From NCBI GenBank assembly GCA_900542195.1, contig UQNA01000001.1, forward strand, positions 49,640-113,639: a DNA stretch of 64,000 bases, in the 5' to 3' direction. Position numbers and translations under genes: made by a program. Positions within the stretch are counted from its first letter, which is position 1; each line of letters starts with the position of its first letter. The notes under the pieces were generated by a model. That model made no database searches and was not told where the DNA came from. It saw only the letters and a list, made by a program, of their open reading frames with translations. Of the stretch, positions 1-64,000 are shown piece after piece. This DNA comes from an uncultured Sutterella sp. Its GTDB lineage: Bacteria > Pseudomonadota > Gammaproteobacteria > Burkholderiales > Burkholderiaceae_F.

Positions 1-1046
1 CCGGTTGCGAGGATAACGGCTTTAGCATCAATTCTGTATATGCCGGAATGCTTACCTTTTACCAATGCCCCAACCACATTACCGGACTTGTCAGTAATCA
101 GTTTTACAAGTTTGGAGTTCAAACGGAGGTCAAGACCGGTTTCTTCGGCCTTATCCCTAAAGAATTTCGAAAGGTAAGGGCCGACAAAAGCACCACCTGC
201 AGGCCCGTGCATTCTGGCAGCAGAAGATCCACCTCCGCGCCCAACGTTACTCAAAACAGCGCCTTTTTGTGCCAACCATTCAATAGACGCATTGCTTTGT
301 TCTGCTAGGATTTTTGCCAAGTCCGGATTAGAGGCGTTCTTACCGCCTTTCATCGTATCTTTAAACATCAATTCAGAATTGTCTTCAATGCCTTTTTCTT
401 TCTGGAATTTGGTTCCCGCAGCGTTCATACCGCCTGCCGCAAGTTGACTATTTCCGCCCGGAATCGCCATTTTTTCGATCATTATGATGTCTTTAATTCC
501 GGCATCTCTTGCAGTCATAGCTGCTACAAAACCAGCAGCTCCGGACCCTACTACCAATAATTGAGTCTTATCAACTTTTGTGGGTGCGGCATTGTCGTAT
601 TTAGCAAGATCTTCTTTAAAGTTCGGTTGAGTTGCACCTTTTCCCTGTTTCATTGTTTTCATTGACGGAAAATCATGACAATTGGTGCAGTATGCAACAC
701 TGGGCTCGTGACCTGAATGGCATGCAGTGCATTGAATTTTGCCTAAATGGCTCTTATGCGGATTCGGGTTCTGCGATTGTGTTTTCGTGGCTAATGCATC
801 CAGATCACCGTGACAAGATGTGCACTTCTGATTAATCTCTTTTTCTCCATCAGTAACTTCAGACGGATGGCAAGAAACGCACTGGAGACCCATTTTTTGA
901 TGAGTACCAGCGAGATAGTCGGATTTTGGTGATGCGGCAAATGTTTTTGTTTGAGCATCGGAAAAACCAGCAGCAAAAGCGGCTGTTGATAAGGCAGCAA
1001 GCAACGGAAGTGAAAGTACCAAAGTTTTTATTTTGAACTTACTCAT
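1..1046 (-). CDS. Flavocytochrome c, 5' part only (gene runs off the window start): N-terminal tetraheme cytochrome c domain fused to an FAD-dependent fumarate-reductase-family flavoprotein (FccA/Ifc3-like)
   Basis: My own minus-strand translation from the ATG at 1046-1044 (AGGAGA RBS 6 nt upstream) gives a signal peptide MSKFKIKTLVLSLPLLAALSTAAFAA, four CxxCH motifs (CVSCH, CTSCH, CTACH, CTNCH), then an FAD dinucleotide fold (VVGSGAAGFVAA...GGNSQLAAGGMNAAGT). The supplied ORF track does not list it because the gene runs off the window edge. Confidence 0.8.
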   Translation of the reverse strand, partial: MSKFKIKTLVLSLPLLAALSTAAFAAGFSDAQTKTFAASPKSDYLAGTHQKMGLQCVSCHPSEVTDGEKEINQKCTSCHGDLDALATKTQSQNPNPHKSHLGKIQCTACHSGHEPSVAYCTNCHDFPSMKTMKQGKGATQPNFKEDLAKYDNAAPTKVDKTQLLVVGSGAAGFVAAMTARDAGIKDIIMIEKMAIPGGNSQLAAGGMNAAGTKFQKEKGIEDNSELMFKDTMKGGKNASNPDLAKILAEQSNASIEWLAQKGAVLSNVGRGGGSSAARMHGPAGGAFVGPYLSKFFRDKAEETGLDLRLNSKLVKLITDKSGNVVGALVKGKHSGIYRIDAKAVILAT

Positions 1047-1154
1047 TATTATCTCCTGGGAAAAGACTTCTTCATTATTTGAGATAAGAGAGTAAAAATC
1101 TATTTTGTTTTTACTTAGTCCTTGTTAGGATATGCCTAACGCTAGACTATTCCA

Positions 1155-2087
1155 TTGATAGACAACTACCCATGCGAGATAGTGATGCTTCATTTTGATT
1201 TAAACGACCTTTCTCTTTTTCTAACAATTGCCAATCAAGGGAACCTAACTAAGGGGGCTGAAAACTTTGGCTTGTCAGCGCCGTCCGCCTCTTCAAGAAT
1301 CAAAAAATTAGAAGACGCATTTCAGACCGCACTGCTAAAGAGGTCGACAAAAGGTGTCGAAACGACAGAAGCCGGAGATCTGGTTTATGAATCCGCCCGG
1401 AAAATCATGTGGGAATTAGATGCTCTCAAGTCGTCGATAAAGCCGTATGTGAGAAAAACTGCAGGCTATATCAAAGTCCATGCAAATTACGGCGCAGCAT
1501 TGGACTTTCTTCCTAAAGAAATAGGTAATTTTTTACAGTTTTATCCTTACGTTAAGTTCGAACTCGTTCAGCAGCCTTCACCAAGAGTTGTTGACTCGGT
1601 ACTTTCCGGAGAAGCGGACATAGGCGTCTGCGCCTACGATGGGATGAAAAAAGGAGTTATGTCCTTTCCATACAAAGAAGATGAGCTTGTCGTAATCGCC
1701 CCATTAGGCCATGTCCTTTCGAAGTACAAACAAGTCTGTTTTGATGAAACGCTGCACTTCCCCTTTGTCGCATTAACCACCGGAAGCGCAATGCAAAGGT
1801 TTGTCCAAGACAATGCTCAAAAGATCGGAAAAAGGCTAAACATCAAGGTTCAAGTAGATAACCCGGAAATACTAATTGATCTAGTGTCCTCAGGAATTGG
1901 GATAGGAATTATTCTGAAAAAATCTTTAGAAAAGGCCGACTGCTCAAAGCTTACTTTGATTAAGTTAAAAGATGACTGGGCAAAAAGGCATCTAAAAGTT
2001 TTTATAGCCGAGAAAGTCCTTAAAGAAAACCCAGAACTTGTAGCATTTAAAGATTTTCTACTCCAGGCAGCTCCGCGCCCTCAGTAG
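1155..2087 (+). CDS. LysR-family transcriptional regulator, divergent from the flavocytochrome gene
   Basis: N-terminal wHTH (LSLFLTIANQGNLTKGAENFGLSAPSASSRIKKLE) plus a LysR substrate-binding domain. The real start is probably the internal ATG near 1185 (MLHFDLN...). Confidence 0.85.
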   Translation: MIDNYPCEIVMLHFDLNDLSLFLTIANQGNLTKGAENFGLSAPSASSRIKKLEDAFQTALLKRSTKGVETTEAGDLVYESARKIMWELDALKSSIKPYVRKTAGYIKVHANYGAALDFLPKEIGNFLQFYPYVKFELVQQPSPRVVDSVLSGEADIGVCAYDGMKKGVMSFPYKEDELVVIAPLGHVLSKYKQVCFDETLHFPFVALTTGSAMQRFVQDNAQKIGKRLNIKVQVDNPEILIDLVSSGIGIGIILKKSLEKADCSKLTLIKLKDDWAKRHLKVFIAEKVLKENPELVAFKDFLLQAAPRPQ

Positions 2088-2200
2088 CTACATGCGAATT
2101 CGGGCTGTTCTTTACAAACATAGTTGTCGGAGGACAGGGAACCCTAGCCTTCTCCGCATTTCTCGTCGAAGGCTTGTTAAGTCACTATTTAAGAATTTTC

Positions 2201-3178
2201 CTATCTTACATACACATGGCCAAGCAACTCGGGGAATTCTTTTTCAAATGAATGGAAGAGCTTCTCGGTAAGCGCATTTTTTATTTCTCCTGCTAGAAGC
2301 TCTGCAATTGGAGAATATATCTCATCGTAATAATTAATAAAAAATGTCCTGGTGGCCTTATTCGTCATAAACGGAATCAGTTTGAGATTATTCTTAAATA
2401 AACGAGTGCTCCATAATGCGAGAGCCGGTTGAATAGACCAACCATTCCCTTGACTGATAATGTCCATCATTCCTGACTTGGACCCAAAAGAAATCTTTCT
2501 TGTCTCTTTTAACCCAAGTGTTCTATAAATACGTTCGACTTGAAAAAAGTCCATCGTATCGGGTGGAAATCCGAGGAAAGACAAATTTTCTAAATGAGGT
2601 TTGACCGCCTCAATGGAACCGCCTTTGAACTCCGGCCTGTTCGGAACGACTAAGAGGAATTCTTCCGAAAACAAAGGAGCCGACAAAATATTCTTTTCCT
2701 TTGTCAGAGGATCCGTGCAAAGAGCAATATCAATTGCCTTCTTTTTCAGCAAATCCGCAACATACGGAGAGGTTCCGGACGTAATAAACAAAGACTCCGT
2801 TGCCTTCCTTAGATCCTCGAACACATACGGTATTAGATTTGCCGCGATTCCATCGGAACATCCCATCCTCAAATCTAAGTCTCCGCAACTTCCGGCAAGT
2901 GATATATTTTCAGCCAACCGAGTAATTTCTTTGATTAGACAGGGACCGCGGTTATATAAGGCACGTCCGGCCTTAGTTAGTCTCATAGGCCGTGTTTCAC
3001 GTGTAAAAAGTTCGACACCAAGGTTCATTTCCATTTTCTTAATAACACTGGAAATGGCAGGTTGAGTTAGGCCTAAAGTTTCTGCAGCTCTGGTCATACT
3101 ACCATCGGCTGCAACTTCAAGGAAAATTTTAATCGAGGATATCTCTAAGGGAGAGTCGAGCATATGCAGTCCTATCAA
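2201..3178 (-). CDS. LysR-family transcriptional regulator, divergent from aspA-like paralog 1
   Basis: HTH IFLEVAADGSMTRAAETLGLTQPAISSVIKKME; C-terminal LysR effector domain. The start is probably the internal Met (MLDSPLE...). Confidence 0.85.
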   Translation of the reverse strand: MIGLHMLDSPLEISSIKIFLEVAADGSMTRAAETLGLTQPAISSVIKKMEMNLGVELFTRETRPMRLTKAGRALYNRGPCLIKEITRLAENISLAGSCGDLDLRMGCSDGIAANLIPYVFEDLRKATESLFITSGTSPYVADLLKKKAIDIALCTDPLTKEKNILSAPLFSEEFLLVVPNRPEFKGGSIEAVKPHLENLSFLGFPPDTMDFFQVERIYRTLGLKETRKISFGSKSGMMDIISQGNGWSIQPALALWSTRLFKNNLKLIPFMTNKATRTFFINYYDEIYSPIAELLAGEIKNALTEKLFHSFEKEFPELLGHVYVR

Positions 3179-3329
3179 GAGAGAACTTAACGGCAGACCA
3201 TAAGTTTTTTTAATAGTTATCGTTTAACTTGGTTTATTTTAGTCGCTTTCCTATCTGCCTCGTATCACAATGTCATCATGGATTCAACCTCAAAAATCCT
3301 CATCAAACATCAACCCAAAGGAAAAAATA

Positions 3330-4766
3330 ATGGCAACAAGAATCGAGCGAGATTGTCTCGGCGAAATGGAAATTCCTGACGATTTGTATTATGGCATTCA
3401 AACTACCCGTGTTATGGGAGTTTCTGGAGTCCTCGGAGAAAAAGTCATCAAATATCCATATCTTCACAGAGCTCTCACTCAAATGAAGAAAGCTGCTGCC
3501 TTAGCCAATGCAGAAATCGGGGCTCTCTCTCCAGAAATTGCTCAGGCTATTGCATGGGCCTGTGACCAAGTTCTCACGGGCAAGTATGACGATCAATTCC
3601 CCCTCGACATGTTCCAAGGCGGCGGCTATACCTGCGTCAACATGAACATTAACGAGGTCGTAGGAAATTTAGCAAATGAACACCTGACAGGTCATAAAGG
3701 CCAGGATAAAGTTCACCCAAATACTCATGTCAACATGGGTCAGTCAACAAACGATGTGGTCACCTCCGCCGAACATCTTTGTATTTATCCAGCTCTGGAT
3801 TTACTTGCTCCTGAACTCGACAAACTTGCTGACGCATTCCAGCGTAAAGCAGATGAATTTGCTGATGTCGTTAAAGTTGGAAGAACTTGTCTTCAAGACG
3901 CAGTTCCTCTTACTCTCGGCCAAGAATTTGGGGGCTATGCTGAATTCTGCAGACGACAAGCCGCCAATATCCGCGGTCTTAGAGATGAATGTTTTGAATT
4001 GATTGTTGGTGCTACTGCCGTAGGTACAGGGATGGGAGCAGCTCCGGGATATCAAGAAGCATTCTACAAACATCTTTCCGCACAGCTTGGCGAAAATGTC
4101 AGAAGTACAAAGAACCTCTTCGACGGAATGCAAAACGATGACTTCTGCGTGAAGGTCTCTGCTGCGGTTAAACAAGCGGCATGTGGTATTTCTAAAATTG
4201 CCAAAGACTTACGTATTATGAGCTCCGGTCCTCGTGCCGGCTTTGGCGAAATTACACTACCCTCCCTTTCTCCGGGTTCTTCTATTATGCCGGGCAAGAT
4301 CAATCCGATTCTTCCGGAACTGGTCTCTCAAGTTGCGCAGCAAACCTGCGGCAATGATGTAGTCATCAGCATGGCTTTTGAGCAGGGCGAATTAGAAATC
4401 AGCGTTTGGGCACCGACTCTTTACAAGAACTTATTCGAATCTTTCGACCTTCTAACTAAAGTCATTCCGCTGTTCATCGAAAAATGCATCAACGGTATTG
4501 AAGCAAATCGTGAACGCTGCAGTAAGGAAGCAAGAGAGACTATTGCTCTTTCTACCGTAGTCGCTGCAACTCTCGGCTATCCGGAGGGCGTTAAAGTTTC
4601 TCACTATGCTCAAGAGCACAACCTTGCCGTCGCAGACGCTGTGTTGGAAATGGGCATTATGACCAAAGAAGAAGCAGATCTGCTCTTGGATCCGGCACTC
4701 TTGGTAGACCCAGCCCGGATGTCTGAAGCCATCGCTAAGTGGAAGAAGCAAAAAGGAAAACTGTAA
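3330..4766 (+). CDS. aspA: Aspartate ammonia-lyase (fumarase/aspartase class II superfamily), paralog 1, intact
   Basis: Full-length similarity to E. coli AspA recalled from memory: [43 protein letters not shown], and the SS-loop signature [30 protein letters not shown]. An AAAGGA RBS precedes the ATG at 3330; the track ORF starts 60 nt earlier at a non-canonical position. Confidence 0.85.
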   Translation: [478 protein letters not shown]

Positions 4767-4813
4767 AAAATTTCCCTCCCTGAAGTTTTGACTTATTTAC
4801 ATAAGTCCTCCAT

Positions 4814-4850
4814 CCTTCGAGAGCCCGATGAACTCTCGAAGGCTTTTTTA
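4814..4850 (+). terminator. Rho-independent terminator after aspA paralog 1
   Basis: Perfect 10-bp stem ccttcgagag / ctctcgaagg with a 9-nt loop, followed by TTTTTT. A second 7-bp hairpin plus T5 lies at 4853-4885. Confidence 0.6.
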
Positions 4851-4889
4851 TTTGTCTGCTGCCTTGTTCCAAAGACAGCAGATTTTTAG

Positions 4890-5153
4890 TTAACGCTCTT
4901 GATGTCCTTTATGGCAAACAGAACATGGAACATCTGCGGTTTTCAATGCGGAATGCTGAGGATTTGAAGTACTAAGCCTTTCTTTTCCTCCATGGCATCC
5001 GATGCATTTGTTGTAATCGGCGAATGGCATTTGAGAATGACATCCTTCACAACTCAGGCCTTTGAGCTGGTGATTCTGTGCAACAGGTGCAGCAAACGCA
5101 CATACAGCAAAAGCCAAAGAGGAAAGACAGGCACCTAATTTAAAAAAATTCAT
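4890..5153 (-). CDS. Small periplasmic triheme c-type cytochrome
   Basis: Signal peptide plus three CxxCH motifs (CEGCH, CIGCH, CSVCH) in 87 aa. Lies 9 nt downstream of the flavoprotein gene on the same strand. Confidence 0.7.
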   Translation of the reverse strand: MNFFKLGACLSSLAFAVCAFAAPVAQNHQLKGLSCEGCHSQMPFADYNKCIGCHGGKERLSTSNPQHSALKTADVPCSVCHKGHQER

Positions 5154-5162
5154 GCCGCACTC

Positions 5163-6338
5163 CTAATCCGGAATGACAACCATATTGCGGTTAATGTCTT
5201 TGACGGTTTGTGCCCCGGTCAATACCATAGCAACTGCCAATTCATTCTTGATCTTGTTAGCAAACAGAGCTACGCCGTCGGCCAATCCGCCATGAGCGGC
5301 TCTAACAAAATGACGACCTGCTAAAGTGCATTGGGCACCCAAACCAAGATATTTTTCAACATCGGTACCGCGAGCAAGCGTTCCGTCAACCATAATGAAG
5401 CAGCGGCCGTTGACTACATCTGCGATCTTCGGAAGGACTGCTGCTGTTCCCGGGGTATCAGCGAGTGTTCTGCCGCCGTGATTGGAAACCACGATACCGG
5501 CTGCACCAGCTTTGACACACAACTCTGCTTCATCCGGAGTCATAATGCCCTTGAAGAGCAACGGAAGCTTGGAAGCTTTAACAAGTTCTTTAAGTTGTTC
5601 AAATGTCTTTGGTTCAACGGTCTGACCTTTTGTTGCACGAGCTGCACGGCCTGCGCTGTCCAAATCAATAGTCAAAGCAATAATTCCGGCCTGTTCAGCC
5701 AATCTCATTCTTTCGATGATATCTTTCTGCAGTCTTGGCTTTAATCCAACAATGGCTTTGTAGCCGTGTTCTTTCAAAGTTTGGAGACGTTTTTCGTAGA
5801 CATCCAGCGGGTCACCGATTCCATCGGCAACAGCACCCAATGTACCGGCTTGGTTGCATCCGCCACAAATAGCATTCACAAATTCCGCTTCAGTTAACTT
5901 TCCGCCCATGTTATAGGTTGTGCCTCCTGTCGGAGCTGCGATAACCGGCATGGAAATTTTGGTTCCGAAAAAGTCAATGGAGGTATCTGGAACATGAACA
6001 CCGTGTACAACACGTGAATTCAATTGAACAGCGGCCAAAGAATCGTAGTTAGCTTGGAATCCGCGGGAAGCTCCCATACCTCCGAAACCCGGTACTTGGC
6101 CTACGCAAGGTCCTCTGCCGTTGCATTCTGGACAGACATAGCAACGCGGGATCATCATTTCACGTGCACGATTACGAACTTCTTCATAAGTCATCTTTCC
6201 GGTCAGTGGACGGATCTGAGAAGTCTTTTCTTGAGCTGCCGCGACAGTACCTACTCCTGCCAGAGCGGATGTTGCAAGAGAAGCTACAGAACCTTTGAGG
6301 ATAGTACGACGTGTAATAAAAACGTTTTTTTCTTCCAT
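5163..6338 (-). CDS. Tat-exported FMN-dependent alpha-hydroxy-acid dehydrogenase-family oxidoreductase with an N-terminal Cys-rich segment
   Basis: Twin-arginine signal (FITRRTILKG...AAAQE); Cys cluster CYVCPECNGRGPCVG; family hallmark GIVVSNHGGR in a TIM-barrel-like sequence. Confidence 0.75.
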   Translation of the reverse strand: MEEKNVFITRRTILKGSVASLATSALAGVGTVAAAQEKTSQIRPLTGKMTYEEVRNRAREMMIPRCYVCPECNGRGPCVGQVPGFGGMGASRGFQANYDSLAAVQLNSRVVHGVHVPDTSIDFFGTKISMPVIAAPTGGTTYNMGGKLTEAEFVNAICGGCNQAGTLGAVADGIGDPLDVYEKRLQTLKEHGYKAIVGLKPRLQKDIIERMRLAEQAGIIALTIDLDSAGRAARATKGQTVEPKTFEQLKELVKASKLPLLFKGIMTPDEAELCVKAGAAGIVVSNHGGRTLADTPGTAAVLPKIADVVNGRCFIMVDGTLARGTDVEKYLGLGAQCTLAGRHFVRAAHGGLADGVALFANKIKNELAVAMVLTGAQTVKDINRNMVVIPD

Positions 6339-6384
6339 AATGTTCTCCTTGGTTATGAACGATGTAATAATAAATTAAAACTTA

Positions 6385-6518
6385 TTATGAAGTAAAGTAC
6401 ATATTTACCATTATTACACAGGAATATTTTGTTCATACAAAATGAATTTATTAAAAAATTTCCCTAACAAAATCCTGTTATTAAACATCTGATTCCAAAG
6501 TTATGAAGTAAAATACAT
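6385..6518. promoter_or_regulatory. Divergent promoter region carrying two copies of an 18-bp direct repeat, TTATGAAGTAAA(G/A)TACAT
   Basis: Copy 1 at 6385-6402 and copy 2 at 6501-6518 (17/18 identical), 116 bp apart, between the divergent starts at 6338 (flavoprotein) and 6528 (regulator). Confidence 0.35.
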
Positions 6519-6527
6519 TTCTCTCCT

Positions 6528-7619
6528 GTGAGGTTTCTGCAAATGACTCCTATCAAAGTAAGACTTAATTTCTCCTTGTTTAAGAAAGAACCAAATTCAA
6601 AATTAGTTTTAAGCAATCCTCTTTTAGACTTACTTGACGCTGTTAAGCGCACGGGCTCATTAACCGCAGCTTCTAAAGAATTAGGCTACTCATATCGTCA
6701 TCTCTGGAATGAAGTCAAAGAATGGGAGAAAGAGCTTGGAGCTGATCTCTTGGTCAGTGGAAGAGGAAAGAACGGAGAATTAACGCCTTTTGCAGAAAGA
6801 CTTCTATGGGCGAATAAAGAGGTTCAAGCCAAATATCACAAACAGCTTTTAGATTTGAAGGCAGGGATAGCGCAAACATTCTCCAGAGCCATCAAGGAAA
6901 CCTGGAATCCAATCCAGATTTCCGGCTGTCCGGATATGGCAATAGACATTCTCCGCCAGATCGCCGTTGACAAAGGAGAAGACCTGGAAGTTAATTTCAG
7001 TTCCAGTCTTGAGGGGCTGAAAAGCTTGAATAATCATGAGTGCGATATTGCCGGTTTTAACTTTCCCCTTTCCTCCGGAAAGGACAGCCAAGCATGCAAA
7101 ATCTTTTCGCCTTATCTGGACCCTGAGAGCATGGCCGTAATTACGTTTGCTACGCGCCTCCAAGGCCTCGCCGTACCAAAAGGCAATCCAAAAAAAATAT
7201 ATTCCATCATGGATATTGCCTTCAAAAAAGCTAAATTTATCAACCGCAAGGAAGGAACCGGCACGCGCCTTCTCTTTGACAAGCTCTTACAAGCCTCAGG
7301 CCTTCCCTCCTCTGATATCTGCGGATATGATAATTACTCGGCATCGACGTCCATGTCGGCAGTTGCCATTGCTTCGAGCAGAGCTGATGCCGGAATCTGT
7401 ACTGCCAATGTCGCAGAAGAGTTCCACTTGGATTTCATTCCGTTAGCAAAGGAAATCTATTACCTTGCCTGCAAAAAAGAGTTCTTAGCCTCTCAAAAAG
7501 GAACAGATTTCTTATCCTTCTTAAAAGGCATTGATTGGGAGCCATACTCGAAGCAGCTGCAGGGCTATGACTTTTCCCACGTCGGAGAAATTCTCAGTCC
7601 GGAAGAAATTTTTCAATAA
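6528..7619 (+). CDS. Transcriptional regulator with a ModE-type N-terminal winged HTH fused to a periplasmic-binding-protein-like sensor domain
   Basis: LLDLLDAVKRTGSLTAASKELGYSYRHLWNEV matches the ModE/LysR-like HTH family; about 250 aa of PBP-like domain follow. Divergent from the flavoprotein/cytochrome operon. Confidence 0.65.
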   Translation: MRFLQMTPIKVRLNFSLFKKEPNSKLVLSNPLLDLLDAVKRTGSLTAASKELGYSYRHLWNEVKEWEKELGADLLVSGRGKNGELTPFAERLLWANKEVQAKYHKQLLDLKAGIAQTFSRAIKETWNPIQISGCPDMAIDILRQIAVDKGEDLEVNFSSSLEGLKSLNNHECDIAGFNFPLSSGKDSQACKIFSPYLDPESMAVITFATRLQGLAVPKGNPKKIYSIMDIAFKKAKFINRKEGTGTRLLFDKLLQASGLPSSDICGYDNYSASTSMSAVAIASSRADAGICTANVAEEFHLDFIPLAKEIYYLACKKEFLASQKGTDFLSFLKGIDWEPYSKQLQGYDFSHVGEILSPEEIFQ

Positions 7620-7805
7620 GCTTTCAACAAAAACAGAAAACTTATATTTCGCTCGGACATAATTCCGAGCTTTAGAATCACTAGATCCAGATGTTGAAAT
7701 TCCTCTCTCATAGGCAAGTGCTACTAGGTTTTACCCGCAGTTAGACCAATCATTACCCCAAATAATGATAAAACTTAGATAAAGTCTTTCAGTATTTACT
7801 ATCCC

Positions 7806-8828
7806 GTGGAAATGGGGGTAAGTAATAGCCCAATTAGGAGTGAACAAATGACTGTAGATTCGGGGCTGGATATTGGCTGTCTAAGAATATTTCTCGAGAC
7901 CGCAAAAGACTGCAACATGAGTCGAGCCGCACAGACGCTCGGTGTCTCTCAACCTGCGGTCTCTGCCTCTATCAAAAAAATTGAAACCATACTTGGTACC
8001 AGTGTTTTTGATAGGAATACCCGCCCTATTCAACTAACCACAGCGGGACGAATGCTGTGGAATCGAGGCTCATATCTTTTAGAACAATTTGATTGCCTCA
8101 CCCCATCCATTAAAAGCTCCCTTGTCTGCCATAAGGTTGATTTGAGAATGGGATGCTCAGACTGCATGAGCTTTGCCCTGAGCCCAAGTCTTATGAATGC
8201 TGCCTTAGAATTCACCAAGAATCTAAGCGTTAAAACCGGAAGCACCCCTACCATTTCACAGATGCTTTCCTGCAACCAGATTGATATTGCATTGGCCTCC
8301 GATTCAATGATTGGAGTAGAAAACGTTCAAGCTCTCCCTCTATTGACTGAAGAATTTCTCTTTGTAGTCCCTAAAGACATACTGGCGTGCCCAAGTCCTT
8401 GTTACAAAGAAATTTACGAAAAACTGTCACATCTTCCTTACCTGCGGTTTGGCAAAGAAACTTTCGATTTTGTTCAGTCCGAAAGAATTTATCGGGGACT
8501 TCATTTTAAAGATGTGCAGCGCATCGAAGTTGATACAAACAAAGCCATGATGTCCCTCATTTCCAACAGAAGAGGATGGTGCATTTTGCCGCCATTGAGT
8601 ATATGGATGGGAAAAGAATTTTCTAACAAAGTCAGCTTTTTTAAATTCAATGTAGAAGCCACCCGTCGTTACTTTGTTCTTTATCAGTCAAATGGGTATG
8701 CGTCAATCGCAGAAAGAATCAGAAAGGTATCCATAGAACTCTTTAAAAAAGAAATCTTCCCGCAAATTGCTAAAGAGTGGCCGGAATTGTTAAAGCACAT
8801 CCATCTTAACGATGATTGCGCCAGTTGA
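7806..8828 (+). CDS. LysR-family transcriptional regulator
   Basis: HTH LRIFLETAKDCNMSRAAQTLGVSQPAVSASIKKIE plus LysR effector domain. Confidence 0.85.
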   Translation: MEMGVSNSPIRSEQMTVDSGLDIGCLRIFLETAKDCNMSRAAQTLGVSQPAVSASIKKIETILGTSVFDRNTRPIQLTTAGRMLWNRGSYLLEQFDCLTPSIKSSLVCHKVDLRMGCSDCMSFALSPSLMNAALEFTKNLSVKTGSTPTISQMLSCNQIDIALASDSMIGVENVQALPLLTEEFLFVVPKDILACPSPCYKEIYEKLSHLPYLRFGKETFDFVQSERIYRGLHFKDVQRIEVDTNKAMMSLISNRRGWCILPPLSIWMGKEFSNKVSFFKFNVEATRRYFVLYQSNGYASIAERIRKVSIELFKKEIFPQIAKEWPELLKHIHLNDDCAS

Positions 8829-8853
8829 GCCGGCAACGATCAAGCACACTTAA

Positions 8854-9818
8854 TCAATGAGACAGAAGATGGATAAACGATGATAGACCCGGAACAATTT
8901 TGTCCATCTTTGGCATGAGGTTATCCTGAATAGCCTTCTTTGCCGCTGCATGAACCACAGTTCTCATCCGATTGCTCGCCCCGCTCTTTCCTATAATCCA
9001 GGACTGCCTTCTCATCTGACGCCCAGGTATGGTGAAAAAGTCCACATCTTGAACGAAGTTACTGGAAGTCCATAAATTTGTGGGTGTAACAATAGACCAT
9101 CCATCAAGCTCCGCCACCAAACCCACTAAAAGATAACTTGTGGAGACAGCGGTCTGGACTTTTGCATGCATCCCGATTGAGCGGAGAATTCTGTCGACTT
9201 GAATTCTGTCGGAACTTTGTTTGTTGTATTCAATCAAAGGATGAGTAAGAGCAAACTGTTGGAACTCATTTAGCGTTGAAAATTTTCCTCTTCCTTTCTT
9301 TACGATGACTAAAAAGTCCTCTTCCAACAAATCCAGCCTCTCGAAACTATTGTTTTCGAAAAGTCCCTCAGGGGAAAGAAGGATATCGATTTTGTCTGCT
9401 TGAAGGGCTCTGCTCATTGGATAAGTTAAGCCGGACTGAACTTCCAGCTCATGAGTTTTACCTTTTAAATCGCTAATCAGCCATGGTCCGTAGGATCCGG
9501 CTGCAGATTCACTTAGGCCGAGGCGTAAAGAACTTAAGTTTTTGCCTTCATCTTGGATTTCATCGTACAAAGATTCCGAAAGCCGCATCAGCTCCTGGCC
9601 TTGAGAATAAAGGCGACGCCCTGGCGCGGTAAGAGTCATCGGACGAGAATCTCGTTCAAATAATTTAACTTTTAAATGTACTTCTTGGCTTTAATGCTCT
9701 GGCTGATAGCCGAAGGTGTCTGATTCAACCGATGGGCTGCTTCTTTCAAGTACCGAACTTCTGAAACTATTAAAAAGACTCTTAACAAATCAGTTTCAAT
9801 CCATTTTTTTTCAGTCAT
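8854..9818 (-). pseudogene. LysR-family regulator with a frameshift inside the HTH-coding region (pseudogene or sequencing error)
   Basis: My minus-strand translation from the ATG at 9818 gives MTEKKWIETDLLRVFLIVSEVRYLKEAAHRLNQTPSAISQSIKAKKYI*, hitting a stop at 9672-9674. The +2 frame then continues EVHLKVKLFERDSRPMTLTAPGRRLY into the 261-aa track ORF. A single-nucleotide deletion near 9680-9689 explains this. There is also an A8 tract at 9804-9811. Confidence 0.5.
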
Positions 9819-9956
9819 AAGCGGAGCCAAGTTAAGAAAAACTGAATCTTCTTTATTGTATTTCTCATTTTAATCGACCGGTAAGAAAAGTTCTGACAGA
9901 ATCATATTCAAGAAAGATTTTTATGCTTACTCTCTCGAATCCAATGGAGAAAATAA

Positions 9957-11396
9957 ATGACGAATTTCAGAACTGAAAGAGATTGCCTCGGTGAAATGCA
10001 GATCCCCGATAGCGACTACTACGGCATCCAGACGCACCGCATGGAAAAAGTTTCCGGCTGTGCAGGCCTCCCTGTCATTTTCTATCCCGACATGCATTAT
10101 GCGTTAGCTCAGATCAAGAAAGCTGCAGCCAAAGCAAACGGCCGTATTGGTGCAATGCCTCAAGAAGTTGCAGACGCAATCGCCCAGGCCTGTGACGAAG
10201 TTTTAACAGGAAAGTATAACGATCAATTCCCGCTTGATATGTGGCAAGGCGGCGGCTATACCTGCGTTAACATGAACGTTAATGAAGTTGTCGGCAACCG
10301 TGCAAACGAAATCCTTACAGGCGAAAAAGGCACATCCAAGGTTCACCCGAATACGCATGTGAACATGGGACAGTCCACAAATGACACCATTCCTTCTGCC
10401 ACACACCTTGGAATGATCGGCCGTGTAGACAAAATGATCTGCGAACTGAACAAGCTTGCAACATCCTTCAGAAACAAACAGGAAGAATTCAAAGATATCG
10501 TTAAAGTCGGCCGCACATGCTGGCAAGACGCGCTTCCTCTAACCCTCGGTCAAGAATTCGGCGGATTTGCATCCGTTACAGAACGCTTGGTTAGAAAACT
10601 CCAACATCTCCGTCCTGGTTGCTTCGAAATCGTTATGGGCGGAAGTGCTGTTGGGACAGGATTCAGCGCTGCACCAGGCTACAAAGAAGCTATCTATGAA
10701 GAGCTAACCAAACAATACGGTGAAAAAGTTTCTCCGATGGAAGATCTCTTCGACGGATTCCAAAATCCTGACTTTATTGTAGAAATGTCCGGTGCTGTCA
10801 AAGAAGTTGCCATGACCTTGTCTAAGATCTGCAAAGACTTACGTCTTATGAGCTCTGGGCCAAGATCCGGTTTCATGGAAATCCAACTACCGGCCCTTTC
10901 TCCTGGATCTTCCATTATGCCGGGTAAGATCAATCCGACAGTTCCGGAAATGGTTATTCAGATTTCTCACCAGGTTGTCGGCAATGATGTTGCTATAGCG
11001 ATGGCTTACGATGAAGGCGAACTTGACCTTAATGTTTGGGATGCGACATTCTACAAATGCTTATTCGAAAGCTTCCAATTAGTCAACTCTGAAATTGAAA
11101 TCTTGCGTGTTCATTGTGTAGACGGTATTAAAGCCAACGCTGCAAGATGCGCCCAAGAAGCTAACTCTTCTATCGCCCTATCAACCGTTGTTGCTACGGC
11201 TTTGGGCTATCCGATGGGCGTAAAAGTTGCTCACTATTGTGAAGCTAACAATAAGACAGTTAAGGAAGCCGTTATTGAAATGGGTCTGATGACTGAAGAA
11301 GAAGCGCAGAAGTTGGTTGATCCAATGCTGATGACAAATCCTCATGCAATGGCACCCGTCGTTGACGCCTTCAAGAAAGAAAAGCATGCTATTTAA
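9957..11396 (+). CDS. aspA: Aspartate ammonia-lyase, paralog 2, intact
   Basis: GGAGAA RBS; TNFRTERDCLGEMQIPD, QGGGYTCVNMN, HPNTHVNMGQSTND, GSSIMPGKINP all present. My by-eye estimate is about 65-70% identity to paralog 1. Confidence 0.85.
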   Translation: MTNFRTERDCLGEMQIPDSDYYGIQTHRMEKVSGCAGLPVIFYPDMHYALAQIKKAAAKANGRIGAMPQEVADAIAQACDEVLTGKYNDQFPLDMWQGGGYTCVNMNVNEVVGNRANEILTGEKGTSKVHPNTHVNMGQSTNDTIPSATHLGMIGRVDKMICELNKLATSFRNKQEEFKDIVKVGRTCWQDALPLTLGQEFGGFASVTERLVRKLQHLRPGCFEIVMGGSAVGTGFSAAPGYKEAIYEELTKQYGEKVSPMEDLFDGFQNPDFIVEMSGAVKEVAMTLSKICKDLRLMSSGPRSGFMEIQLPALSPGSSIMPGKINPTVPEMVIQISHQVVGNDVAIAMAYDEGELDLNVWDATFYKCLFESFQLVNSEIEILRVHCVDGIKANAARCAQEANSSIALSTVVATALGYPMGVKVAHYCEANNKTVKEAVIEMGLMTEEEAQKLVDPMLMTNPHAMAPVVDAFKKEKHAI

Positions 11397-11450
11397 TTTT
11401 TAGGAAAACTCCTTTCTTCCTGTTTTTTATGCCAGCTTTTTGAAATCCAT

Positions 11451-11498
11451 AAAAAAGCTCAAGCCTCGGTCCTGAAGCCTGAGGCTCTTTTTTTTTCT
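11451..11498. terminator. Bidirectional hairpin plus T9 terminator between aspA paralog 2 and the convergent LysR gene
   Basis: agcctc...gaggct stem followed by T9 on the + strand and an A/T run on the - strand. Confidence 0.5.
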
Positions 11499-11503
11499 TT
11501 GTC

Positions 11504-12484
11504 TCACTCTGCAAATAAATACTCGCTTGAAATCCAAGGAATTATCGGACAAAGTTCGGCTTTAATCTTCTCTTGCATAAGATAGATAAGAAGGTTCTTC
11601 ACGGTCCCCAACAATTCTTTGTCAAAACTATTTCTAGAGACTAAAAAGACTTTCCTCCGTGATATCGGAGAGGGTGCTTTTACTATGGTTACCTCTTCCA
11701 AACCAACCAATGACGAAACAGCATAGGGCTGAACGAGTCCCCAACCCAAACCGGCCTTTACGAATTTCAAGATCATATTGGTATCCTCCACTTTATAGCG
11801 CGTGGAGAACCGAAGAGAGAGACGATCAAAAAACGTTGAGATTATTCTGTTGTTTGCAGTATTTTTCCCATACTGAACGAACGGGAGTTCCAGTTTGCTT
11901 AACACTTGCCAAGTTAGAGGAGAAGGAACTTCAAAGCCTCTAGGGAAAATAAGTACCCATGGCTCTTCAAATAAAAAATCCCAGGCAAGAGAATCGTCAG
12001 AAAGTACTGGAGAGGAAAGAACCCCGAGTTCTATCTCACGGTTAAGGAGGGCGAAGAAAAGACGATCCGAGGGACCGGTTTTGATTTCCAACTCATTGAT
12101 GTCCTGAGACAACCCCTTGGCCACATCCGCACCTATGAAAGAACCTACAGATTCCAACATTCCAAGTTTCAAAAAAGGTTTTGTCTGACCTTTGTTTTTT
12201 AGCTGATGTAAAAGGGCACCTAACTCTTGTGTACCTTTTTCTAAACCAGCAAGTAATAGCCTTCCTTCATGCGTCAGTCGTAACGGACGAGCGTCTCTTT
12301 CAAAAAGTCTGAAGCCCAGTTTCGTTTCAAAGCTTTTAATCGACTGAGAAATTGACGACTGAGAGACATGAAGACGCTGTGCAGTGGAAGAAAAAGAGTG
12401 AGAGCTTGCCGCTTCAAGAAAAATCGCAGCATTCCTTGTTAAAAGAGAATCCTCTAAGAGCGAATCGTTTTCCATAGCCATCAT
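11504..12484 (-). CDS. LysR-family transcriptional regulator, divergent from the ureohydrolase gene
   Basis: HTH AAIFLEAASSHSFSSTAQRLHVSQSSISQSIKSFE; LysR effector domain. Confidence 0.85.
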   Translation of the reverse strand: MMAMENDSLLEDSLLTRNAAIFLEAASSHSFSSTAQRLHVSQSSISQSIKSFETKLGFRLFERDARPLRLTHEGRLLLAGLEKGTQELGALLHQLKNKGQTKPFLKLGMLESVGSFIGADVAKGLSQDINELEIKTGPSDRLFFALLNREIELGVLSSPVLSDDSLAWDFLFEEPWVLIFPRGFEVPSPLTWQVLSKLELPFVQYGKNTANNRIISTFFDRLSLRFSTRYKVEDTNMILKFVKAGLGWGLVQPYAVSSLVGLEEVTIVKAPSPISRRKVFLVSRNSFDKELLGTVKNLLIYLMQEKIKAELCPIIPWISSEYLFAE

Positions 12485-12588
12485 AAGTAAACGCTAATAC
12501 TATTAATTAAATTAATCACTTCTAATTCACAAATTCATTATAAATAACTAAACTTTTTTCATAATCCTCATTTTTCAAGGAACTAAGA

Positions 12589-13551
12589 ATGCCGAAAGTA
12601 ATTCACAATCTTCCTATTACTGGCATTGCCAGCTTTGCTAAATATCCCATCTGTACCGATCTTGACCAAATCGACGACGCCGACATGGTTGTCATGGGAA
12701 TTCCTTACGACATGGGTGCTCCTTACCTGAGCGGTGCTAAGTTCGGGCCAAGAAGAATCCGTGAAGTATCTTGTCATTACGGCCGTGGTCCCGCAGGTTT
12801 CTGGGATCCGGAAAGAATGGAGCAATATTTAGAAGCACCGGTCAAAGTAGTTGATGCCGGAGACGTTGATATGGATCCGATGGATTTCCACAAGAGCTTT
12901 GAAAACGTCACAGAAGCTGTCAGGAAGATCGTTTCTAAAGGTGCAATTCCTGTCATGATGGGCGGAGACCACTCTGTTACCATCCCTCAAGCCATGGCAA
13001 TGGACATGTACGATGACATTTGCATCGTGCAATTTGATGCGCACTTGGACTTCGGAAAAAGAACTTGGACGAACGGAAGTCCAATGAGAATGATTTCCGA
13101 GATGCCACATTTCACAAAGATGTGCCAAATCGGCATGAGAGGTCTAGGCAGCAATACCCGTGAAGACTTTCAAGCCGCTTATGCCTATGGTTCTGTTGTT
13201 ATTCCTTCTCGTAAAGCATTAGAACTCGGAGCACAGGAAGTCATCAAGATGATTCCGGAAGCCAAGAATTATTTTGTGACCATTGACATTGACGGATACG
13301 ACATGAGCACCGCCCCTGGTGTTGGCTCTCCTTCTCCAGGAGGCTTGAACTACAACTTTGTCACCGATGTTCTTGAAGGCATCGCCAAGAAAGGCAACGT
13401 TATCGGCTTTGACTTAGTTGAAGTTGCTCCTCAATATGATCCGACAGGCATCACTCCAAGACTGGGAGCTATGACCATGTTGGCTTTCATGGGCTTCATC
13501 ATGAAAGAAAGAGAAAAGAAAGGCTTACTGAAAAACAAAAAAGCTGAATAA
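12589..13551 (+). CDS. Arginase/agmatinase/formiminoglutamase-family ureohydrolase (binuclear Mn)
   Basis: All family motifs present: GGDHSVT, FDAHLDF, TIDIDGYD...SPSPGG. The substrate cannot be assigned from sequence. Confidence 0.8.
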   Translation: MPKVIHNLPITGIASFAKYPICTDLDQIDDADMVVMGIPYDMGAPYLSGAKFGPRRIREVSCHYGRGPAGFWDPERMEQYLEAPVKVVDAGDVDMDPMDFHKSFENVTEAVRKIVSKGAIPVMMGGDHSVTIPQAMAMDMYDDICIVQFDAHLDFGKRTWTNGSPMRMISEMPHFTKMCQIGMRGLGSNTREDFQAAYAYGSVVIPSRKALELGAQEVIKMIPEAKNYFVTIDIDGYDMSTAPGVGSPSPGGLNYNFVTDVLEGIAKKGNVIGFDLVEVAPQYDPTGITPRLGAMTMLAFMGFIMKEREKKGLLKNKKAE

Positions 13552-13573
13552 CTTTTCTTCTTAACAAGAGCAC

Positions 13574-13605
13574 AGAGCGGTTGAAAGCCGCTCTTTTCTT
13601 TTTTA
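13574..13605 (+). terminator. Rho-independent terminator
   Basis: agagcgg-ttgaaag-ccgctct followed by a T-run. Confidence 0.55.
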
Positions 13606-13701
13606 GGAGTTCTCCTAGGAAAAGTCTTCTCTAGACAAAGAGAACCATTCCATTATCATGGAAAGAACAACTAGAAAAAACGATAATCCTAAGGAACAAG
13701 C

Positions 13702-14133
13702 ATGAACTTAACTTATCTTTGGCTCATCTGTGCCATATCCTTGGCATGCGCTGATTTGCTTCTCGGAACGGCTTATCTTCTTATCCTCGGCATCGCAGCC
13801 GCTCTGGCTTTTCTGGTTTCTCTTTTTACAGACTCTTTCACAGCTCAAGCTTGGGGATTTGTTCTATTTTCAGTCATCGGTGTACTTTTCTACAGCCTCC
13901 GGAGGAAGAGCTCATTAAAGCAGACAATCAATTCCGAAAAGCTTCAGAATATTAATGAAGGACAGCTTGTAGAAGTCCATTATTGGGATAAGTACGGCAG
14001 AACTAAAGTCTTTTACCGAGGGTCTCACTGGGAAGCCGTCCCTCTCAAAGGGAACCTTCCAACTCCGGGCGTATGGGAAATAATCGGCATGACCGGAAAC
14101 ACACTAATCATCAAATTTATCAATAACAAATAA
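13702..14133 (+). CDS. NfeD-family membrane protein (short form), partner of the stomatin-like protein
   Basis: Two N-terminal TM helices plus a C-terminal OB-like domain; immediately upstream of an SPFH gene, as in the ybbJ-qmcA pair. Confidence 0.65.
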   Translation: MNLTYLWLICAISLACADLLLGTAYLLILGIAAALAFLVSLFTDSFTAQAWGFVLFSVIGVLFYSLRRKSSLKQTINSEKLQNINEGQLVEVHYWDKYGRTKVFYRGSHWEAVPLKGNLPTPGVWEIIGMTGNTLIIKFINNK

Positions 14134-14144
14134 GGAGAACTTGA

Positions 14145-15092
14145 ATGGAAGCAGAAAATGTTGTGTTATTGGAGTGGGGGGCTCTCATTCCGGTTTTAAT
14201 TATCTTTGCCGTCATTTTTATCTACAAATCCGTGAAGGTAGTTCCCCAACAAGATGCTTGGGTCGTAGAACGCTTTGGAAAATTTAATGCCGTTTTGCAA
14301 CCGGGTCTGAATTTCATCATCCCTTTAATTGACAAAATCGCTTACCGTCACTCCCTTAAAGAAATTCCTTTAGATACCTCGAGCCAAATCTGCATTACCA
14401 AAGACAACACTCAACTTCAAGTCGATGGAGTGCTCTATTTTCAAGTCACAAACCCTGAGCTGGCCAGCTATGGAACATCAGACTATGTGATGGCGATTAC
14501 CCAGCTAGCTCAAACTTCTTTAAGAAGTGTTATTGGAACCATGTCTTTGGATAAGACATTTGAAGAACGTGATGAAATTAACGCGCGAGTCGTACAGGCA
14601 GTAGATGAAGCAGCTCAAACGTGGGGCGTTAAAGTCTTAAGATATGAAATCAAAGACCTAACACCGCCAAAAGAAATTCTTAGAGCCATGCAGCTTCAGA
14701 TTACCGCTGAAAGGGAAAAACGTGCGGTCGTAGCGGCATCAGAAGGCCAAAAACAAAAGGAAATCAATATTGCGGAAGGCAATCGTGCCGCTTTAATCGC
14801 ACAATCGGAAGGTGAAATGCAAGCTGCAATTAATAAAGCGGAAGGAGAGGCCAGAGCCATCGAAGCAGTTGCCAAAGCACAAGCTGAAGCCATCCGTGTA
14901 GTGGCCGACTCAATTGCCCAGCCAAGCGGCATAGCTGCCGTTAACCTTCAAGTAGCGGAAAAATACGTAGAAGCCTTTGGAAATGTCGCTAAAACCAACA
15001 ATACCATGCTTCTGCCTGCTAACTTTGCCGACATGGGCTCAATGATTGCCACTGCCATGACTATCGTCAAAGAAACCAAAGCTCAACAGTAA
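14145..15092 (+). CDS. SPFH/band-7 (stomatin/prohibitin-like) protein
   Basis: N-terminal TM helix, an SPFH core (VVPQQDAWVVERFGKFNAVLQPGLNFIIPLID...), and an Ala/Glu-rich coiled-coil tail. Confidence 0.85.
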   Translation: MEAENVVLLEWGALIPVLIIFAVIFIYKSVKVVPQQDAWVVERFGKFNAVLQPGLNFIIPLIDKIAYRHSLKEIPLDTSSQICITKDNTQLQVDGVLYFQVTNPELASYGTSDYVMAITQLAQTSLRSVIGTMSLDKTFEERDEINARVVQAVDEAAQTWGVKVLRYEIKDLTPPKEILRAMQLQITAEREKRAVVAASEGQKQKEINIAEGNRAALIAQSEGEMQAAINKAEGEARAIEAVAKAQAEAIRVVADSIAQPSGIAAVNLQVAEKYVEAFGNVAKTNNTMLLPANFADMGSMIATAMTIVKETKAQQ

Positions 15093-15106
15093 TTTCTTCC
15101 TTCCTT

Positions 15107-15150
15107 GGATGAGAGAAGTTTTAAGACCAACTTCTCCATCCAATTTTTCT
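15107..15150. terminator. Bidirectional terminator hairpin
   Basis: ggatgagagaagtt / aacttctccatcc stem (one mismatch) plus a T-run; convergent genes on both sides. Confidence 0.5.
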
Positions 15151-15151
15151 T

Positions 15152-16132
15152 CTAAATTTCCGTTGGCAATTCGTGGACAATCTCGTTTTTATCTTTCTCT
15201 TCCAGAGCACTGAAAAGTTTTAATGCGTAAACAACTCCGCCGACAAGGCAGGCCATTCCAACCACAAGAGAGACCGGAGGAAGCTTCCACTCATAGACAT
15301 GGGCCCATACCACAGAAAAAATAGTTTCGAAAACCAGCATCTGACCAACGAGAGCTGTCGGAACTCTTTGGCTCATAGCATTCCAGAGTGCCGTTGCTAC
15401 AAAAGAACACATAACACCGGCAAAAAGACTCCATCCTACGAAGTCAACCGGCTGAGGGCCTAAGAACTGCGGCATATCAGCCTTCAGATACCATACCAGT
15501 ACATATAAAACCAACCCGAAAGGAAGAAGAAGACTGCACTGCATGCTTGTGAAAAACACCGGACTAACTTTCGGATGTTCTAACAGCCAATCCGCATTTT
15601 TGATAGGGTACCAAGTCCAAGCAACCGTGGATGCAATTGCAAAAGCGGTTCCGATAGCAAAATTCACCGCGCTATTTCCTGAAGAAAAGGACTCGACTAG
15701 GCCGTTATAGTTAGAAAAGGCCAATCCGAGAAGAATCAAGCCGAGCGGGAAAACCAGCTGAGAATTAGGCAGGTAACGTTTGCCTTTTTTCCGGTCTCTT
15801 TCGTTAGCAATAATAGCGACCAGCACAGGGATTAAGCCAAAGAAAGTTGCTGCAAGAGGTACACCTGCATACTGAATCGCTGTAAACAGGAACCACGGCT
15901 GAATAAGGTTGCCAATCATTGTCAGCACAAAAGCGAACTTCCAATCTTTGAAACTGATCTTAGAAAGGTACGTCTTTTGGATCCAAAGTCCGAGCAACGC
16001 AGTCAACCCCATTACTATGGCTCTTGCAATGGAAATATATAAAGTGTCATAGCCCGGAAGGACAATCGGGAGCAAGTAAGTAAGGCCCCACAGAGCACAA
16101 GCAAGGAGGCCAAATCCAACACCTAACAGCAT
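15152..16132 (-). CDS. Polytopic inner-membrane permease (EamA/DMT-like, about 10 TM helices)
   Basis: Hydrophobicity pattern and duplicated 5-TM halves; no assignable substrate. Confidence 0.55.
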   Translation of the reverse strand: MLLGVGFGLLACALWGLTYLLPIVLPGYDTLYISIARAIVMGLTALLGLWIQKTYLSKISFKDWKFAFVLTMIGNLIQPWFLFTAIQYAGVPLAATFFGLIPVLVAIIANERDRKKGKRYLPNSQLVFPLGLILLGLAFSNYNGLVESFSSGNSAVNFAIGTAFAIASTVAWTWYPIKNADWLLEHPKVSPVFFTSMQCSLLLPFGLVLYVLVWYLKADMPQFLGPQPVDFVGWSLFAGVMCSFVATALWNAMSQRVPTALVGQMLVFETIFSVVWAHVYEWKLPPVSLVVGMACLVGGVVYALKLFSALEEKDKNEIVHELPTEI

Positions 16133-16237
16133 TTTTTATATTCTCCGAAGGAGATACCACTGTACTATTGTTCAGCTGCTTAGGTGTCCCTTATTTAAAA
16201 ATTTAAGGAAGTTCAATAAATAATTTTTATGCTTTGG

Positions 16238-17047
16238 CTACTTGAAGGACTGTTTTAAGAACTCTGCTAGTCTGCCTCGGAAAGGTGAATTATTGTCTGA
16301 AAAAACTCCAAGGTAACTCTTTCCCAGGACGTCCCAAACTTCAGCTTGTTCAGGCAGCACTGCCGATAGCAGCGCCTGCTCCGTTTTTCTAACGAAGTCA
16401 TCTTTCTGAGGTTTAACAACCACTAACGGACATTGAATCGTTGGAAGTACTTCCATCGGCTCCAATGCGTCGGATTTAAGTAATTTAGAAATCACATCCC
16501 CAACAACGGGCCCGTACCTCTCTTTGAGCCAACCTTTTCTGGTCGCATAGATAGACTCAACAACCAACGCTTTCACTTCGCTTGGATGAGCGGCGGCAAA
16601 ACGAAGGGCGGCATCTGCGCCTACGCCTTGGCCCAGAACAGCCAAACGATTCATGCAGTATTTTTCTAGATTTCCCGGAACCTCATTTATGGCTTTCCAA
16701 GCAGTTTCCCCGTCTGTGGCAATACCGGCAAGAGTCGTTGAACCTTGACTATGGCCGATACCGCGATAATCAAAGAGACCTACGGCATATCCTTCCAATG
16801 CCAAATAAGCGACTTGCTGCAAGTTGTAGGACATGTTGAATTGCCCCGAATGGAAAAAGAGAACAAAACCTCTGCAAGACTGCCCTTTAGATAACCTTGG
16901 CTGGAGAACTTGATAGCAAACCGACTCTTTATCTGAAATGGATGCCTCACCATACTCAGCTGTTAAACCGTAATGCTGAGCGCTCCAATAAGGGAGCGAT
17001 GTTCCTCGGAAAAACATGCTCTCAGTCATATCAGATAAAAAACTCAT
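16238..17047 (-). CDS. Alpha/beta-hydrolase fold protein
   Basis: Nucleophile-elbow motif GIGHSQG; typical alpha/beta hydrolase length and pattern. Confidence 0.65.
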   Translation of the reverse strand: MSFLSDMTESMFFRGTSLPYWSAQHYGLTAEYGEASISDKESVCYQVLQPRLSKGQSCRGFVLFFHSGQFNMSYNLQQVAYLALEGYAVGLFDYRGIGHSQGSTTLAGIATDGETAWKAINEVPGNLEKYCMNRLAVLGQGVGADAALRFAAAHPSEVKALVVESIYATRKGWLKERYGPVVGDVISKLLKSDALEPMEVLPTIQCPLVVVKPQKDDFVRKTEQALLSAVLPEQAEVWDVLGKSYLGVFSDNNSPFRGRLAEFLKQSFK

Positions 17048-17320
17048 TCTCTTCTCCGATGAGGAAATTTTTGGGAAAGTCTTTTCAGTTTAATCTTTTG
17101 GCTTACAAATGTGCCTAAGGTATATCCATGACCTTTGGTTCTTTAACCGAGGTAGCAGCACTTCCTCGGCCTCTCAAAAATGAACTATATGTTTAGACTC
17201 TTTGTAGTCTGTTTTTATTATGAAGTATAGTTATAGTTAGTAGTCTTTTTAATTCTAAAAAGAAAACCTTTCGTACTTAAGTTTAAAGTTTAGAAAACAA
17301 ACTATCTTAGGTTCAACGTC

Positions 17321-18754
17321 ATGCGATTAGAGAAAGATTCTTTAGGAACGCTTGAGGTTCCTGACAACGCTTATTACGGCATTCAAACTGTCAGATGCGC
17401 AGCCAATCACAACGTCACCAATCACACTTTCTGCGAACTTCCACGAATCCAGAGAGCCCTTGCAGAGATAAAGAAAGCTTGTGCAATAACTAATCAACAA
17501 ATTGGTGCCTTAGAGAAAGCTAAGGCGGAAGTCATCGTTCAAGCTTGTGATGAAATTATTGCCGGTAAATTCCAAGATCAGTTTCCAATCAATGTTTGGC
17601 GCTCACACGGAACAGGGGCCAACATGAATGTCAATGAAATCATTGCTAATAGAGCCAATGAAATATTGACTGGCCACAAGGGCTATGAAGAAGTCCATCC
17701 CAACACTCATGTGAATATGTGTCAGTCCTCCAACGATGTCTATCCGACCGTACAGTCCATTGTTCTATACAGACAGATTGGCGAGGCCCTAGAATCCGTC
17801 CAGCTGTTGGAAGACGCGTTAGGTCACAAAGCTAAAGAATTCAAAAACATCGTAAGGCTCGGTCGGACCTGTTTACAAGATGCCGTACCCAATACTTTCG
17901 GTCAAGTTTTTGGCGGTTGGCAGCACATGATTCATCGCTTGAAGAACAGACTTGCTGACTATCGCGATGAGTACACGAGTGTAGTTTTAGGCGCAACAGT
18001 CCTCGGTACAGGAATGGGCCAAATGCCCGGCTATTCCGAACATATTATGGACAACCTCTCCCAGGTATTAGGTTGGAAAGTTCAGTGGCCTTCATGGGAC
18101 GAGGAAGTCATTCAGGACAGTGCGGCTTTTGACGGTATGCAAAACTGTGACCATTCACTTGTCCTCGCAGGTCTGTTGAAAGCTCTTTGCTGTGCGGCAG
18201 GAAGAATTTCTAAAGATCTCTGTATCCTTTCATCAGGTCCGAAACACGGTTTCGGAGAAATCAATCTTCCCCAAAAAGCAGACGAGGATTATTCCTCGGT
18301 GCCTCAGCTCATGTTCGAAATTATGCAGCAGTCCATTATTACCGATCAGGCTGCTACTTTAACAGTCAATGAAAATGACAGTGATGAAGCCATCACAGAC
18401 AGTCCAAGCTTCATGGGTCTAATGGAAACATTGGACAACATTACGGAGGGCTTCAAAATCTTCGCAGAAGATTGTATTTCCGGCATCACAGTAAATGAAG
18501 AAAAAGTAAATACGAATGCAGAAATGTCAACATCTTTGGCCACGATGGTCAGCGCATTGTTCGGATATCAGGTCGGTACCAGAATTGCTCATCGTGCTTG
18601 GAATGAAGGCATCTCTTGTCGAGAGGCTGCTTTGGAAGAAAATCTTCTGACTCAAGAGCAAGCAAACGATCTATTCGATATTCAAAAACTGACCGACAGA
18701 GAGGCGTTAGTACAGATGTTTGCCAAATACGGCCCCTTGAGAAACATTAAGTAA
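17321..18754 (+). CDS. Fumarase/aspartase-superfamily paralog 3: full length but with a degenerate catalytic SS-loop
   Basis: Retains region 1 (GTGANMNVNE) and region 2 (HPNTHVNMCQSSND). Where the GSSxMPxKxN signature should be, it reads INLPQKADEDYSSVPQLMFEIMQ, so the catalytic Lys and Asn are absent. Confidence 0.8.
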   Translation: MRLEKDSLGTLEVPDNAYYGIQTVRCAANHNVTNHTFCELPRIQRALAEIKKACAITNQQIGALEKAKAEVIVQACDEIIAGKFQDQFPINVWRSHGTGANMNVNEIIANRANEILTGHKGYEEVHPNTHVNMCQSSNDVYPTVQSIVLYRQIGEALESVQLLEDALGHKAKEFKNIVRLGRTCLQDAVPNTFGQVFGGWQHMIHRLKNRLADYRDEYTSVVLGATVLGTGMGQMPGYSEHIMDNLSQVLGWKVQWPSWDEEVIQDSAAFDGMQNCDHSLVLAGLLKALCCAAGRISKDLCILSSGPKHGFGEINLPQKADEDYSSVPQLMFEIMQQSIITDQAATLTVNENDSDEAITDSPSFMGLMETLDNITEGFKIFAEDCISGITVNEEKVNTNAEMSTSLATMVSALFGYQVGTRIAHRAWNEGISCREAALEENLLTQEQANDLFDIQKLTDREALVQMFAKYGPLRNIK

Positions 18755-18767
18755 GTTGAGGCACAAA

Positions 18768-19841
18768 ATGAAAAACCTTACCAGCTCAATTACATGGTCC
18801 GCTTACCCTGAATATCCTCGTGCCATACTCTCCATCCTTCAGGTAATTGGAACCGCAAAATCCAAAATCGGACTCGTTTCTGAAGACACCTCTCGAGCAA
18901 TTGAAGAAGCTATTCAAGAGGTTATGCAGAATTCATTTGATTGGAAGATCTTAGGAGTTTCTGATCTTTCTTTGACAAAGAAAATCCTTGAAGACGTCAT
19001 ATCCAAAATTCCGGAAAATTTACAGCATGAGGCCAGAGAGGCCTTAACTGCGGGATATTCTCCCTATGCGCTTTTCTTAACTGCCAAAGAGTATGTCATT
19101 CTTCGAGAACTTCGGCTTTTGCTTGACTCAACAACCAATCTAAAAAAGACGCTTTTACAAAAAGCCGAAGTCTTTTCCGGAGAATGCACATGTGCCAGAG
19201 ACCACTTGAGGGATGCAGATGAAATTAATTTCTCCAGCGTATTCGAGGTATTCGAGCAAGGTATTTCCGAACAAGCCGAACTTATTGGCTGCTCACTTAG
19301 CCGCTGGAATATTAATTATTTAACCTCTTACAGACCTGGTTTAGAGGAGGCTCCGACAAACATATCGGGATTCCAACCGGCTCTGGGACAAGAACTGGAA
19401 AAACAGTTTGATCTTAAATTAGACAATCTGCCGGGACACTTAGATTTCTTGAACTTTGGAGTAAAACTGCTTAACTCGCACGCTCTGCTGCAAGGCCTCT
19501 CCACGCAGGTTTGGAGAATTGCAAACGACCTCAGAATTCGAGCTTCCGGTCCTAGAGGCGGCTTGAGTGAAATAACACTTCCGGCAGTTGCCCCCGGTTC
19601 TTCCATCATGCCGGGAAAGCTGAATCCGGTTATTGCAGAAATGATTTACGGAACATGTGATCAAGTGGATGCAGATCACGCCGGCATCAGCATGTCTCTC
19701 AAATCAGGATGGCTAGAGACAGCTTCTACCTCCTCTCTCTCTCTAAAAGCTTACCTTCAAAGCGTTGAACTATTAAGGCGTTCCATTGACTGCTTTACCA
19801 ACCTATGCATTAGCAGCGTGGAAATTAACAAAAAGGCTTAG
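18768..19841 (+). CDS. Fumarase/aspartase-superfamily paralog 4: diverged and C-terminally truncated, retains the SS-loop signature but lacks the region 1 and region 2 motifs
   Basis: ASGPRGGLSEITLPAVAPGSSIMPGKLNPVIAE is present, but there is no VNMN or QSxND motif. GAGG RBS; the ATG lies 13 nt after the paralog-3 stop (the track uses a TTG at 18756). The protein ends about 35 aa after the SS loop. Confidence 0.7.
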   Translation: MKNLTSSITWSAYPEYPRAILSILQVIGTAKSKIGLVSEDTSRAIEEAIQEVMQNSFDWKILGVSDLSLTKKILEDVISKIPENLQHEAREALTAGYSPYALFLTAKEYVILRELRLLLDSTTNLKKTLLQKAEVFSGECTCARDHLRDADEINFSSVFEVFEQGISEQAELIGCSLSRWNINYLTSYRPGLEEAPTNISGFQPALGQELEKQFDLKLDNLPGHLDFLNFGVKLLNSHALLQGLSTQVWRIANDLRIRASGPRGGLSEITLPAVAPGSSIMPGKLNPVIAEMIYGTCDQVDADHAGISMSLKSGWLETASTSSLSLKAYLQSVELLRRSIDCFTNLCISSVEINKKA

Positions 19842-19856
19842 TTTTCAGAGGTCACA

Positions 19857-20807
19857 ATGAGTATCAGTGGTTCTTATATCAAAGGCGTTCTTCTTGTTCT
19901 GCTAAGTGCGCTTTGTTTCAGCATCAGCGGAACTCTACAAGCTCTTGCCCCGGAGGGGTCAAATCCATTCATCATCACGGAGATGAGAATGATCATCGGA
20001 TCCCTATTCCTTTATTTCTGGTGCCGAGCTTTTAAAAAGCTTCCCCATAGCTACAAAGACCTGCCTTGGAAATCACTTTTTATCTGTGCCATTTTCCTTC
20101 TGATAGGTCAGCTTTGCTTCTTCACGGGAATGGCGAATATCGGCGTAGCTGCCGGTGTTGTGATCTCTATTGGTTCTGCTCCGATCTTTGCTGCCATTAT
20201 TTCCCGAATTTTTTTCAAGATCTCTCCACCCAAGGCTTGGTATGCGGCCACCTTTTTAGCCATAGCGGGAGTCGCGCTAATCAATGGGGGCGACCTAAAT
20301 CAGTCCAGACTATTCTTTATCCTGATACTCCTCACCGACGGCTTGACGTACGCTGCCTACATCAATTTCAGCTCAAAACTCGGAGATAAGCTTGATAGCG
20401 ATGCTGCAGTTATGCTGATTCTTGCGATTATTGCTCTAGTGCTTTCTCCAGTCCTCTTTATATTCCCTGTTTCTTGGACCTATTCCTCTTTAAACGGAAT
20501 ATTCGTTTGTCTCGGCCTCGGTATATTTACGGGAGGAATGGCATTTGCATTCTTAACCTCAGGGGCAAGACTTGTAAGTCCTGCCGTCGCATCTACTCTT
20601 TGTCTTGCCGAGCCCCTCGGAGCAGTCTGCTGGGGCATCTTTCTTCTTAAGGAAGACACTTCCTTCACCACCTTGCTTGGAATTGCCTCTGTCCTTTTGT
20701 CTATCATTGTTCTGGTATTTTTTGCCAAAGAGCCGAAGAAACCTTCTAATCCGAAGGCTCAAGAAATCTCACAAATGCAGAGCTCTTCAACAATTCCCGA
20801 TGTCTAG
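19857..20807 (+). CDS. EamA/DMT-family transporter
   Basis: 10-TM profile with two EamA-like repeats; lies 16 nt downstream of paralog 4, so probably in the same operon. Confidence 0.7.
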   Translation: MSISGSYIKGVLLVLLSALCFSISGTLQALAPEGSNPFIITEMRMIIGSLFLYFWCRAFKKLPHSYKDLPWKSLFICAIFLLIGQLCFFTGMANIGVAAGVVISIGSAPIFAAIISRIFFKISPPKAWYAATFLAIAGVALINGGDLNQSRLFFILILLTDGLTYAAYINFSSKLGDKLDSDAAVMLILAIIALVLSPVLFIFPVSWTYSSLNGIFVCLGLGIFTGGMAFAFLTSGARLVSPAVASTLCLAEPLGAVCWGIFLLKEDTSFTTLLGIASVLLSIIVLVFFAKEPKKPSNPKAQEISQMQSSSTIPDV

Positions 20808-20848
20808 TACACTAGTTTCTCATTGGAAGAAATGGGGAGCAGATTTTC

Positions 20849-21823
20849 ATGAAGCTACAAGAAACCGGAGCCTTGAAGCCGAGCTGGCGTGCTTTTCTTC
20901 TTCTTTGTGAGGCACAAAGTTTCTCCAATGTAGCCAAGACTGTGGGTATTTCACAATCCGCCCTATCCAAAACGATTAAAGGTATTGAATCAGAACTTGG
21001 CTTTCCTTTATTTGACAGAACTAAACGTCCGATTGTTCCTACACCAGAAGCTCTACTTCTGAGAGAAGAATTATTAGTAATGTCTGCAGCAATCGATGAA
21101 AAAATTAAGAAACTGCGGCTTCAGAAAGATCTGCGTCCTACATTGCGTTTTGGCTGTGTTGACAGTGTATGCCGCTTCATCGTCCCTGCTCTTATTAATC
21201 ATTTTGGAGACAGTCTTTCTAAGTTTTCACAGATCACCGCAAATTCAGGAATTCTTATCAAGAAGCTCCTATCAAACGAGCTTGATGTAATTTTGGTCAG
21301 CGGTTCCTTTGATGAAATAAGCGGGCTCTACCGCAGAAAGATCTTCACGGAACCTTCCTTAATTGTCCTTCCTCCGAAATTTGAAGCAATTAAAAAACAA
21401 TGGAGTTGGCAAGATCTTCAGAAGCTAGAGCTACCTCTTCTTTCTTCATCAGAGTCGAGTGAGGCAAAAAGACTGAATGAGAGGTTCTTAAGCAGTTCCA
21501 GGCTCCATTTTTTTTCTCCCTATCAAATTGATTCTGATGAAATAATGATTTCATTGATTGAATCAGGAATAGGTTGGGCGATAACGCGCCCTTCAACACT
21601 CTTGGCTTCGCGAAAGGACAAACTTAGCGTGTCTTTAGTTCCGCTTCCTAAAGGAAATTTTGACCGGCACCTTTATTTGATGAGTAAAGAGAACTTTTTT
21701 ATCCCAGAAGTTAATACCATTGAGTCGGTATGCAAATCGGTTCTTCAATCTGAAATCAAACCGCTTTTAAAAGAACTTCTTAAATATACAGAACTCTTTC
21801 AACTCGCTAAACAAATTAAGTAG
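20849..21823 (+). CDS. LysR-family transcriptional regulator
   Basis: HTH FLLLCEAQSFSNVAKTVGISQSALSKTIKGIESELGFPLFDR; LysR effector domain. Confidence 0.8.
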   Translation: MKLQETGALKPSWRAFLLLCEAQSFSNVAKTVGISQSALSKTIKGIESELGFPLFDRTKRPIVPTPEALLLREELLVMSAAIDEKIKKLRLQKDLRPTLRFGCVDSVCRFIVPALINHFGDSLSKFSQITANSGILIKKLLSNELDVILVSGSFDEISGLYRRKIFTEPSLIVLPPKFEAIKKQWSWQDLQKLELPLLSSSESSEAKRLNERFLSSSRLHFFSPYQIDSDEIMISLIESGIGWAITRPSTLLASRKDKLSVSLVPLPKGNFDRHLYLMSKENFFIPEVNTIESVCKSVLQSEIKPLLKELLKYTELFQLAKQIK

Positions 21824-22114
21824 AACTTAATTAAAAAAGAAACCTCTCTTCACTTTCTTGGCCGCTCGTATCCCCGCTTTTAGAGTGGTGTTATTCCATT
21901 GAAGAGCGCATCATCTGCCCGTTGCTCTAACCATAAATCAAATTTATAGGCACGATGTAATTTGGATTATTAGAAGTGCAAACGGACAGAGGTTCTCAGA
22001 AAATGGATATGAACCAAATATTTAAGGTCTTGAGAATATTTGGGCACCATCTTTCTAAAACAACTATCAATCCAAGGAGGAAGAAGGTCTCAGGACTCTG
22101 TACCTTCTGCTTTT

Positions 22115-23434
22115 ATGATTACTCTTATTGAACTACTTATCGTCTTCGGAGCCATTTTCATGGGCGTCCGTCACGGGAGCTTAGCTCTAGGTTTTTGGGG
22201 CGGTTTGGGCTTAGTTGTATTGGGCGTATGCTTCGGTGTATTTCCTACTGCCCCTCCGATCGACGTTATGCTCATCATTTTGGCTGTCTGCATGTGCGCA
22301 GCCTGTATGGAAGCTGTCGGCGGCTTAGACATTCTTGTTAGAATTGCCGCCCGCATCATTCGTGCAAAACCAAAAATGGTCGGAGTTATCGCTCCGGTTG
22401 TCAGCTTCTTCCTAACATTCTTTGCTGGTACAGGAAACGCTGTCTACGCTATTCTGCCAGTGGTTTATGAAGTGTCTTACAACGCAGGTGTACGTCCTGA
22501 AAAGGCTATGGCCGGAACTGCGGTTGCAGGTCAGGTAGGCATTACTGCCAGCCCGATTGCCGCTGCTATGGCTGCTATGATTGGTTTGTTTGCTCAAAAC
22601 AATCACGGAGATATTGGCTTAGGCTCAATCTTGATGATTACCTTCCCAGCCTGCTTAATCGGCGTTGTTCTCGGCTCTGCAATCTGCCTTCTGTTTGGTA
22701 AGGGTTTAGATGACGATCCAGAATATCAAGCACGTTTGAAAGCCGGTCTTGTTCTTCCTCCTCAACCAATCTCAAATCACAAGCTTCCTCCGCAAGCTTT
22801 ATGGTCTGTTCTTATCTTCTTGGGCGCCATCGTTGTCATCGTTGCAGCCGGCTTCTTCCCTGAACTAAGAGTACTTCCGGGTCAAACCAAGGGCGTTGGA
22901 ATGGCACTTGTAATCGAAGCGGTCATGCTCGCAGCCGGTGCTCTCATGATGCTCTTCTGCAAACCTGATGTTAAAAAAGTTGTTAAGAGCCCCGTCATGG
23001 AAGCTGCCGTTGTTTCTCTCGGATGCGTATTTGGTGTTGCTTGGATGGCTGACTCCTTCATTGCTGCTAATAAGGAAATCTTCCTTCAGGTTGCTGGGCA
23101 ATTAGCGCAAACCGCTCCCTGGCTGTTCTCATTCATTCTTGCCGGTATGTCTGCCTTGTTGGCAAGTCAAGGTGCTACTACTCGTGCCATCATGCCTCTG
23201 GGATTTGTTCTTGGCATTAACCCCTGGTACTTGATTGCAATGTTCCCAGCTGTTAACTGCTTGTTCATTCTCCCGACTTCCGGCCCAGCATTGGCTGCAG
23301 TTGGTATGGACCGTTCCGGTACTACTTATATTGGCAAATACGTCCTTAATCACTCCTTCCAGTTACCCGGCATTTTGATGGTAGCCATTGCAGTGTTGTC
23401 TGCCTTTGCAATCGTCCAATTGTTCGTAATTTAA
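22115..23434 (+). CDS. dcuA: Anaerobic C4-dicarboxylate transporter (DcuA/DcuB family)
   Basis: MITLIELLIVFGAIFMGVRHGSLALGF...FFLTFFAGTGNAVYAILPVVYEV matches the Dcu-family N-terminus and core. The track ORF begins 75 nt upstream at an unlikely start. Confidence 0.85.
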   Translation: MITLIELLIVFGAIFMGVRHGSLALGFWGGLGLVVLGVCFGVFPTAPPIDVMLIILAVCMCAACMEAVGGLDILVRIAARIIRAKPKMVGVIAPVVSFFLTFFAGTGNAVYAILPVVYEVSYNAGVRPEKAMAGTAVAGQVGITASPIAAAMAAMIGLFAQNNHGDIGLGSILMITFPACLIGVVLGSAICLLFGKGLDDDPEYQARLKAGLVLPPQPISNHKLPPQALWSVLIFLGAIVVIVAAGFFPELRVLPGQTKGVGMALVIEAVMLAAGALMMLFCKPDVKKVVKSPVMEAAVVSLGCVFGVAWMADSFIAANKEIFLQVAGQLAQTAPWLFSFILAGMSALLASQGATTRAIMPLGFVLGINPWYLIAMFPAVNCLFILPTSGPALAAVGMDRSGTTYIGKYVLNHSFQLPGILMVAIAVLSAFAIVQLFVI

Positions 23435-23454
23435 TAAAACCTTTACGAGCTAGC

Positions 23455-23488
23455 TAAAAGAAACCCGGCCGCAGCCGGGTTTCTTATG
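23455..23488. terminator. Bidirectional terminator (perfect 9-bp stem aaacccggc / gccgggttt)
   Basis: Hairpin followed by TCTTTT on the minus-strand transcript; sits between the convergent dcu gene and the minus-strand operon. Confidence 0.6.
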
Positions 23489-23537
23489 GTCAGAAGATCG
23501 GAAGTCTGAATGATTTCTCTAGGGATTCATCTTCAAA

Positions 23538-23744
23538 TTAATCAACTAAATGAATCTCTCCCCCGTCTTCTACTAACCGATAATCGTATTTTTTCTTGCC
23601 GTTAATTTCTTCAAGCCATGCGGCACGAGGTTCCTCAATATCCAAATTGGCATTGATAAATCTTTCAGCCTCAAGTTTGGTCGCGAAATTTTCACATCCG
23701 TCCGAATACTCTACGATTACCTGCGTTACTACGTCTCTTCTCAT
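23538..23744 (-). CDS. Small hypothetical protein (68 aa), translationally coupled to the M20 peptidase gene
   Basis: ATGA overlap with the upstream gene's stop; followed by the terminator. No recognisable motif. Confidence 0.35.
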   Translation of the reverse strand: MRRDVVTQVIVEYSDGCENFATKLEAERFINANLDIEEPRAAWLEEINGKKKYDYRLVEDGGEIHLVD

Positions 23745-25162
23745 TCCTCTGCCTTTGCCATCTTCGCAATGATATATGCCACACTAGCTGTCAGCTTCTG
23801 AGCATAATCTATATGCAGGAACTCATTGGGACCATGCGCATTCGATTTGGGCCCTAACACCCCTGCAACTACGAATTCAGCACTCGGCCATTCTCTAGAG
23901 AAGACGTTGAGCAGTGGGATGGAAGCACCCATTCCTAAATAACAGAAATCATTGCCCCACAAAGACTTAGACGCTTTTTTGAAAGATTTCTTCAGCCACT
24001 TTTTCGGCTCTTTAGCGACCCAACCGTTGCTCATCACAACGGGCTCATAATCTACCTTGGCATTAAACGGCGGATGTGCCGTAACAACATCTTTAAATGC
24101 CTGAGATGCTAAAGAAGCTTCCACGTTAGGAGGCAGTCTCATGCCAATCTTGATTTTCGTCCAAGGTCTTAAAACGTTTCCGCCGTTTTCTACTGAAGGA
24201 ATTCCGTCGGCTCCGGTAACCGTCAATGCCGGTTCCCAATTTCTGCGCAAGATGCATTCCATCGGCTCATCACAGAGCGGAGAAGTCTCGCCGGCCCACG
24301 GGAATTGTTCCCAAGCTTTATCACCCAAAATCTTGGCAATCTTCTTGCTCTGCTTGAGAATATCGCTTGTCAAAACAGTGTGGAAAGGAATGCCAATGAC
24401 TTTTCCGGTCTTTGAATCCTCGACTCTGTCAAGCAAACTTCGGAGAATCATAAAGGAGCTGGGAACAATCCCGCTGGCCTCTCCGGAGTGAACTCCCTCT
24501 TTCAGCACCTCGACTTTAATAGCGCCGCCAATCATTCCACGGAGAGAATTTGTAATCCACAAACGGTCATAATCCCCGCAGCTGCTGTCTAAAGCTACAA
24601 CCAGACCAATATCGCCCAACTGCTCTTCTACATGCTTCAGATAGGTTTCATAGTGAGCGGAGCCCGATTCTTCGCAGGTTTCAAATAGGCCTACGCAGCG
24701 AGGATGAGAAATATTTAATTCTTGCAGTGCCTTCACTGCAGATAAGGAGCAGAAGAAGGAATAACCGTCGTCGGCTGCACCCCGGCCGTAAAGTTTTCCA
24801 TCTTGGACAACAGGTTTCCAAGGACCTTTATCCTCATCCCACCCAAGGTTAGGAGGCTGCTTATCCAAATGTCCGTAAAGAAATACAGACTCTTTTGCCG
24901 TGTTTCCCTCGCTGGCTTCAATTTCTACGTAAAGACACGGAGGAAAGCCTTCTTCCTGAACGATTTTCGTGGAGAGACCTTTAATATCTTGTTTCTCAAC
25001 CCAATCCTTAGCAAACTCTACGGCCTTGAGAAGTACTCCGTTTTCTTCCCACTTTTTATCAAAATCAGGAGAGAGAGCCGGAATCTCAATAAAATCTTTT
25101 ATGCCTTGCTCTGTCGTCTGATTCCACTTATCTTTAACTTGTTCGAAGATTTTCTCTATCAT
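23741..25162 (-). CDS. M20-family metallopeptidase (dipeptidase, ArgE/DapE/PepV-like)
   Basis: LYGHLDKQPP, GRGAADDG and related M20 metal-binding motifs; about 470 aa. Confidence 0.8.
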   Translation of the reverse strand: MIEKIFEQVKDKWNQTTEQGIKDFIEIPALSPDFDKKWEENGVLLKAVEFAKDWVEKQDIKGLSTKIVQEEGFPPCLYVEIEASEGNTAKESVFLYGHLDKQPPNLGWDEDKGPWKPVVQDGKLYGRGAADDGYSFFCSLSAVKALQELNISHPRCVGLFETCEESGSAHYETYLKHVEEQLGDIGLVVALDSSCGDYDRLWITNSLRGMIGGAIKVEVLKEGVHSGEASGIVPSSFMILRSLLDRVEDSKTGKVIGIPFHTVLTSDILKQSKKIAKILGDKAWEQFPWAGETSPLCDEPMECILRRNWEPALTVTGADGIPSVENGGNVLRPWTKIKIGMRLPPNVEASLASQAFKDVVTAHPPFNAKVDYEPVVMSNGWVAKEPKKWLKKSFKKASKSLWGNDFCYLGMGASIPLLNVFSREWPSAEFVVAGVLGPKSNAHGPNEFLHIDYAQKLTASVAYIIAKMAKAEE

Positions 25163-26289
25163 CAGTTCATATCCTTGACTACTACGGCATTTTGATGGAG
25201 CAGATCTTTAAGCTGCAGGCTAAGTTCCTTAGCCGCATCGTGCTGAAAGTTACCGCCGACTAACACACGATATAAACCATCCTTATCCACAATCTTAGCC
25301 GTTGGAAGAGTGTTTTCCTTCAAAACGGATTCAATCTTCTTTTTGAGGTTCTCAGCATTAGGCTGTGATTTAAAAACACCCAACTGAACGGAATAACCGC
25401 TCGCCTCGGCCTTGTGAACAACCTTTTCTACCTTACCGACCCCCGAAGAGCCGTCAGCCATGACAAACACGCCTTCCTCGATATATTTCACTTCTGACTT
25501 ATTGTTCTGGTCCGGTGCCTTCTCCTCAGATACCGAGATAGTCTCTGCTGTAAGGATAGGAGTCGGCTCTTTCTTTTCTTGAATCAGACGACTGATGGCT
25601 TGGTCTGCCAAGTCGCTTTCAGAGGCTTCGGAAATGGTCTGAACAGTCTCCGCGGCCGTGGCCGTTTTGCTGTTGGACTTCAGTATCGGCACAATAACCG
25701 GTGCTGCCGCAAGAAGAGTCTTGCGGACTGCGGAATCATTATCCCATTCACCCTTGGCGATTTGCTCTCGCGTAATTCTTTCTACTTTTAGTTTTGCCGT
25801 CCCTTTACCGGCATAGCCAAGTTTAGTCGCCGCAGCATAAGACAGATCGATGATTCTGTTATGCAAGAAAGGACCTCGGTCATTAACGCGAACAATAGCG
25901 GATCTTCCGTTCTCAAGATTTGTCACTTTAGCGTAGCTAGGAAGTTCCATTGTCTTATGGGCGGCCGTCATTTTGTACATATCATAGACTTCTCCCGAAG
26001 AAGTCTTCTTACCATGAAACTTTTTACCGTACCAAGAACCGTAGCCGATCTGAACCATGGACTTATCCCCGGTGACGGGATAGTAGCGCTTGCCCATCAC
26101 CGTATAAGGTTTGTTAGTGGCAGCAATAGGTTTTTCGACAACCGGCGTGGCATCACGCATGTCCATTTTTGATAAAGAAAATACTCCGGGAGGACCGTCA
26201 TCTTCGAAATACTTACCGCCTTTATTTGAAGAACAAGCCGTAAGAAGTGAAAATGCAGCAAATATCGCTATCCAACCTACGATTCTCAT
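25162..26289 (-). CDS. rlpA: Septal-ring lytic transglycosylase RlpA (lipoprotein with DPBB domain and C-terminal SPOR domain)
   Basis: Lipobox LLTAC; DPBB motif GYGSWYGKKFHGKKTSSGEVYD; C-terminal SPOR-like VQLGVFKSQPNAENLKKKIE. Confidence 0.85.
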   Translation of the reverse strand: MRIVGWIAIFAAFSLLTACSSNKGGKYFEDDGPPGVFSLSKMDMRDATPVVEKPIAATNKPYTVMGKRYYPVTGDKSMVQIGYGSWYGKKFHGKKTSSGEVYDMYKMTAAHKTMELPSYAKVTNLENGRSAIVRVNDRGPFLHNRIIDLSYAAATKLGYAGKGTAKLKVERITREQIAKGEWDNDSAVRKTLLAAAPVIVPILKSNSKTATAAETVQTISEASESDLADQAISRLIQEKKEPTPILTAETISVSEEKAPDQNNKSEVKYIEEGVFVMADGSSGVGKVEKVVHKAEASGYSVQLGVFKSQPNAENLKKKIESVLKENTLPTAKIVDKDGLYRVLVGGNFQHDAAKELSLQLKDLLHQNAVVVKDMN

Positions 26290-26311
26290 CCTTCTCTCCT
26301 GACAATAAAAA

Positions 26312-27463
26312 CTATTTCTTGCGCGGTCTTCTTCTGCTTCCGGCAGAAATGCGCATCAACAAGCCACAGCAAATACCGAGTATAAGAAATGCTGTTCCGC
26401 CATAGCTCATAAACGGCAAGGGTACGCCTACCACGGGCAAAATTCCGCTGACCATGCCCATGTTCACGAAAGAGTACATCAAAAAGATTGCCGCGATTGC
26501 CCCCGCAATTAAGCGCTCAAATAAGGTCTTAGCACGGCAGGCGATATAAAGTGTTCTGAAAATCAAAGCTGAATACAAAATCAGAAGACCCACATCGCCC
26601 AAAAATCCAAACTCTTCCGAGTAAACAGCAAATAAAAAGTCACTGGTTCTTTCCGGAATAAAGTCTAGGTGAGCTTGTGTACCGTTCATCCAGCCTTTTC
26701 CGACAATTCCGCCTGAGCCTATCGCAATAATGGCTTGAATGGTATGGAAGCCTGCACCGAGAGGATCTGAACTCGGATCCAACAAAGTCAGCACGCGCTG
26801 TCTCTGATAGTCGTACATCATAGTCCACGCAATCGGGATCGAGACCAAAACACCGCAAACTAAAGCCGCCAAAACTTTCCAGCTGAGTCCGGCAAAAAAG
26901 ATGACCGCAAAACCGGCGCAGAATACCAAGATAGAAGTTCCAAGGTCAGGCTGCTTCAAGATTAATGCCACAGGAATGACCAAGAAAAGGGATGCAATCA
27001 CGTAATCCCACCACCGCAAGTATTCGTCTCTCACCTGGAAATACCAGGCAATAAACAGAGGGACGGCAATTTTCATAATCTCGGAAGGCTGAATTCGGCC
27101 CACTCCGATATCAAGCCAGCGCGTCGCACCCTTAATGGTGACGCCAAACAGCAAAGTTGCCAGCAGCAGTAAGATCCCGATGACGTAAATAGGCACAGAC
27201 ATGTTCTTTACCCACTTCATCGGGACTAAGCCAACCACCAGCATAGCAGCCGCTGCTACAGCAATATTTCGAATTTGCCCCTCGATACGCCATGGGAAGC
27301 TGTATCCCGCAGAATACAGCGCCACAAAGCCCACTGCAGTTAGAAGAGAGACAATCACAAGCAAAGGCCAGTCAATGGCCAACAAAAACTCCATTAAGCC
27401 GATAGCGGCCTTTTTATACCAAGGAACGGGAGCATCTCCGTAATAATTCTTGTAGAGGTTCAT
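26312..27463 (-). CDS. mrdB: Rod shape-determining SEDS protein RodA (MrdB)
   Basis: SEDS-family conservation (PERTSDFLFAVYSEEFGFLG); 4-nt overlap with PBP2. Confidence 0.9.
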   Translation of the reverse strand: MNLYKNYYGDAPVPWYKKAAIGLMEFLLAIDWPLLVIVSLLTAVGFVALYSAGYSFPWRIEGQIRNIAVAAAAMLVVGLVPMKWVKNMSVPIYVIGILLLLATLLFGVTIKGATRWLDIGVGRIQPSEIMKIAVPLFIAWYFQVRDEYLRWWDYVIASLFLVIPVALILKQPDLGTSILVFCAGFAVIFFAGLSWKVLAALVCGVLVSIPIAWTMMYDYQRQRVLTLLDPSSDPLGAGFHTIQAIIAIGSGGIVGKGWMNGTQAHLDFIPERTSDFLFAVYSEEFGFLGDVGLLILYSALIFRTLYIACRAKTLFERLIAGAIAAIFLMYSFVNMGMVSGILPVVGVPLPFMSYGGTAFLILGICCGLLMRISAGSRRRPRKK

Positions 27464-29454
27464 CGTTGAGCTCCTTTTGTTTCCGGAGTTGTTTTAGTAG
27501 GAGTTTTACGAACAGCCTGCACTTTCTTTGTTTTTTGTTCCTTGTCCTTTTCTTTGTTTTTGTCTTCCTTCTTTGCCTCATCTTTCTGCTGTGCAGCTTC
27601 TTCTTTGGCCTTCAAACGCTCTACTAAGTAGTAATCCAAAATCTTTCTGGCTGCAGGAGCTGCTGCTTGCGCACCGAAGCCTCCGTTTTCCACCAAGATG
27701 GCTAAAGCAATCACCGGTTTATCATAGGGAGCAAAAGCAATGAAGAGAGAGTGGTCGCGGTGTCTTTCACGAATCTTGTTCTTATCGTATTTTTCACCTT
27801 GCTTAATACCTAAGACCTGAGCGGTACCGGTTTTCCCGACTACCTCGTAGGGAGCCCCGGCAAAAGTCGATCGGCCTGTACCCTTCTTCGTTACTTCATG
27901 CATCGCACTTTTAACTAACTTCAGGTATTCGGGCTTGAACGGGATTTTTCCTACCGGCTCTCTGGCTACGTACTCCTCTTCTCCGGTTGTCGGATTTTCA
28001 ATTTTCTTAACCAAGTGAGGCTTCATGACTATCCCGTCATTAGCCAAAGTTGCAACCGCATGGGCCAACTGAAGCATGGTAAAGGCGTTATAACCCTGTC
28101 CGATACCAACGGAAATGGTGTCTCCGGTAAGCCACTTACGCTTAAATCTCTTTTCCTTCCATTCTTTAGACGGGAGAATGCCTCTTACCTCACCTTTCAA
28201 GTCAATGCCCGTAATCTGACCGAAACCGAAAGGAGCCAAAGAATCATGAATCTTATCGATACCCATGTCCTGAGCTAAAGAGTAGTAATAAACGTCACTT
28301 GAGACCACAATCGATCTCTTCATATCGACCGGCCCGTAGCCTCTTCCATGTGTGGAATCTCGGAAAGTGTGGTTGCCGAGCTGGAAAGTACCGCGGTCTT
28401 GAATAACGCGGTTCGGATCTCTAACCCCCAACTGTGCAGCAGAAAGTGCCAAGAAGGGCTTAATGGTGGAGCCGATTGGATAAGCGCCTCTCAATGCTCG
28501 ATTAAGCAGCGGTTTATCCTCATCGTTATTGAGTTCATCCCAAGTCTCTTGATCAATACCGTCGACGAATAGGTTCGGGTCAAAGCTAGGATTGGAGACA
28601 AAAGCCAGCACGTCACCGGTTGCAGGTTCAATCGCCACGATGGCACCTCTTCTGCCGTCCAAAACCTTAGTAATTTCTCTCTGCAAACCCATATCCAGAG
28701 AAAGAATCAAGTTAGAACCGGAGGTTGCAGGACTCTTAGATAAAGACCGAATCGGACGGCCGGAAGCACGGACCTCCAACTCTTCAATACCGGGCTTGCC
28801 GTGCAGTACATCTTCATAGCTTTGTTCGAGACCGAGTTTGCCGATGTTAAGAGTTCCGGAGTACTCAGCTTCTTTGCCGCTTTTTTCCAAAGCCGCCTGA
28901 TCACGCTGGGAGATACGTCCGATATAACCAACGACGTGTGCCGCATCCTTTCCTTGCGGATAGTAGCGATGCATGCGCGAACGAACCTCAACGCCGGGAA
29001 ACTTCCATGCCTGCGCAATAAATCTCGCAACGTCTTCATCGGTCAGATTGCTCTTTAACGGCACAGGACTCAAACGAGGCAATTCATCCTTTAAACGATA
29101 AAAACGCTTCTTGTCATACTTAGTGATTGGAATAATTTTTTCCAAGGCTTCAATTGTCTTGGCAAGCCCAACTACCTTCCCCGGAGTAATTTCCAAGGTA
29201 TAGATTGGCTCGTTTGCTGCCAACAGCTCTCCGTTCTTATCCATGATGATGCCGCGGCGCGGAGGATGGGCAGTTTCTGTTTTTCGGTTGGCTTCTGCCT
29301 TGATGATGAAATTATCGTACTCAAGAATTTGCAGGTAAAAGAACCGACTGGCCAAGAGCAAAAAGAGAATGATCGTGACAAAACAGAAGAATACCGATCT
29401 TCTCCGAAAAGTTGAGATTTGTTTTAGTTCTTCGGCCGTTAAGCGAGTCGCCAT
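27460..29454 (-). CDS. mrdA: Penicillin-binding protein 2 (MrdA), elongasome transpeptidase
   Basis: PBP dimerisation and transpeptidase domains (STIKP, SxN, KTG motifs); position within the mre-mrd cluster. Confidence 0.9.
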   Translation of the reverse strand: MATRLTAEELKQISTFRRRSVFFCFVTIILFLLLASRFFYLQILEYDNFIIKAEANRKTETAHPPRRGIIMDKNGELLAANEPIYTLEITPGKVVGLAKTIEALEKIIPITKYDKKRFYRLKDELPRLSPVPLKSNLTDEDVARFIAQAWKFPGVEVRSRMHRYYPQGKDAAHVVGYIGRISQRDQAALEKSGKEAEYSGTLNIGKLGLEQSYEDVLHGKPGIEELEVRASGRPIRSLSKSPATSGSNLILSLDMGLQREITKVLDGRRGAIVAIEPATGDVLAFVSNPSFDPNLFVDGIDQETWDELNNDEDKPLLNRALRGAYPIGSTIKPFLALSAAQLGVRDPNRVIQDRGTFQLGNHTFRDSTHGRGYGPVDMKRSIVVSSDVYYYSLAQDMGIDKIHDSLAPFGFGQITGIDLKGEVRGILPSKEWKEKRFKRKWLTGDTISVGIGQGYNAFTMLQLAHAVATLANDGIVMKPHLVKKIENPTTGEEEYVAREPVGKIPFKPEYLKLVKSAMHEVTKKGTGRSTFAGAPYEVVGKTGTAQVLGIKQGEKYDKNKIRERHRDHSLFIAFAPYDKPVIALAILVENGGFGAQAAAPAARKILDYYLVERLKAKEEAAQQKDEAKKEDKNKEKDKEQKTKKVQAVRKTPTKTTPETKGAQR

Positions 29455-29465
29455 TGCGTTCTACC

Positions 29466-29996
29466 TTACGATTTGAGAGAGATAAAACGACGAGTCAGAA
29501 TAAAGCACCAAGCAGGCCAGAGCACTACACCCATTAAGGCGCGCGTAAACCATCCCCAATCAATTTGCAGAGAACCGAAGCAGAAGCTTTCAATAACCAG
29601 CAAAATCGGAGGAATCATGAAGACTGGCAGAATATTAATGGCTTGACCCACAGGCTGCAGCCATTGAAGACGCTGGCTCATAGCTTCCGCACAGAATACG
29701 ACCAAGCAAAAAGCTAAGGAATTTTGTCCGAAAACAGCAGCCGAATCCGTATCTACCAACAAGCCTAAAAGGAATGCCAGCCAGTAGTAGATTTTCTGAG
29801 GCTGATAAATGCCCCAAAAAACCAATGTCATCACCAGCAGATTAGGAAAGAAAGGCCACTCCGTAAAAGGAAGCAGACCGATACCCCAGCTCAGAGCTAT
29901 AGAACCGTAAATCCAATAGTTGCTGGAAAAAGCCGGATCAAAGAAAGTCCGATCAGGCCTGCGTCGTGTTTCATAGCCTTTAGAGAACTCACTCAC
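29466..29996 (-). CDS. mreD: Rod shape-determining protein MreD
   Basis: Polytopic small membrane protein downstream of mreC. Probable GTG start at 29996, overlapping the mreC stop by 8 nt; the track ORF extends to 30077 through mreC. Confidence 0.7.
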   Translation of the reverse strand: MSEFSKGYETRRRPDRTFFDPAFSSNYWIYGSIALSWGIGLLPFTEWPFFPNLLVMTLVFWGIYQPQKIYYWLAFLLGLLVDTDSAAVFGQNSLAFCLVVFCAEAMSQRLQWLQPVGQAINILPVFMIPPILLVIESFCFGSLQIDWGWFTRALMGVVLWPAWCFILTRRFISLKS

Positions 29997-30906
29997 GAGG
30001 GGCCCTCCTTCTTGTCTGACCGTCTGCGCTCTCCTCCTCTGCTTCCATGCTAGGAAGGGGCTTAACGTTCGGGTCAACCATCAAAACCAAAACAGCATCC
30101 TGTTTGCCGATGCTCTTCGGAGCTTCAACCGTGACTTCAATATAAGCACCGGTTTCGCCTGGAACAGCGGAAATGACGGTACCGACAGGGATACCTTTCG
30201 GATAAATGCCGTCAAGACCTGAGGTGACAACTTTTTCGCCGACTTTGATTTTATCCGTATACGGCAGATCGCGGGTCTGAAGTCTCGTATCGTCACCGGT
30301 TCCGTGGACTATGCCGCGGACACCGGAATCAACAAAGAGAACCGGGACTTCTTGGTTTTTATCTTGGATAAGCTGGATTTGGCTGGCTCGAGGAGCAACA
30401 TGCATCAGCTGGCCTGCCAAACCTTGATCAGAGACGACCGGCATACCGACCTGCAATCCGTCGTTAGAGCCGCCGTCGATCTGGAATCTTTGTGTGAAGC
30501 CGTCAGACAAAACTCTTCTGACGGAAAACATTTCTGAACGAACCGGCAAAGTCTTCTTTTGAACGAGCATCTGCTTGAGAATACGGTTTTCTTCGTCCAA
30601 GGTTGTCAGACGAGAGATCAAAACCTTGTTTCTAGCCAATTCTTCCTGAAGCCGCTCGTTTTCTTTAATCATGGAAGATTTGGATCGCAAACGATCTGCC
30701 GCTCCTTCAGCTAACCTTACAGGAGCGTTCAGAGTGTTGTAGGCAGCATTTGAAACAACGGACAAGCCGCTTCTGACCGGCTCCATCATCCTCATCTGAT
30801 GGTCTACGACCATCAGAAGGACGGAGATTACTGCAAAGAAAGCAAAACTGGTTACAGAAGAGGGCTTGGGTCCGAAGAACTTCTTACCAGGAGTGGGGGC
30901 TGCCAT
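29989..30906 (-). CDS. mreC: Rod shape-determining protein MreC
   Basis: N-terminal TM helix, coiled-coil region, then beta-rich domains; conserved gene order. Confidence 0.8.
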   Translation of the reverse strand: MAAPTPGKKFFGPKPSSVTSFAFFAVISVLLMVVDHQMRMMEPVRSGLSVVSNAAYNTLNAPVRLAEGAADRLRSKSSMIKENERLQEELARNKVLISRLTTLDEENRILKQMLVQKKTLPVRSEMFSVRRVLSDGFTQRFQIDGGSNDGLQVGMPVVSDQGLAGQLMHVAPRASQIQLIQDKNQEVPVLFVDSGVRGIVHGTGDDTRLQTRDLPYTDKIKVGEKVVTSGLDGIYPKGIPVGTVISAVPGETGAYIEVTVEAPKSIGKQDAVLVLMVDPNVKPLPSMEAEEESADGQTRRRAPRE

Positions 30907-30921
30907 TAGTTTGTATTACCG

Positions 30922-31983
<1,062 letters not shown>

Positions 31984-32135
31984 TTAGAGGCGGCACTCTG
32001 CGCACATAAATAATAAATAAACCAAAATGATAGACTAAAAAAGGTTATTCTTGTTCGATTGTGTGACCGTTCTTTACGTGCTGAAACAACAGGCGTAAAA
32101 AGAACAAAAAATTTTTAATTTGATTAGGTGCAAAT

Positions 32136-32423
32136 ATGTCCTTGACTTTAAGCGATGTCCGCAGAATCGCTGATCTGGCTCGTATCGACCTCTCCGATGA
32201 AAAAGCCCCGGAGTTGATGAGCCAGCTAAATGACATTCTTGGAATGGTTGAACAAATTCAATCTATTAATACCGAAGGGATTGAGCCTATGCCTCACCCG
32301 TTCGGCGGAGCTCAGCGCCTTCGTCCGGATGACGTAACCGAACATAATCGCCGGGAAGAGAATATGAAGAATGCCCCCGATGAAATGGACGGTCTTTTCC
32401 TAGTACCTAAAGTAATTGAGTAA
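32136..32423 (+). CDS. gatC: Asp-tRNA(Asn)/Glu-tRNA(Gln) amidotransferase subunit C
   Basis: 95 aa; typical GatC sequence ([34 protein letters not shown]). Confidence 0.85.
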
Positions 32424-33891
32424 AGGAATAGTAATGACGGATTTAACACAAGCGACGGTTGCAGAACTCAGTTCTCTGTTATCTGCTAAAAAAGTGTCTT
32501 CAGAAGAAGTCACCAAAGCATACCTTCAAAAAATCGAAGATACAAAAGAACTTAATGCTTACCTTGACGTTCGCCCTGAAGTCAGCCTCGCCCAAGCTAA
32601 AGAAGCTGATAAGAAAATCGCCGCCGGCGAAGCCGGTCCTTTAGCCGGCGTTCCTATCGCCCACAAAGATATTTTCGTAACAAAAGAATGGGCAAGCACA
32701 GCTGCCAGCAAGATGCTTGAAGGATACATGAGCCCGTTCGACGCTACGGTGGTTGAAAAACTTAAAGAAATCAACATGGTTTGCTTAGGCAAGACCAACT
32801 GCGATGAATTTGCCATGGGTTCTACCACAGCAAACAGCGCTTACGGCAAAACCTACAATCCTTGGGACAAAAATGCAGTCCCCGGCGGTTCCTCCGGCGG
32901 AGCTTCCTCCTGCGTGGCAGCTCGCATTGCACCGGTTGCTACAGGTACTGATACCGGAGGTTCCATCCGCCAGCCGTCTGCTTTCTGCGGCGTAACCGGC
33001 ATCAAGCCGACTTACGGCCGTCCAAGCCGCTGGGGCATGATTGCATTTGCCTCCAGTCTTGATACGGCAGGCATCATTGCTCAAACCGCCGAAGACTGCG
33101 CTCTGGTTTTGTCACACATCATCGGGTTTGATAAACGCGATTCCACCAGCATTGAACTTCCTCCGGAAGATTTGACGGTTTCTTTAAACGACGGCGTCAA
33201 AGGATTAAGAATCGGCGTACCTAGAAAGTGGCTGGACAAAGTGGCTCCGGGCCTTAAGGCAGCTCTTAACGATGCCTTGCGTCAATATCAAGAACTCGGT
33301 GCAGTGCTTGTAGACATTGATTTACCGACCGCCGACTTAGGCGTTCCCGTCTACTACATCATCGCTCCTGCCGAAGCCAGTTCCAACCTCAGCCGTTTTG
33401 ACGGCGTTCGCTACGGCCACCGAGCTCAGAAGTACGATGATCTTCTCGACATGATCAAACGCAGCCGTGACGAAGGATTCGGGCCGGAACCTAAGCGCCG
33501 TATTCTTATCGGAACATACGTTCTTTCCCACGGCTATTACGATGCTTACTACATCAAAGCTCAACAGGTACGCCGCTTGATTGCTCAAGAATTCGACAAC
33601 ACCTTCAAAAACAGCTGCGATGTCATCTTCTGTCCGGTTTCTACCGATGCCGCGTTCAGTTTCGATGATAAGAGTGATCCGCTTTCTCTGTACTTGAGCG
33701 ACCTCTTTACAGTCCCGGGATCTCTTGCCGGTCTGCCGTCCATGAGCGTTCCCTGCGGAATCAGCTCCAATAACCGTCCATACGGTTTCCAATTAATCGG
33801 TGCAAAATGCCGCGAAGCTCAGCTGCTTGGTGTTGCTCACGCATACCAGCAAGTTACTGACTGGCACAAGAAAGTTCCCGCAGGATACTAA
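32416..33891 (+). CDS. gatA: Amidotransferase subunit A (amidase signature family)
   Basis: Amidase signature GGSSGGS...[12 protein letters not shown]; 8-nt overlap with gatC. Confidence 0.9.
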
Positions 33892-33905
33892 GAAAGGAAA
33901 AAGAC

Positions 33906-35354
33906 ATGGAATGGGAAGTTGTTATCGGACTTGAGACACACGTCCAGTTATCTACAAAAAGCAAGATTTTCTCAGGTGCTTCTGCGGCCTTCGGTGCCGA
34001 ACCCAATACTCACGCATGCCCGGTTGACTTGGCTCTTCCGGGATGCCTTCCGGTTTTAAACGAAGGTGCCGTTGAAAGAGCAATCAAATTCGGTCTTGCT
34101 ATCGGCGCAAAAGTTGCCAACAAGAGCGTTTTTGCCCGTAAGAATTACTTTTATCCTGACCTGCCGAAAGGCTATCAGATCAGCCAATTTGAACACCCGG
34201 TGGTCATCGGCGGCAGCCTGACCTTCCCGGTTGAAAACGCTGACGGCACCACTTATAACAAAACAGTAAACCTTACCCGCGCACACTTGGAAGAAGATGC
34301 AGGCAAGAGCGTGCACGGCGTTGTTCACGGTAAGACAGGCATTGACCTTAATCGTGCCGGCACACCGCTTCTGGAAATCGTTACCGAACCGGAAATGAGA
34401 AGTGCTGCTGAAGCCGTCGGATATGCCAAAGCCCTTCACGACTTAGTCGTTTGGATTGGAATCAGCGACGGTGACATGCAAAAAGGAAACTTCCGCTGCG
34501 ACGCCAACGTCTCTATTCGTCCGAAGGGTCAGAAAGAGTTCGGCACCCGTACTGAAATTAAAAACCTTAACAGCTTTAAGTTCCTTCAGGCAGCTATCGA
34601 ATATGAAGTCAGAAGACAGATTGAAGTGATTACTGAGGGCGGTAAGGTTGTTCAGGCTACACGCCTCTACGATCCGGACAGGGATGAGACCAGAGAGATG
34701 AGAAGCAAGGAAGATTCCATGGATTACCGTTATTTCCCGGATCCTGATCTTCTTCCGCTGATTATCTCCGACGAATGGATCGAAGAGACTAAGAAAGGCA
34801 TGCCGGAATTGCCGCACGCCATGCGTGAAAGACTTCAGAAAGAAATGGATCTTTCCGAAGCGGATACTCAGCAGCTGACTTCTTCCAGAGAGCTTGCAGT
34901 GTATTTTGAAACGACAGCAAATGCTGTTAAAGACAAGAAAGCTGCTGTTAACTGGATTCGAGGCGAAGTTCTTTCTCAGCTCAACGCTACTGAAACAGAC
35001 ATTTCTGAATGCCCCGTTTCTGCGCTTCAATTAGCAGCCATTATCAACAAGATGACTGACGGCACCATCAACCAGAAAGGCGCCCGTACAATCTTTACAG
35101 CCATTTGGGAAAAGAAAGGCGACGATGTTGATGCTTTAATTGAAAGCCTCGGTCTTAAGCAGATTTCGGATACCGGCGCTATTGAAGCAATCGTCGACAG
35201 CGTTTTAGCTGCCAATGAAAAGATGGTTCAAGAGTACCGCTCAGGAAAAGAAAAAGCCTTTAACGCTCTCGTTGGTCAAACCATGAGAGCAACTAAAGGC
35301 AAAGCCAATCCTGCTCAGGTGAACGCCATCTTGAAGAAGAAACTGCAGGCTTAA
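33906..35354 (+). CDS. gatB: Amidotransferase subunit B
   Basis: [18 protein letters not shown]-terminus; GatB/YqeY C-terminal domain. Confidence 0.9.
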
Positions 35355-35370
35355 TTCTCAGACTTTTATG

Positions 35371-35402
35371 CAACAGCTTCCGGTTGGAAGCTGTTGTTTT
35401 AT
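35371..35402. terminator. Bidirectional terminator (11-bp stem caacagcttcc / ggaagctgttg, loop ggtt)
   Basis: Perfect hairpin plus a T-run; convergent gatB and autotransporter genes. Confidence 0.6.
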
Positions 35403-35408
35403 TGAGAT

Positions 35409-38105
35409 TTAGAAGAAGATACTTGCACCGAAACGAACCTGAACGTCCGTCTTAATCCGATGACCGGATTCACGGTTCAACTGAGCGTACAGCTTCACTC
35501 GGTCTTTAGCTCGAACCTCAAATCCAACCCCGTAATATGCACGAGTACCTAAAGACTCATCTTCAAAATTAAACTCATTTAATTGAGTCTTCGTTTTGCC
35601 AAGGAACTCATGCAAAACGCCGCCGCGCAAATACACCTGAGCCGGTTTCTTATCACCGATCAAGAAATTCTTTCCGATATCGACACCAACTCTGCCGGTT
35701 AAACTTTTACCATCTTTCACGGAGACATCCATACCGTTGCTAAGAGAGAAACTCTTCCCTTTCAACCAGTAAGAAGACAGCTGTAATTGCGGCTGGATAA
35801 AGTAATGGTCGTATGGGCCCTTTTCTAAGAATTGGAACCTGTGCCCTACCTCAGCAGAAACACCTGCGCCGACATTGGAGTATCTTGCACTTGTGGAATC
35901 CTCGTCAAGCATCTTGGTAGACATACGATGACGGTAATGGTTGAAACTCATCACTAAATCTGCATAAGTACCTTCTTGATTAAACCAAGTCAAATATCCT
36001 CTGGCTCCCAGAGAATTTGTGTGGACTTTACCTTCTCCAAAGTCGTTAATTTTTAACTTAGCATAGCCGATATCAATATCTGCACCGACAATGAGATTTG
36101 GGGAAACTTTACGATTTACACCGACAGCCGTTCCATAGTTTCTTAGTTTGCCATTTACTCCCTGGAAGAAGCTCAGACGCGACTGGTCATACCGGAACAA
36201 CACATATGCGCCGTCAGTATCTTCGTCGAAATTATTTCTAATTTCCCCCAATCTCTCTCTTAATTCAGCCAAGGCACCCAGATATTGAGTTACTTGTGTT
36301 CCTTGTCCCACGGCTGCCAAGGCAAGTTTTGCACTTTCGGACAAACCATCCGGTTTCGGGATTAAATAATCCGGATAAGTGGAAGGATCCTCCACATCAA
36401 AGTTTGGGGGAGGAATAAAGGTTTCCGGTTGATCCGGCTCACTGGGCTGGTCCGGAGTTTCCGGCTCGGAAGGAGTATCCCCGGCTGGGGCAAGCTTGAT
36501 GTCTTTGGCCCCTACGAACCAATAGGTACGGGTGCCTTTATCAGCATTATAAAGTCCCAGCTTATATTGATAAGGACCGGCTTCGATAACGCCATTGTTT
36601 GCTAAGCTAAACACCGCTTGTCCATGCTTGTCTGTCAAACTCTCTATCACAAGCGGGCGCCATAGATAATCGGCAGAGCTGATATCTTTGCCGGTTGAGC
36701 CTAATAAAGCTTGGTGAGAACCTGCACTTTTAACAAGAATCTCTAATGTTCCTTTCGCACCCGGCCTATACCAGAGAAGACCTCCGTCGCCTCCTAATGT
36801 TTCAGTTCTTATTGTCAGGGCCGTATTAGGGTCACCCATGTCTACTACGCTGCCCTTAGACAAAGTTAAATTAGTAAGTCTTGAATCGCCAAGCGAGGCC
36901 CAGAAACTTTGAGGACCCATCGTCAAAGAGGCAGTACCAAGCTCTTTGACTACTTGAGTATGGTGAGTAACAATCTGGGCGCGCAGTGCACTTTTTTCTC
37001 CCAAATTAATATTCAGATGAGAGTTGTGGCCGACTTCTATCTTCTTATCGACATACATGACCCCATTATCTCTGACATTGAAATCTGCCTTTGCCCCAAG
37101 ATTTCCTAATGTAAGGCTCTGCAGACGGATCCCGGAGGCAGTCACCTCTGACTGGCCGTTAGAAAGCAGGCTCAAGCCTTCGTTGAAAACCACGTTCCCC
37201 GCAATATCTGCTTTCAAATCAGAGTCTTTTTCTACTAAAACCGGCTTATTAAAGTAAACGTTTTCAACTTTAATGTTTGCATCCGGATCGTCTTGGATAA
37301 TTAAAGAGCTGGGATGAGAAATATCGAGAAAGAGTACACCTACAGCTACCGGACGATTAAAAAGGATATTTTTTGCGCTCAGTTCCATGTCCGCAGTAAG
37401 TAAACGAAGCGGACTCTTTATCTCCACGTTTCCACCTGCGTCGGTCGGCTGCAGAAAATTAAGATTATTAGTAGCCTTGATATCAATTTTTGCGCCGTAT
37501 TGTGCGTCAACCGTTCCAAAAATATAGATATCTTCGGCTTTCATTTTCAGCTGACCATCATCGCCAACTGCGATAGCAAGCTCATCTTGATAACTTTTAT
37601 ATTGGTCGGAATACGGAGTCATTAAAACAATTTTCCCACCGGCCTGCAGCGTCGTGGTCGTGTCATACCCTACTGAAACAGCGTACCCGAACCCTTCCTG
37701 TTCTGTCGGACGAGGGCTGATGGTGATGTCTCCGCCGGTCACAATACTGACCCCTTGTTCATCTGCCTGCAGCCCTGGGAAAAGGAGTTTGGAAGGGTTG
37801 TCCGGATTCCGATAATTCATGAAAAAACCGGAATTGACTGAATTGATAACAACGCCGCCTGCTGCCGTCACATTCCACGCAACAGGGATTTGGTTCGAGT
37901 TAAAAATAAACTCTCCGTCTTTGCGAGCCTGTTCAAAAGCCTGTTCTATTTCTGCTTGCAAACCCGGGAAATAACGTTCCCAATTCAGTTCCAGCGGGTC
38001 TCTGGAGGTTGCGCTCCTCTTTCCCGCATAAACATGATCAAACTGCCCTGCAAAAACCGGCAGACTGAGGAAAGCCAAGCTTAGCAGCGTTAATTTTGTC
38101 TTCAT
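35409..38105 (-). CDS. Classical (type Va) autotransporter, paralog A: signal peptide, passenger, Pro-rich linker, C-terminal 12-strand beta-barrel
   Basis: Signal peptide MKTKLTLLSLAFLSLPVFA; linker PSEPETPDQPSEPDQPETFIPPP; barrel ending ...RFGASIFF (terminal aromatic). Confidence 0.85.
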   Translation of the reverse strand: MKTKLTLLSLAFLSLPVFAGQFDHVYAGKRSATSRDPLELNWERYFPGLQAEIEQAFEQARKDGEFIFNSNQIPVAWNVTAAGGVVINSVNSGFFMNYRNPDNPSKLLFPGLQADEQGVSIVTGGDITISPRPTEQEGFGYAVSVGYDTTTTLQAGGKIVLMTPYSDQYKSYQDELAIAVGDDGQLKMKAEDIYIFGTVDAQYGAKIDIKATNNLNFLQPTDAGGNVEIKSPLRLLTADMELSAKNILFNRPVAVGVLFLDISHPSSLIIQDDPDANIKVENVYFNKPVLVEKDSDLKADIAGNVVFNEGLSLLSNGQSEVTASGIRLQSLTLGNLGAKADFNVRDNGVMYVDKKIEVGHNSHLNINLGEKSALRAQIVTHHTQVVKELGTASLTMGPQSFWASLGDSRLTNLTLSKGSVVDMGDPNTALTIRTETLGGDGGLLWYRPGAKGTLEILVKSAGSHQALLGSTGKDISSADYLWRPLVIESLTDKHGQAVFSLANNGVIEAGPYQYKLGLYNADKGTRTYWFVGAKDIKLAPAGDTPSEPETPDQPSEPDQPETFIPPPNFDVEDPSTYPDYLIPKPDGLSESAKLALAAVGQGTQVTQYLGALAELRERLGEIRNNFDEDTDGAYVLFRYDQSRLSFFQGVNGKLRNYGTAVGVNRKVSPNLIVGADIDIGYAKLKINDFGEGKVHTNSLGARGYLTWFNQEGTYADLVMSFNHYRHRMSTKMLDEDSTSARYSNVGAGVSAEVGHRFQFLEKGPYDHYFIQPQLQLSSYWLKGKSFSLSNGMDVSVKDGKSLTGRVGVDIGKNFLIGDKKPAQVYLRGGVLHEFLGKTKTQLNEFNFEDESLGTRAYYGVGFEVRAKDRVKLYAQLNRESGHRIKTDVQVRFGASIFF

Positions 38106-38340
38106 TTCCTTTTCCGTATTGCTCTAACCCATCCTTAAGCCAAATCCAAAAACCGGATTCTTAAGAGGGGTAACGAATTAGCTTGGGTACTAATACTCTT
38201 ATTGATACCCTTACTTGTCACTCTACAGGACAAGAGAAAACCATAAGAAGTGAAGTGCACGATTTGAGTTATTCAGTCTCTGCAAGAGAGGGGATCTTCG
38301 ATAGAATCACCCTTTTTTACTGTTCACATTCTTCAGGATT

Positions 38341-38381
38341 GAAAACGAAAAAACACCTTTGGAGCAAAACTCGAAAGGTGC
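38341..38381 (-). terminator. Terminator of the carbonic anhydrase gene
   Basis: cacctttgg...cgaaaggtg hairpin followed by UUUUUUCGUUUUC on the minus-strand transcript. Confidence 0.5.
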
Positions 38382-38402
38382 TTAGACTAGAAAACGGAAT
38401 TA

Positions 38403-39059
38403 TTAAGGAAGAAATCCTTCTCCCGGAACTCTTTTGAGCGGAAGAAAATCTTCTCGGTCCGGACTGAACCGAAACAGCTCTCCCTCTCTCAAATCGTAAT
38501 AGAGAGCATGCAGCTTTAATGTTCCTTGCTCTACACGGTCAAAAATCCATGGATAAGACAGAAGATTATCCAAAGACACTAAGACGGCGCCCTCCTCACA
38601 ATGCCTTGTTCTGCATATATGAGTTTCATCGGCCGTCAGATTTTTGAGTCTTTCTAAGGCCGGGGACGCAATGGCCACCCAATCTTGAATATAGGTTTCC
38701 GAAGCAATCGATGCCGGCTCGATAAGACCGTGGATTCCGCCGCAATTGGAATGTCCCAAGACGACAATATGTTCAATGTTCAGATGCTTCACACCATACT
38801 CTATCGCCGCCATCACAGAGCTCGGTGCTTTGACCTGAGAGACGTCCGGTACGAGAGCCGCAACATTGCGGATGACGAAAAGTTCTCCCGGTTTGCAGTT
38901 CAAAAGCAGTGCCGGATCAACGCGCGAGTCACAGCACGAAATTACCAATGTTTTTGGGTTCTGCTGCTTCTCCAGCGACTCAAAGAAGTCCCGTTCTTTC
39001 AGAAAATATTTTTGTTTGAAATGGTGGAAACCGGCAAGCAGTTGGTGAAAATTTTCCAA
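38403..39059 (-). CDS. Beta-class carbonic anhydrase
   Basis: Zinc-ligand motifs CCDSRV and HSNCGG; 218 aa. Confidence 0.85.
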   Translation of the reverse strand: MENFHQLLAGFHHFKQKYFLKERDFFESLEKQQNPKTLVISCCDSRVDPALLLNCKPGELFVIRNVAALVPDVSQVKAPSSVMAAIEYGVKHLNIEHIVVLGHSNCGGIHGLIEPASIASETYIQDWVAIASPALERLKNLTADETHICRTRHCEEGAVLVSLDNLLSYPWIFDRVEQGTLKLHALYYDLREGELFRFSPDREDFLPLKRVPGEGFLP

Positions 39060-39237
39060 TCTCTTTTCCTTTCAGGCCAAAGAAGAACTATCAGAATCAA
39101 GGTTAACTCATTGGTCGGATTGTAATTTGAACAGAAACCAAAAACTGAAAATCTCCTTGGATCCTTATGAAAGAGCGTTTAAATACCAGGATACAGAAAT
39201 ATCTCGGCTTTCCGCACGGAAAGCCGACTTCTAAAAG

Positions 39238-41925
39238 TTAAAAGAGAATACTGGCGCCTACTCGAAATTGAAGATCACTTTTAATTCGATGCCCTGATTC
39301 TCGATTCACCTGAGCAAAAAATTTGACTCGGTCCTTTGCTTTAACTTCAAATCCAAGGCCATAATAAGCTCGAGTTCCCAAGGATTTATCTTCAAAACTG
39401 AACTCATTTAACCGTGCTTTGGTTTTGCCGAGAAATTCATGCATTACGCCCCCTTGCACATATACTTGAGCAGGCTTCTTATCTGCAATCAGAAAGTTTT
39501 TCCCTATATCAACACCAATACGCCCGGTAAGACTCTTTCCGTCTTTTACTGACACGTTCATACCGTTATCCAAAGAAAAATCTTTCCCTTTAAGCCAGTA
39601 AGAAGACAGTTGGATCTGAGGCTGAACGAAATAGTAGTCCTGCTCCCCACGGTTCAAGAACCGGAACTGGTGGCCTGCCTCCGCAGAAACGCCTGCCCCG
39701 AAATTAGAATATTTTGCACCGGTGGGAACTCCATCGATCATTTGAGTTGAAAGATGATGGCGATAGTGGTTAAAGGTAAGCACAATATCGGCATAACTGC
39801 CCTTTTGATTAAACCAAGTCAAATAACCTCTCGCTCCCACGGCATCGGTTTTGACCTTTCCTTTTTCATCGTCATTAACTTTCAGTTTGGCATGAGCAAA
39901 ATCTATATCGCCCCCGATAATAACTTCCGGAGAAATCTGGCGGTTGATGCCGATAGCTGTCCCGAAGTTTTTGAGTCGTCCACTTACTCCTTCATGGAAA
40001 GAGAGACGTGATTTGTCATAGCGAAATAAGACATAGGTGCTGTCATGTCCCTCATCGAAATGATTCCGAATTTCTCCCATTCTCTCCCGCAGCTCACTCA
40101 AAGCTCCAAGGTATTGGGTAACTTGCGTACCTTGTCCTATGGCAGCCAATGCCAGCTTGGCACTCCATGACAAGCCCTCCGGCTTCGGCATTAAATCGTC
40201 CGGATACGTCCCGGGATTATTCGGTTCCGAAGGCAAAGGAGGAATAGGGTCTTCCGGCTGCGAAGGAGTATCTTCCGGAGGCAGACCGTTCGAAGGAGGA
40301 GCAACCGGCTTTGGATTCTGAGCAGCAGTGACTAACCAAACCTTATCTGATCCGTCGGCATATTCTCCGAGCTGAAGCTTGTACTGATAAGGACCTGCTT
40401 CTACCACACCGCCATTAGCTAAATAAAATTCACCTTTGCTGTTTTCCGGGCCCGATGCATCAATTGCAACGGCCTGAAAAAGGTAGTGAGTGTCTTGGAT
40501 ACTTCTTCCCGTAGATCCTAAAAGAGCAAAATGAGTCCCTTCGCTCTTATTATTAATCTTCAGCGTACCTTGAGACCTTGGTTGGTACCATAAGAGACCG
40601 CCGTCTCCTTGCAAGGTATCGGTAGTAACCGTAATGGATTCACCGGGTGAGCCCATCTCCAAGACACTGGTCTTGGACATCGTCAGTGTATTGACTTTCG
40701 AATCTGAAATAGGGAACCAAAAACTGGCGTGTCCCATGGTCACGGAAGCTGAGCCGAGCGGATCTGACTCTATATACGCTCTGAGAGTACTGCCTTGCCC
40801 GAGAGTAATATCGACATGAGAGCGGTTCCCGACTTTGATAATCTCATCGACCTGCATGACCCCATTGTCTTTAACATTGAAGCTTGCCTTAGAGTCGGTG
40901 CCGTTAATCAAAATATTCTTGACTCGAATTCCGGCAGCAGAAATGTCGGAATTACTGTTGTTTGAAAGCGCCAGCTCTTCATTAAAAACAACGGACCCTG
41001 CAATATCGACCTCCAGGTTGGAGTAGTCAGCAACCATCACGGGGAAATAAAACCAGACATTTTCTACGGCGATGTTTTCATCGGGATTGTCTTTGATGGT
41101 CAATTGACTGGGATGAGGCGTATCAAGAAACGTCTTGCCAATATCTACCTGTCGGTTGAAAAAAATATTTGAGGCGCTAAGAGTCATTCCGGAGGCAATC
41201 AAGCTAATCGGCATTTCATTCACGTTTTTAGTGCCGATCACCGGATCCGTAGGTTTCAAGAAGTAGAGGCTGTTTGAAGCATTGATAGTAATGGAGGCAC
41301 CGTATTGCGCATCAACACCTCCGTAAACATACACATCTTCAGCCTTTAGATTTAGCTTTCCCTTTTCGGCTACCGCAATAGAGAGCCCGTCCTGATAGCT
41401 GGAATCGGATTTCTGATCCAGAGCTTTCAGTACAATCTTTTTTCCTGCCTCTAAAGTAGTTGATGTATCTGGGCTGACTGCCACCGCATATCCATATCCT
41501 GAGTGATCCGTTGATTTAGGAGAAACAATAATGTCTCCTTGAGTCTTGATAACCACATCATTATTGGCGTTTTCCAATTCCGGAAATACGGTTTCGAGTG
41601 TCTTAGGATCTTTGAACCAACGATAAAAACCGGAATTGACTGAGTTAATGATGACCCCTTTTTCCGCCGTGATATTCCAGTCTACGGGAGAAAGGTTAGT
41701 TTCCAGCTTGAAAATCCCGTTTTTTTTTGCTTCTTCGAAGGCTTTCTTTACTTCCTCTTCTAAGCCTGGAAAGTACTTTCTCCAGGTTTCCAGTGTTTTT
41801 GGCCAAGAGGGTAAGTTTTGCTCGGTATTTATCGTTTGAGAGCCGGAAGCAAAAGCCGGCAGAGCGCATAAAAATAAGCTCGAAAGTAATAATTCTTTTT
41901 TCATTTTCTGGTACTGGTATAGCAT
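39238..41925 (-). CDS. Classical autotransporter, paralog B (same architecture as paralog A; my by-eye estimate is about 50% identity)
   Basis: Signal peptide, Pro-rich linker PPEDTPSQPEDPIPPLPSEPNNP, and a conserved barrel ending ...RVGASILF. Contains an A9 tract on the coding strand (T9 at 41720-41728) encoding EAKKNG. Confidence 0.85.
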   Translation of the reverse strand: MLYQYQKMKKELLLSSLFLCALPAFASGSQTINTEQNLPSWPKTLETWRKYFPGLEEEVKKAFEEAKKNGIFKLETNLSPVDWNITAEKGVIINSVNSGFYRWFKDPKTLETVFPELENANNDVVIKTQGDIIVSPKSTDHSGYGYAVAVSPDTSTTLEAGKKIVLKALDQKSDSSYQDGLSIAVAEKGKLNLKAEDVYVYGGVDAQYGASITINASNSLYFLKPTDPVIGTKNVNEMPISLIASGMTLSASNIFFNRQVDIGKTFLDTPHPSQLTIKDNPDENIAVENVWFYFPVMVADYSNLEVDIAGSVVFNEELALSNNSNSDISAAGIRVKNILINGTDSKASFNVKDNGVMQVDEIIKVGNRSHVDITLGQGSTLRAYIESDPLGSASVTMGHASFWFPISDSKVNTLTMSKTSVLEMGSPGESITVTTDTLQGDGGLLWYQPRSQGTLKINNKSEGTHFALLGSTGRSIQDTHYLFQAVAIDASGPENSKGEFYLANGGVVEAGPYQYKLQLGEYADGSDKVWLVTAAQNPKPVAPPSNGLPPEDTPSQPEDPIPPLPSEPNNPGTYPDDLMPKPEGLSWSAKLALAAIGQGTQVTQYLGALSELRERMGEIRNHFDEGHDSTYVLFRYDKSRLSFHEGVSGRLKNFGTAIGINRQISPEVIIGGDIDFAHAKLKVNDDEKGKVKTDAVGARGYLTWFNQKGSYADIVLTFNHYRHHLSTQMIDGVPTGAKYSNFGAGVSAEAGHQFRFLNRGEQDYYFVQPQIQLSSYWLKGKDFSLDNGMNVSVKDGKSLTGRIGVDIGKNFLIADKKPAQVYVQGGVMHEFLGKTKARLNEFSFEDKSLGTRAYYGLGFEVKAKDRVKFFAQVNRESGHRIKSDLQFRVGASILF

Positions 41926-42165
41926 AGCATACCCACAAGTGTGTACCCTAAATGGGATAACATGTAATAGTTATCAAACAGCGTAGCTATACTTATAAAT
42001 TTAAGTGAAAGTACCTAGAATTTACAGGATAGATGAGAATAGGAAAAATGCGCTTATGCCCATTTTAGGTTAATTTTCTACTATTGAAATCACAATCTTT
42101 GTAAAATTTATAGTTTGCTTACTAATCTTTAGCAAATTAACTTATGCTTCTCAGACCAAGCTTTT

Positions 42166-42187
42166 TTAGAAAGAAAACTTTCTAAAG
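42166..42187. promoter_or_regulatory. Perfect palindrome TTTAGAAAG-aaaa-CTTTCTAAA upstream of autotransporter B
   Basis: 9-bp inverted arms with a 4-nt spacer, about 240 bp upstream of the start at 41925. Confidence 0.3.
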
Positions 42188-42571
42188 ATTTGCGTCTCAA
42201 TGGATAGGCTGGTTTAAACCGATAGGTTGCATAAGACTCGACGCAACGTTCCAAAAGGCAACAATCTCCAGACCGACATGTTTTGATCAGTATTTGCTTC
42301 AAACACAATTTGTTGCATTTAAGCAACGACAATTGCTGCTTCAGTCTTCTCAAGAACTTTCAATGAGACCAATTTGGGCCGAAATAGGACACTGTTAAAG
42401 CGTATTCAATGCTGTCTTAAGCCAGAAGTCGTTATTTCCCATCAATAGTTAGGATGACAAAAACTGACTTTCAACAAAACCGGAGTTTTCATTTGTCTTC
42501 CGCAAAAAAAGAGGACGGCCTTTAATGCACCGTCCCGGTTTCAATTAGATCTTAAAAACTAATGATATTTT

Positions 42572-43498
42572 TTAATTCAGTCCGTTGAGCTGCCCTGCGT
42601 AAAGAATGAACAAACGCAAACACATCATGCCCACAATCGCGGCTGTACATCCGGTGTAGAAGCAAAATGCTGAACGGAAGAAGCTCAGTGTAATGGGCAC
42701 TACCATACCGATAAAGATGGCGCCGAACCAGAAGACACAAGCCCAAGTTCCCGTCGTAAATGCCGTAAATGCAAGCTGTGCAGCTTCCGTTCCGGTGATA
42801 AGCGAAACGGCAATCATGAAGATGCACATGGCTTCAACCAAAATGATCGGATACTCGGCCACATGCAGCTGATGCATAGGAGCATCTTCTCGTTGAGCAC
42901 CGAATGCCATCGCCACCAGACGAACCGCTGCGCCGCCGGCAGAAAAACCGGAAGCTACGAATAGCGCCGGAAGAATAGCCGTATTGATAAGCGGAAAGCG
43001 AATCAATGCCGAAATCAGGAAGCCGGTATAGGCACAAATCACGATGGCTAAAATCATCACGGCCCAGTCCAACAGCGCACGGAAGCCGGCAAGGAAATCC
43101 GTAATCGGCTTTAAGAAAGCCAGAATCTTCAAATCCTTGAAAACCAACAGCGTGAGCACGAAAAGCAGAGGGATGTAAAAGAGCAAAGCCATTACACCGA
43201 TGCTCATCACAGAAGTCGGGTTGTAATAAATCAGAATCCGCCAGAACTGGAGTGGATCAGTCAGGTCCAGAACCAAGCAGACCATACCCAGCAAGATGGT
43301 AATTAAACCGACGACGCTGGCCGCCTTCATCTGAGGGGTATCTGCGTGAGAGTGGCTGAATAAATTCAGAATGACTGCCAGCGCCACTGCACCGCCGGAA
43401 ATACCGGCAAGAAACAGATACACGGCAATCGGCCACGGCCAAGCTACGCTCCCGGATAATCCGGTCGTGAAGTCAATGATAATGTCAGTAGGTTGCAT
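42572..43498 (-). CDS. NrfD/PsrC-family polytopic membrane quinol-interacting subunit
   Basis: 8-9 TM helices; NrfD-like N-terminus with a probable start MQPTDIIIDFTTGLSG; immediately downstream of an NrfC-like FeS subunit. Confidence 0.8.
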   Translation of the reverse strand: MQPTDIIIDFTTGLSGSVAWPWPIAVYLFLAGISGGAVALAVILNLFSHSHADTPQMKAASVVGLITILLGMVCLVLDLTDPLQFWRILIYYNPTSVMSIGVMALLFYIPLLFVLTLLVFKDLKILAFLKPITDFLAGFRALLDWAVMILAIVICAYTGFLISALIRFPLINTAILPALFVASGFSAGGAAVRLVAMAFGAQREDAPMHQLHVAEYPIILVEAMCIFMIAVSLITGTEAAQLAFTAFTTGTWACVFWFGAIFIGMVVPITLSFFRSAFCFYTGCTAAIVGMMCLRLFILYAGQLNGLN

Positions 43499-43499
43499 A

Positions 43500-44168
43500 T
43501 CAGACTCCTTTCTTGACAATCGGGATATAGTGCAGATTCGGCTGCGTACCTAACATTGCACGAACACGAACGGTATCCTTAACAGCGAGCACCTTATTGA
43601 CGTAAGAATTCGGATTATTAGCGTCCCCGAAAATCAAAGCGTCATAGCGGCAGGCTTGGACACAAGCCGGCAATTCACCGATAGCCAACTTGGTATGCAG
43701 GCAAAAGTCGCAGTTTTCTGCCGCTTTGGTTTTTTCGTTGATAAAGCGTACATTGTATGGACAGCCGGCGATGCAGTACTTACAGCCTACACAGCGGTCA
43801 TTGTCCATCGTGACGATATTCGTGGCCGGGTCGATATGGGCCGCTCCGGTCGGGCAGACTCTGACACAAGGCGGTTCAGAGCACTGCTGGCAGGAGACGC
43901 GTACATACTTCCGATTGCCGGGGATTCCGTCCAGAGGAGACTGCCGTTCAAGCGTCATCCGAAGCTGACCGGCGGGAACGTTGTTAGTCTCTGAACAAGC
44001 TTCTTTACATGCGCCGCATCCGACACACTTGTTCTGATCAAAGATCATCACAAACCGAGGCTGATACCCGCTGACATTTCCGGCTTCTGCTTCTTTGTCG
44101 AGCGGAATCACTGTTCCGACTGCGCCCAAAGCGGCAGTGGTTAAAAATTTTCTACGGTCTATTGTCAT
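43500..44168 (-). CDS. Tat-exported four-cluster [4Fe-4S] ferredoxin-like subunit (NrfC/PsrB/DmsB/YdhX-like)
   Basis: Twin-arginine signal TIDRRKFLTTAALG; four CxxCxxCxxxC(P) motifs. Confidence 0.85.
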   Translation of the reverse strand: MTIDRRKFLTTAALGAVGTVIPLDKEAEAGNVSGYQPRFVMIFDQNKCVGCGACKEACSETNNVPAGQLRMTLERQSPLDGIPGNRKYVRVSCQQCSEPPCVRVCPTGAAHIDPATNIVTMDNDRCVGCKYCIAGCPYNVRFINEKTKAAENCDFCLHTKLAIGELPACVQACRYDALIFGDANNPNSYVNKVLAVKDTVRVRAMLGTQPNLHYIPIVKKGV

Positions 44169-44213
44169 GATATTTTCCTCACTGTCCTTTTATGGAGGAC
44201 AGCGTTGACTCGG

Positions 44214-45293
44214 TTACTTGAGTGGATTAACGGGAGTCTTTGAGAAACTTCCTTTGTCGAGGATACCCTGAGCCTTGCGAATATAATTCTGGGCGGCGGA
44301 TAAGCGCTGGGTCAGGTAGTTGTGTGCGTGAGCACCCCAAGAGCCGTCCTTTTCGATCATGTCGGCAATCTGCGTTGCCAAGTCGACATAGGAGAGAACC
44401 TCGGTTCTCTGATCGCGATCAAGACGTGTAACTTCAAGAAGTTTGTTGATTCTTTCAGTAGCACCGCGAATTTCTTCGTAGCCGCCCTTAATCGGATCCT
44501 GCCACTTGTTTAATTCACCGTAAATCTGCTTCTGATCTTTGTAGACAAGACCTTCTTCGAGTTTGGAGGTGTATTGGCTATGGCAGCCTTTGCCTTCAAA
44601 TACCGTCCAGTCAGCCGGTGCATTACGTGCGCAGCTCCACATCAAGTCAACATAGTCTCGGCCTTTTTCGTCTTTAGCCAAAACGTACTTAGTGACTTTC
44701 TTGCCGTCGACTTCAACTTCCTGGGGAATATAGGAAGTCTGATCCGGGGAAGGATTGATCTTGTACATATGGGCTCGATACAGAGCTACGGAAGCGGCTT
44801 TTGATTGATCAGCCGTATACTGCTCCGGCATCGGCATTGTCGGCATATGACAAGCGATGCAATCAAGCTCGCTGTGTGTATCGGTGTGCTTGAATACGTC
44901 TGCTTGGACAGTATGGCAGTCCTTACAATCCTGCTTCATCTTAGGATTGCTGATATAGGCCATCCACGCGGTACCTTTGATCTGAGTTTGATCGTGGCAG
45001 GAGAGACAGCCGACGCCATGTTTAGCATGAACGCTCATGAAATGCTGCGCTGTCTTATCGTTGTAGTTGGCTTCAGCAAGATTGCGAAGTTCTTTTTTAG
45101 AAAATTTCTTAGGTTCAGCTTTAGGATCGATGCCGAGAGACTGAAGAAAGCCGTCGACGCCTTCGATCTTGAACGGTACATTCTTAAGAGATTCAGGTAC
45201 TGGGACCGGCACGTTATCCTGCGCCGCTGCGATAGAACTGAAACCAAGGCAAGCGAATACGGTAAGAATGACGGAAGTTTTGATATTCAACAT
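44214..45293 (-). CDS. Periplasmic triheme c-type cytochrome (359 aa)
   Basis: Signal peptide plus CLSCH, CKDCH and CIACH. Confidence 0.75.
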   Translation of the reverse strand: MLNIKTSVILTVFACLGFSSIAAAQDNVPVPVPESLKNVPFKIEGVDGFLQSLGIDPKAEPKKFSKKELRNLAEANYNDKTAQHFMSVHAKHGVGCLSCHDQTQIKGTAWMAYISNPKMKQDCKDCHTVQADVFKHTDTHSELDCIACHMPTMPMPEQYTADQSKAASVALYRAHMYKINPSPDQTSYIPQEVEVDGKKVTKYVLAKDEKGRDYVDLMWSCARNAPADWTVFEGKGCHSQYTSKLEEGLVYKDQKQIYGELNKWQDPIKGGYEEIRGATERINKLLEVTRLDRDQRTEVLSYVDLATQIADMIEKDGSWGAHAHNYLTQRLSAAQNYIRKAQGILDKGSFSKTPVNPLK

Positions 45294-45315
45294 TTTTAGC
45301 CTTTGAATTCGTTAA

Positions 45316-46149
45316 TTATGGATTGAACGGTCTTCTTTCCTGCTCTTCTGCGAGGAAATCAGCGTAGTCATCTTCCAAATATTTATCTGAGTAAAGAAAG
45401 AGAACGCCGCTCGAGGTTTTGGTCACCTTAATGTCGCTGTATTCTTCTTTATTTCCCATCACATCTAAAATTTCAGCAAGGCGCTGGCTTTCAAAATTGA
45501 AGGGTGTTTTAAGAAACATTTGCGCAGGCACCGGTCTCGGATAGATGCGGGAGTTTTCTCTTATCTGATCGGAGATAAGCGCTTCATCGTCATCTTTGAC
45601 GGATAACAAGCGTGCATAAGAGTTGGAAAGCAGAGGCTTGAAGTAAAAGAACTCCGTGCCGTCCGGCTTTTTAATGCTCATTACGCCAAGATTTCCTTCC
45701 AAAGCTGCCTTCATGACCGCTTCGAAGTATCCGGGCAACTCGGCATCCAGCTCTTCATCACTTTTCAGATCAGCAGGATGAATATCTCCGTGAACTAATG
45801 AGCGGAGCATTTCCCGGCGGCTGAGAGCCTTTCGGCTCGGCCGCAGATTCGGATGTTCGGCTTCGCAGAGATCAACCTTTCCCTCCGGAGTCATTTGAAC
45901 CTCAAATGCCTGACGCTCTTTACGATCGAGAGCCCTTTCCAGAACCGCGTCCGTAGTGATTTCGGCGGCAGTCTTAATTTCTTCGGCTGTCGGAGCCTTG
46001 GCTGTATGAACCTTACGAAGGAAGATTTCTCTTAACTTCCCGCTGTCAACCAGCTCAGTTCTGCCGCTGAATTCAGCAACGATATCGGCCAAAAGTAAAA
46101 CGTGTACTTTGAAGATAGGCAGATCGTAGATATTTTCCTGTTTACTCAT
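45316..46149 (-). CDS. Conserved hypothetical protein inside the AOR operon (YdhW-position protein), 277 aa, acidic, no cofactor motif, no signal peptide
   Basis: Tight spacing with flanking genes; no recognisable domain by eye. Confidence 0.5.
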   Translation of the reverse strand: MSKQENIYDLPIFKVHVLLLADIVAEFSGRTELVDSGKLREIFLRKVHTAKAPTAEEIKTAAEITTDAVLERALDRKERQAFEVQMTPEGKVDLCEAEHPNLRPSRKALSRREMLRSLVHGDIHPADLKSDEELDAELPGYFEAVMKAALEGNLGVMSIKKPDGTEFFYFKPLLSNSYARLLSVKDDDEALISDQIRENSRIYPRPVPAQMFLKTPFNFESQRLAEILDVMGNKEEYSDIKVTKTSSGVLFLYSDKYLEDDYADFLAEEQERRPFNP

Positions 46150-46167
46150 AATTAATATCTTTCAGAT

Positions 46168-48261
46168 TTACTTGATGAGACCTTCTTTTTGAAGAGCCGG
46201 GATGACGAAGTCGAGTTGATATTCTTTCAACGTATCGACAGTCGGAACGCCTGTCTGCTTGTTAAATCCCATTTGTTCAAAGAAGATATCGAAGCTCTTC
46301 TGGATATCAGCCGGATCCATGCGGACAGTACCTTTAGTGAAAGGCTTTTTATCCTTCGGATCCCAGTAAATCCAACCCGGGACGGTGTCGTGATCCTGAC
46401 GCATATTAGAGCTGTCGAGCTGACGCATTGTGTAAACGCGCTGCAGGAGCCATGCGCGAGTTGCATCTTTATCCAAATCGTCGCCGGTCTTCTTAACGCC
46501 GGTTACAGCGGAGAACACCTTGGCTTCAATGTTCGGATCGCCTACATACTGGTTCTTTTCATCCGGGCAATATTCCCATGGGCCCATCCAAGAACACAGT
46601 CCCAACATGTTGTGAAGTTCCGTACGGGCGATAACCCATGCCAAACGCTTCATCTTGTATTCATTAACCGGCGTGTAATCGCCGATTTGGTCAACTGCGC
46701 TTTCGTCGCCCCATGTCACTTTAGCGATGTGCTTCATTTCCTTGATCGGAAGACCGCTGCGGGTGAAGTTAACGTGTGCGTGGGCCATCGGGTCACGGTT
46801 CCACATACAGTTCAAAACGCAGCCGAGCTGTGCATCATCTTCATTGGTATGATGTTTCGGGTGACCGTTGGACCAATACAGTGAACGATGGTCATCACTC
46901 CATGTCTTCAAAGGGATGCCGAAATGTTCGAGCATGACAGGAGTTGTTTCTCCCATCCACTTACCGAATTCACCTTGTCTGTAGGCAATCTTCGGAAGAA
47001 ATTCCTGCATAGCGGAAGCGTCAACGTCATCGATCTTCTTCCATGGCAAGGAGTCGTATTCTTCCTTAGAAAGAAGTTTCTTCCAATAACCGTCTGTATA
47101 CATCATGACCATATCTCGCTGGATCTGGCCGTAGTTGCACCACAAACCTAAATCATCCATTAACTGGCTGCCGACAATTGCGATCTCGATGTTTCTTTCC
47201 GGATGCAGCTTGAGATTCGGGTAGAAAAAGACCGGGAAGAGTAAGCCGCCGCAAGTTTGTTCAGTAATCGGGCTGACGTTGAATTTAGCCGCAGTCTTGA
47301 CATCTTTAATAACCGGATAGCAGCGAATCGGGCAAGCAAAGCAGCCGTTGTTGCGGACATGCAGACCCCATTCCTTATCGCCTAAGAAGAATTCTCCGGC
47401 ATTGGTGCGGAAGGCCATCTTAGAGAGGCGGCGCGTATCCAAAGGAACATTAATCGGAGGATTAGCAGCACCCCATTGTTTTCCGGGCATACCGGACCAG
47501 CGGGAGTTCAAAGAATGGTATTCAAAGAGCGGGTGCGGATAGCGGGAAACGACGGTCTGTGTCAGAGCGCCGAGCAATTCTTTGTGGCGGTTGACGAGTT
47601 TTTCCCAGTCTTCCTTATCAGCTGCGATATGGATGGCTTGGTCACCGTCAATCGCGATACCCTTCAAATTCTTGGAACCGAAGACGCCGCCGATACCGCC
47701 GCCTGTATGACTCTTGGCATTAATCACAATGGACATCGGAACAAGGTTTTCACCGGCCGGTCCAATAACGGTAACGGATGCGTTCGGAGAAGTTTCCTGG
47801 CTAATCAATTCATGGGAGCGGCGTGTCCCTTCGCCCCAGATGTGCCCTGCATTGCGGATTTGAACGTCATCGTTGTTGATGTAGATATAAACAGGTTCTT
47901 TGGCCTTACCTTCAATGATGATGAAATCGTAGCCGGCATATTTAATTTTTGCACCGATATCACCGCCCAAGTGAGCACTTCCGACCATGTGTCTCGGATA
48001 AGTAGTCGGGTACATTGTGGTGATAGATGTTCTGCCGGAGCAGACAGCGCCTGTACCTGTCAGAGGTCCGGGAGCGATAACGAGTTTGTTGGTTTCATCG
48101 AAAGCCTGAGTCTTAGGGGGGACTTCATCCCAAAAGATCTTATAACCGAGAGCAGTACCGCCAATCCATTGCTTATCTGTCGGAACTGTAGAGACTTCGC
48201 CTGTAGAAAGATTGATTCTGAGACCTTGACCGGTCCAACCGTATTTTTTTGTATCAGACAT
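46168..48261 (-). CDS. Aldehyde ferredoxin oxidoreductase (AOR)-family tungsto/molybdo-pterin enzyme, YdhV-like, 697 aa, no signal peptide of its own
   Basis: AOR N-terminal domain signature (KYGWTGQGLRINLSTGEV); [4Fe-4S] and pterin-binding regions (CFACPIRC...); length and operon context match E. coli ydhV as recalled. Confidence 0.85.
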   Translation of the reverse strand: MSDTKKYGWTGQGLRINLSTGEVSTVPTDKQWIGGTALGYKIFWDEVPPKTQAFDETNKLVIAPGPLTGTGAVCSGRTSITTMYPTTYPRHMVGSAHLGGDIGAKIKYAGYDFIIIEGKAKEPVYIYINNDDVQIRNAGHIWGEGTRRSHELISQETSPNASVTVIGPAGENLVPMSIVINAKSHTGGGIGGVFGSKNLKGIAIDGDQAIHIAADKEDWEKLVNRHKELLGALTQTVVSRYPHPLFEYHSLNSRWSGMPGKQWGAANPPINVPLDTRRLSKMAFRTNAGEFFLGDKEWGLHVRNNGCFACPIRCYPVIKDVKTAAKFNVSPITEQTCGGLLFPVFFYPNLKLHPERNIEIAIVGSQLMDDLGLWCNYGQIQRDMVMMYTDGYWKKLLSKEEYDSLPWKKIDDVDASAMQEFLPKIAYRQGEFGKWMGETTPVMLEHFGIPLKTWSDDHRSLYWSNGHPKHHTNEDDAQLGCVLNCMWNRDPMAHAHVNFTRSGLPIKEMKHIAKVTWGDESAVDQIGDYTPVNEYKMKRLAWVIARTELHNMLGLCSWMGPWEYCPDEKNQYVGDPNIEAKVFSAVTGVKKTGDDLDKDATRAWLLQRVYTMRQLDSSNMRQDHDTVPGWIYWDPKDKKPFTKGTVRMDPADIQKSFDIFFEQMGFNKQTGVPTVDTLKEYQLDFVIPALQKEGLIK

Positions 48262-48282
48262 ATGCGTAACCTATAGAGAAAA

Positions 48283-48993
48283 TCAGCCGTGACAAACACC
48301 GCATTGGTCGTTGTTGTTCTGGGGCAGATAGCCATGCTGCGGACTGCGGTTCGGTTCTTTGGAACGATCAACCCAGGGAACGTAGCGGATAGCTTCTGTC
48401 GGGCAGGCTTTTACGCACTTCGGATCGCCGTCGCAAAGGAAGCATTTGCTGGCGACATTTTTTTCAACGTCAAAGCTCATCATGTTCCACGGACAAGCTT
48501 TTTGGCAGAGACCGCAGCCAATGCAGATTTCTTCGTCTACATAGCGGGCGCCGGTCTTCGGATTTACACGAATAGCACCTTGCGGGCAAGCGTTAGCGCA
48601 AGGAACCGGGTGGTCGCATTGACGGCAAGTGTCTTGGATACAAATCGGGTCAAAACCGAAAGCTCCGTTATTAGGGCTGACGAGGGCCGTGCCTTGCGGA
48701 CCGTACCACATGTTGCGGTTAATCTTGATTCTGGCAAGCTTGGGGTCGGCTTTTCCGTCATTAAATTCCGTACAGGCTAATTCACAGCGCTGGCAAGTTA
48801 CACAAAGGCTCGGATCTGCAATGAGGATGCCTTTTGGTGCTGAGAGAATGATATAGGGCTGGGCGCCTGTTTGGGCTTTTACGGTATTCATAGCAGCCAT
48901 TGCAGCGGCAACTGTCGATACCTCTAAAAAGCCACGACGGGTAATATCTAACGGCAAACGTGCCTTAGAGAGCAGTTCTTTAAGATCTAACAT
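48283..48993 (-). CDS. Tat-exported multi-cluster [4Fe-4S] ferredoxin-like subunit (YdhX/YdhY-like electron-transfer partner)
   Basis: Twin-arginine motif LDITRRGFLEV; multiple CxxCxxCxxxCP motifs. ATG at 48993 with a GGAG RBS; the track ORF starts at a TTG at 49014. Confidence 0.8.
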   Translation of the reverse strand: MLDLKELLSKARLPLDITRRGFLEVSTVAAAMAAMNTVKAQTGAQPYIILSAPKGILIADPSLCVTCQRCELACTEFNDGKADPKLARIKINRNMWYGPQGTALVSPNNGAFGFDPICIQDTCRQCDHPVPCANACPQGAIRVNPKTGARYVDEEICIGCGLCQKACPWNMMSFDVEKNVASKCFLCDGDPKCVKACPTEAIRYVPWVDRSKEPNRSPQHGYLPQNNNDQCGVCHG

Positions 48994-49036
48994 TAAAGAC
49001 TCCGTTGATTGCAAAGTAAATGGGGGTACTTATTCA

Positions 49037-49058
49037 TTAGTTCGCACTAATGAACTTA
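49037..49058. promoter_or_regulatory. Perfect palindromic operator candidate TTCATTAGT-tcgc-ACTAATGAA upstream of the AOR operon
   Basis: 9-bp inverted arms with a 4-nt spacer, 44-65 bp upstream of the first ATG of the minus-strand operon. Confidence 0.4.
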
Positions 49059-49629
49059 TGGTTTTCGAAGCGGGGCAGATTTATAAGGATTCACGTCCGG
49101 AAAATGGACGATCCTCTTAGTTTGGAGGAGGGAGAGAGAAAGGCAGAGTCGCGTTTTGCTTTACCAGTGAGCAAAACGATTGAGAGAGAACTTGTCTACC
49201 GGTAATTTTTCTATTTATCCGGGCGGAAAGCATTTTGAGCTCCTTGCTACGAAACCATTAGTTGGGGTGAAAGAAATCGTTTCGTTTCATTTCGTTTCAG
49301 AGTATATCCCCAAGAAATAACCCGATAAAAGATCGTCAAATTTTGTAATAATCACTCAAATACGCTATTTGCTCATCCGAAAGGATGAATATAACTGTTG
49401 GGAATCAATGTTTTTTAACACTTTGTAATAAATATTTTGTCACACCCAAATTGAGATCTATTGTTGGATTTTCACAAAAAATACATCAAGTTAGCACGCT
49501 AAGTTATTGAAAAAGATGTCTATGTATGCGCAAAAACTGTAATTTTTGACAATTATTGGACTGAATTGTGTCGGAGGGCTCACTCTTCAATGAACCGGTT
49601 CTTACCTCATGCGTTTTCATGAGATTTCA

Positions 49630-49686
49630 AACATTTTTTGAAGCTAGAAAGGACTCTATTGCGGCTTTGCCGCAGTTTCAATAGAG
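49630..49686 (-). terminator. Terminator-like nested hairpin at the 3' end of the permease gene
   Basis: ctctattg...caatagag outer stem enclosing gcggc-ttt-gccgc; overlaps the stop codon at 49656; followed by a U-rich stretch on the minus-strand transcript. Confidence 0.45.
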
Positions 49687-51125
49687 TTCTTATGTTGTCG
49701 CTGATATTGATTGAAGAAGTACAAAGGTGTTGAAATAAAAATAACCAATCCGGCAATCAAGAAAAAGATATACCCAAGGCTCGCCCAAACTCCCTTCGAG
49801 AGAATTTGTTCCGGAGGAACAAATCCGCACAAGATAGAAATAAAACAAGTAACGAAAGCAACGCCTGACATCAGGCACAATCCAACTTTGCCGCCGGGCA
49901 CTTGATAAGAGCCTTTCTTATCGGGATACCGCAGCTTAAGTCGAATAGCAGCTGCAAACATTAGAAGGTACATCACCATATAGAGCTCTCCGCAAAGAGC
50001 TAAAAAGAGCCAAAAGGCGTCTGATACGGACGGCATTACCAAGACGCTCAAAGCCAAGAATGTGGCACATCCTGTTTGAAGAATCAGGATGCTGGTTTGC
50101 ATACCGAATGAATTCCGGGTCTGCCAGTACTTAGGCAGGTAACCTTCTTGGGCTACTTCCAGAAGGCCGCGGGAGGGTCCGTTCATCCACGTTACGATGG
50201 AAGCGAGAGCACCGTAGGCCAGAAAAGCAGCAAGGATAGGAGTGAACCATGAAAAACCAAGAGCTTTAAGCATGGTCTCAAAACTTTGACATACGCCCGC
50301 AGACATGGAAAGCTGAGCACCGGGGACCACTAAAGCAACGGATAACGCACCGAAGATAGAGAAGAAAAGAATAATAAGTGAGGCCAAGAAGATAGCTCTC
50401 GGGAAGGCCGATGTCGGATTCTTCATATTAGTCACGTGAACGGAACTCATTTCCATACCCGCTAATGACACCATCATCCCTGCCAGCAGCATCCACTGTT
50501 TTGGAGTGGACAAATCGGGAATAAGGGCTGCTCCTCCGTTAAAAGGGATCTGGATTGGTTTGTCGGTGAGAATATAGGCGGATGCAATCGCTATAAGAAA
50601 GAATCCCGGAATAATCGTGCCTACCAACACGCCGGACTTGGAGAGGAAAACCGAAAGCCTCATGCCTCGGAAATTCAGAACCGTTGCAATCCAAAGAATG
50701 GCGATAGTAGTGAAGAAGATGTACCAGCGATTGTGAGCGAGCTCAGGGCTAAAGGTGTATGCCAAGCAAGTGGCCACAAAAGTCGCTGCTGCCGGATACC
50801 AAGGCAAGTTCTGAACCCACTCCATAAAGATAGCAAGGAATCCATATTTAGGGCCGAATGCTTCACGCACCCAAACAAAAACACCGCCGCGTTCCGGATA
50901 GGTACTAGCTAACTCAGCCGAAACCAAAGCCGAAGGAACAAAGAAACAGACAGCAGAGGCAACGAGGAAAAAGATAATATTCCAACCGTACTCTGCCATG
51001 CTCGGCAAATTTCTCAAAGAGAAGACCGAACAAACTGTGAGCATAGCCATAGCGCCGATGCTCATCGTAAAACTTGTTTTATTTCTCTCGGTACCGCCCA
51101 CGGCCTTCCCTCCCACAACTTTCAA
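49656..51125 (-). CDS. APC-superfamily amino-acid permease (GadC/AdiC-like antiporter type)
   Basis: 12-TM APC profile; the start is probably an internal Met (MSIGAMAML...). Confidence 0.8.
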   Translation of the reverse strand: MKVVGGKAVGGTERNKTSFTMSIGAMAMLTVCSVFSLRNLPSMAEYGWNIIFFLVASAVCFFVPSALVSAELASTYPERGGVFVWVREAFGPKYGFLAIFMEWVQNLPWYPAAATFVATCLAYTFSPELAHNRWYIFFTTIAILWIATVLNFRGMRLSVFLSKSGVLVGTIIPGFFLIAIASAYILTDKPIQIPFNGGAALIPDLSTPKQWMLLAGMMVSLAGMEMSSVHVTNMKNPTSAFPRAIFLASLIILFFSIFGALSVALVVPGAQLSMSAGVCQSFETMLKALGFSWFTPILAAFLAYGALASIVTWMNGPSRGLLEVAQEGYLPKYWQTRNSFGMQTSILILQTGCATFLALSVLVMPSVSDAFWLFLALCGELYMVMYLLMFAAAIRLKLRYPDKKGSYQVPGGKVGLCLMSGVAFVTCFISILCGFVPPEQILSKGVWASLGYIFFLIAGLVIFISTPLYFFNQYQRQHKNSIETAAKPQ

Positions 51126-51860
51126 CTTCGGACTATAGCCCCATGATTCGAATGCAGATTTCTAAAGATCCCAAAACAGAACTATTCCGCTTTAACGTTA
51201 GTTATGTTTAATTCTTATGAGGAGGCAGAATCGTCCCATGCATGTCGAACATTCAGAATGAAGTCCTAAAAAATCGTGTTTTATATCAAAAAGTTGGAGT
51301 CCTTTTACAGAATTACACCCCAATTCGTTAAAGATGGTTGCGAAAAGCCAAACCTTGGCCCAATAGGTTACATCGGTTTACTTCTTACGAAAATTTGACG
51401 AACCGCAAAAGACCTATTGTTGAAATTGAGAGCCTCATACATTTTTGAGCTATTTGCATTCAAATTTTTTAGAACCGAACAAAAAGTACTTTCTTGAATA
51501 AATACATAAGAATTTTTTCAAAACTCTCGAGGGTGAATTGGACTCAACTAGACGGTTAATTCGATAGGTGTGTAATTTGCTTTTCTATGTGCGATACCAG
51601 GAAGATTTTTTCTTCGCACAACTCTGTCTTTAAAAGCAGGAATAAAAATCAATACTTGCGCCCAAGTTGAGCTCTTTTTTAATTTTTTCTTGGAAGTACT
51701 CACTTTGTACGTAATGATTGTCGTTCTCGATACATTCCCTAAAAAGTTTTAACAACCAGCCAACTCACTAACTTTCAATCCTATCTCGATTTGCCATTTT
51801 TGTCCCTCTTCGGGCTATGATTTGCCTCAAATTATATAAATAACCTTAAGCCTGAGATAA

Positions 51861-54800
51861 ATGTATATACATGCACGTTCCGTATGCCCGAAAAGCGGCA
51901 GAAATAAGCTCGTCGCTGCCATAGCCAGCGCGCTCGTCGCCCTCCCTCTTGGAATCCCATCTGATGGGTACTCCGCCGACTCAAACGCTGTCTTCCCAGC
52001 AGACGATGTCCTAGAAATTTCTGCCACGTCAAATAAAGGGGGGGAGTACGCCTTCGTCAATAGCTGACAAAATAAAAAAAGAGAAGTACAAAAGACTTCC
52101 GGATTTCTCCACTGAAAGATGGGCATTGTTTCTCACGGATCCGAAATGGAGCACTTTGAGCGATAATGCTGATTACCGCTCTTTGAGCGAACCCACGTAC
52201 AAGAATTCCCAACTCTTCATTACTGCCAAAGGAAGCAATATGGCAGGGGAAGATGAGTCAAAAAGATTCTCGATTTTCGGTGCTTACTATGACGGAGACA
52301 ATAAAAATGGAACAAACGATGGTACAGACGGCCTTAAGCGTCAAACTCCAACTGAAGACCAACGTAAGCTTTTAAGCCAATACTTTAGCCAAAGAACGCT
52401 TACTCTTACACTTGATAAATCATCGGACGAACAACCCTATACCTTGTTTGTTTCCGACGTTTTCGGGGCAAATAATGACTTTGCCGGAAGAGCCGTAAGT
52501 AACACGGCTATGCCTAAAGACAGCGATTTCGTAAAAGCCAATAATAATTCTGTTCTTATTAATCTAGAGAACAATACTTTGAACTTCAAGAGAATCAAAG
52601 GAGGCAAAGGAGTCAGCTGGAGAGAACTCACCGGCAAGAATAACGTCAAACCTATCACCCAGGCCTCGTATAACCTGGTTGTAATAGAGGGAGCAGAAAA
52701 GTCTCAAAATCAAATCAATCTTATCGGTGTTTATGACCAAGAAGACTCTAACTCAATCCAAACTGAAGACAAAGAGTTTTATCTGAATCCCTCTATTTTC
52801 GGAGGAGATGCCCTTCAGGCGGATCACAATATTGTCTTTTTAAAGAATGTTAATACAGACGGGATCGCCCGCAAATTCGGCATTGTGGGAGGTAGAGCTC
52901 AAGACGGCACTGCAGTAAATGGCTCGACATCCGTTGGGGCAGACAGCCGAAACAATTTAGTCTTGATTCAAAACTCTATTATTGGGGTTGATGGGGAAAA
53001 GAGCGAAGGTACCAATGTGTACGGGGGCCTGGGCTACGCTTCTGCACAAAATAATGCTGTAGTCATAGACAACACCAAGATCTTAGGCAATGTTTCGGGA
53101 GGCTTAAGCTTCTTAGATAATGTAATGTTCGACGGCTCTTACCATAAGTTTGTCTATGGTCCAAAGATTTCTAGTGACGGTTTCAATGCCGATCAAGTCC
53201 TAAGATCCTTTAACAAAGGTCTGACCGAAGACCATAACAGCGTCTACCTTAACCAGGCTGTGCTCGAGGGAACCTCCGCCGTCTACGCAAGCTCCGGTGG
53301 CCTTATCAAAACAACAGACGACAAACCCCAGGACTATATATATTTTGTTAATTCTAAACTTGTTAACCTGAGAAGAGGTACCGTTTACTTAAACGGTGCT
53401 AATCGTGCTTCTTCAATTTATGCCGATACGGTGTACTTTGGTAAGGTATTTGATTCTTCTGGGAAAAAGCTTTTAGCTGACACCTATACTGATGCTAAAC
53501 CTCTTACGGTCACCTTCGGTCACAGTCTCTCAGAGTCATACATCCGAACCTCCGCTGGTTTCCACTCAACGTTGACACGCTTGAACGAAGACCAAAGTGA
53601 TATCACACACGGAAAACACAATTACTGGACTAAGGTTGTAGTGAATTTAGGCGATGTCACTAAAATTAATGGTGACGGCAAGCATTTGAACACTACGGTT
53701 CCAGTATTTGAAAAAGAAGTGAGAGATGGAAATTCATATGCTGTCGCGAAGGACACGGTATTTTCCCTTCTCGCCCAAGACAATGTCGGAGGCTCAAGCA
53801 CCTTCTTGGCAATTTCTTCTGGTTACCACACGGATTCTGATGGAAAAATTCTTGACAGTACACCCGTCCGTGCTCTTAATTTGAATTGGTCTCGTATCCT
53901 TGAATACCGCCTCTCTTATGCATCCGGAGGAAGGTATTCAAAGGATCCTAATGAAAAACTAACCGTTGAAATCAACCAACCGGCTCCATCATACTCGAAT
54001 GCTGCCGTTCCTCTTCCGTTGCTTCAAGTCTTCCAAGGAGAGGCTGAGGTTCTTTCTCCTTCCGAAACTTATGTTTGGGTTGACGGAGACAGGAACTGGT
54101 ACAAGACTCAAGAAGACTATAACGCTAAGGAAAACCCAATCATAGACAAAATCGCTTTTCTTGAAGAGGTTCAGACTCAAACAGCAAAATCTCGCAAGTT
54201 AAAGGCAGACATTCAACAAAATGGGAAAGAGGTCGCAAGGGCTGAATACGCTCTGCTCCCGTACCTCAGTGTCGGAGAACTGTATGAAGTTAAAGATACA
54301 GACGGACGCGTAGAGAACTTTAAGGGCCATATCTTCTCTTTGACCCCATTGCTGAAGACCGACGCCGATCTATTTGTATCAAAAAATAATGTTGACGGCA
54401 CTACTAATATTTTTAAGGGAAATTTTGATGAAACCCAGCTGTACTATCGCGACGAAGACGGTAATTTCTACGAAGAAGTAGCTTCAGCCGGAGATATTGT
54501 AAGCGTCACCAATCTATCCGGAACCAGTGCTGAAGCCGGTGGTCTTGCCTTAGGTTCGCGTCTCATGAAACTCGAGCTCTTGGACCAAGTGGTTCTGAAT
54601 GGACTAACAGAGGATCAAACTGACATCTCTACTGATTCCTACACCGCAGAGATGGAACTAACGGGCATAGGAGGAATTTATATTCCTGCTTCAAATACTG
54701 TTTTCATCGGAGGAAAGGACAATCAAAATTCTTTCTCTGGTAAGACAGAAGTCGGAGCATCCGGAAAACTTTCCTTAGTCGCTACCGGAGCTCTCGGAAA

Positions 54801-57800
54801 TACCGAAAGTGTGGTACTTGGAAGTGCGGCTACTCTTACCGTTTCCAAACGCATTGATTCCAAAGAAGATAAACCGACTACTTCTCAGACGATAAAGAAT
54901 ATCAATGGGGCTGACGACAAAACCTCACTGGTTATAGAGAAAGATAATTCCCTAAAACTTACGGGATCTACTGATGCAGGCCAAATCGGAATTGTCAGTG
55001 GAGCAGGAAATCTAAGCATTGAAAATACTAAATTTAAAATCTTGTCTAGTGGCACCTTCTCCGGTCCTACCAATCTAACTGCATCAACCTTAACGCTTAA
55101 TAAAGCCGACGGTCTGGGAACAAGTGCCGTCACATTTGACAATAAGCCAACAGTTATTTTTGAGTCTCCGAATGGAACCTCGGACAATAACAATACTTTC
55201 CAAGGTGAGGGTTCCCTTCTGGTAAATGGCGGATCCCTGACTTTGGCCGGAAAGTACGCTGATCTAACCTCGACCTTTACTGGCGGCCTAACTCTCGAAA
55301 ATGCCACAGTCACAACTAAGAATGATAACGGTTACGGTTGGAAGAGAGTGGGTTCAGGCGATATTGCCTTAAACGGCACCTCTTCTCTCACGGTCTATTA
55401 TTCAAACGTTCAAGAGACAACCGGTGCGTCTTTTGAAAATAAGAAGCTCTCAGGCAGTGGAACTCTGAGCCTTGTTAACTCCGGGACAAATCAAGATAGT
55501 TTTAAATTCGGATCTCAGAACAATTCCGGTACTTTTACCGGCACTCTTGCTCTCAACAACGTCGGTATTTCACTTGACGGTCAAAATGCGACCGCAATGA
55601 AAAATGCTTCACTGAAGCTTGACAATAAATCCACAGCCATTATCACCAAAAAATTTGAAACTACGGGAAAAGTCACCTTTCTAGCCGGTGCCACACTGGA
55701 TTTTTCCTCTGTTGAAAATCACCTTGGGGCCAAAGAAATTTCCAACACCATTACCGCATCAAACGGATTTGACTTTTCGAATTCTCCTCAAGGAAAAATA
55801 AAAGTTAACCTCAGCGGTAAGGTAGGCACAGGCGATGCCTCTTTGGGTTTGCCTCTATTAGATCAAGACAATGGTCCTGTAAAACTTTACTTTGGATTCG
55901 GCAATGTCACTGGAAGTTTGGCCAATATCAAATTAGTCAATGCCGATGGAACAGACCTAGACTTAGGATCACAAAAATTTGACTATAAGGACGGGACTGC
56001 TGAACTGACCTACTCTTGGGGACTTACTGCCGATACTCCCAGCTCTCCTCTCTTCGGCACCTCTGAAGGTTTTGGATTAGGTTACAAACTCACAACAGTT
56101 AATGTCAATGATGGGGAGACCTTGGTTTTAGGACCTGTCGAAAATGGTCACGATTCCACTTTGTCGGCGAAGTTAACCAGCAACGAGGGAAGTGGCAGCG
56201 AAGTCGTAATTCACGGAGATCTCAACTTTGATAACCGTAATAATAACTTTGACAGTAAGCTGATCCTTACCGCAGGATCTTCTTTGACAGCCGTGGCCGG
56301 AGCACTTGGTCAGGAAGGTAGTCAGAAAGATGAATTGTTTGCATCCGAAGTCTCGCTTAAAGATTCTTCCAAACTGACTCTTAAGGAGGGTTCTCATACT
56401 ATCGGAAGTCTCAATACTGCTAGCTCTAGCAATGTTGTAATGGATGCAGCCACTAACCTGACCATTAGAGGAAACTCTACAGTTGAAGGGACCTTGGCTG
56501 GTGGCAAGAGCCTTAATTTTGAAGGAAAAGAGGGCTCGGTTCTAAATGTCAAAATCTCTTCTTCGAACGATCAATTCAAAGCCCTAGTTTCTTCTTTGGA
56601 ATACACTTCCTTAACGCTTGGAAAGGTGTCCTCGCTCGGAAGTTCTCTCATTAAGCTGGATCAGAACAGCACGGTTCAATACAGTGGCCCTAATTCCTGG
56701 AAGTCTTCTAACATCTTCGAGGGATTAGGCAGCATCGTTTATCAAGCACAAGACAGTGAAGCCAACACTTTTACTTTTAATGAAAAACAAGGAGAGTTTT
56801 CGGGAACCCTCGAGCTTCAGAAGGCACACATAGAACTTTCTGATGAGCAGTGACGGCATTACAAAACGCCACTTTAAAGCTGGGAAGCAACTCTTCCGCA
56901 CTGGTAGTAGGAGACAGAAAACTCTCCCAACTTGAAATGTCCTCCGGCTCAGTGTTGAATTTAGGGAAAGTTGACTTAGTCAATCAAAAAGCTACCGGCA
57001 GTCTGCAGGTTAATACATTAGGAACCATTAACGGCCAGATTACTTTCGGCGGATTTACTGCAGATATAAATGGAGAATGGGAAAAACTTCTTGATTTGGA
57101 TGAAACAGCGTATACCAAGCTAGTTAGTGGTCCTAAAGAAACCTCAACTCCCAATCCACAGTTCACTTATTACGAGGTTATTCAGGAAAAGAAACTTGAG
57201 CTGGTTAAAGGTGAAAAGAAACTTGAGTTGGCTAAAGGTGTTGAGGGAACCTTCGACATCGACTACACAAATACAAAAGATAACGAAATCGGTGCCTTCG
57301 TTACTTCAATCCTCAAATTATTGGATGTAGGGAAAGGAACGACTGTAACTTTTAAAAAAGGCAGCGGCTCCCAAGGCGATGATTTTTCGGCAGGTATCCT
57401 AGGTAAAGGCACAATTATTATTACGGATAATCTAATCTTTAATGCCAAAGAAGGAGACACTGAGTTTCAAGGAACATTAAAGGTTAATCCCGGCAGTTCT
57501 TTGACATTACAAAATGCCGAAGGCTTAGGAACTCAGGTTAGCCATGTCTCTGTCATTGAGAACTCCGGGACTATCAATATTGCCAGCCAGACATACGCCA
57601 ATAGGATTTCTGGAGCTGGAGACTGGAACCTTACAGGAGGTGCCAGCCCTAGCTTACATCTGGTTAATGCAGGTGGAAGCATCGGCAATTGGAGTGAAGG
57701 CACTTCTTCATGGATTCAAGGCAGCCTTGGAGGTGAGGGCAACATTCTTATTGACGAAGGCGCGCTCAAAATCGAAAGTTCTAATGAGAACCTACAAGGA

Positions 57801-60800
57801 AAATTAACCATTGGTTCCCAACGCACTAAGGCTGAAGTCATTTTGATGAAGACCGATTCTATCGGGTCAATGGAGGTTGAAATTGCGAAGGAATCTCTCC
57901 TGACCTTGGAAGGTTTAAATGGAAAGTTTGAGAATGTTTTGACTTCCAGCAATGGCAAGGTTTTAGTCACTTCGAGCTCTAACCTCGACATTACTAACAG
58001 CAATGGATTCCAAGGAAGTTATGAAATAAATGATGGGTCTACACTTTCTTTTGGCGAACTTTCCGGCTTTGCCAATGCAACCAACGTTAGTGCTGATGTT
58101 GAGAAAGAATCCTCCCTTCGCTTGGAGTATGGCCAAGCGTGGGAACTCCAAAGCGTCATTTCCGGAGGTGGAACGATTGTTATTGGAGCAGGAACTACTG
58201 CCCATCGAATAATGTTCACAACTGATGTCGCTCAGACGATGGGAGAACAATTCTACGGTGACATCCACGTTAAAAATGCCTACGTCGATCTCACGGCAAA
58301 TGCCCAAGCAGCCCTGACCCGAGGCTCACTTGTCTTAGATAAAAACGGAAAAGCCTCAATCCAAGAACCCCCAAGCGGCTCTTCTTACAAAATCGGAGGT
58401 CTGAGCTTTAACGGAGGAATATTGGATGCTTCGAAGGCTATCGTCACTCCGGGCAAAGCAGATGCTCAGACCTTATTGAATATCAGTGGCTATCACGAAT
58501 CCGGAGACAAAACAGGCACACATGTATTAAACCTCTCCGTCGAAGTTGAAAGTTATATCCAAATACGTCTATCCAATAGCGCCGTCAGCTCTCAAAACAT
58601 TTACTACGACCATATCAAAGACTTCTCTTTACTAGACCAAGACGAAGGTACGCTCAATGTCAGCAAAGATGATATTCTTCATGCAAAAATTGTCGGACTC
58701 TACAATGAAGATACTTGGGAGAACAAATCACGCGTTGAAGGCGACCTTGACAAAAACAAACTGGTCAGCGAATTCTTTGATGAAAAGGGAAATGAACGCC
58801 AAATCAAGGACAGCACACACAAGCTTTATTCTGGTGCTCAGGAAGATCAAAACCAAGTAGGGGTTGGACACTATAACTTCAGTCTCTCCGCTCTTACAAC
58901 TAACCAATCCTCAGAAAAGGCAGGTATTTACGTCGGTTACGGTCTTGTCGGCGTGGAAATTAAAGGAGGTAAGACTCTGACCTTAACACCGGGACGAGAA
59001 GCCGGTGGAGATACTTTCTCTGCGTGGGTCAAAGACGAAACCGGTTCAAGCGGCAACCTTGTCATTGCAAAAGGCCAACAAGAAGGAAATATTATTCGGC
59101 TGCAAAATAGTGCCAATGCTTACACAGGTACAACAACCGTTAATCAAGGCATGAAGCTTGTAGCTGCGACAGATAGCGCTCTTGGCAAGACAAGTGAACT
59201 CATCCTGGATGCCGGTTCTTCTTATGAACAAGCCGCCGGAACAACTCAAACTATTGGAAAACTCAACCAATCCGCCGGACAAAGCTCTGTATTTGTAGAT
59301 AAGAATGCTATTTTGGCTCTGGCTAAAGGTGGACTTTCCAACGGACATAATGCCCTGACAGGAGCCGGCACCCTTAAAGTCGAATCTGAGACTTTACAGG
59401 TCTCTCACTCTAATGCCGGACTCACAGGAAATGTGGAAATCGCCAACGATGCTTCCGTGCTCGCTTTATCCTCTCAATCTTTGGGTTCTTCGGACGTTAT
59501 TCTCGAAGGCCAGGGCAGCTTAACCTTCAAGGACATTGGTGGCGGCTCCTCCGTCTCCAACACTTTCCATGGAGCGGGCTCGATCAATCTGTCTAAGTCC
59601 GATATAAAGTTCTCCAAATCCTCCACTGGATTTACAGGAACAATCATTCTTGACTCTCCTTCCCATCTGGCTGTGGAAAAACTTGATGCTTTAGGAGCCT
59701 CCGAGATTAAGAATGAAGGTACTCTTCACTTAAATCTGGATGCAGACGAAGGATGGAATGAGGTCGCACTGGTGACTCGCTCAGCCGGAAGCAGAAAACT
59801 TACTGGATCCGGCAATGTCATTAAGACAGGAAAAGGTGTCCTCACGCTTCATTCGAATTACGCTTCTGAAGGCACAACCACTATCGAACAAGGCGGAGCA
59901 ATTTCCGGAACGGCAGAAGATCCTTTAAATCTTGCCGCTTCCTTTGATGTCCGAAAAGGTGCATATTTACAAGCTTTCGGTTCGATAAACAACCTGACAA
60001 ATGCCGGTACCGTTTACCTTAACGGCATTGATGCAAAGAAGACCTCGGAAAGTAAGCTGACCGTAAACGGAGATTTTGTCGGCAACGGCGGTACATTAGT
60101 CTTTGATGCCGATTTAGCAGCAGATACCAACTCGCATCAAAACACTCTCCTCGTCAAAGGAAACGCAACAGGAAACGGATTTATTCGAGTTAATAACTTG
60201 GATGGTAAAGGTGCTCAAACTCAAGAAGGCATAACCTTAGTCAGCATCGAAGGGAACTCTAATGTCAGCTTCCTGCTCGACGGAGCAGCCAAAGCCGGTG
60301 CCTATGATTATCTCTTGATGAATTCTGCCGACAATAAACGCTGGTACTTAAACTCTGTGAACCGACGCGTACGCTCTGAGGCAGGTACGTACATCGGCTT
60401 AGCACTAGCTGCCGAACAGATGAATATGCGCCTGCACGACAGAATGGGCCAGACCTACGTGGTCGATCCTCAATCAGGTGAACTCCGTCAGGCTGCAGGA
60501 TGGGTCCGTCAGCTTGCTTCTCACTCTCGCTTCAGTACCGAAGGAGAAAAGACTCGTCTTTCTACCTCCGTTACTCAGCTGGGTATGGACGCTCTGCGCT
60601 TCAAACCTTCTGCTGAAACCAATGCTGTCGCAGGTTTTTATGCCGGCGGTCTTTACGGAAAATCCAAGACAAGGGCCGCTTCCTTCTCCAAAGGAAAAAT
60701 CGATGGTTTCGCCCTTGGCGTTTACGGCACCTTCTATACCGGCGCTGATGCAGATGACGGCTTCTACACTGATACTTGGCTGCAGTACGGACGCTATGAC

Positions 60801-61298
60801 AACCGGATTACCGGAGAAGATCCAGAGCTCAAATTCCGCTCTCACGGATTCACTTTCTCCGTCGAAACAGGTTATAGCTTCAAACTTGCTAAGACAGGCA
60901 CTGAGAAAGAAACCGACTTCATTATTCAACCGCAAGCTCAGCTCATCGTCACAGATTTAAAGAACAACTCTGTCAGCGATACGCACGGATAGAAATTTAA
61001 ACAGCTTGGTAAGAATAATGCCACGGTGCGTCTTGGGGCCCGATTCATGGTTAAGCAGGACACAAAGCTAACGGCTTTTGTCGAAGGCAATTGGCTGCAT
61101 AACACGAAGAAGGCCGGTGTACAGATGGGAACCGAAGGTGTTTACATGAGCGGAGGCAAAAACACCGGGGAAATCAGAGTCGGTGCGGAAGGCACCCTCA
61201 GTCGCAACCTGAAAGGCTGGGTCAGCGGATCATTCCGAGCCGGGCAGTCCGGATATCACACCGAATCTGCACAGGTTGGCCTGAAGCTTCTCTTCTAA
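51861..61298 (+). pseudogene. Giant autotransporter adhesin gene (about 9.4 kb, about 3100 aa if intact) split into four ORF fragments. It is either phase-OFF or a decaying pseudogene.
   Basis: Fragments:
- signal peptide ORF, 51861-52067 (frame 0)
- 52126-56853 (frame +1)
- 56850-60992 (frame 0)
- 61026-61298 (in frame with the preceding fragment, after an amber codon)
The last fragment is the beta-barrel C-terminus ...SAQVGLKLLF. The passenger is Gly/Thr/Ser/Asn-rich with beta-helix-like repeats throughout. Confidence 0.7.
52038..52044 (+). repeat. Poly-G tract (G7) at the junction between signal peptide and passenger of the giant autotransporter
   Basis: Seen directly: aaataaaGGGGGGGagtacg. 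In the current frame it reads K-G-G-E...VNS*. Confidence 0.85.
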
Positions 61299-62034
61299 GT
61301 GCTTGCCTTATCACGGATCTAAATGACAGGATGGAGTCTCTGGTTAACGACCGGAGACTCCAGCACCGCCTCCCCCACAGACGTAATCTCATAATAAAAG
61401 GCCTCTGTCTAAAATCCGAGTTTGGAAGTTAAAGGTAAAAAAATTTCTTTGATGTCTTTATGCTCAAGACCTCGAAGGATTTTCTAATTTTTACGCTTGT
61501 ATTCCTATAAAAGCCTGTAGAAGCCAAGGACTCTCTTGACTATTTTGTAACTGCTCCTTTTTTACAGAATGGCTTGACCTGCCTGGAAAAGACAGAAAGC
61601 TCTTACAACAATTAGTACGAATCCAGACGCCAGATAGATAAATTTAAGAGAACGTCCGGAGTGATAAGTTCAAGAGGAAGACTGCCATCGGTAAGAACGG
61701 CAGTTTCTTGTTTAGATTAATAACCATCTGGTGTCGAACGGCAAGCCAATAAGGATGGTCGGGAGTCGATGAGAGATTTGGATGCTTCGGCTGCGTCACT
61801 AATCAACAGAAAAGAATAACAGTCCAATGGCTAAGAAAAGAAGTTCGAGAGCTTTAAGGTGGGCAAGAGAAGGAAATTTAAATAGGCCTTAATTATTGAA
61901 TTAGCGCAAGGTGTAGGTCAGCTCGAAAGCATTGCTACTCTTTGTATTTGAGAAAATAGGATCGCCCTCGGTTGAACCGGTAGAAATCCCAAACTAGCAT
62001 CAAACTTCTGCGGAAACTTTCTCCTTATCTCTCG

Positions 62035-62415
62035 TCACCGTTTCGTATAATTGCACTTTTGACATTGCGGCAGCGCATTTTTGTTATCTTCTTTATGGAA
62101 GGCTCCCGACCATTTACAAATGCTCTGCAGGATAGGAATTGCCGAAGAACCCTTGTCAGTTAAACAATACTGAACCCTGGGTGGAATTTCATCAAACTGT
62201 TGCCGCATTATCATGTTATCCGTTTGCAATTCTTTTAGGGTTGCAGCGAGCACGGCATCCGTGATATTTGACATTTCTTTTCTCAAAGAACTGTATCGCA
62301 AAGTACCTTTTTCTGCTAATACGCACAACACTCTGGACTTCCACTTTCCCCCAAAAACATCTAAACCATATTCCAATGGGCAGCGAATATCTTTTTCTAA
62401 CTTTGGTGTATACAC
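62035..62415 (-). CDS. HxlR-family winged-helix transcriptional regulator
   Basis: CPLEYGLDVFGGKWKSRVLCVLAEKGTLRYSSLRKEMSNITDAVLAATLKELQTDNMI matches the HxlR/DUF24 signature. Confidence 0.8.
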   Translation of the reverse strand: MYTPKLEKDIRCPLEYGLDVFGGKWKSRVLCVLAEKGTLRYSSLRKEMSNITDAVLAATLKELQTDNMIMRQQFDEIPPRVQYCLTDKGSSAIPILQSICKWSGAFHKEDNKNALPQCQKCNYTKR

Positions 62416-62552
62416 AGTCTTGCACTCCTTTCAAGTCAAAGTATAAAACATATTCCACAACTCTTAAGTTACTATCAAATTTGATAGTAACTAATAAATT
62501 TATTTATATATTTCATTTTTAGAGTTACGTTCGTATAATTTAGTCAAGTTCC

Positions 62553-62876
62553 ATGAGGAACGAACTCAAATTCGGAGTAATTCAAATGAAAGTAAATGCT
62601 TACTTAGAAATCACTATGCAAATCAATGAAGAAAACCGTCCGGCTGCCGCAAAGGTTTATAACGATTTCAGACAGCCCTTCCTTGACACGATTAAGGGTG
62701 CCTTAACAAAGGAACTGTTAATTCGTAAGGAAGATGTTCAGGTTCTCCATGGCTTTGACAACGTGGAAAACGCAAAAGCCTATCTTGACAGCGCCATGTT
62801 CAAAGAGGACGTTTTTGTAGGTCTGAAACCACTTTGGCACGCAACTCCGGAAGTAAAAATTTATGCTGTTGCTTAA
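62553..62876 (+). CDS. Small hypothetical protein, divergent from the HxlR regulator (likely HxlR target; fold not assignable)
   Basis: Divergent arrangement 138 bp from the regulator start. The probable start is the internal MKVNAYLEI; no motif recognised. Confidence 0.4.
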   Translation: MRNELKFGVIQMKVNAYLEITMQINEENRPAAAKVYNDFRQPFLDTIKGALTKELLIRKEDVQVLHGFDNVENAKAYLDSAMFKEDVFVGLKPLWHATPEVKIYAVA

Positions 62877-63375
62877 GTGTCACATACTGCGGTAGCGTGG
62901 CTGTAGAACAATTTCCTTGCTAAGTTTCCACCGGTCTTCAAAAGAAGTGACTCATTCCTAAACACGTTCTCGGAAAATGCTTCAGGAGAGTCACCTCCTA
63001 TAAAACTTTTTTGTCCAAAGTAAATGTCACTTGAGTAGAAGACAGTTGTATTTCATTTACGCCGTCTGCTTCCAAAGAGCATGCTCTATCCCCGACCTTA
63101 TCATCCTTTTTGAAGACTCTGTCTTGCTGACGCCAATACTTCTCTTCCTCCATCTTGTTGTTCAGGCCAGGTGTTATGACACGTTGCCAGTAACATTGGA
63201 GCGTTTGGTCAGAAAAGAGTTCTGCCAATCACTAGACGGACAAAGCGGCCGAATTGCAGCTACCTTTCAAAGTTAGGTTCCGCTGAAGAGCCCGGTTTTC
63301 TACTCTACTAAACATTCTGTGAGGCGCACTCCAAAACCTAATCAATTGCTAGGTTTTGGAAAGTGCTGTGTAGTC

Positions 63376-64000
63376 TTAAGCTCCGTAAGCCTTTCTGTAG
63401 GCCTCGATGGCTTTCTCGTATTGCTTAAGTTCGGAAGCTTCTGAGTTCTTCAGATAACTCATCAAGTCTTTCAAACTAGCAATTGAACAAACGGGAATTC
63501 CGTATTGTTCTTCTACTTCTTGGACTGCAGATTGTTTTTTAACTGTTTCTGCGTTGCCTGCGCATTCCATTCTGTCTAACGCAATGAGAACGCCGGACGG
63601 GACAGCACCGTTGGCACGGATAAGGTTAACGGACTCTCTAACGGAAGTTCCCGCAGAAATCACGTCATCGATAATAACTACGTTACCTTGAAGAGGCGCA
63701 CCGACAATAGAGCCTCCTTCACCGTGATCCTTAGCTTCCTTTCGGTTGAATGCAAACGGAAGGTCTCGGCCGAGTTCGGCCATGCGGATTGCAACGGCAC
63801 AGCCCAAAGGAATGCCTTTATAAGCAGGGCCAAAAACCATATCGCACTTTACTCGGCCTGTATCGATTGCGGCGATAAGAGTCTTCGCGTAAAAATCTGA
63901 CAAAGTATGAAGCATGGAGCCGGTGTTAAAAAGGCCCGCATTAAAGAAGTACGGGGACAAACGGCCTGCTTTCGTCTTAAACTCTCCGAATCTGAGAACT
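63376..64000 (-). CDS. pyrE: Orotate phosphoribosyltransferase, 3' part only (N-terminus beyond the window end)
   Basis: My translation continues upstream of the track ORF: ...[21 protein letters not shown]..., plus the PRPP-binding motif [13 protein letters not shown]. Confidence 0.85.

Follow-up and report, generated by a model that had tools for sequence, protein, structure and literature searches.

The window, by which we mean the whole 64,000-nucleotide (nt) stretch of DNA analysed, comes from a mouse-gut Turicimonas and is ~94% identical at the DNA level to Turicimonas muris YL45. Within its first 20 kb lie four open reading frames (ORFs) that match the Lyase_1 domain (PF00206), at positions 3270-4766, 9957-11396, 17321-18754, and 18768-19841, in agreement with an original prediction of four aspartase/fumarase-superfamily genes in this interval. 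No additional lyase gene was found elsewhere in the window; a candidate second lyase pair at 32416-35354 was rejected, as its ORFs encode GatA and GatB. All features described below are on the plus strand. The first two ORFs, which had been regarded as intact, are canonical aspartases with every motif in place: paralog 1 (3270-4766; 498 amino acids) and paralog 2 (9957-11396; 479 amino acids) score 529 and 533 bits, respectively, against the NCBIfam model NF008909, whose cut-off is 510. Both serve here as comparators and stand outside the heteromer proposed below.

Gene A (paralog 3; 17321-18754), the putative alpha subunit, encodes a full-length three-domain aspartase-like protein of 477 amino acids, in which the substrate-binding clusters are kept and the catalytic SS loop is gone. 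Its Lyase_1 score (196.8 bits against a gathering cut-off of 27) satisfies superfamily membership, it also matches FumaraseC_C, and its end-to-end alignment with AspB (residues 5-455) is that expected of the three-domain fold; the best match is 1j3u (AspB; E 6e-79). Alignment to AspB locates region 1, HGTGANMNVNE, at 17606-17638 (Thr98 equivalent to AspB Thr101), region 2, MCQSSND, at 17717-17737 (Ser136, Ser137, and Asn138 equivalent to AspB Ser140, Thr141, and Asn142), and the motif GRTCLQDA at 17861-17884 (Thr183 equivalent to AspB Thr187). Cys184 occupies the His188 position, as does a cysteine in the window's two canonical aspartases. Positions 101, 104, 105, and 108 (AspB numbering) are 100% conserved in 14 A sequences from pairs of what we call type ii, namely those in which gene 1 (alpha) lacks the SS loop and gene 2 (beta) lacks the binding motifs.

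The SS-loop region of A (18266-18319 in the AspB alignment) is degenerate. It reads LPQKADEDYSSVPQLMFE, is seven residues shorter than the canonical loop, and contains no Ser-Ser, Met, Lys, or Asn equivalents; the Lyase_1 match ends at profile position 284 of 312, and the GSSxMPxKxN signature is absent. The original prediction, that paralog 3 has regions 1 and 2 without the Lys and Asn of the loop, is borne out by these motifs. A functional Lys/Asn at a shifted position, named in advance as a finding that would refute it, was looked for among the A orthologues and ruled out: the region differs in length and sequence from one orthologue to another, and has no conserved Ser-Ser, Lys, or Asn. One A sub-clade, that carrying NEGQLDH, retains the loop length together with a conserved G-x-x-G-Y motif, and for that reason its loop may have acquired a different function instead of being functionless. 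An identical copy of the gene A protein occurs in 51 index blocks of metagenome assemblies. Its T. muris orthologue is annotated as 'lyase family protein' in NCBI, and the A orthologues seen bear either this name or 'lyase'.

Gene B (paralog 4; 18768-19841), the putative beta subunit, encodes 357 amino acids that comprise domains 1 and 2 only. It too qualifies as a superfamily member (Lyase_1, 84.2 bits against the same cut-off of 27), and it aligns with AspB residues 53-395. The protein stops near AspB residue 397, without any of the C-terminal domain, and is also short of ~28 residues at its start. The SS loop is kept, and the N-terminal hairpin, region 1, region 2, Thr187, and domain 3 are lost. 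The loop, LPAVAPGSSIMPGKLNPV (residues 271-288 of 357; 19578-19631 in the AspB alignment), provides Ser278, Ser279, Met281, Lys284, and Asn286 as equivalents of AspB Ser318, Ser319, Met321, Lys324, and Asn326. Its core, APGSSIMPGK-NP, is invariant across 24 B-family sequences at only ~30% overall identity, and its catalytic and binding positions reach 100% conservation across 14 type-ii B sequences. By the same alignment, a degenerate AGYSPYA (19050-19070) replaces MSQSTND in region 2, and ARDHLRDA (19194-19217) replaces GRTHLQDA, with an Asp at the Thr187 position. Paralog 4 thus has, as was predicted, a good SS loop without regions 1 and 2; equivalents of the latter, whose presence would have counted against the prediction, are not retained in the alignment. 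It had also been described as truncated soon after the loop, which is correct as to the missing domain 3 but not as to 'soon', since the protein continues for 70 residues past the loop motif. Domain 3 is missing only in the Turicimonas/Parasutterella muris sub-lineage; remoter B orthologues are 420-466 amino acids long.

An AF2 model of gene B (pLDDT 87.3, pTM 0.87) contains the long helices of domain 2. The best fold match of the model in the PDB is 3r6y, a chymotrypsin-treated AspB (TMq 0.85), the chains of which are listed at 383-391 residues versus about 460 in intact AspB; against AspB and FumC in general, TMq is 0.80-0.89 over domains 1-2 only, with domain 3 missing. As judged from the model, the fold of domains 1 and 2 is retained in gene B. 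The two genes are separated by a 13-nt spacer (18755-18767) between the A stop codon (TAA, 18752-18754) and the B start codon (ATG, 18768), with a GAGG at 18758-18761, six nt ahead of this ATG. The gene callers choose the ATG at 18768 (357 amino acids), and the TTG at 18756 given by the ORF finder is an unlikely start. The predicted 13-nt distance and GAGG are therefore both present at the level of sequence.

The conserved third gene of the cluster encodes an EamA/DMT transporter (19857-20807; Pfam EamA, 109 bits), and the conserved fourth a LysR-family regulator (20849-21823; assigned from gene context and a domain search). Next to these is a gene for a DcuA/DcuB-type anaerobic C4-dicarboxylate transporter (22040-23434; Pfam DcuA_DcuB, 395 bits; NCBIfam NF006927, 460 bits, cut-off 369), for which the longest ORF starts from a TTG at 22040 and the gene caller's ORF at 22160. 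The EamA gene had been foreseen downstream of paralog 4 at 16 nt; it is there, 15 nt after the stop. It follows the pair in the window and in loci L004, L005, L007, L009-L016, and L019. Consensus scans of 16900-23700 revealed no excess of promoters (8 sites versus 9.3 in shuffled sequence) or of terminators (7 versus 6.8), and are silent on operon structure. Most pairs adjoin a Dcu gene, which is immediately upstream of the intact pairs L011, L014, L015, and L017, and also of L089, where the gene order is Dcu, A, B, asparaginase. Other enzymes encoded beside some pairs are an MR_MLE (mandelate racemase/muconate lactonizing enzyme) homologue and beta-eliminating lyase, arginase-family, and ASL-like proteins. 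The neighbourhoods are not uniform, and gene context varies from pair clade to pair clade. A route from Asn via Asp to fumarate is central in Sutterella in vivo (PMC11204068). No functional data were found in the T. muris literature, the organism having failed to grow in the study concerned. Turicimonas belongs to the OMM12 mouse consortium; Turicimonas and Parasutterella are common gut bacteria of the Sutterellaceae.

Neither protein reached the cut-off of the curated families to which it was compared: A and B scored 392 and 139 against NF008909 (aspartate ammonia-lyase, cut-off 510), 344 and 106 against TIGR00839 (aspartate ammonia-lyase, cut-off 681), and 331 and 120 against TIGR00979 (class II fumarate hydratase, cut-off 664.75). 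Intact alpha/beta relatives are also below the curated aspartase cut-off (454-495) and below the fumarase cut-offs; because even these proteins fall short of both, the substrate may not be aspartate. The GSSxMPxKxN signature is not met in A and is met in B, such that the superfamily signature is satisfied only by the pair jointly. Moreover, the catalytic set of a single chain (Thr101, Ser140, Thr141, Asn142, Thr187, Ser318, Lys324, and Asn326) is complete in neither. A possesses the five from Thr101 to Thr187 (with Ser at 141) but not Ser318, Lys324, or Asn326; for B the reverse holds, with equivalents of these three and of none of the five.

The same division recurs among 29 tandem lyase pairs surveyed from Sutterellaceae, Bilophila, and gut metagenomes. 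Both genes are intact in 7/29 pairs, alpha lacks the loop and beta the binding motifs in 19/29 (type ii: the window, L004, L005, L007, L009, L010, L012, L013, L018-L023, L025, L089, L091, L093, and L094), and the reverse is found in 3/29; discordant pairs number 0/29. Intact-intact versions occur in Bilophila (B. wadsworthia among them), Sutterella, and Parasutterella (including P. excrementihominis YIT 11859), and the reciprocal split is present in a sister pair, with examples in Ca. Aphodousia and P. excrementihominis. A type-ii A gene lies directly upstream of each type-ii B gene examined, and the gap from gene 1 to the nearest plausible start of gene 2 is 2-41 nt in the 23 pairs examined. 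The two genes are adjacent on the same strand in all loci examined, which establishes co-occurrence (co-expression itself was not measured). At 94 positions kept in at least 17 of 18 intact enzymes, type-ii A has suffered eight losses, only at 318-324 and 326, all in the loop, and type-ii B 40 losses, at the conserved positions within 6-29, 66, 84, 90, 101-117, 123-146, 187, 190, 196, 210, 230, 240, 241, 272, 410, 418, and 425. No position among the 94 is lost in A and B alike; each paralog is missing catalytic residues that the other has kept (8 A-only, 40 B-only, 0 shared). Absence of the pair, or of its coupling, from related genomes would have spoken against an evolved heteromer, and this was checked: pair and spacing are conserved to about 31-36% B identity.

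Relative to T. muris YL45, A has a dN/dS of 0.058 and B one of 0.164, indicating purifying selection on both genes. Cross-genus identity is 67-73% for A and 31-36% for B, and B evolves at about three times the rate of A. The alpha and beta sequences form sister clades, set apart from the canonical aspartases at 97.5% bootstrap, and distances among the former correlate with those among the latter (Mantel r 0.42, p 0.0004). The trees were made by neighbour-joining only, from a numpy distance script, and deep nodes are weak (20-50% support); the count of independent losses is uncertain for that reason. Long-branch attraction may account for the grouping of every motif-less beta sequence in a single clade.

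Members of the aspartase/fumarase superfamily are textbook homotetramers with active sites common to three subunits. One subunit supplies regions 1 and 2 (AspB Thr101, Ser140, Thr141, and Asn142), a second supplies Thr187 and residue 188, and a third supplies the mobile SS loop, which carries the catalytic Ser318 and, for carboxylate binding, Met321, Lys324, and Asn326. In FumC, residues 96, 98, and 139-141 belong to one protomer, Thr187' and His188' to a second, and Lys324 to a third (PMC3169413), and in AspB the three active-site regions each come from different subunits (PMC11744663). The partition described above fits this three-subunit architecture, A being without cluster 3 only and B without clusters 1 and 2. 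The sequences imply that neither an A homotetramer nor a B homotetramer could have a complete site. We consider it likely that A and B make up an A2B2 lyase that is obligately heterotetrameric, in which two of the composite sites are complete and the other two dead, and whose substrate is aspartate or a C4-dicarboxylate related to it. What was observed is how the motifs are divided, how far they are conserved and complementary, the selection on both genes, and their genomic setting; association, stoichiometry, geometry, catalysis, and substrate are inferred from it. The main reading of the original prediction, a co-expressed pair forming a heterotetramer with fewer composite sites, is likewise favoured by the conserved adjacency, strict complementarity, reciprocal split, purifying selection, and correlated trees, with physical association and activity again a matter of inference.

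In such an enzyme, A would give the first two clusters and B only the third (the SS loop). The two B subunits would be related by the two-fold axis between an SS-loop donor and the one subunit that takes no part in its site, a placement derived from the published homotetramer architecture and not from coordinates. In that arrangement, two sites would be complete, each made of a B loop with A and A', and two sites, each made of an A loop with B and B', would have all three clusters dead; other arrangements, or A or B alone, would provide no complete site. Sequestration of variants has been demonstrated experimentally for argininosuccinate lyase (ASL) and fumarase (PMC12818424). The pair probably originated as an ancestral tandem alpha/beta duplicate, with one of the two site classes lost later. 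The likely substrate is inferred to be L-aspartate or a close C4-dicarboxylic analogue, which would be converted to fumarate for fumarate respiration, with the adjacent Dcu and EamA proteins as transporters and the LysR protein as regulator. Support for aspartate deamination is contextual only, consisting of the Dcu genes, the asparaginase gene of L089, and Sutterella physiology (PMC11204068).

It is possible, albeit unlikely, that A and B are a non-catalytic pseudo-enzyme pair with a ligand-binding, regulatory, or scaffolding function (for example, sensing aspartate/fumarate, or modulating the canonical aspartases or Dcu), for which mutual association would be optional. Each protein alone is without essential catalytic residues, B evolves faster than A, the window already has two canonical aspartases, and E. 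coli AspA associates with DcuA, all of which are compatible with this explanation. However, it predicts neither the invariant SS loop in B nor the invariant binding clusters in A, nor the absence of shared losses at the 94 positions, nor the reciprocal split. The observed pattern of loss is that expected if selection acts to keep one composite site complete, and this argues against a non-catalytic function. Quite improbably, A and B could each form a homotetramer of its own, with a new chemistry for which the lost residues are dispensable, that is, neofunctionalised paralogs that are merely co-transcribed. Intact-intact tandem pairs exist and could be two separate enzymes, and the variation of gene neighbourhoods between pair clades points the same way; but a B4 tetramer would shut an invariant loop over a pocket devoid of Thr101, Ser140-Asn142, and Thr187, an A4 pocket would be without base, Lys, and Asn, and neither the strict complementarity nor the lack of discordant pairs would be expected of paralogs that neofunctionalised independently. 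That duplicated aspartase genes have recently decayed, or that a frameshift or assembly error has split a single gene, is scarcely credible even though B is shortened at both ends with many conserved residues gone and pseudogenes are frequent in gene-rich paralog families, because A and B are both near full-length homologues rather than two halves, each ORF aligning independently over most of AspB, and because the pair is conserved across genera with dN/dS well under 1, no in-frame stops, and an identical A protein and synteny in many independent assemblies; conservation and dN/dS rule out recent pseudogenisation, and the pair is not decay.

A full-text literature search for heteromeric or pseudo-enzyme members of the aspartase/fumarase superfamily found no such enzyme described, and a 2026 review of fumarase evolution leaves heteromers unmentioned. 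The original prediction, which knew of no described heteromeric member of the family, needs qualification on this point, as duck delta1/delta2-crystallin heterotetramers and ASL hybrid tetramers (from the laboratory or patients; PMC12818424) exist. The heterotetramer proposed here is closest to aspartate ammonia-lyase (AspB of Bacillus sp. YM55-1 and E. coli AspA), which has the same fold and gives the best sequence and structure matches of A and B. The union of A and B has equivalents of Thr101, Ser140, Thr/Ser141, Asn142, Thr187, Ser318, Ser319, Met321, Lys324, and Asn326, and the pair adjoins a Dcu transporter gene, just as E. coli aspA adjoins dcuA. However, known aspartases are homotetramers with four identical sites, the residues of which come from one polypeptide, whereas here they are split over two; A and B are also under the aspartase cut-offs (392 and 139 versus 510), and B has neither the N-terminal hairpin nor domain 3. 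FumC shares the superfamily, the three-subunit composite site, and the SS loop, and A has a fumarase-like SSND in region 2. It differs in that the pair scores only 331/120 against the 664.75 of TIGR00979 and is apparently heteromeric where FumC is homotetrameric, and in that A has Cys at His188.

In the intragenic complementation hybrids of ASL and human fumarase, defects in different clusters of two polypeptides are sequestered into some sites of a mixed tetramer, leaving others complete (PMC12818424), much as is envisaged here. Those hybrids arise when the products of different alleles of a single gene mix at random, whether in heterozygotes or experimentally, whereas A and B are two separate paralogous genes, fixed and presumably transcribed together, from which whole clusters and domains have been lost. 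Duck delta1/delta2-crystallin, of the ASL branch, is a natural mixed tetramer of two paralogs, one of which is enzymatically inactive; delta2 homotetramers are active by themselves, and delta1 has a structural role in the lens. Unlike in the pair, the losses in crystallin are not complementary, and the heteromer is not needed for catalysis. Trypanosomatid deoxyhypusine synthase and AdoMetDC/prozyme are heteromers of an enzyme and a pseudoenzyme paralog. As in the proposed enzyme, their paralogs each miss part of an inter-subunit site and are active only as a heteromer, with fewer functional sites, but they have unrelated folds and chemistry and belong to eukaryotic parasites, and we know of no reciprocal versions. 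Two-subunit class I fumarases and tartrate dehydratase (alpha/beta) are also heteromeric fumarate-forming hydro-lyases encoded by adjacent genes; they are, however, Fe-S enzymes of unrelated fold, and their genes are halves of one domain architecture rather than full-length paralogs.

The aspartase/fumarase superfamily is a classic system of intragenic complementation, as in ASL and fumarase deficiency. On balance, we lean towards the broader interpretation that the alpha/beta lyases of gut Sutterellaceae and Desulfovibrionaceae represent an undescribed, obligately heterotetrameric branch of the superfamily, whose paralogs became mutually dependent after a tandem duplication, and in which one class of composite site was then inactivated repeatedly, and reciprocally in one lineage. 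In these half-site enzymes, intragenic complementation would have become fixed in nature (constructive neutral evolution), with their dead sites possibly re-used for regulation and their substrates possibly extending beyond L-aspartate. If true, a natural enzyme has had intragenic complementation fixed into two genes, and the intact, forward-split, and reverse-split versions in related bacteria make up an evolutionary series that bears on the path by which heteromers of paralogs turn obligate and on the origin of pseudo-enzyme subunits. For annotation, motif-based checks would call either gene alone dead, or wrongly an aspartase. For metabolism, the route from Asn/Asp through fumarate to succinate occupies a central place in Sutterella (PMC11204068), and possibly also in further common gut Sutterellaceae such as Turicimonas and Parasutterella.

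Four ORFs in the first 20 kb of the window contain a Pfam Lyase_1 domain. Two of them, paralog 1 (3270-4766) and paralog 2 (9957-11396), possess every catalytic motif and pass the 510-bit cut-off of the NCBIfam aspartate ammonia-lyase subfamily (529 and 533 bits, respectively), in agreement with the original prediction that both are intact. In these canonical aspartases, a Cys occupies the position of His188 of AspB, the Bacillus sp. YM55-1 aspartase (GRTCLQD and GRTCWQD), and region 1, GGGYTCVNMN, is unusual in its additional Tyr and in having Cys where AspB has Ser102. The position-188 Cys is common to most alpha (gene 1) and beta (gene 2) proteins of the lyase pairs of Sutterellaceae and Bilophila.

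The other two ORFs, A (17321-18754; 477 aa) and B (357 aa), fail that cut-off with 392 and 139 bits, respectively. A residue-by-residue alignment to AspB bore out the motif losses predicted for each. A retains HGTGANMNVNE (where Thr98 is the equivalent of AspB Thr101), MCQSSND (the equivalents of Ser140, Thr141, and Asn142), and GRTCLQDA (the Thr187 equivalent), and has LPQKADEDYSSVPQLMFE where the SS loop belongs, 7 residues shorter and without the Ser-Ser, Met, Lys, and Asn. B retains the SS loop, LPAVAPGSSIMPGKLNPV, and carries AGYSPYA instead of SQSTND and ARDHLRDA instead of GRTHLQDA; nothing recognisable as a region 1 equivalent appears in this alignment, and the first ~28 residues and the entire C-terminal domain are absent. 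As predicted, the B start used by gene callers (ATG at 18768) lies 13 nt past the TAA of A, behind a GAGG at 18758-18761. The EamA gene does follow closely, beginning 15 nt past the B stop rather than the 16 nt claimed. The initial observation is thus confirmed with small corrections only.

The 11.6 kb surrounding the pair share 94% DNA identity with Turicimonas muris YL45, a mouse-gut member of the Sutterellaceae and of the OMM12 consortium, where NCBI labels the A orthologue merely "lyase family protein". The order A-B-EamA-LysR recurred in every metagenome contig retrieved via B homologues, with a Dcu transporter, an alpha/beta hydrolase, and an arginase-family gene nearby; the same cluster is found at 69% B identity (locus L004) and even at 34-35% (L005/L006 from Candidatus Aphodousia, and L007/L008). 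The pair is conserved among relatives. When one genome per species was scanned, tandem Lyase_1 pairs turned up at two loci of Turicimonas and in Parasutterella excrementihominis, P. muris, Sutterella MAGs, Duodenibacillus, an uncultured Burkholderiaceae, and Bilophila wadsworthia. Both SS-loop-less A proteins chosen from a database list, one of them recorded in 250 of the assembly collection's index blocks, had a B-type gene immediately 3', and the gap between genes 1 and 2, measured to the nearest plausible gene 2 start, spanned 2-41 nt across the 23 pairs analysed. The loop motif is missing in 72 of the 119 closest A-family clusters, and the other 47 clusters are intact; by regular expression, 68 of the 72 have all three other motifs, and the other four include truncated sequences. 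The loop-only type makes up 33 of the best 35 B-family clusters; at the 50% identity level, it accounts for ~30 of the 45 best representatives. In comparison with T. muris YL45, A has a dN/dS of 0.058 (dS 0.17) and B one of 0.164 (dS 0.24), and both genes are thus under purifying selection, less strict on B. The AlphaFold2 model of B (pLDDT 87.3; pTM 0.87) displays long domain 2 helices and low confidence in the SS loop (residues 276-285); its best PDB match is 3r6y, a chymotrypsin-treated AspB (TMq 0.85) with listed chains of 383-391 residues, versus ~460 in intact AspB. B is thus predicted to be a folded, aspartase-like scaffold of two domains.

Motif scoring in AspB numbering sorted 29 pairs into three states. 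Both genes are intact in seven (L011, L014-L017, L024, and L026), hosted by Bilophila, Sutterella MAGs, P. excrementihominis, and, in the case of L011, a contig binned as Parabacteroides. In 19, including that of the window, gene 1 lacks the loop, and gene 2 lacks regions 1 and 2 and Thr187 (state ii). The remaining three loci (L005, L018, and L094) show the reverse: the loop, APGSTIMPGKINPS, survives in gene 1, whose binding motifs are decaying, and gene 2 has the binding motifs without a loop. None of the 29 pairs has only one degenerate partner, and none misses the same region from both. This complementarity was also scored at 94 positions of the alignment, each conserved in 17 or all 18 of the intact enzymes. 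In 14 state-ii A proteins, 8 positions are lost, contiguous and all in the SS loop (318-324 and 326); in 14 state-ii B proteins, 40 are lost, namely the N-terminal hairpin (6-29), 66, 84, 90, region 1 (101-117), 123-146 including region 2, 187, 190, 196, 210, 230, 240, 241, 272, and domain 3 (410, 418, and 425). No position of the 94 is lost in both. The chance of zero overlap is ~0.009 if positions are independent, a rough figure only, as the lost positions are clustered.

If A and B were purely a regulatory pseudo-enzyme pair, the invariance of the B catalytic loop and of the A binding clusters would not be explained, nor would the absence of doubly lost positions and of discordant pairs. 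The same evidence is left unexplained if each is an independent, neofunctionalised homotetramer. The conservation, the dN/dS values, and the independent full-length alignments of A and B rule out decay and a split gene.

We propose instead that A and B form an obligate A2B2 heterotetramer. In FumC, one protomer provides regions 1 and 2 (Thr96, Ser98, and Ser139-Asn141), a second Thr187'/His188', and a third Lys324 and the loop (PMC3169413), so published structures agree with the premise that three subunits build each active site; in AspB, the active site is lined by one chain's C-terminal domain (PMC11744663, Fig. 3 legend). In a D2 tetramer, site g would receive the SS loop (cluster 3) from subunit g, regions 1 and 2 (cluster 1) from g·p, and Thr187/position 188 (cluster 2) from g·q. 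By our inference, A2B2 would contain complete sites only when the third axis, r, relates both B subunits; exactly two (B loop + A + A') would then form, and the other two (A loop + B + B') would gather every defect. Such a geometry predicts the observed partition, with cluster 3 alone lost in one subunit and clusters 1 and 2 in the other. Domain 3 of B would be dispensable, since it would line dead sites only; it is deleted in the Turicimonas/P. muris sub-lineage. The composite site residues match those of the organism's own canonical aspartases, including the Cys at the His188 position. The logic of such a tetramer is that of "variant sequestration", shown experimentally for argininosuccinate lyase (ASL) and human fumarase (PMC12818424). 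Complex and catalysis are both inferences from sequence and published architecture. In line with the initial impression that no heteromeric member had been described, full-text literature searches turned up none among bacterial representatives of the superfamily, and a 2026 review of fumarase evolution does not mention heteromers. Partial precedents are the duck delta1/delta2-crystallin heterotetramers and ASL/FH hybrid tetramers, and in function the nearest analogue is the pseudo-enzyme heteromer of trypanosomatid deoxyhypusine synthase.

Neighbour-joining trees, whose deep nodes are poorly supported, placed all gene-1 proteins in an alpha clade (bootstrap 72.5%) and all gene-2 proteins in a beta clade (84.5%); the two clades together separate from canonical aspartases with 97.5% support. 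The distance matrices of alpha and beta correlate (Mantel r 0.42, p 0.0004). The alpha side evolves slowly. A orthologues at 67-73% identity to the window's A come with B orthologues at just 31-36%. The window's loop-less clade is sister to the intact L011 protein (support 79.5-100%), and a second loop-less alpha clade branches elsewhere (separating node 74%), an argument that, within Sutterellaceae, the loop was lost independently at least twice. Further degenerate pairs are the Bilophila-like L089 and the very divergent L091. The motif-less beta proteins all fall in one cluster, which may reflect long-branch attraction; with this and the weak deep nodes, the number of events is not fixed. 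The second loop-less clade (L018 4430-5884, L020 4464-5918, L021-L023, L025, and L093 4001-5455) keeps a loop of canonical length in which the pattern G-x-x-G-Y...[TN]-x-Y is conserved; Lys324, Asn326, and Met321 are missing throughout, and Gly-Ser-Ser is still there in L093. This loop may have been remodelled for a different role, not simply lost. L011 (Parabacteroides distasonis) and L025 (Bacteroidaceae bacterium) carry Sutterellaceae-type pairs beside Dcu, EamA, and LysR genes and are probably contigs mis-binned into Bacteroidales MAGs. Protein P0011 (403 aa; ENA contig of 2134 nt) resembles a Bilophila-type intact alpha over its N-terminal three quarters and is exactly the window's B from LPAVAPGSS onward; it is probably an assembly chimera, as the junction falls within conserved loop-coding DNA.

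Many pairs adjoin ASL-like paralogs (L007 117-1631 and 2839-4344, L010 9015-10571, L012 10404-11924, L019, L021, L023, and L093) with a CSSIMPQKKNPW loop (Cys for Gly ahead of Ser-Ser) and intact TARSRND and GYTHLQP. An arginase-family (near-agmatinase) gene also occurs in L007, L010, L012, and L019; the window has one at 12589-13551 and no ASL-like gene. Immediately 3' of the degenerate pair of the second type in the metagenome contig L094 lies a Beta_elim_lyase gene (6908-7948; threonine-aldolase-like, PF01212), a position suggesting a substrate unlike that of the window's pair; ORFs at 7337-8406 in L018/L020 (P. excrementihominis/T. muris) are counterparts by size and position alone. Elsewhere in the window, two very large ORFs, 52126-56853 (1575 aa) and 56850-60992 (1380 aa), share 4 nt. 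At the end of the second lie autochaperone, pertactin, and autotransporter beta domains, and the first has no Pfam match; they may be a single giant autotransporter in two pieces or a passenger/translocator pair. Two further autotransporter genes lie at 35409-38105(-) and 39238-41925(-).

Six LysR-type regulator genes occur in 24 kb among the four lyase genes: 1155-2087, 2201-3178(-), 7806-8828, 8854-9639(-) (matching the substrate-binding domain only), 11504-12484(-), and 20849-21823. Such an arrangement hints at a separate inducer for every lyase locus. As to the reaction, intact alpha and beta proteins score below the curated aspartase and fumarase cut-offs, and other pair clades adjoin an MR_MLE enzyme, a beta-eliminating lyase, ASL-like paralogs, or a near-agmatinase; any assignment is therefore tentative. 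Most pairs are accompanied by Dcu-type C4-dicarboxylate transporter genes, immediately 5' of the intact pairs L011, L014, L015, and L017, and one degenerate pair has the order Dcu-A-B-asparaginase. In a chick-colonising Sutterella, enzymes of the asparagine to aspartate to fumarate to malate/succinate route are among the most abundant proteins (PMC11204068). On these grounds, and from the match of the site residues to canonical aspartases, we infer that A and B together may catalyse an aspartase-like reaction, which is the activity we favour.

Follow-up and report, generated by a model that had tools for sequence, protein, structure and literature searches.

The window, a 64,000-nucleotide stretch of DNA from an uncultured Sutterella sp., carries on its forward strand a giant autotransporter gene that is divided among several open reading frames. 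The host can be assigned from its sequence to the Turicimonas-like gut bacteria of the Sutterellaceae; its GatB shares 99% protein identity with that of Turicimonas muris YL45, but only 90% in DNA. The gene begins with a 68-aa ORF (51861-52067, + strand) whose product starts MYIHARSVCPKSGRNKLVAAIASALVALPLGIPSDGYSA... and consists of a signal-peptide-like N-terminus, a short linker and an out-of-frame tail running to a TGA at 52065-52067. Judged by composition and hydrophobicity alone, the N-terminus combines a basic n-region with a hydrophobic core of 16 residues, and its Kyte-Doolittle 11-residue mean peaks at 2.6 over residues 17-28. This N-terminus is conserved across all alleles recovered, and continues in frame into the passenger in P0001/L001, P0002/L002 and L091; two further assemblies encode exactly the same 68-aa product. 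By contrast, the start of the 1575-aa passenger ORF has no comparable hydrophobic segment (Kyte-Doolittle maximum 0.66), in agreement with an earlier sequence-only reading of this DNA, in which the passenger ORF lacked a signal peptide of its own. The layout also supports the arrangement proposed there, a giant classical autotransporter whose predicted signal peptide and passenger are separated by a repeat tract.

The tract is a simple sequence repeat inside the coding region, a G7 run (52038-52044, + strand) located 178 nt after the ATG. The passenger frame, +1 relative to the 68-aa ORF, is open from 52015, just past a TAG at 52012-52014. In the window allele, a tract of G6, G9 or G12 is in frame and G7 is out of frame. 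Accordingly, a G6 variant translates as ...SNKGGSTPSSIADKIKKEKYKRLPDFSTERWALFLTDPKW..., joining the 68-aa ORF to the passenger ORF, and a G9 variant joins them likewise, while a G8 variant terminates at a TAG at 52061-52063. An A7 homopolymer follows downstream (52074-52080). On re-check, the coordinates and hand translations of the sequence-only reading (G7, ORFs, TAGs, A7 and the G6 fusion) were all borne out, including its claims that G7 is an OFF state, that G6 fuses the two ORFs and that G8 hits a stop; G9 is a further restoring length. Promoter and terminator consensus scans, an Rfam search and a repeat search of 51000-52300 returned nothing relevant.

The G7 is the only G/C run of at least 7 nt in the 64-kb window. 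Dinucleotide-preserving shuffles of the window contained a mean of 4.5 G7/C7 runs, with at least one run in 96 of 100 shuffles. A lone G7 is by itself not above chance, and G/C runs of this length are, if anything, depleted (1 observed versus 4.5 expected). The significance of the tract comes from comparative data and not from the run itself.

Passenger fragment 1 occupies 52015-56853 on the + strand (listed ORF 52126-56853, 1575 aa) and ends at a TGA made by a 10-bp deletion. It shows 88.8% nucleotide identity to its orthologue at locus L008, with a dN/dS of 0.25. The next ORF (56850-60992, + strand, 1380 aa) comprises passenger fragment 2, the autochaperone and the first part of the beta-barrel, and ends at a TAG nonsense codon. 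In a Pfam search it matched AC_1 (PF18883) at residues 1046-1156, Pertactin, and positions 2-155 of the 255 in the Autotransporter profile PF03797; its dN/dS relative to L008 was 0.28. The last 101 barrel codons are stranded beyond the TAG in the same frame (60993-61298, + strand); they end in ...VGLKLLF followed by a stop, cover PF03797 positions 168-254 of 255, and have a dN/dS of 0.04 relative to L008. The window thus contains the C-terminus of a type Va (classical) autotransporter, autochaperone followed by beta-barrel, in which PF03797 is split by the TAG. The protein scored 167 bits against NF033176 (cut-off 1200), 198 against NF011841 (1297) and 77 against NF011847 (2249), so that no whole-protein match to AIDA-I-, MisL- or ShdA-type adhesins rose above the curated cut-offs. 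The AIDA-I model (NF033176) matched the autochaperone and barrel only, and the MisL and ShdA models the barrel only. Because these matches are C-terminal and far below cut-off, and because the passenger itself matched no Pfam family, the label "adhesin" given by the sequence-only reading is unverified.

Two lesions interrupt the window copy. At the junction 56849/56850 (+ strand), AAAGCAAAAT is missing relative to the orthologues at L006, L007, L008 and L009, which shifts the frame. All nine same-lineage loci spanning the site (L097-L105) have this junction, and the exact 1537-aa truncated product was found on 18 contigs. The second lesion is the in-frame TAG at 60990-60992 (+ strand), inside the beta-barrel translocator domain, where L008 and L009 have TAT (Tyr); it was present in all five same-lineage loci covering the site (L097-L101). 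The deletion is therefore defined against four orthologues and the TAG against two. Relative to an intact orthologue, the copy carries both a frame-disrupting and a nonsense change away from the reversible repeat, the hallmark of a pseudogene. In L008 a change of tract length alone restores an intact ORF (G9 gives 3,150 aa with no stop), but in the window copy it does not: owing to the deletion and the barrel TAG, the longest product that G6 or G9 could give is a fragment of 1,663-1,664 aa that lacks a translocator. The proposal that the tract toggles a ~3100-aa surface adhesin consequently stands as far as the effect on frame is concerned, but not for a full-length product, as the ~3100-aa protein envisaged as one ORF past the tract is interrupted twice more, first by the frame change at 56850 and then by the TAG at 60990-60992. 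By these sequence features we regard the window locus as a fixed pseudogene, and its tract as a relic switch that would control nothing functional.

We compared the window with 14 further assemblies from its lineage, which are at least 99.94% identical to it over 183,941 aligned bases (~184 kb); all sequences compared are assembly consensuses, many of them from low-coverage metagenomes. Five tract alleles were found among the 15 assemblies (G7, G8, G9, G10 and A4G9), and 10 of the 14 others differed from the window (G8 and G9 once each, G10 seven times, A4G9 once). Elsewhere, the alignments contained 26 SNP instances, and the tract was the only indel anywhere. Other homopolymers, namely the A7 at 52074-52080, a G6 at 48116-48121 and a T9 at 41720-41728, were invariant. 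The A7 and the run at 41720-41728, an A9 of the neighbouring autotransporter, had been considered as extra switches and were rejected for this lack of same-lineage length variation. G7 and G10 each occurred on at least three SNP backgrounds, and G7 with identical flanks recurred in four independent assemblies from other samples (L095/L106, L096, L099 and L104). Differences in repeat length among near-identical strains thus far outpace changes at other sites, and the tract is hypermutable. The sequence-only reading had suggested that related isolates or MAGs be compared for tract length; this comparison was positive, with G7-G10 and A4G9 in the same lineage and G7-G9 in diverged ones. Thirteen of the 15 assemblies are in one OFF frame (G7, G10 or A4G9), alongside a single G8 and a single G9, and the lone G9 assembly, which is in the ON frame, appears to carry an additional premature stop. 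The product of L107 (contig SRR29934079_2710) is 1,607 aa long and is predicted to end at a stop in place of the Tyr codon at 56680-56682. Simple one-step neutral slippage is not expected to give such a bimodal distribution, with G7 and G10 common and few G8 or G9.

Tracts at the homologous site were also found in diverged syntenic orthologues, with different flanks: G9 in L001, G8 in L006 and L092, and G7 in L007 and L008. In all five, as in the window, only G6, G9 or G12 opens the ORF. L001 is in frame for 1,204 aa, up to the end of its contig. In L008, on contig OGKG01000010.1, the G7 is the only defect; its barrel is complete and uninterrupted (TIGR01414 profile positions 6-432 of 432), and AC_1 is also present. 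Its G9 product would have a mass of about 330 kDa. The open frame behind the out-of-frame tract extends for 9.3 kb in L008 and 8.5 kb in L006. An allele class without a tract is simply in frame with the passenger. One of the five diverged tract-bearing lineages is ON, compared with one ON-frame assembly among the 15 of the window's lineage, and no locus among those recovered is both full length and ON. Values of dN/dS between lineages range from 0.18 to 0.31, indicating that the gene has been under purifying selection through most of its divergence.

We also scanned 185,579 species-representative genomes with six peptide patterns for the passenger and found no relative. The representative of T. 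muris YL45 therefore lacks any close copy that these patterns can pick up, although at least one of them is contained in every allele class recovered. Word-indexed protein searches gave 2, 4 and 1 relevant matches; they were very incomplete for this repetitive protein, and they missed matches found by exact look-up.

Across lineages, at least eight independent irreversible lesions were identified. Besides the 10-bp deletion and the Tyr-to-TAG change of the window's lineage, these are a 19-bp deletion in the tract-bearing L092, W593* in L002-L005, Y1146* in L094, W2105* in L091, a 7-bp duplication and a 1-nt insertion in L093, and a 1-nt deletion in L009. A truncation at codon 96 is seen in L109 and L110. 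None of the four tract-less lineages has escaped damage: three have irreversible lesions, and the fourth is the truncated L109/L110. Three tract-bearing lineages show no other defect over the length covered, and two or three, including those of the window and L092, are irreversibly broken.

Taken together, these data lead us to propose, with a probability of roughly 85%, that the G7 is a hypermutable switch of a type Va autotransporter gene of ~3,150 codons, operating as an ON/OFF switch in intact lineages and persisting as a relic in the window's lineage. According to this model, slipped-strand mispairing during replication would alter the length of the tract, which lies approximately 20 codons past the predicted signal-peptide cleavage region, and on that length would depend whether the predicted signal peptide and the passenger share a reading frame. 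In lineages with an otherwise intact gene, the result would be a reversible ON/OFF switch like those of known contingency loci, acting on expression and presumably on surface display. The window's lineage would additionally have gained two irreversible lesions, leaving a fixed pseudogene with a still-mutating relic tract. Reversion to G6 or G9 in the window would then produce a signal-peptide-bearing fragment with neither autochaperone nor translocator, and surface display would be impossible.

An artefact could in principle mimic the frameshift, if the true tract of the window were G6 or G9 and had been miscalled. Several platforms are prone to homopolymer errors, and no indel other than the tract separates the near-identical assemblies. 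We consider this explanation very improbable, because G7 with identical flanks was recovered in four independent assemblies, the other homopolymers are constant throughout the 184 kb, and neither the 10-bp deletion nor the substitution to TAG, which recur in nine and five assemblies, is a homopolymer error. It is just as hard to believe that a fused protein is made by programmed recoding, through a ribosomal +1 frameshift or RNA polymerase slippage on the G run. Any long homopolymer permits some slippage, and the two ORFs overlap as they do at recoding sites; however, no conserved slippery sequence with a fixed relation between the two frames was found. The required shift varies among relatives, in which G7, G8, G9 and G10 place the passenger in all three frames, and the tract-less class needs none. 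Moreover, neither a stimulatory structure nor an Rfam frameshift element was detected in 51000-52300, and the product in the window genome would still terminate at 56853. We accordingly rejected both explanations.

Plain gene decay is a weightier alternative, although we judge it unlikely. Here the autotransporter would be in the course of being lost and the poly-G would be merely its most mutable place, with no maintained switching in any lineage. The irreversible lesions, which fall on tract-bearing lineages (window and L092) among others, the truncated L109 and L110, the prevalence of OFF tract states and the absence of a full-length ON copy among the loci recovered are all consistent with such a course, and decay was also the conclusion reached for capC/capD of Campylobacter (PMC7168839). 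Several observations argue against it. A run of 7-10 G has been kept at one site in two allele classes with different flanks, in a genome where G/C runs are depleted; L008 and L006 retain their long open frames behind out-of-frame tracts; the dN/dS values are those of a constrained gene; and L001 is ON. In addition, damage affects every tract-less lineage, whereas three tract-bearing ones are otherwise free of defects over the length covered. We therefore favor the phase-variable switch, reduced to a relic in the window's lineage.

A more speculative suggestion, which we regard as doubtful, is that the relic tract remains under selection even in the lineage whose gene is dead, and that the inactivations across lineages reflect selection imposed by the host. 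That 13 of 15 assemblies share one OFF frame, across three or more SNP backgrounds, would be compatible with ON-frame alleles being selected against. An exported 1,664-aa passenger fragment without a translocator could be harmful; alternatively, selection might favor the 68-69-aa signal-peptide-bearing product. Host-imposed selection against displaying a giant protein, for example by antibody, might lie behind the at least eight inactivations, in which case expression could be lost reversibly through the poly-G and irreversibly through point lesions.

Phase variation by intragenic G/C homopolymers is textbook knowledge for Neisseria, Haemophilus, Helicobacter, Campylobacter and Bordetella. The closest parallels are NalP and MspA of Neisseria meningitidis, which are likewise classical autotransporters governed by an intragenic G/C homopolymer, poly-C in their case; nalP is ON at 7, 10 or 13 C and mspA at 6, 9 or 12 C, and strains differ in tract length (PMC3723659). 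The window allele follows the same 6/9/12 rule. The present gene differs in its Sutterellaceae gut host and in its much larger passenger (~3,150 aa), which matches no known protease or other domain; its switching is predicted from sequence, and the window copy is irreversibly broken downstream. In Campylobacter jejuni and C. coli, capD and capC have G tracts of ~4 to 10 or more and are intact or inactivated by stops and frameshifts associated with lineage, and in decayed lineages reversion via the tract is impossible (PMC7168839). They share with the present locus the mix of a variable tract and irreversible lesions, but the phylum and passenger differ, and the tract here is highly polymorphic in a decayed lineage, whereas it is uniform and short in some Campylobacter ones (PMC7168839). 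Lav of non-typeable Haemophilus influenzae is similarly an SSR-controlled ON/OFF autotransporter, mostly OFF in carriage and invasive isolate collections, but its repeat is the tetranucleotide GCAA(n) rather than a mononucleotide run, and its protein family and host are unrelated (PMC9022572). The view that the locus has the classical slipped-strand architecture in a different lineage thus holds, since the layout matches the NalP/MspA and capD design and the host is a relative of Turicimonas. Our literature search turned up neither a report of intragenic G/C-homopolymer phase variation in Turicimonas nor one of a phase-variable Sutterella autotransporter.

For the window itself the result is deflationary, as the switch would govern nothing functional. 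Annotation pipelines will report the locus as several fragments, and strain-resolved metagenomics will meet a "variable" tract site that is no error. T. muris is a member of a widely used defined mouse microbiota, and a gut bacterium of the Turicimonas-like group has a genuinely hypermutable tract in the largest of its surface-protein genes. Natural populations repeatedly keep this autotransporter gene OFF or destroy it, a hint that displaying the protein may be costly in the gut.

In the window, the giant autotransporter gene begins with a 68-aa 5' ORF (51861-52067, +). Its product is basic at the N-terminus and contains a hydrophobic core of 16 residues, LVAAIASALVALPLGI, where Kyte-Doolittle 11-mer means reach 2.6. 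Sequence inspection placed a G7 poly-G tract at 52038-52044 (+), and a 1575-aa passenger ORF lies in the +1 frame (52126-56853, +). The +1 frame is open from 52015 and is closed upstream by a TAG at 52012-52014. Loss of one G or gain of two fuses the two ORFs as ...SNKGG(G)STPSSIADKIKKEKYKRLPDFSTERWALFLTDPKW..., G8 leads to a stop at TAG 52061-52063, and an A7 run (52074-52080) is present 3' of the tract. The sequence-only reading had described the tract, ORFs, frames, G6 fusion, G8 stop and A7 run, and its description matches the sequence. By itself, a single G7 run is statistically unremarkable: dinucleotide-preserving shuffles yielded 4.5 G7 or C7 runs per 64 kb, with at least one in 96 of 100 shuffles. 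This tract is the sole G/C run of seven or longer in the real 64-kb window, indicating that such runs are depleted relative to the shuffles.

We aligned 14 other assemblies of the window's lineage to the window (99.79-100% identity; 183,941 bases in total) and found 26 SNP instances but zero indels outside the tract. Within the tract, lengths were bimodal: G7 in five assemblies (the window, L095/L106 from one run, L096, L099 and L104), G10 in seven (L097, L100, L101, L102, L103, L105 and L108), and one each of G8 (L098), G9 (L107) and A4G9 (L010, a G10 with G>A at the first position). Differences at the tract were about three to four orders of magnitude commoner than at an average nucleotide. 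The A7 run, a G6 run (48116-48121) and a T9 run (41720-41728) showed no length variation in the same alignments. G7 and G10 were each found on all three SNP backgrounds (52023 G/A, 57045 T/C), indicating that length changed repeatedly or was shuffled by recombination. The 52023 G>A substitution (L010, L098, L099 and L100), 15 nt 5' of the tract, changes Ala to Thr in the linker. The A allele occurs with G7, G8, G10 and A4G9, so tract length is uncoupled from its nearest marker. This SSR is genuinely hypermutable, and the tract lengths in related assemblies, a check that the earlier reading had proposed, support its interpretation.

That reading had also envisaged a single adhesin of about 3100 aa toggled by the tract, which does not hold for the window because the gene is broken again at about 56850 and at 60990-60992. 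From about 56850 a new frame carries a second passenger fragment, a 1380-aa ORF (56850-60992, +), in which Pfam detected AC_1, Pertactin and Autotransporter (PF03797, profile positions 2-155). In the same frame after TAG 60990-60992, a stranded tail of 101 codons (+), ending ...VGLKLLF, matches PF03797 positions 168-254; the split match places the TAG inside the beta-barrel. Alignment with the diverged orthologues L006, L007, L008 and L009 showed that 10 bp (AAAGCAAAAT) are missing from the window at 56849/56850, and the TAG aligned to TAT (Tyr) in L008 and L009. Neither lesion lies at a repeat capable of reverting. Eighteen contigs from numerous runs encode precisely the truncated product of 1,537 aa (window 52240-56850), and among fetched window-lineage loci covering each site the deletion junction was present in 9/9 and the TAG in 5/5, indicating that the lesions are genuine and shared by all sampled members of the lineage. 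Any tract length there gives at most a 1,663-1,664-aa fragment without autochaperone and barrel. The tract in the window's lineage is a relic switch on a pseudogene.

Thirteen of the 15 lineage assemblies are in one OFF frame (G7, G10 or A4G9), an excess not expected under simple neutral slippage in single steps. It may stem from clonal sampling or recombination; selection against an ON frame that would export a truncated protein might also account for it. Among the same-lineage assemblies, an ON-frame G9 occurs in L107 alone (SRR29934079_2710; gene at locus 1-3433, -). The product called there has 1,607 aa, where the stop after the 10-bp deletion would give 1,664 aa; the 57-aa shortfall implies an extra premature stop near the Tyr codon (TAC) at 56680-56682, a codon beyond the end of the fetched locus.

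GatB of the window shares 99% protein identity with that of Turicimonas muris YL45, and DNA identity over the 5.4-kb gatB region is 90.4%, indicating that the host is a Turicimonas-like member of the Sutterellaceae other than YL45. Turicimonas is known from mice. The record of L106 (ERZ920306, run ERR1190873), in which a stretch of 21,080 bp is 100% identical to window 34214-55293, is labelled human gut metagenome. Outside the giant gene the window is densely coding, with a YdhV-type aldehyde ferredoxin oxidoreductase cluster directly 5' of the gene and three aspartate ammonia-lyase/class II fumarase-like paralogues within 16 kb (3270-4766, 9957-11396 and 17321-18754). The 3' flank (61362-62936) spans about 1.57 kb, compared with about 0.3 kb in L008/L009 (L008 19247-19546), and the surplus DNA holds a small ORF as well as an HxlR-family regulator gene (62035-62415, -). 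Each of two paralogous autotransporters encoded at 35409-38105 and 39238-41925 (both -) is about 895 aa long; TIGR01414 matches their barrels, and a BafA-family C-terminal profile matches weakly, far below cut-off. The two barrel regions are about 71% identical in nucleotides. The second gene has an A9 run (T9 at 41720-41728, +) some 200 nt into its coding sequence, a position similar to that of the G tract; it is in frame and invariant in 3/3 covering loci (L106-L108).

Syntenic copies of the giant gene drawn from metagenome assemblies all share upstream genes for an amino-acid permease, a 4Fe-4S protein, AFOR and YdhW, and their N-termini define three allele classes. The window type (...SNKGG-STPSS...) and a second class (...SYTE(E)GGG(A/T)ALTPIPKQ...) bear the tract; the third (...DSNEQVLDSL...) is tract-less, with putative signal peptide and passenger simply in frame. 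Among diverged tract-bearing copies, L001 is G9 and in frame for 1,204 aa, as far as its contig extends, L006 and L092 are G8 and out of frame, and L007 and L008 are G7 and out of frame; in each of the five, only G6, G9 or G12 opens the frame. Set to G9, L008 encodes an uninterrupted 3,150-aa protein in which AC_1 is present and the TIGR01414 barrel is complete (profile positions 6-432 of 432). The tract is the sole defect of the gene in the L008 lineage. From ~85 nt 5' of the ATG to ~50 nt into the CDS (window ~51775-51915), the sequence is near-identical in all allele classes (compared in the window, L001, L002, L091, L093 and L109), and identity falls to 78-85% just 3'; this region could be a conserved leader or promoter, or could mark a boundary at which allele cassettes recombined. 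A peptide-pattern scan, with at least one search pattern present in every metagenome-recovered allele class, detected passenger relatives in 0 of 185,579 species-representative genomes, T. muris YL45 included. The gene seems confined to uncultured relatives, or absent from representative assemblies.

The locus has often been inactivated irreversibly. Tract-less copies carry W593* (L002-L005), W2105* (L091), a 7-bp duplication plus a 1-nt insertion (L093), or truncation at codon 96, at the end of both contigs (L109 and L110). L092, a G8 copy, has a 19-bp deletion; of the copies whose 5' end is not covered, L094 (same sample as L002) has Y1146* and L009 a 1-nt deletion. In L109 (10286-10340) and L110 (4412-4441), unrelated AT-rich sequence takes the place of the gene after codon 95 and the contigs end within ~50 nt, compatible with a repeated or mobile element having inserted there.

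These recurrent lesions across lineages, and the lack of any copy both full length and ON among the recovered loci, keep alive the explanation that the giant gene is simply undergoing loss. Retention of the tract in two diverged allele classes, open frames of 8.5-9.3 kb behind out-of-frame tracts (L006 and L008), the ON state of L001, and dN/dS of 0.18-0.31 between lineages argue that the tract serves, or once served, as a reversible switch in lineages with an intact gene. A frameshift at the tract, just 3' of the putative signal peptide, would abort the protein early. The contingency switch proposed from sequence alone is partly supported, by the variable tract, the frame logic and the otherwise intact L008 gene, but not for the window copy, which is a pseudogene.

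Meningococcal NalP and MspA have intragenic homopolymer switches with ON lengths three apart (PMC3723659), as are the in-frame lengths of the window tract, and the same intragenic design is known for Campylobacter capD (PMC7168839). The scattered inactivation resembles lineage-specific decay of Campylobacter autotransporters (PMC7168839). In the literature searched, no link between Turicimonas and autotransporters was found, and, judged by titles and occurrence counts, papers naming Turicimonas together with phase variation made a passing mention at most. The mechanism is well known; what is new here is the lineage and the unusually large gene.
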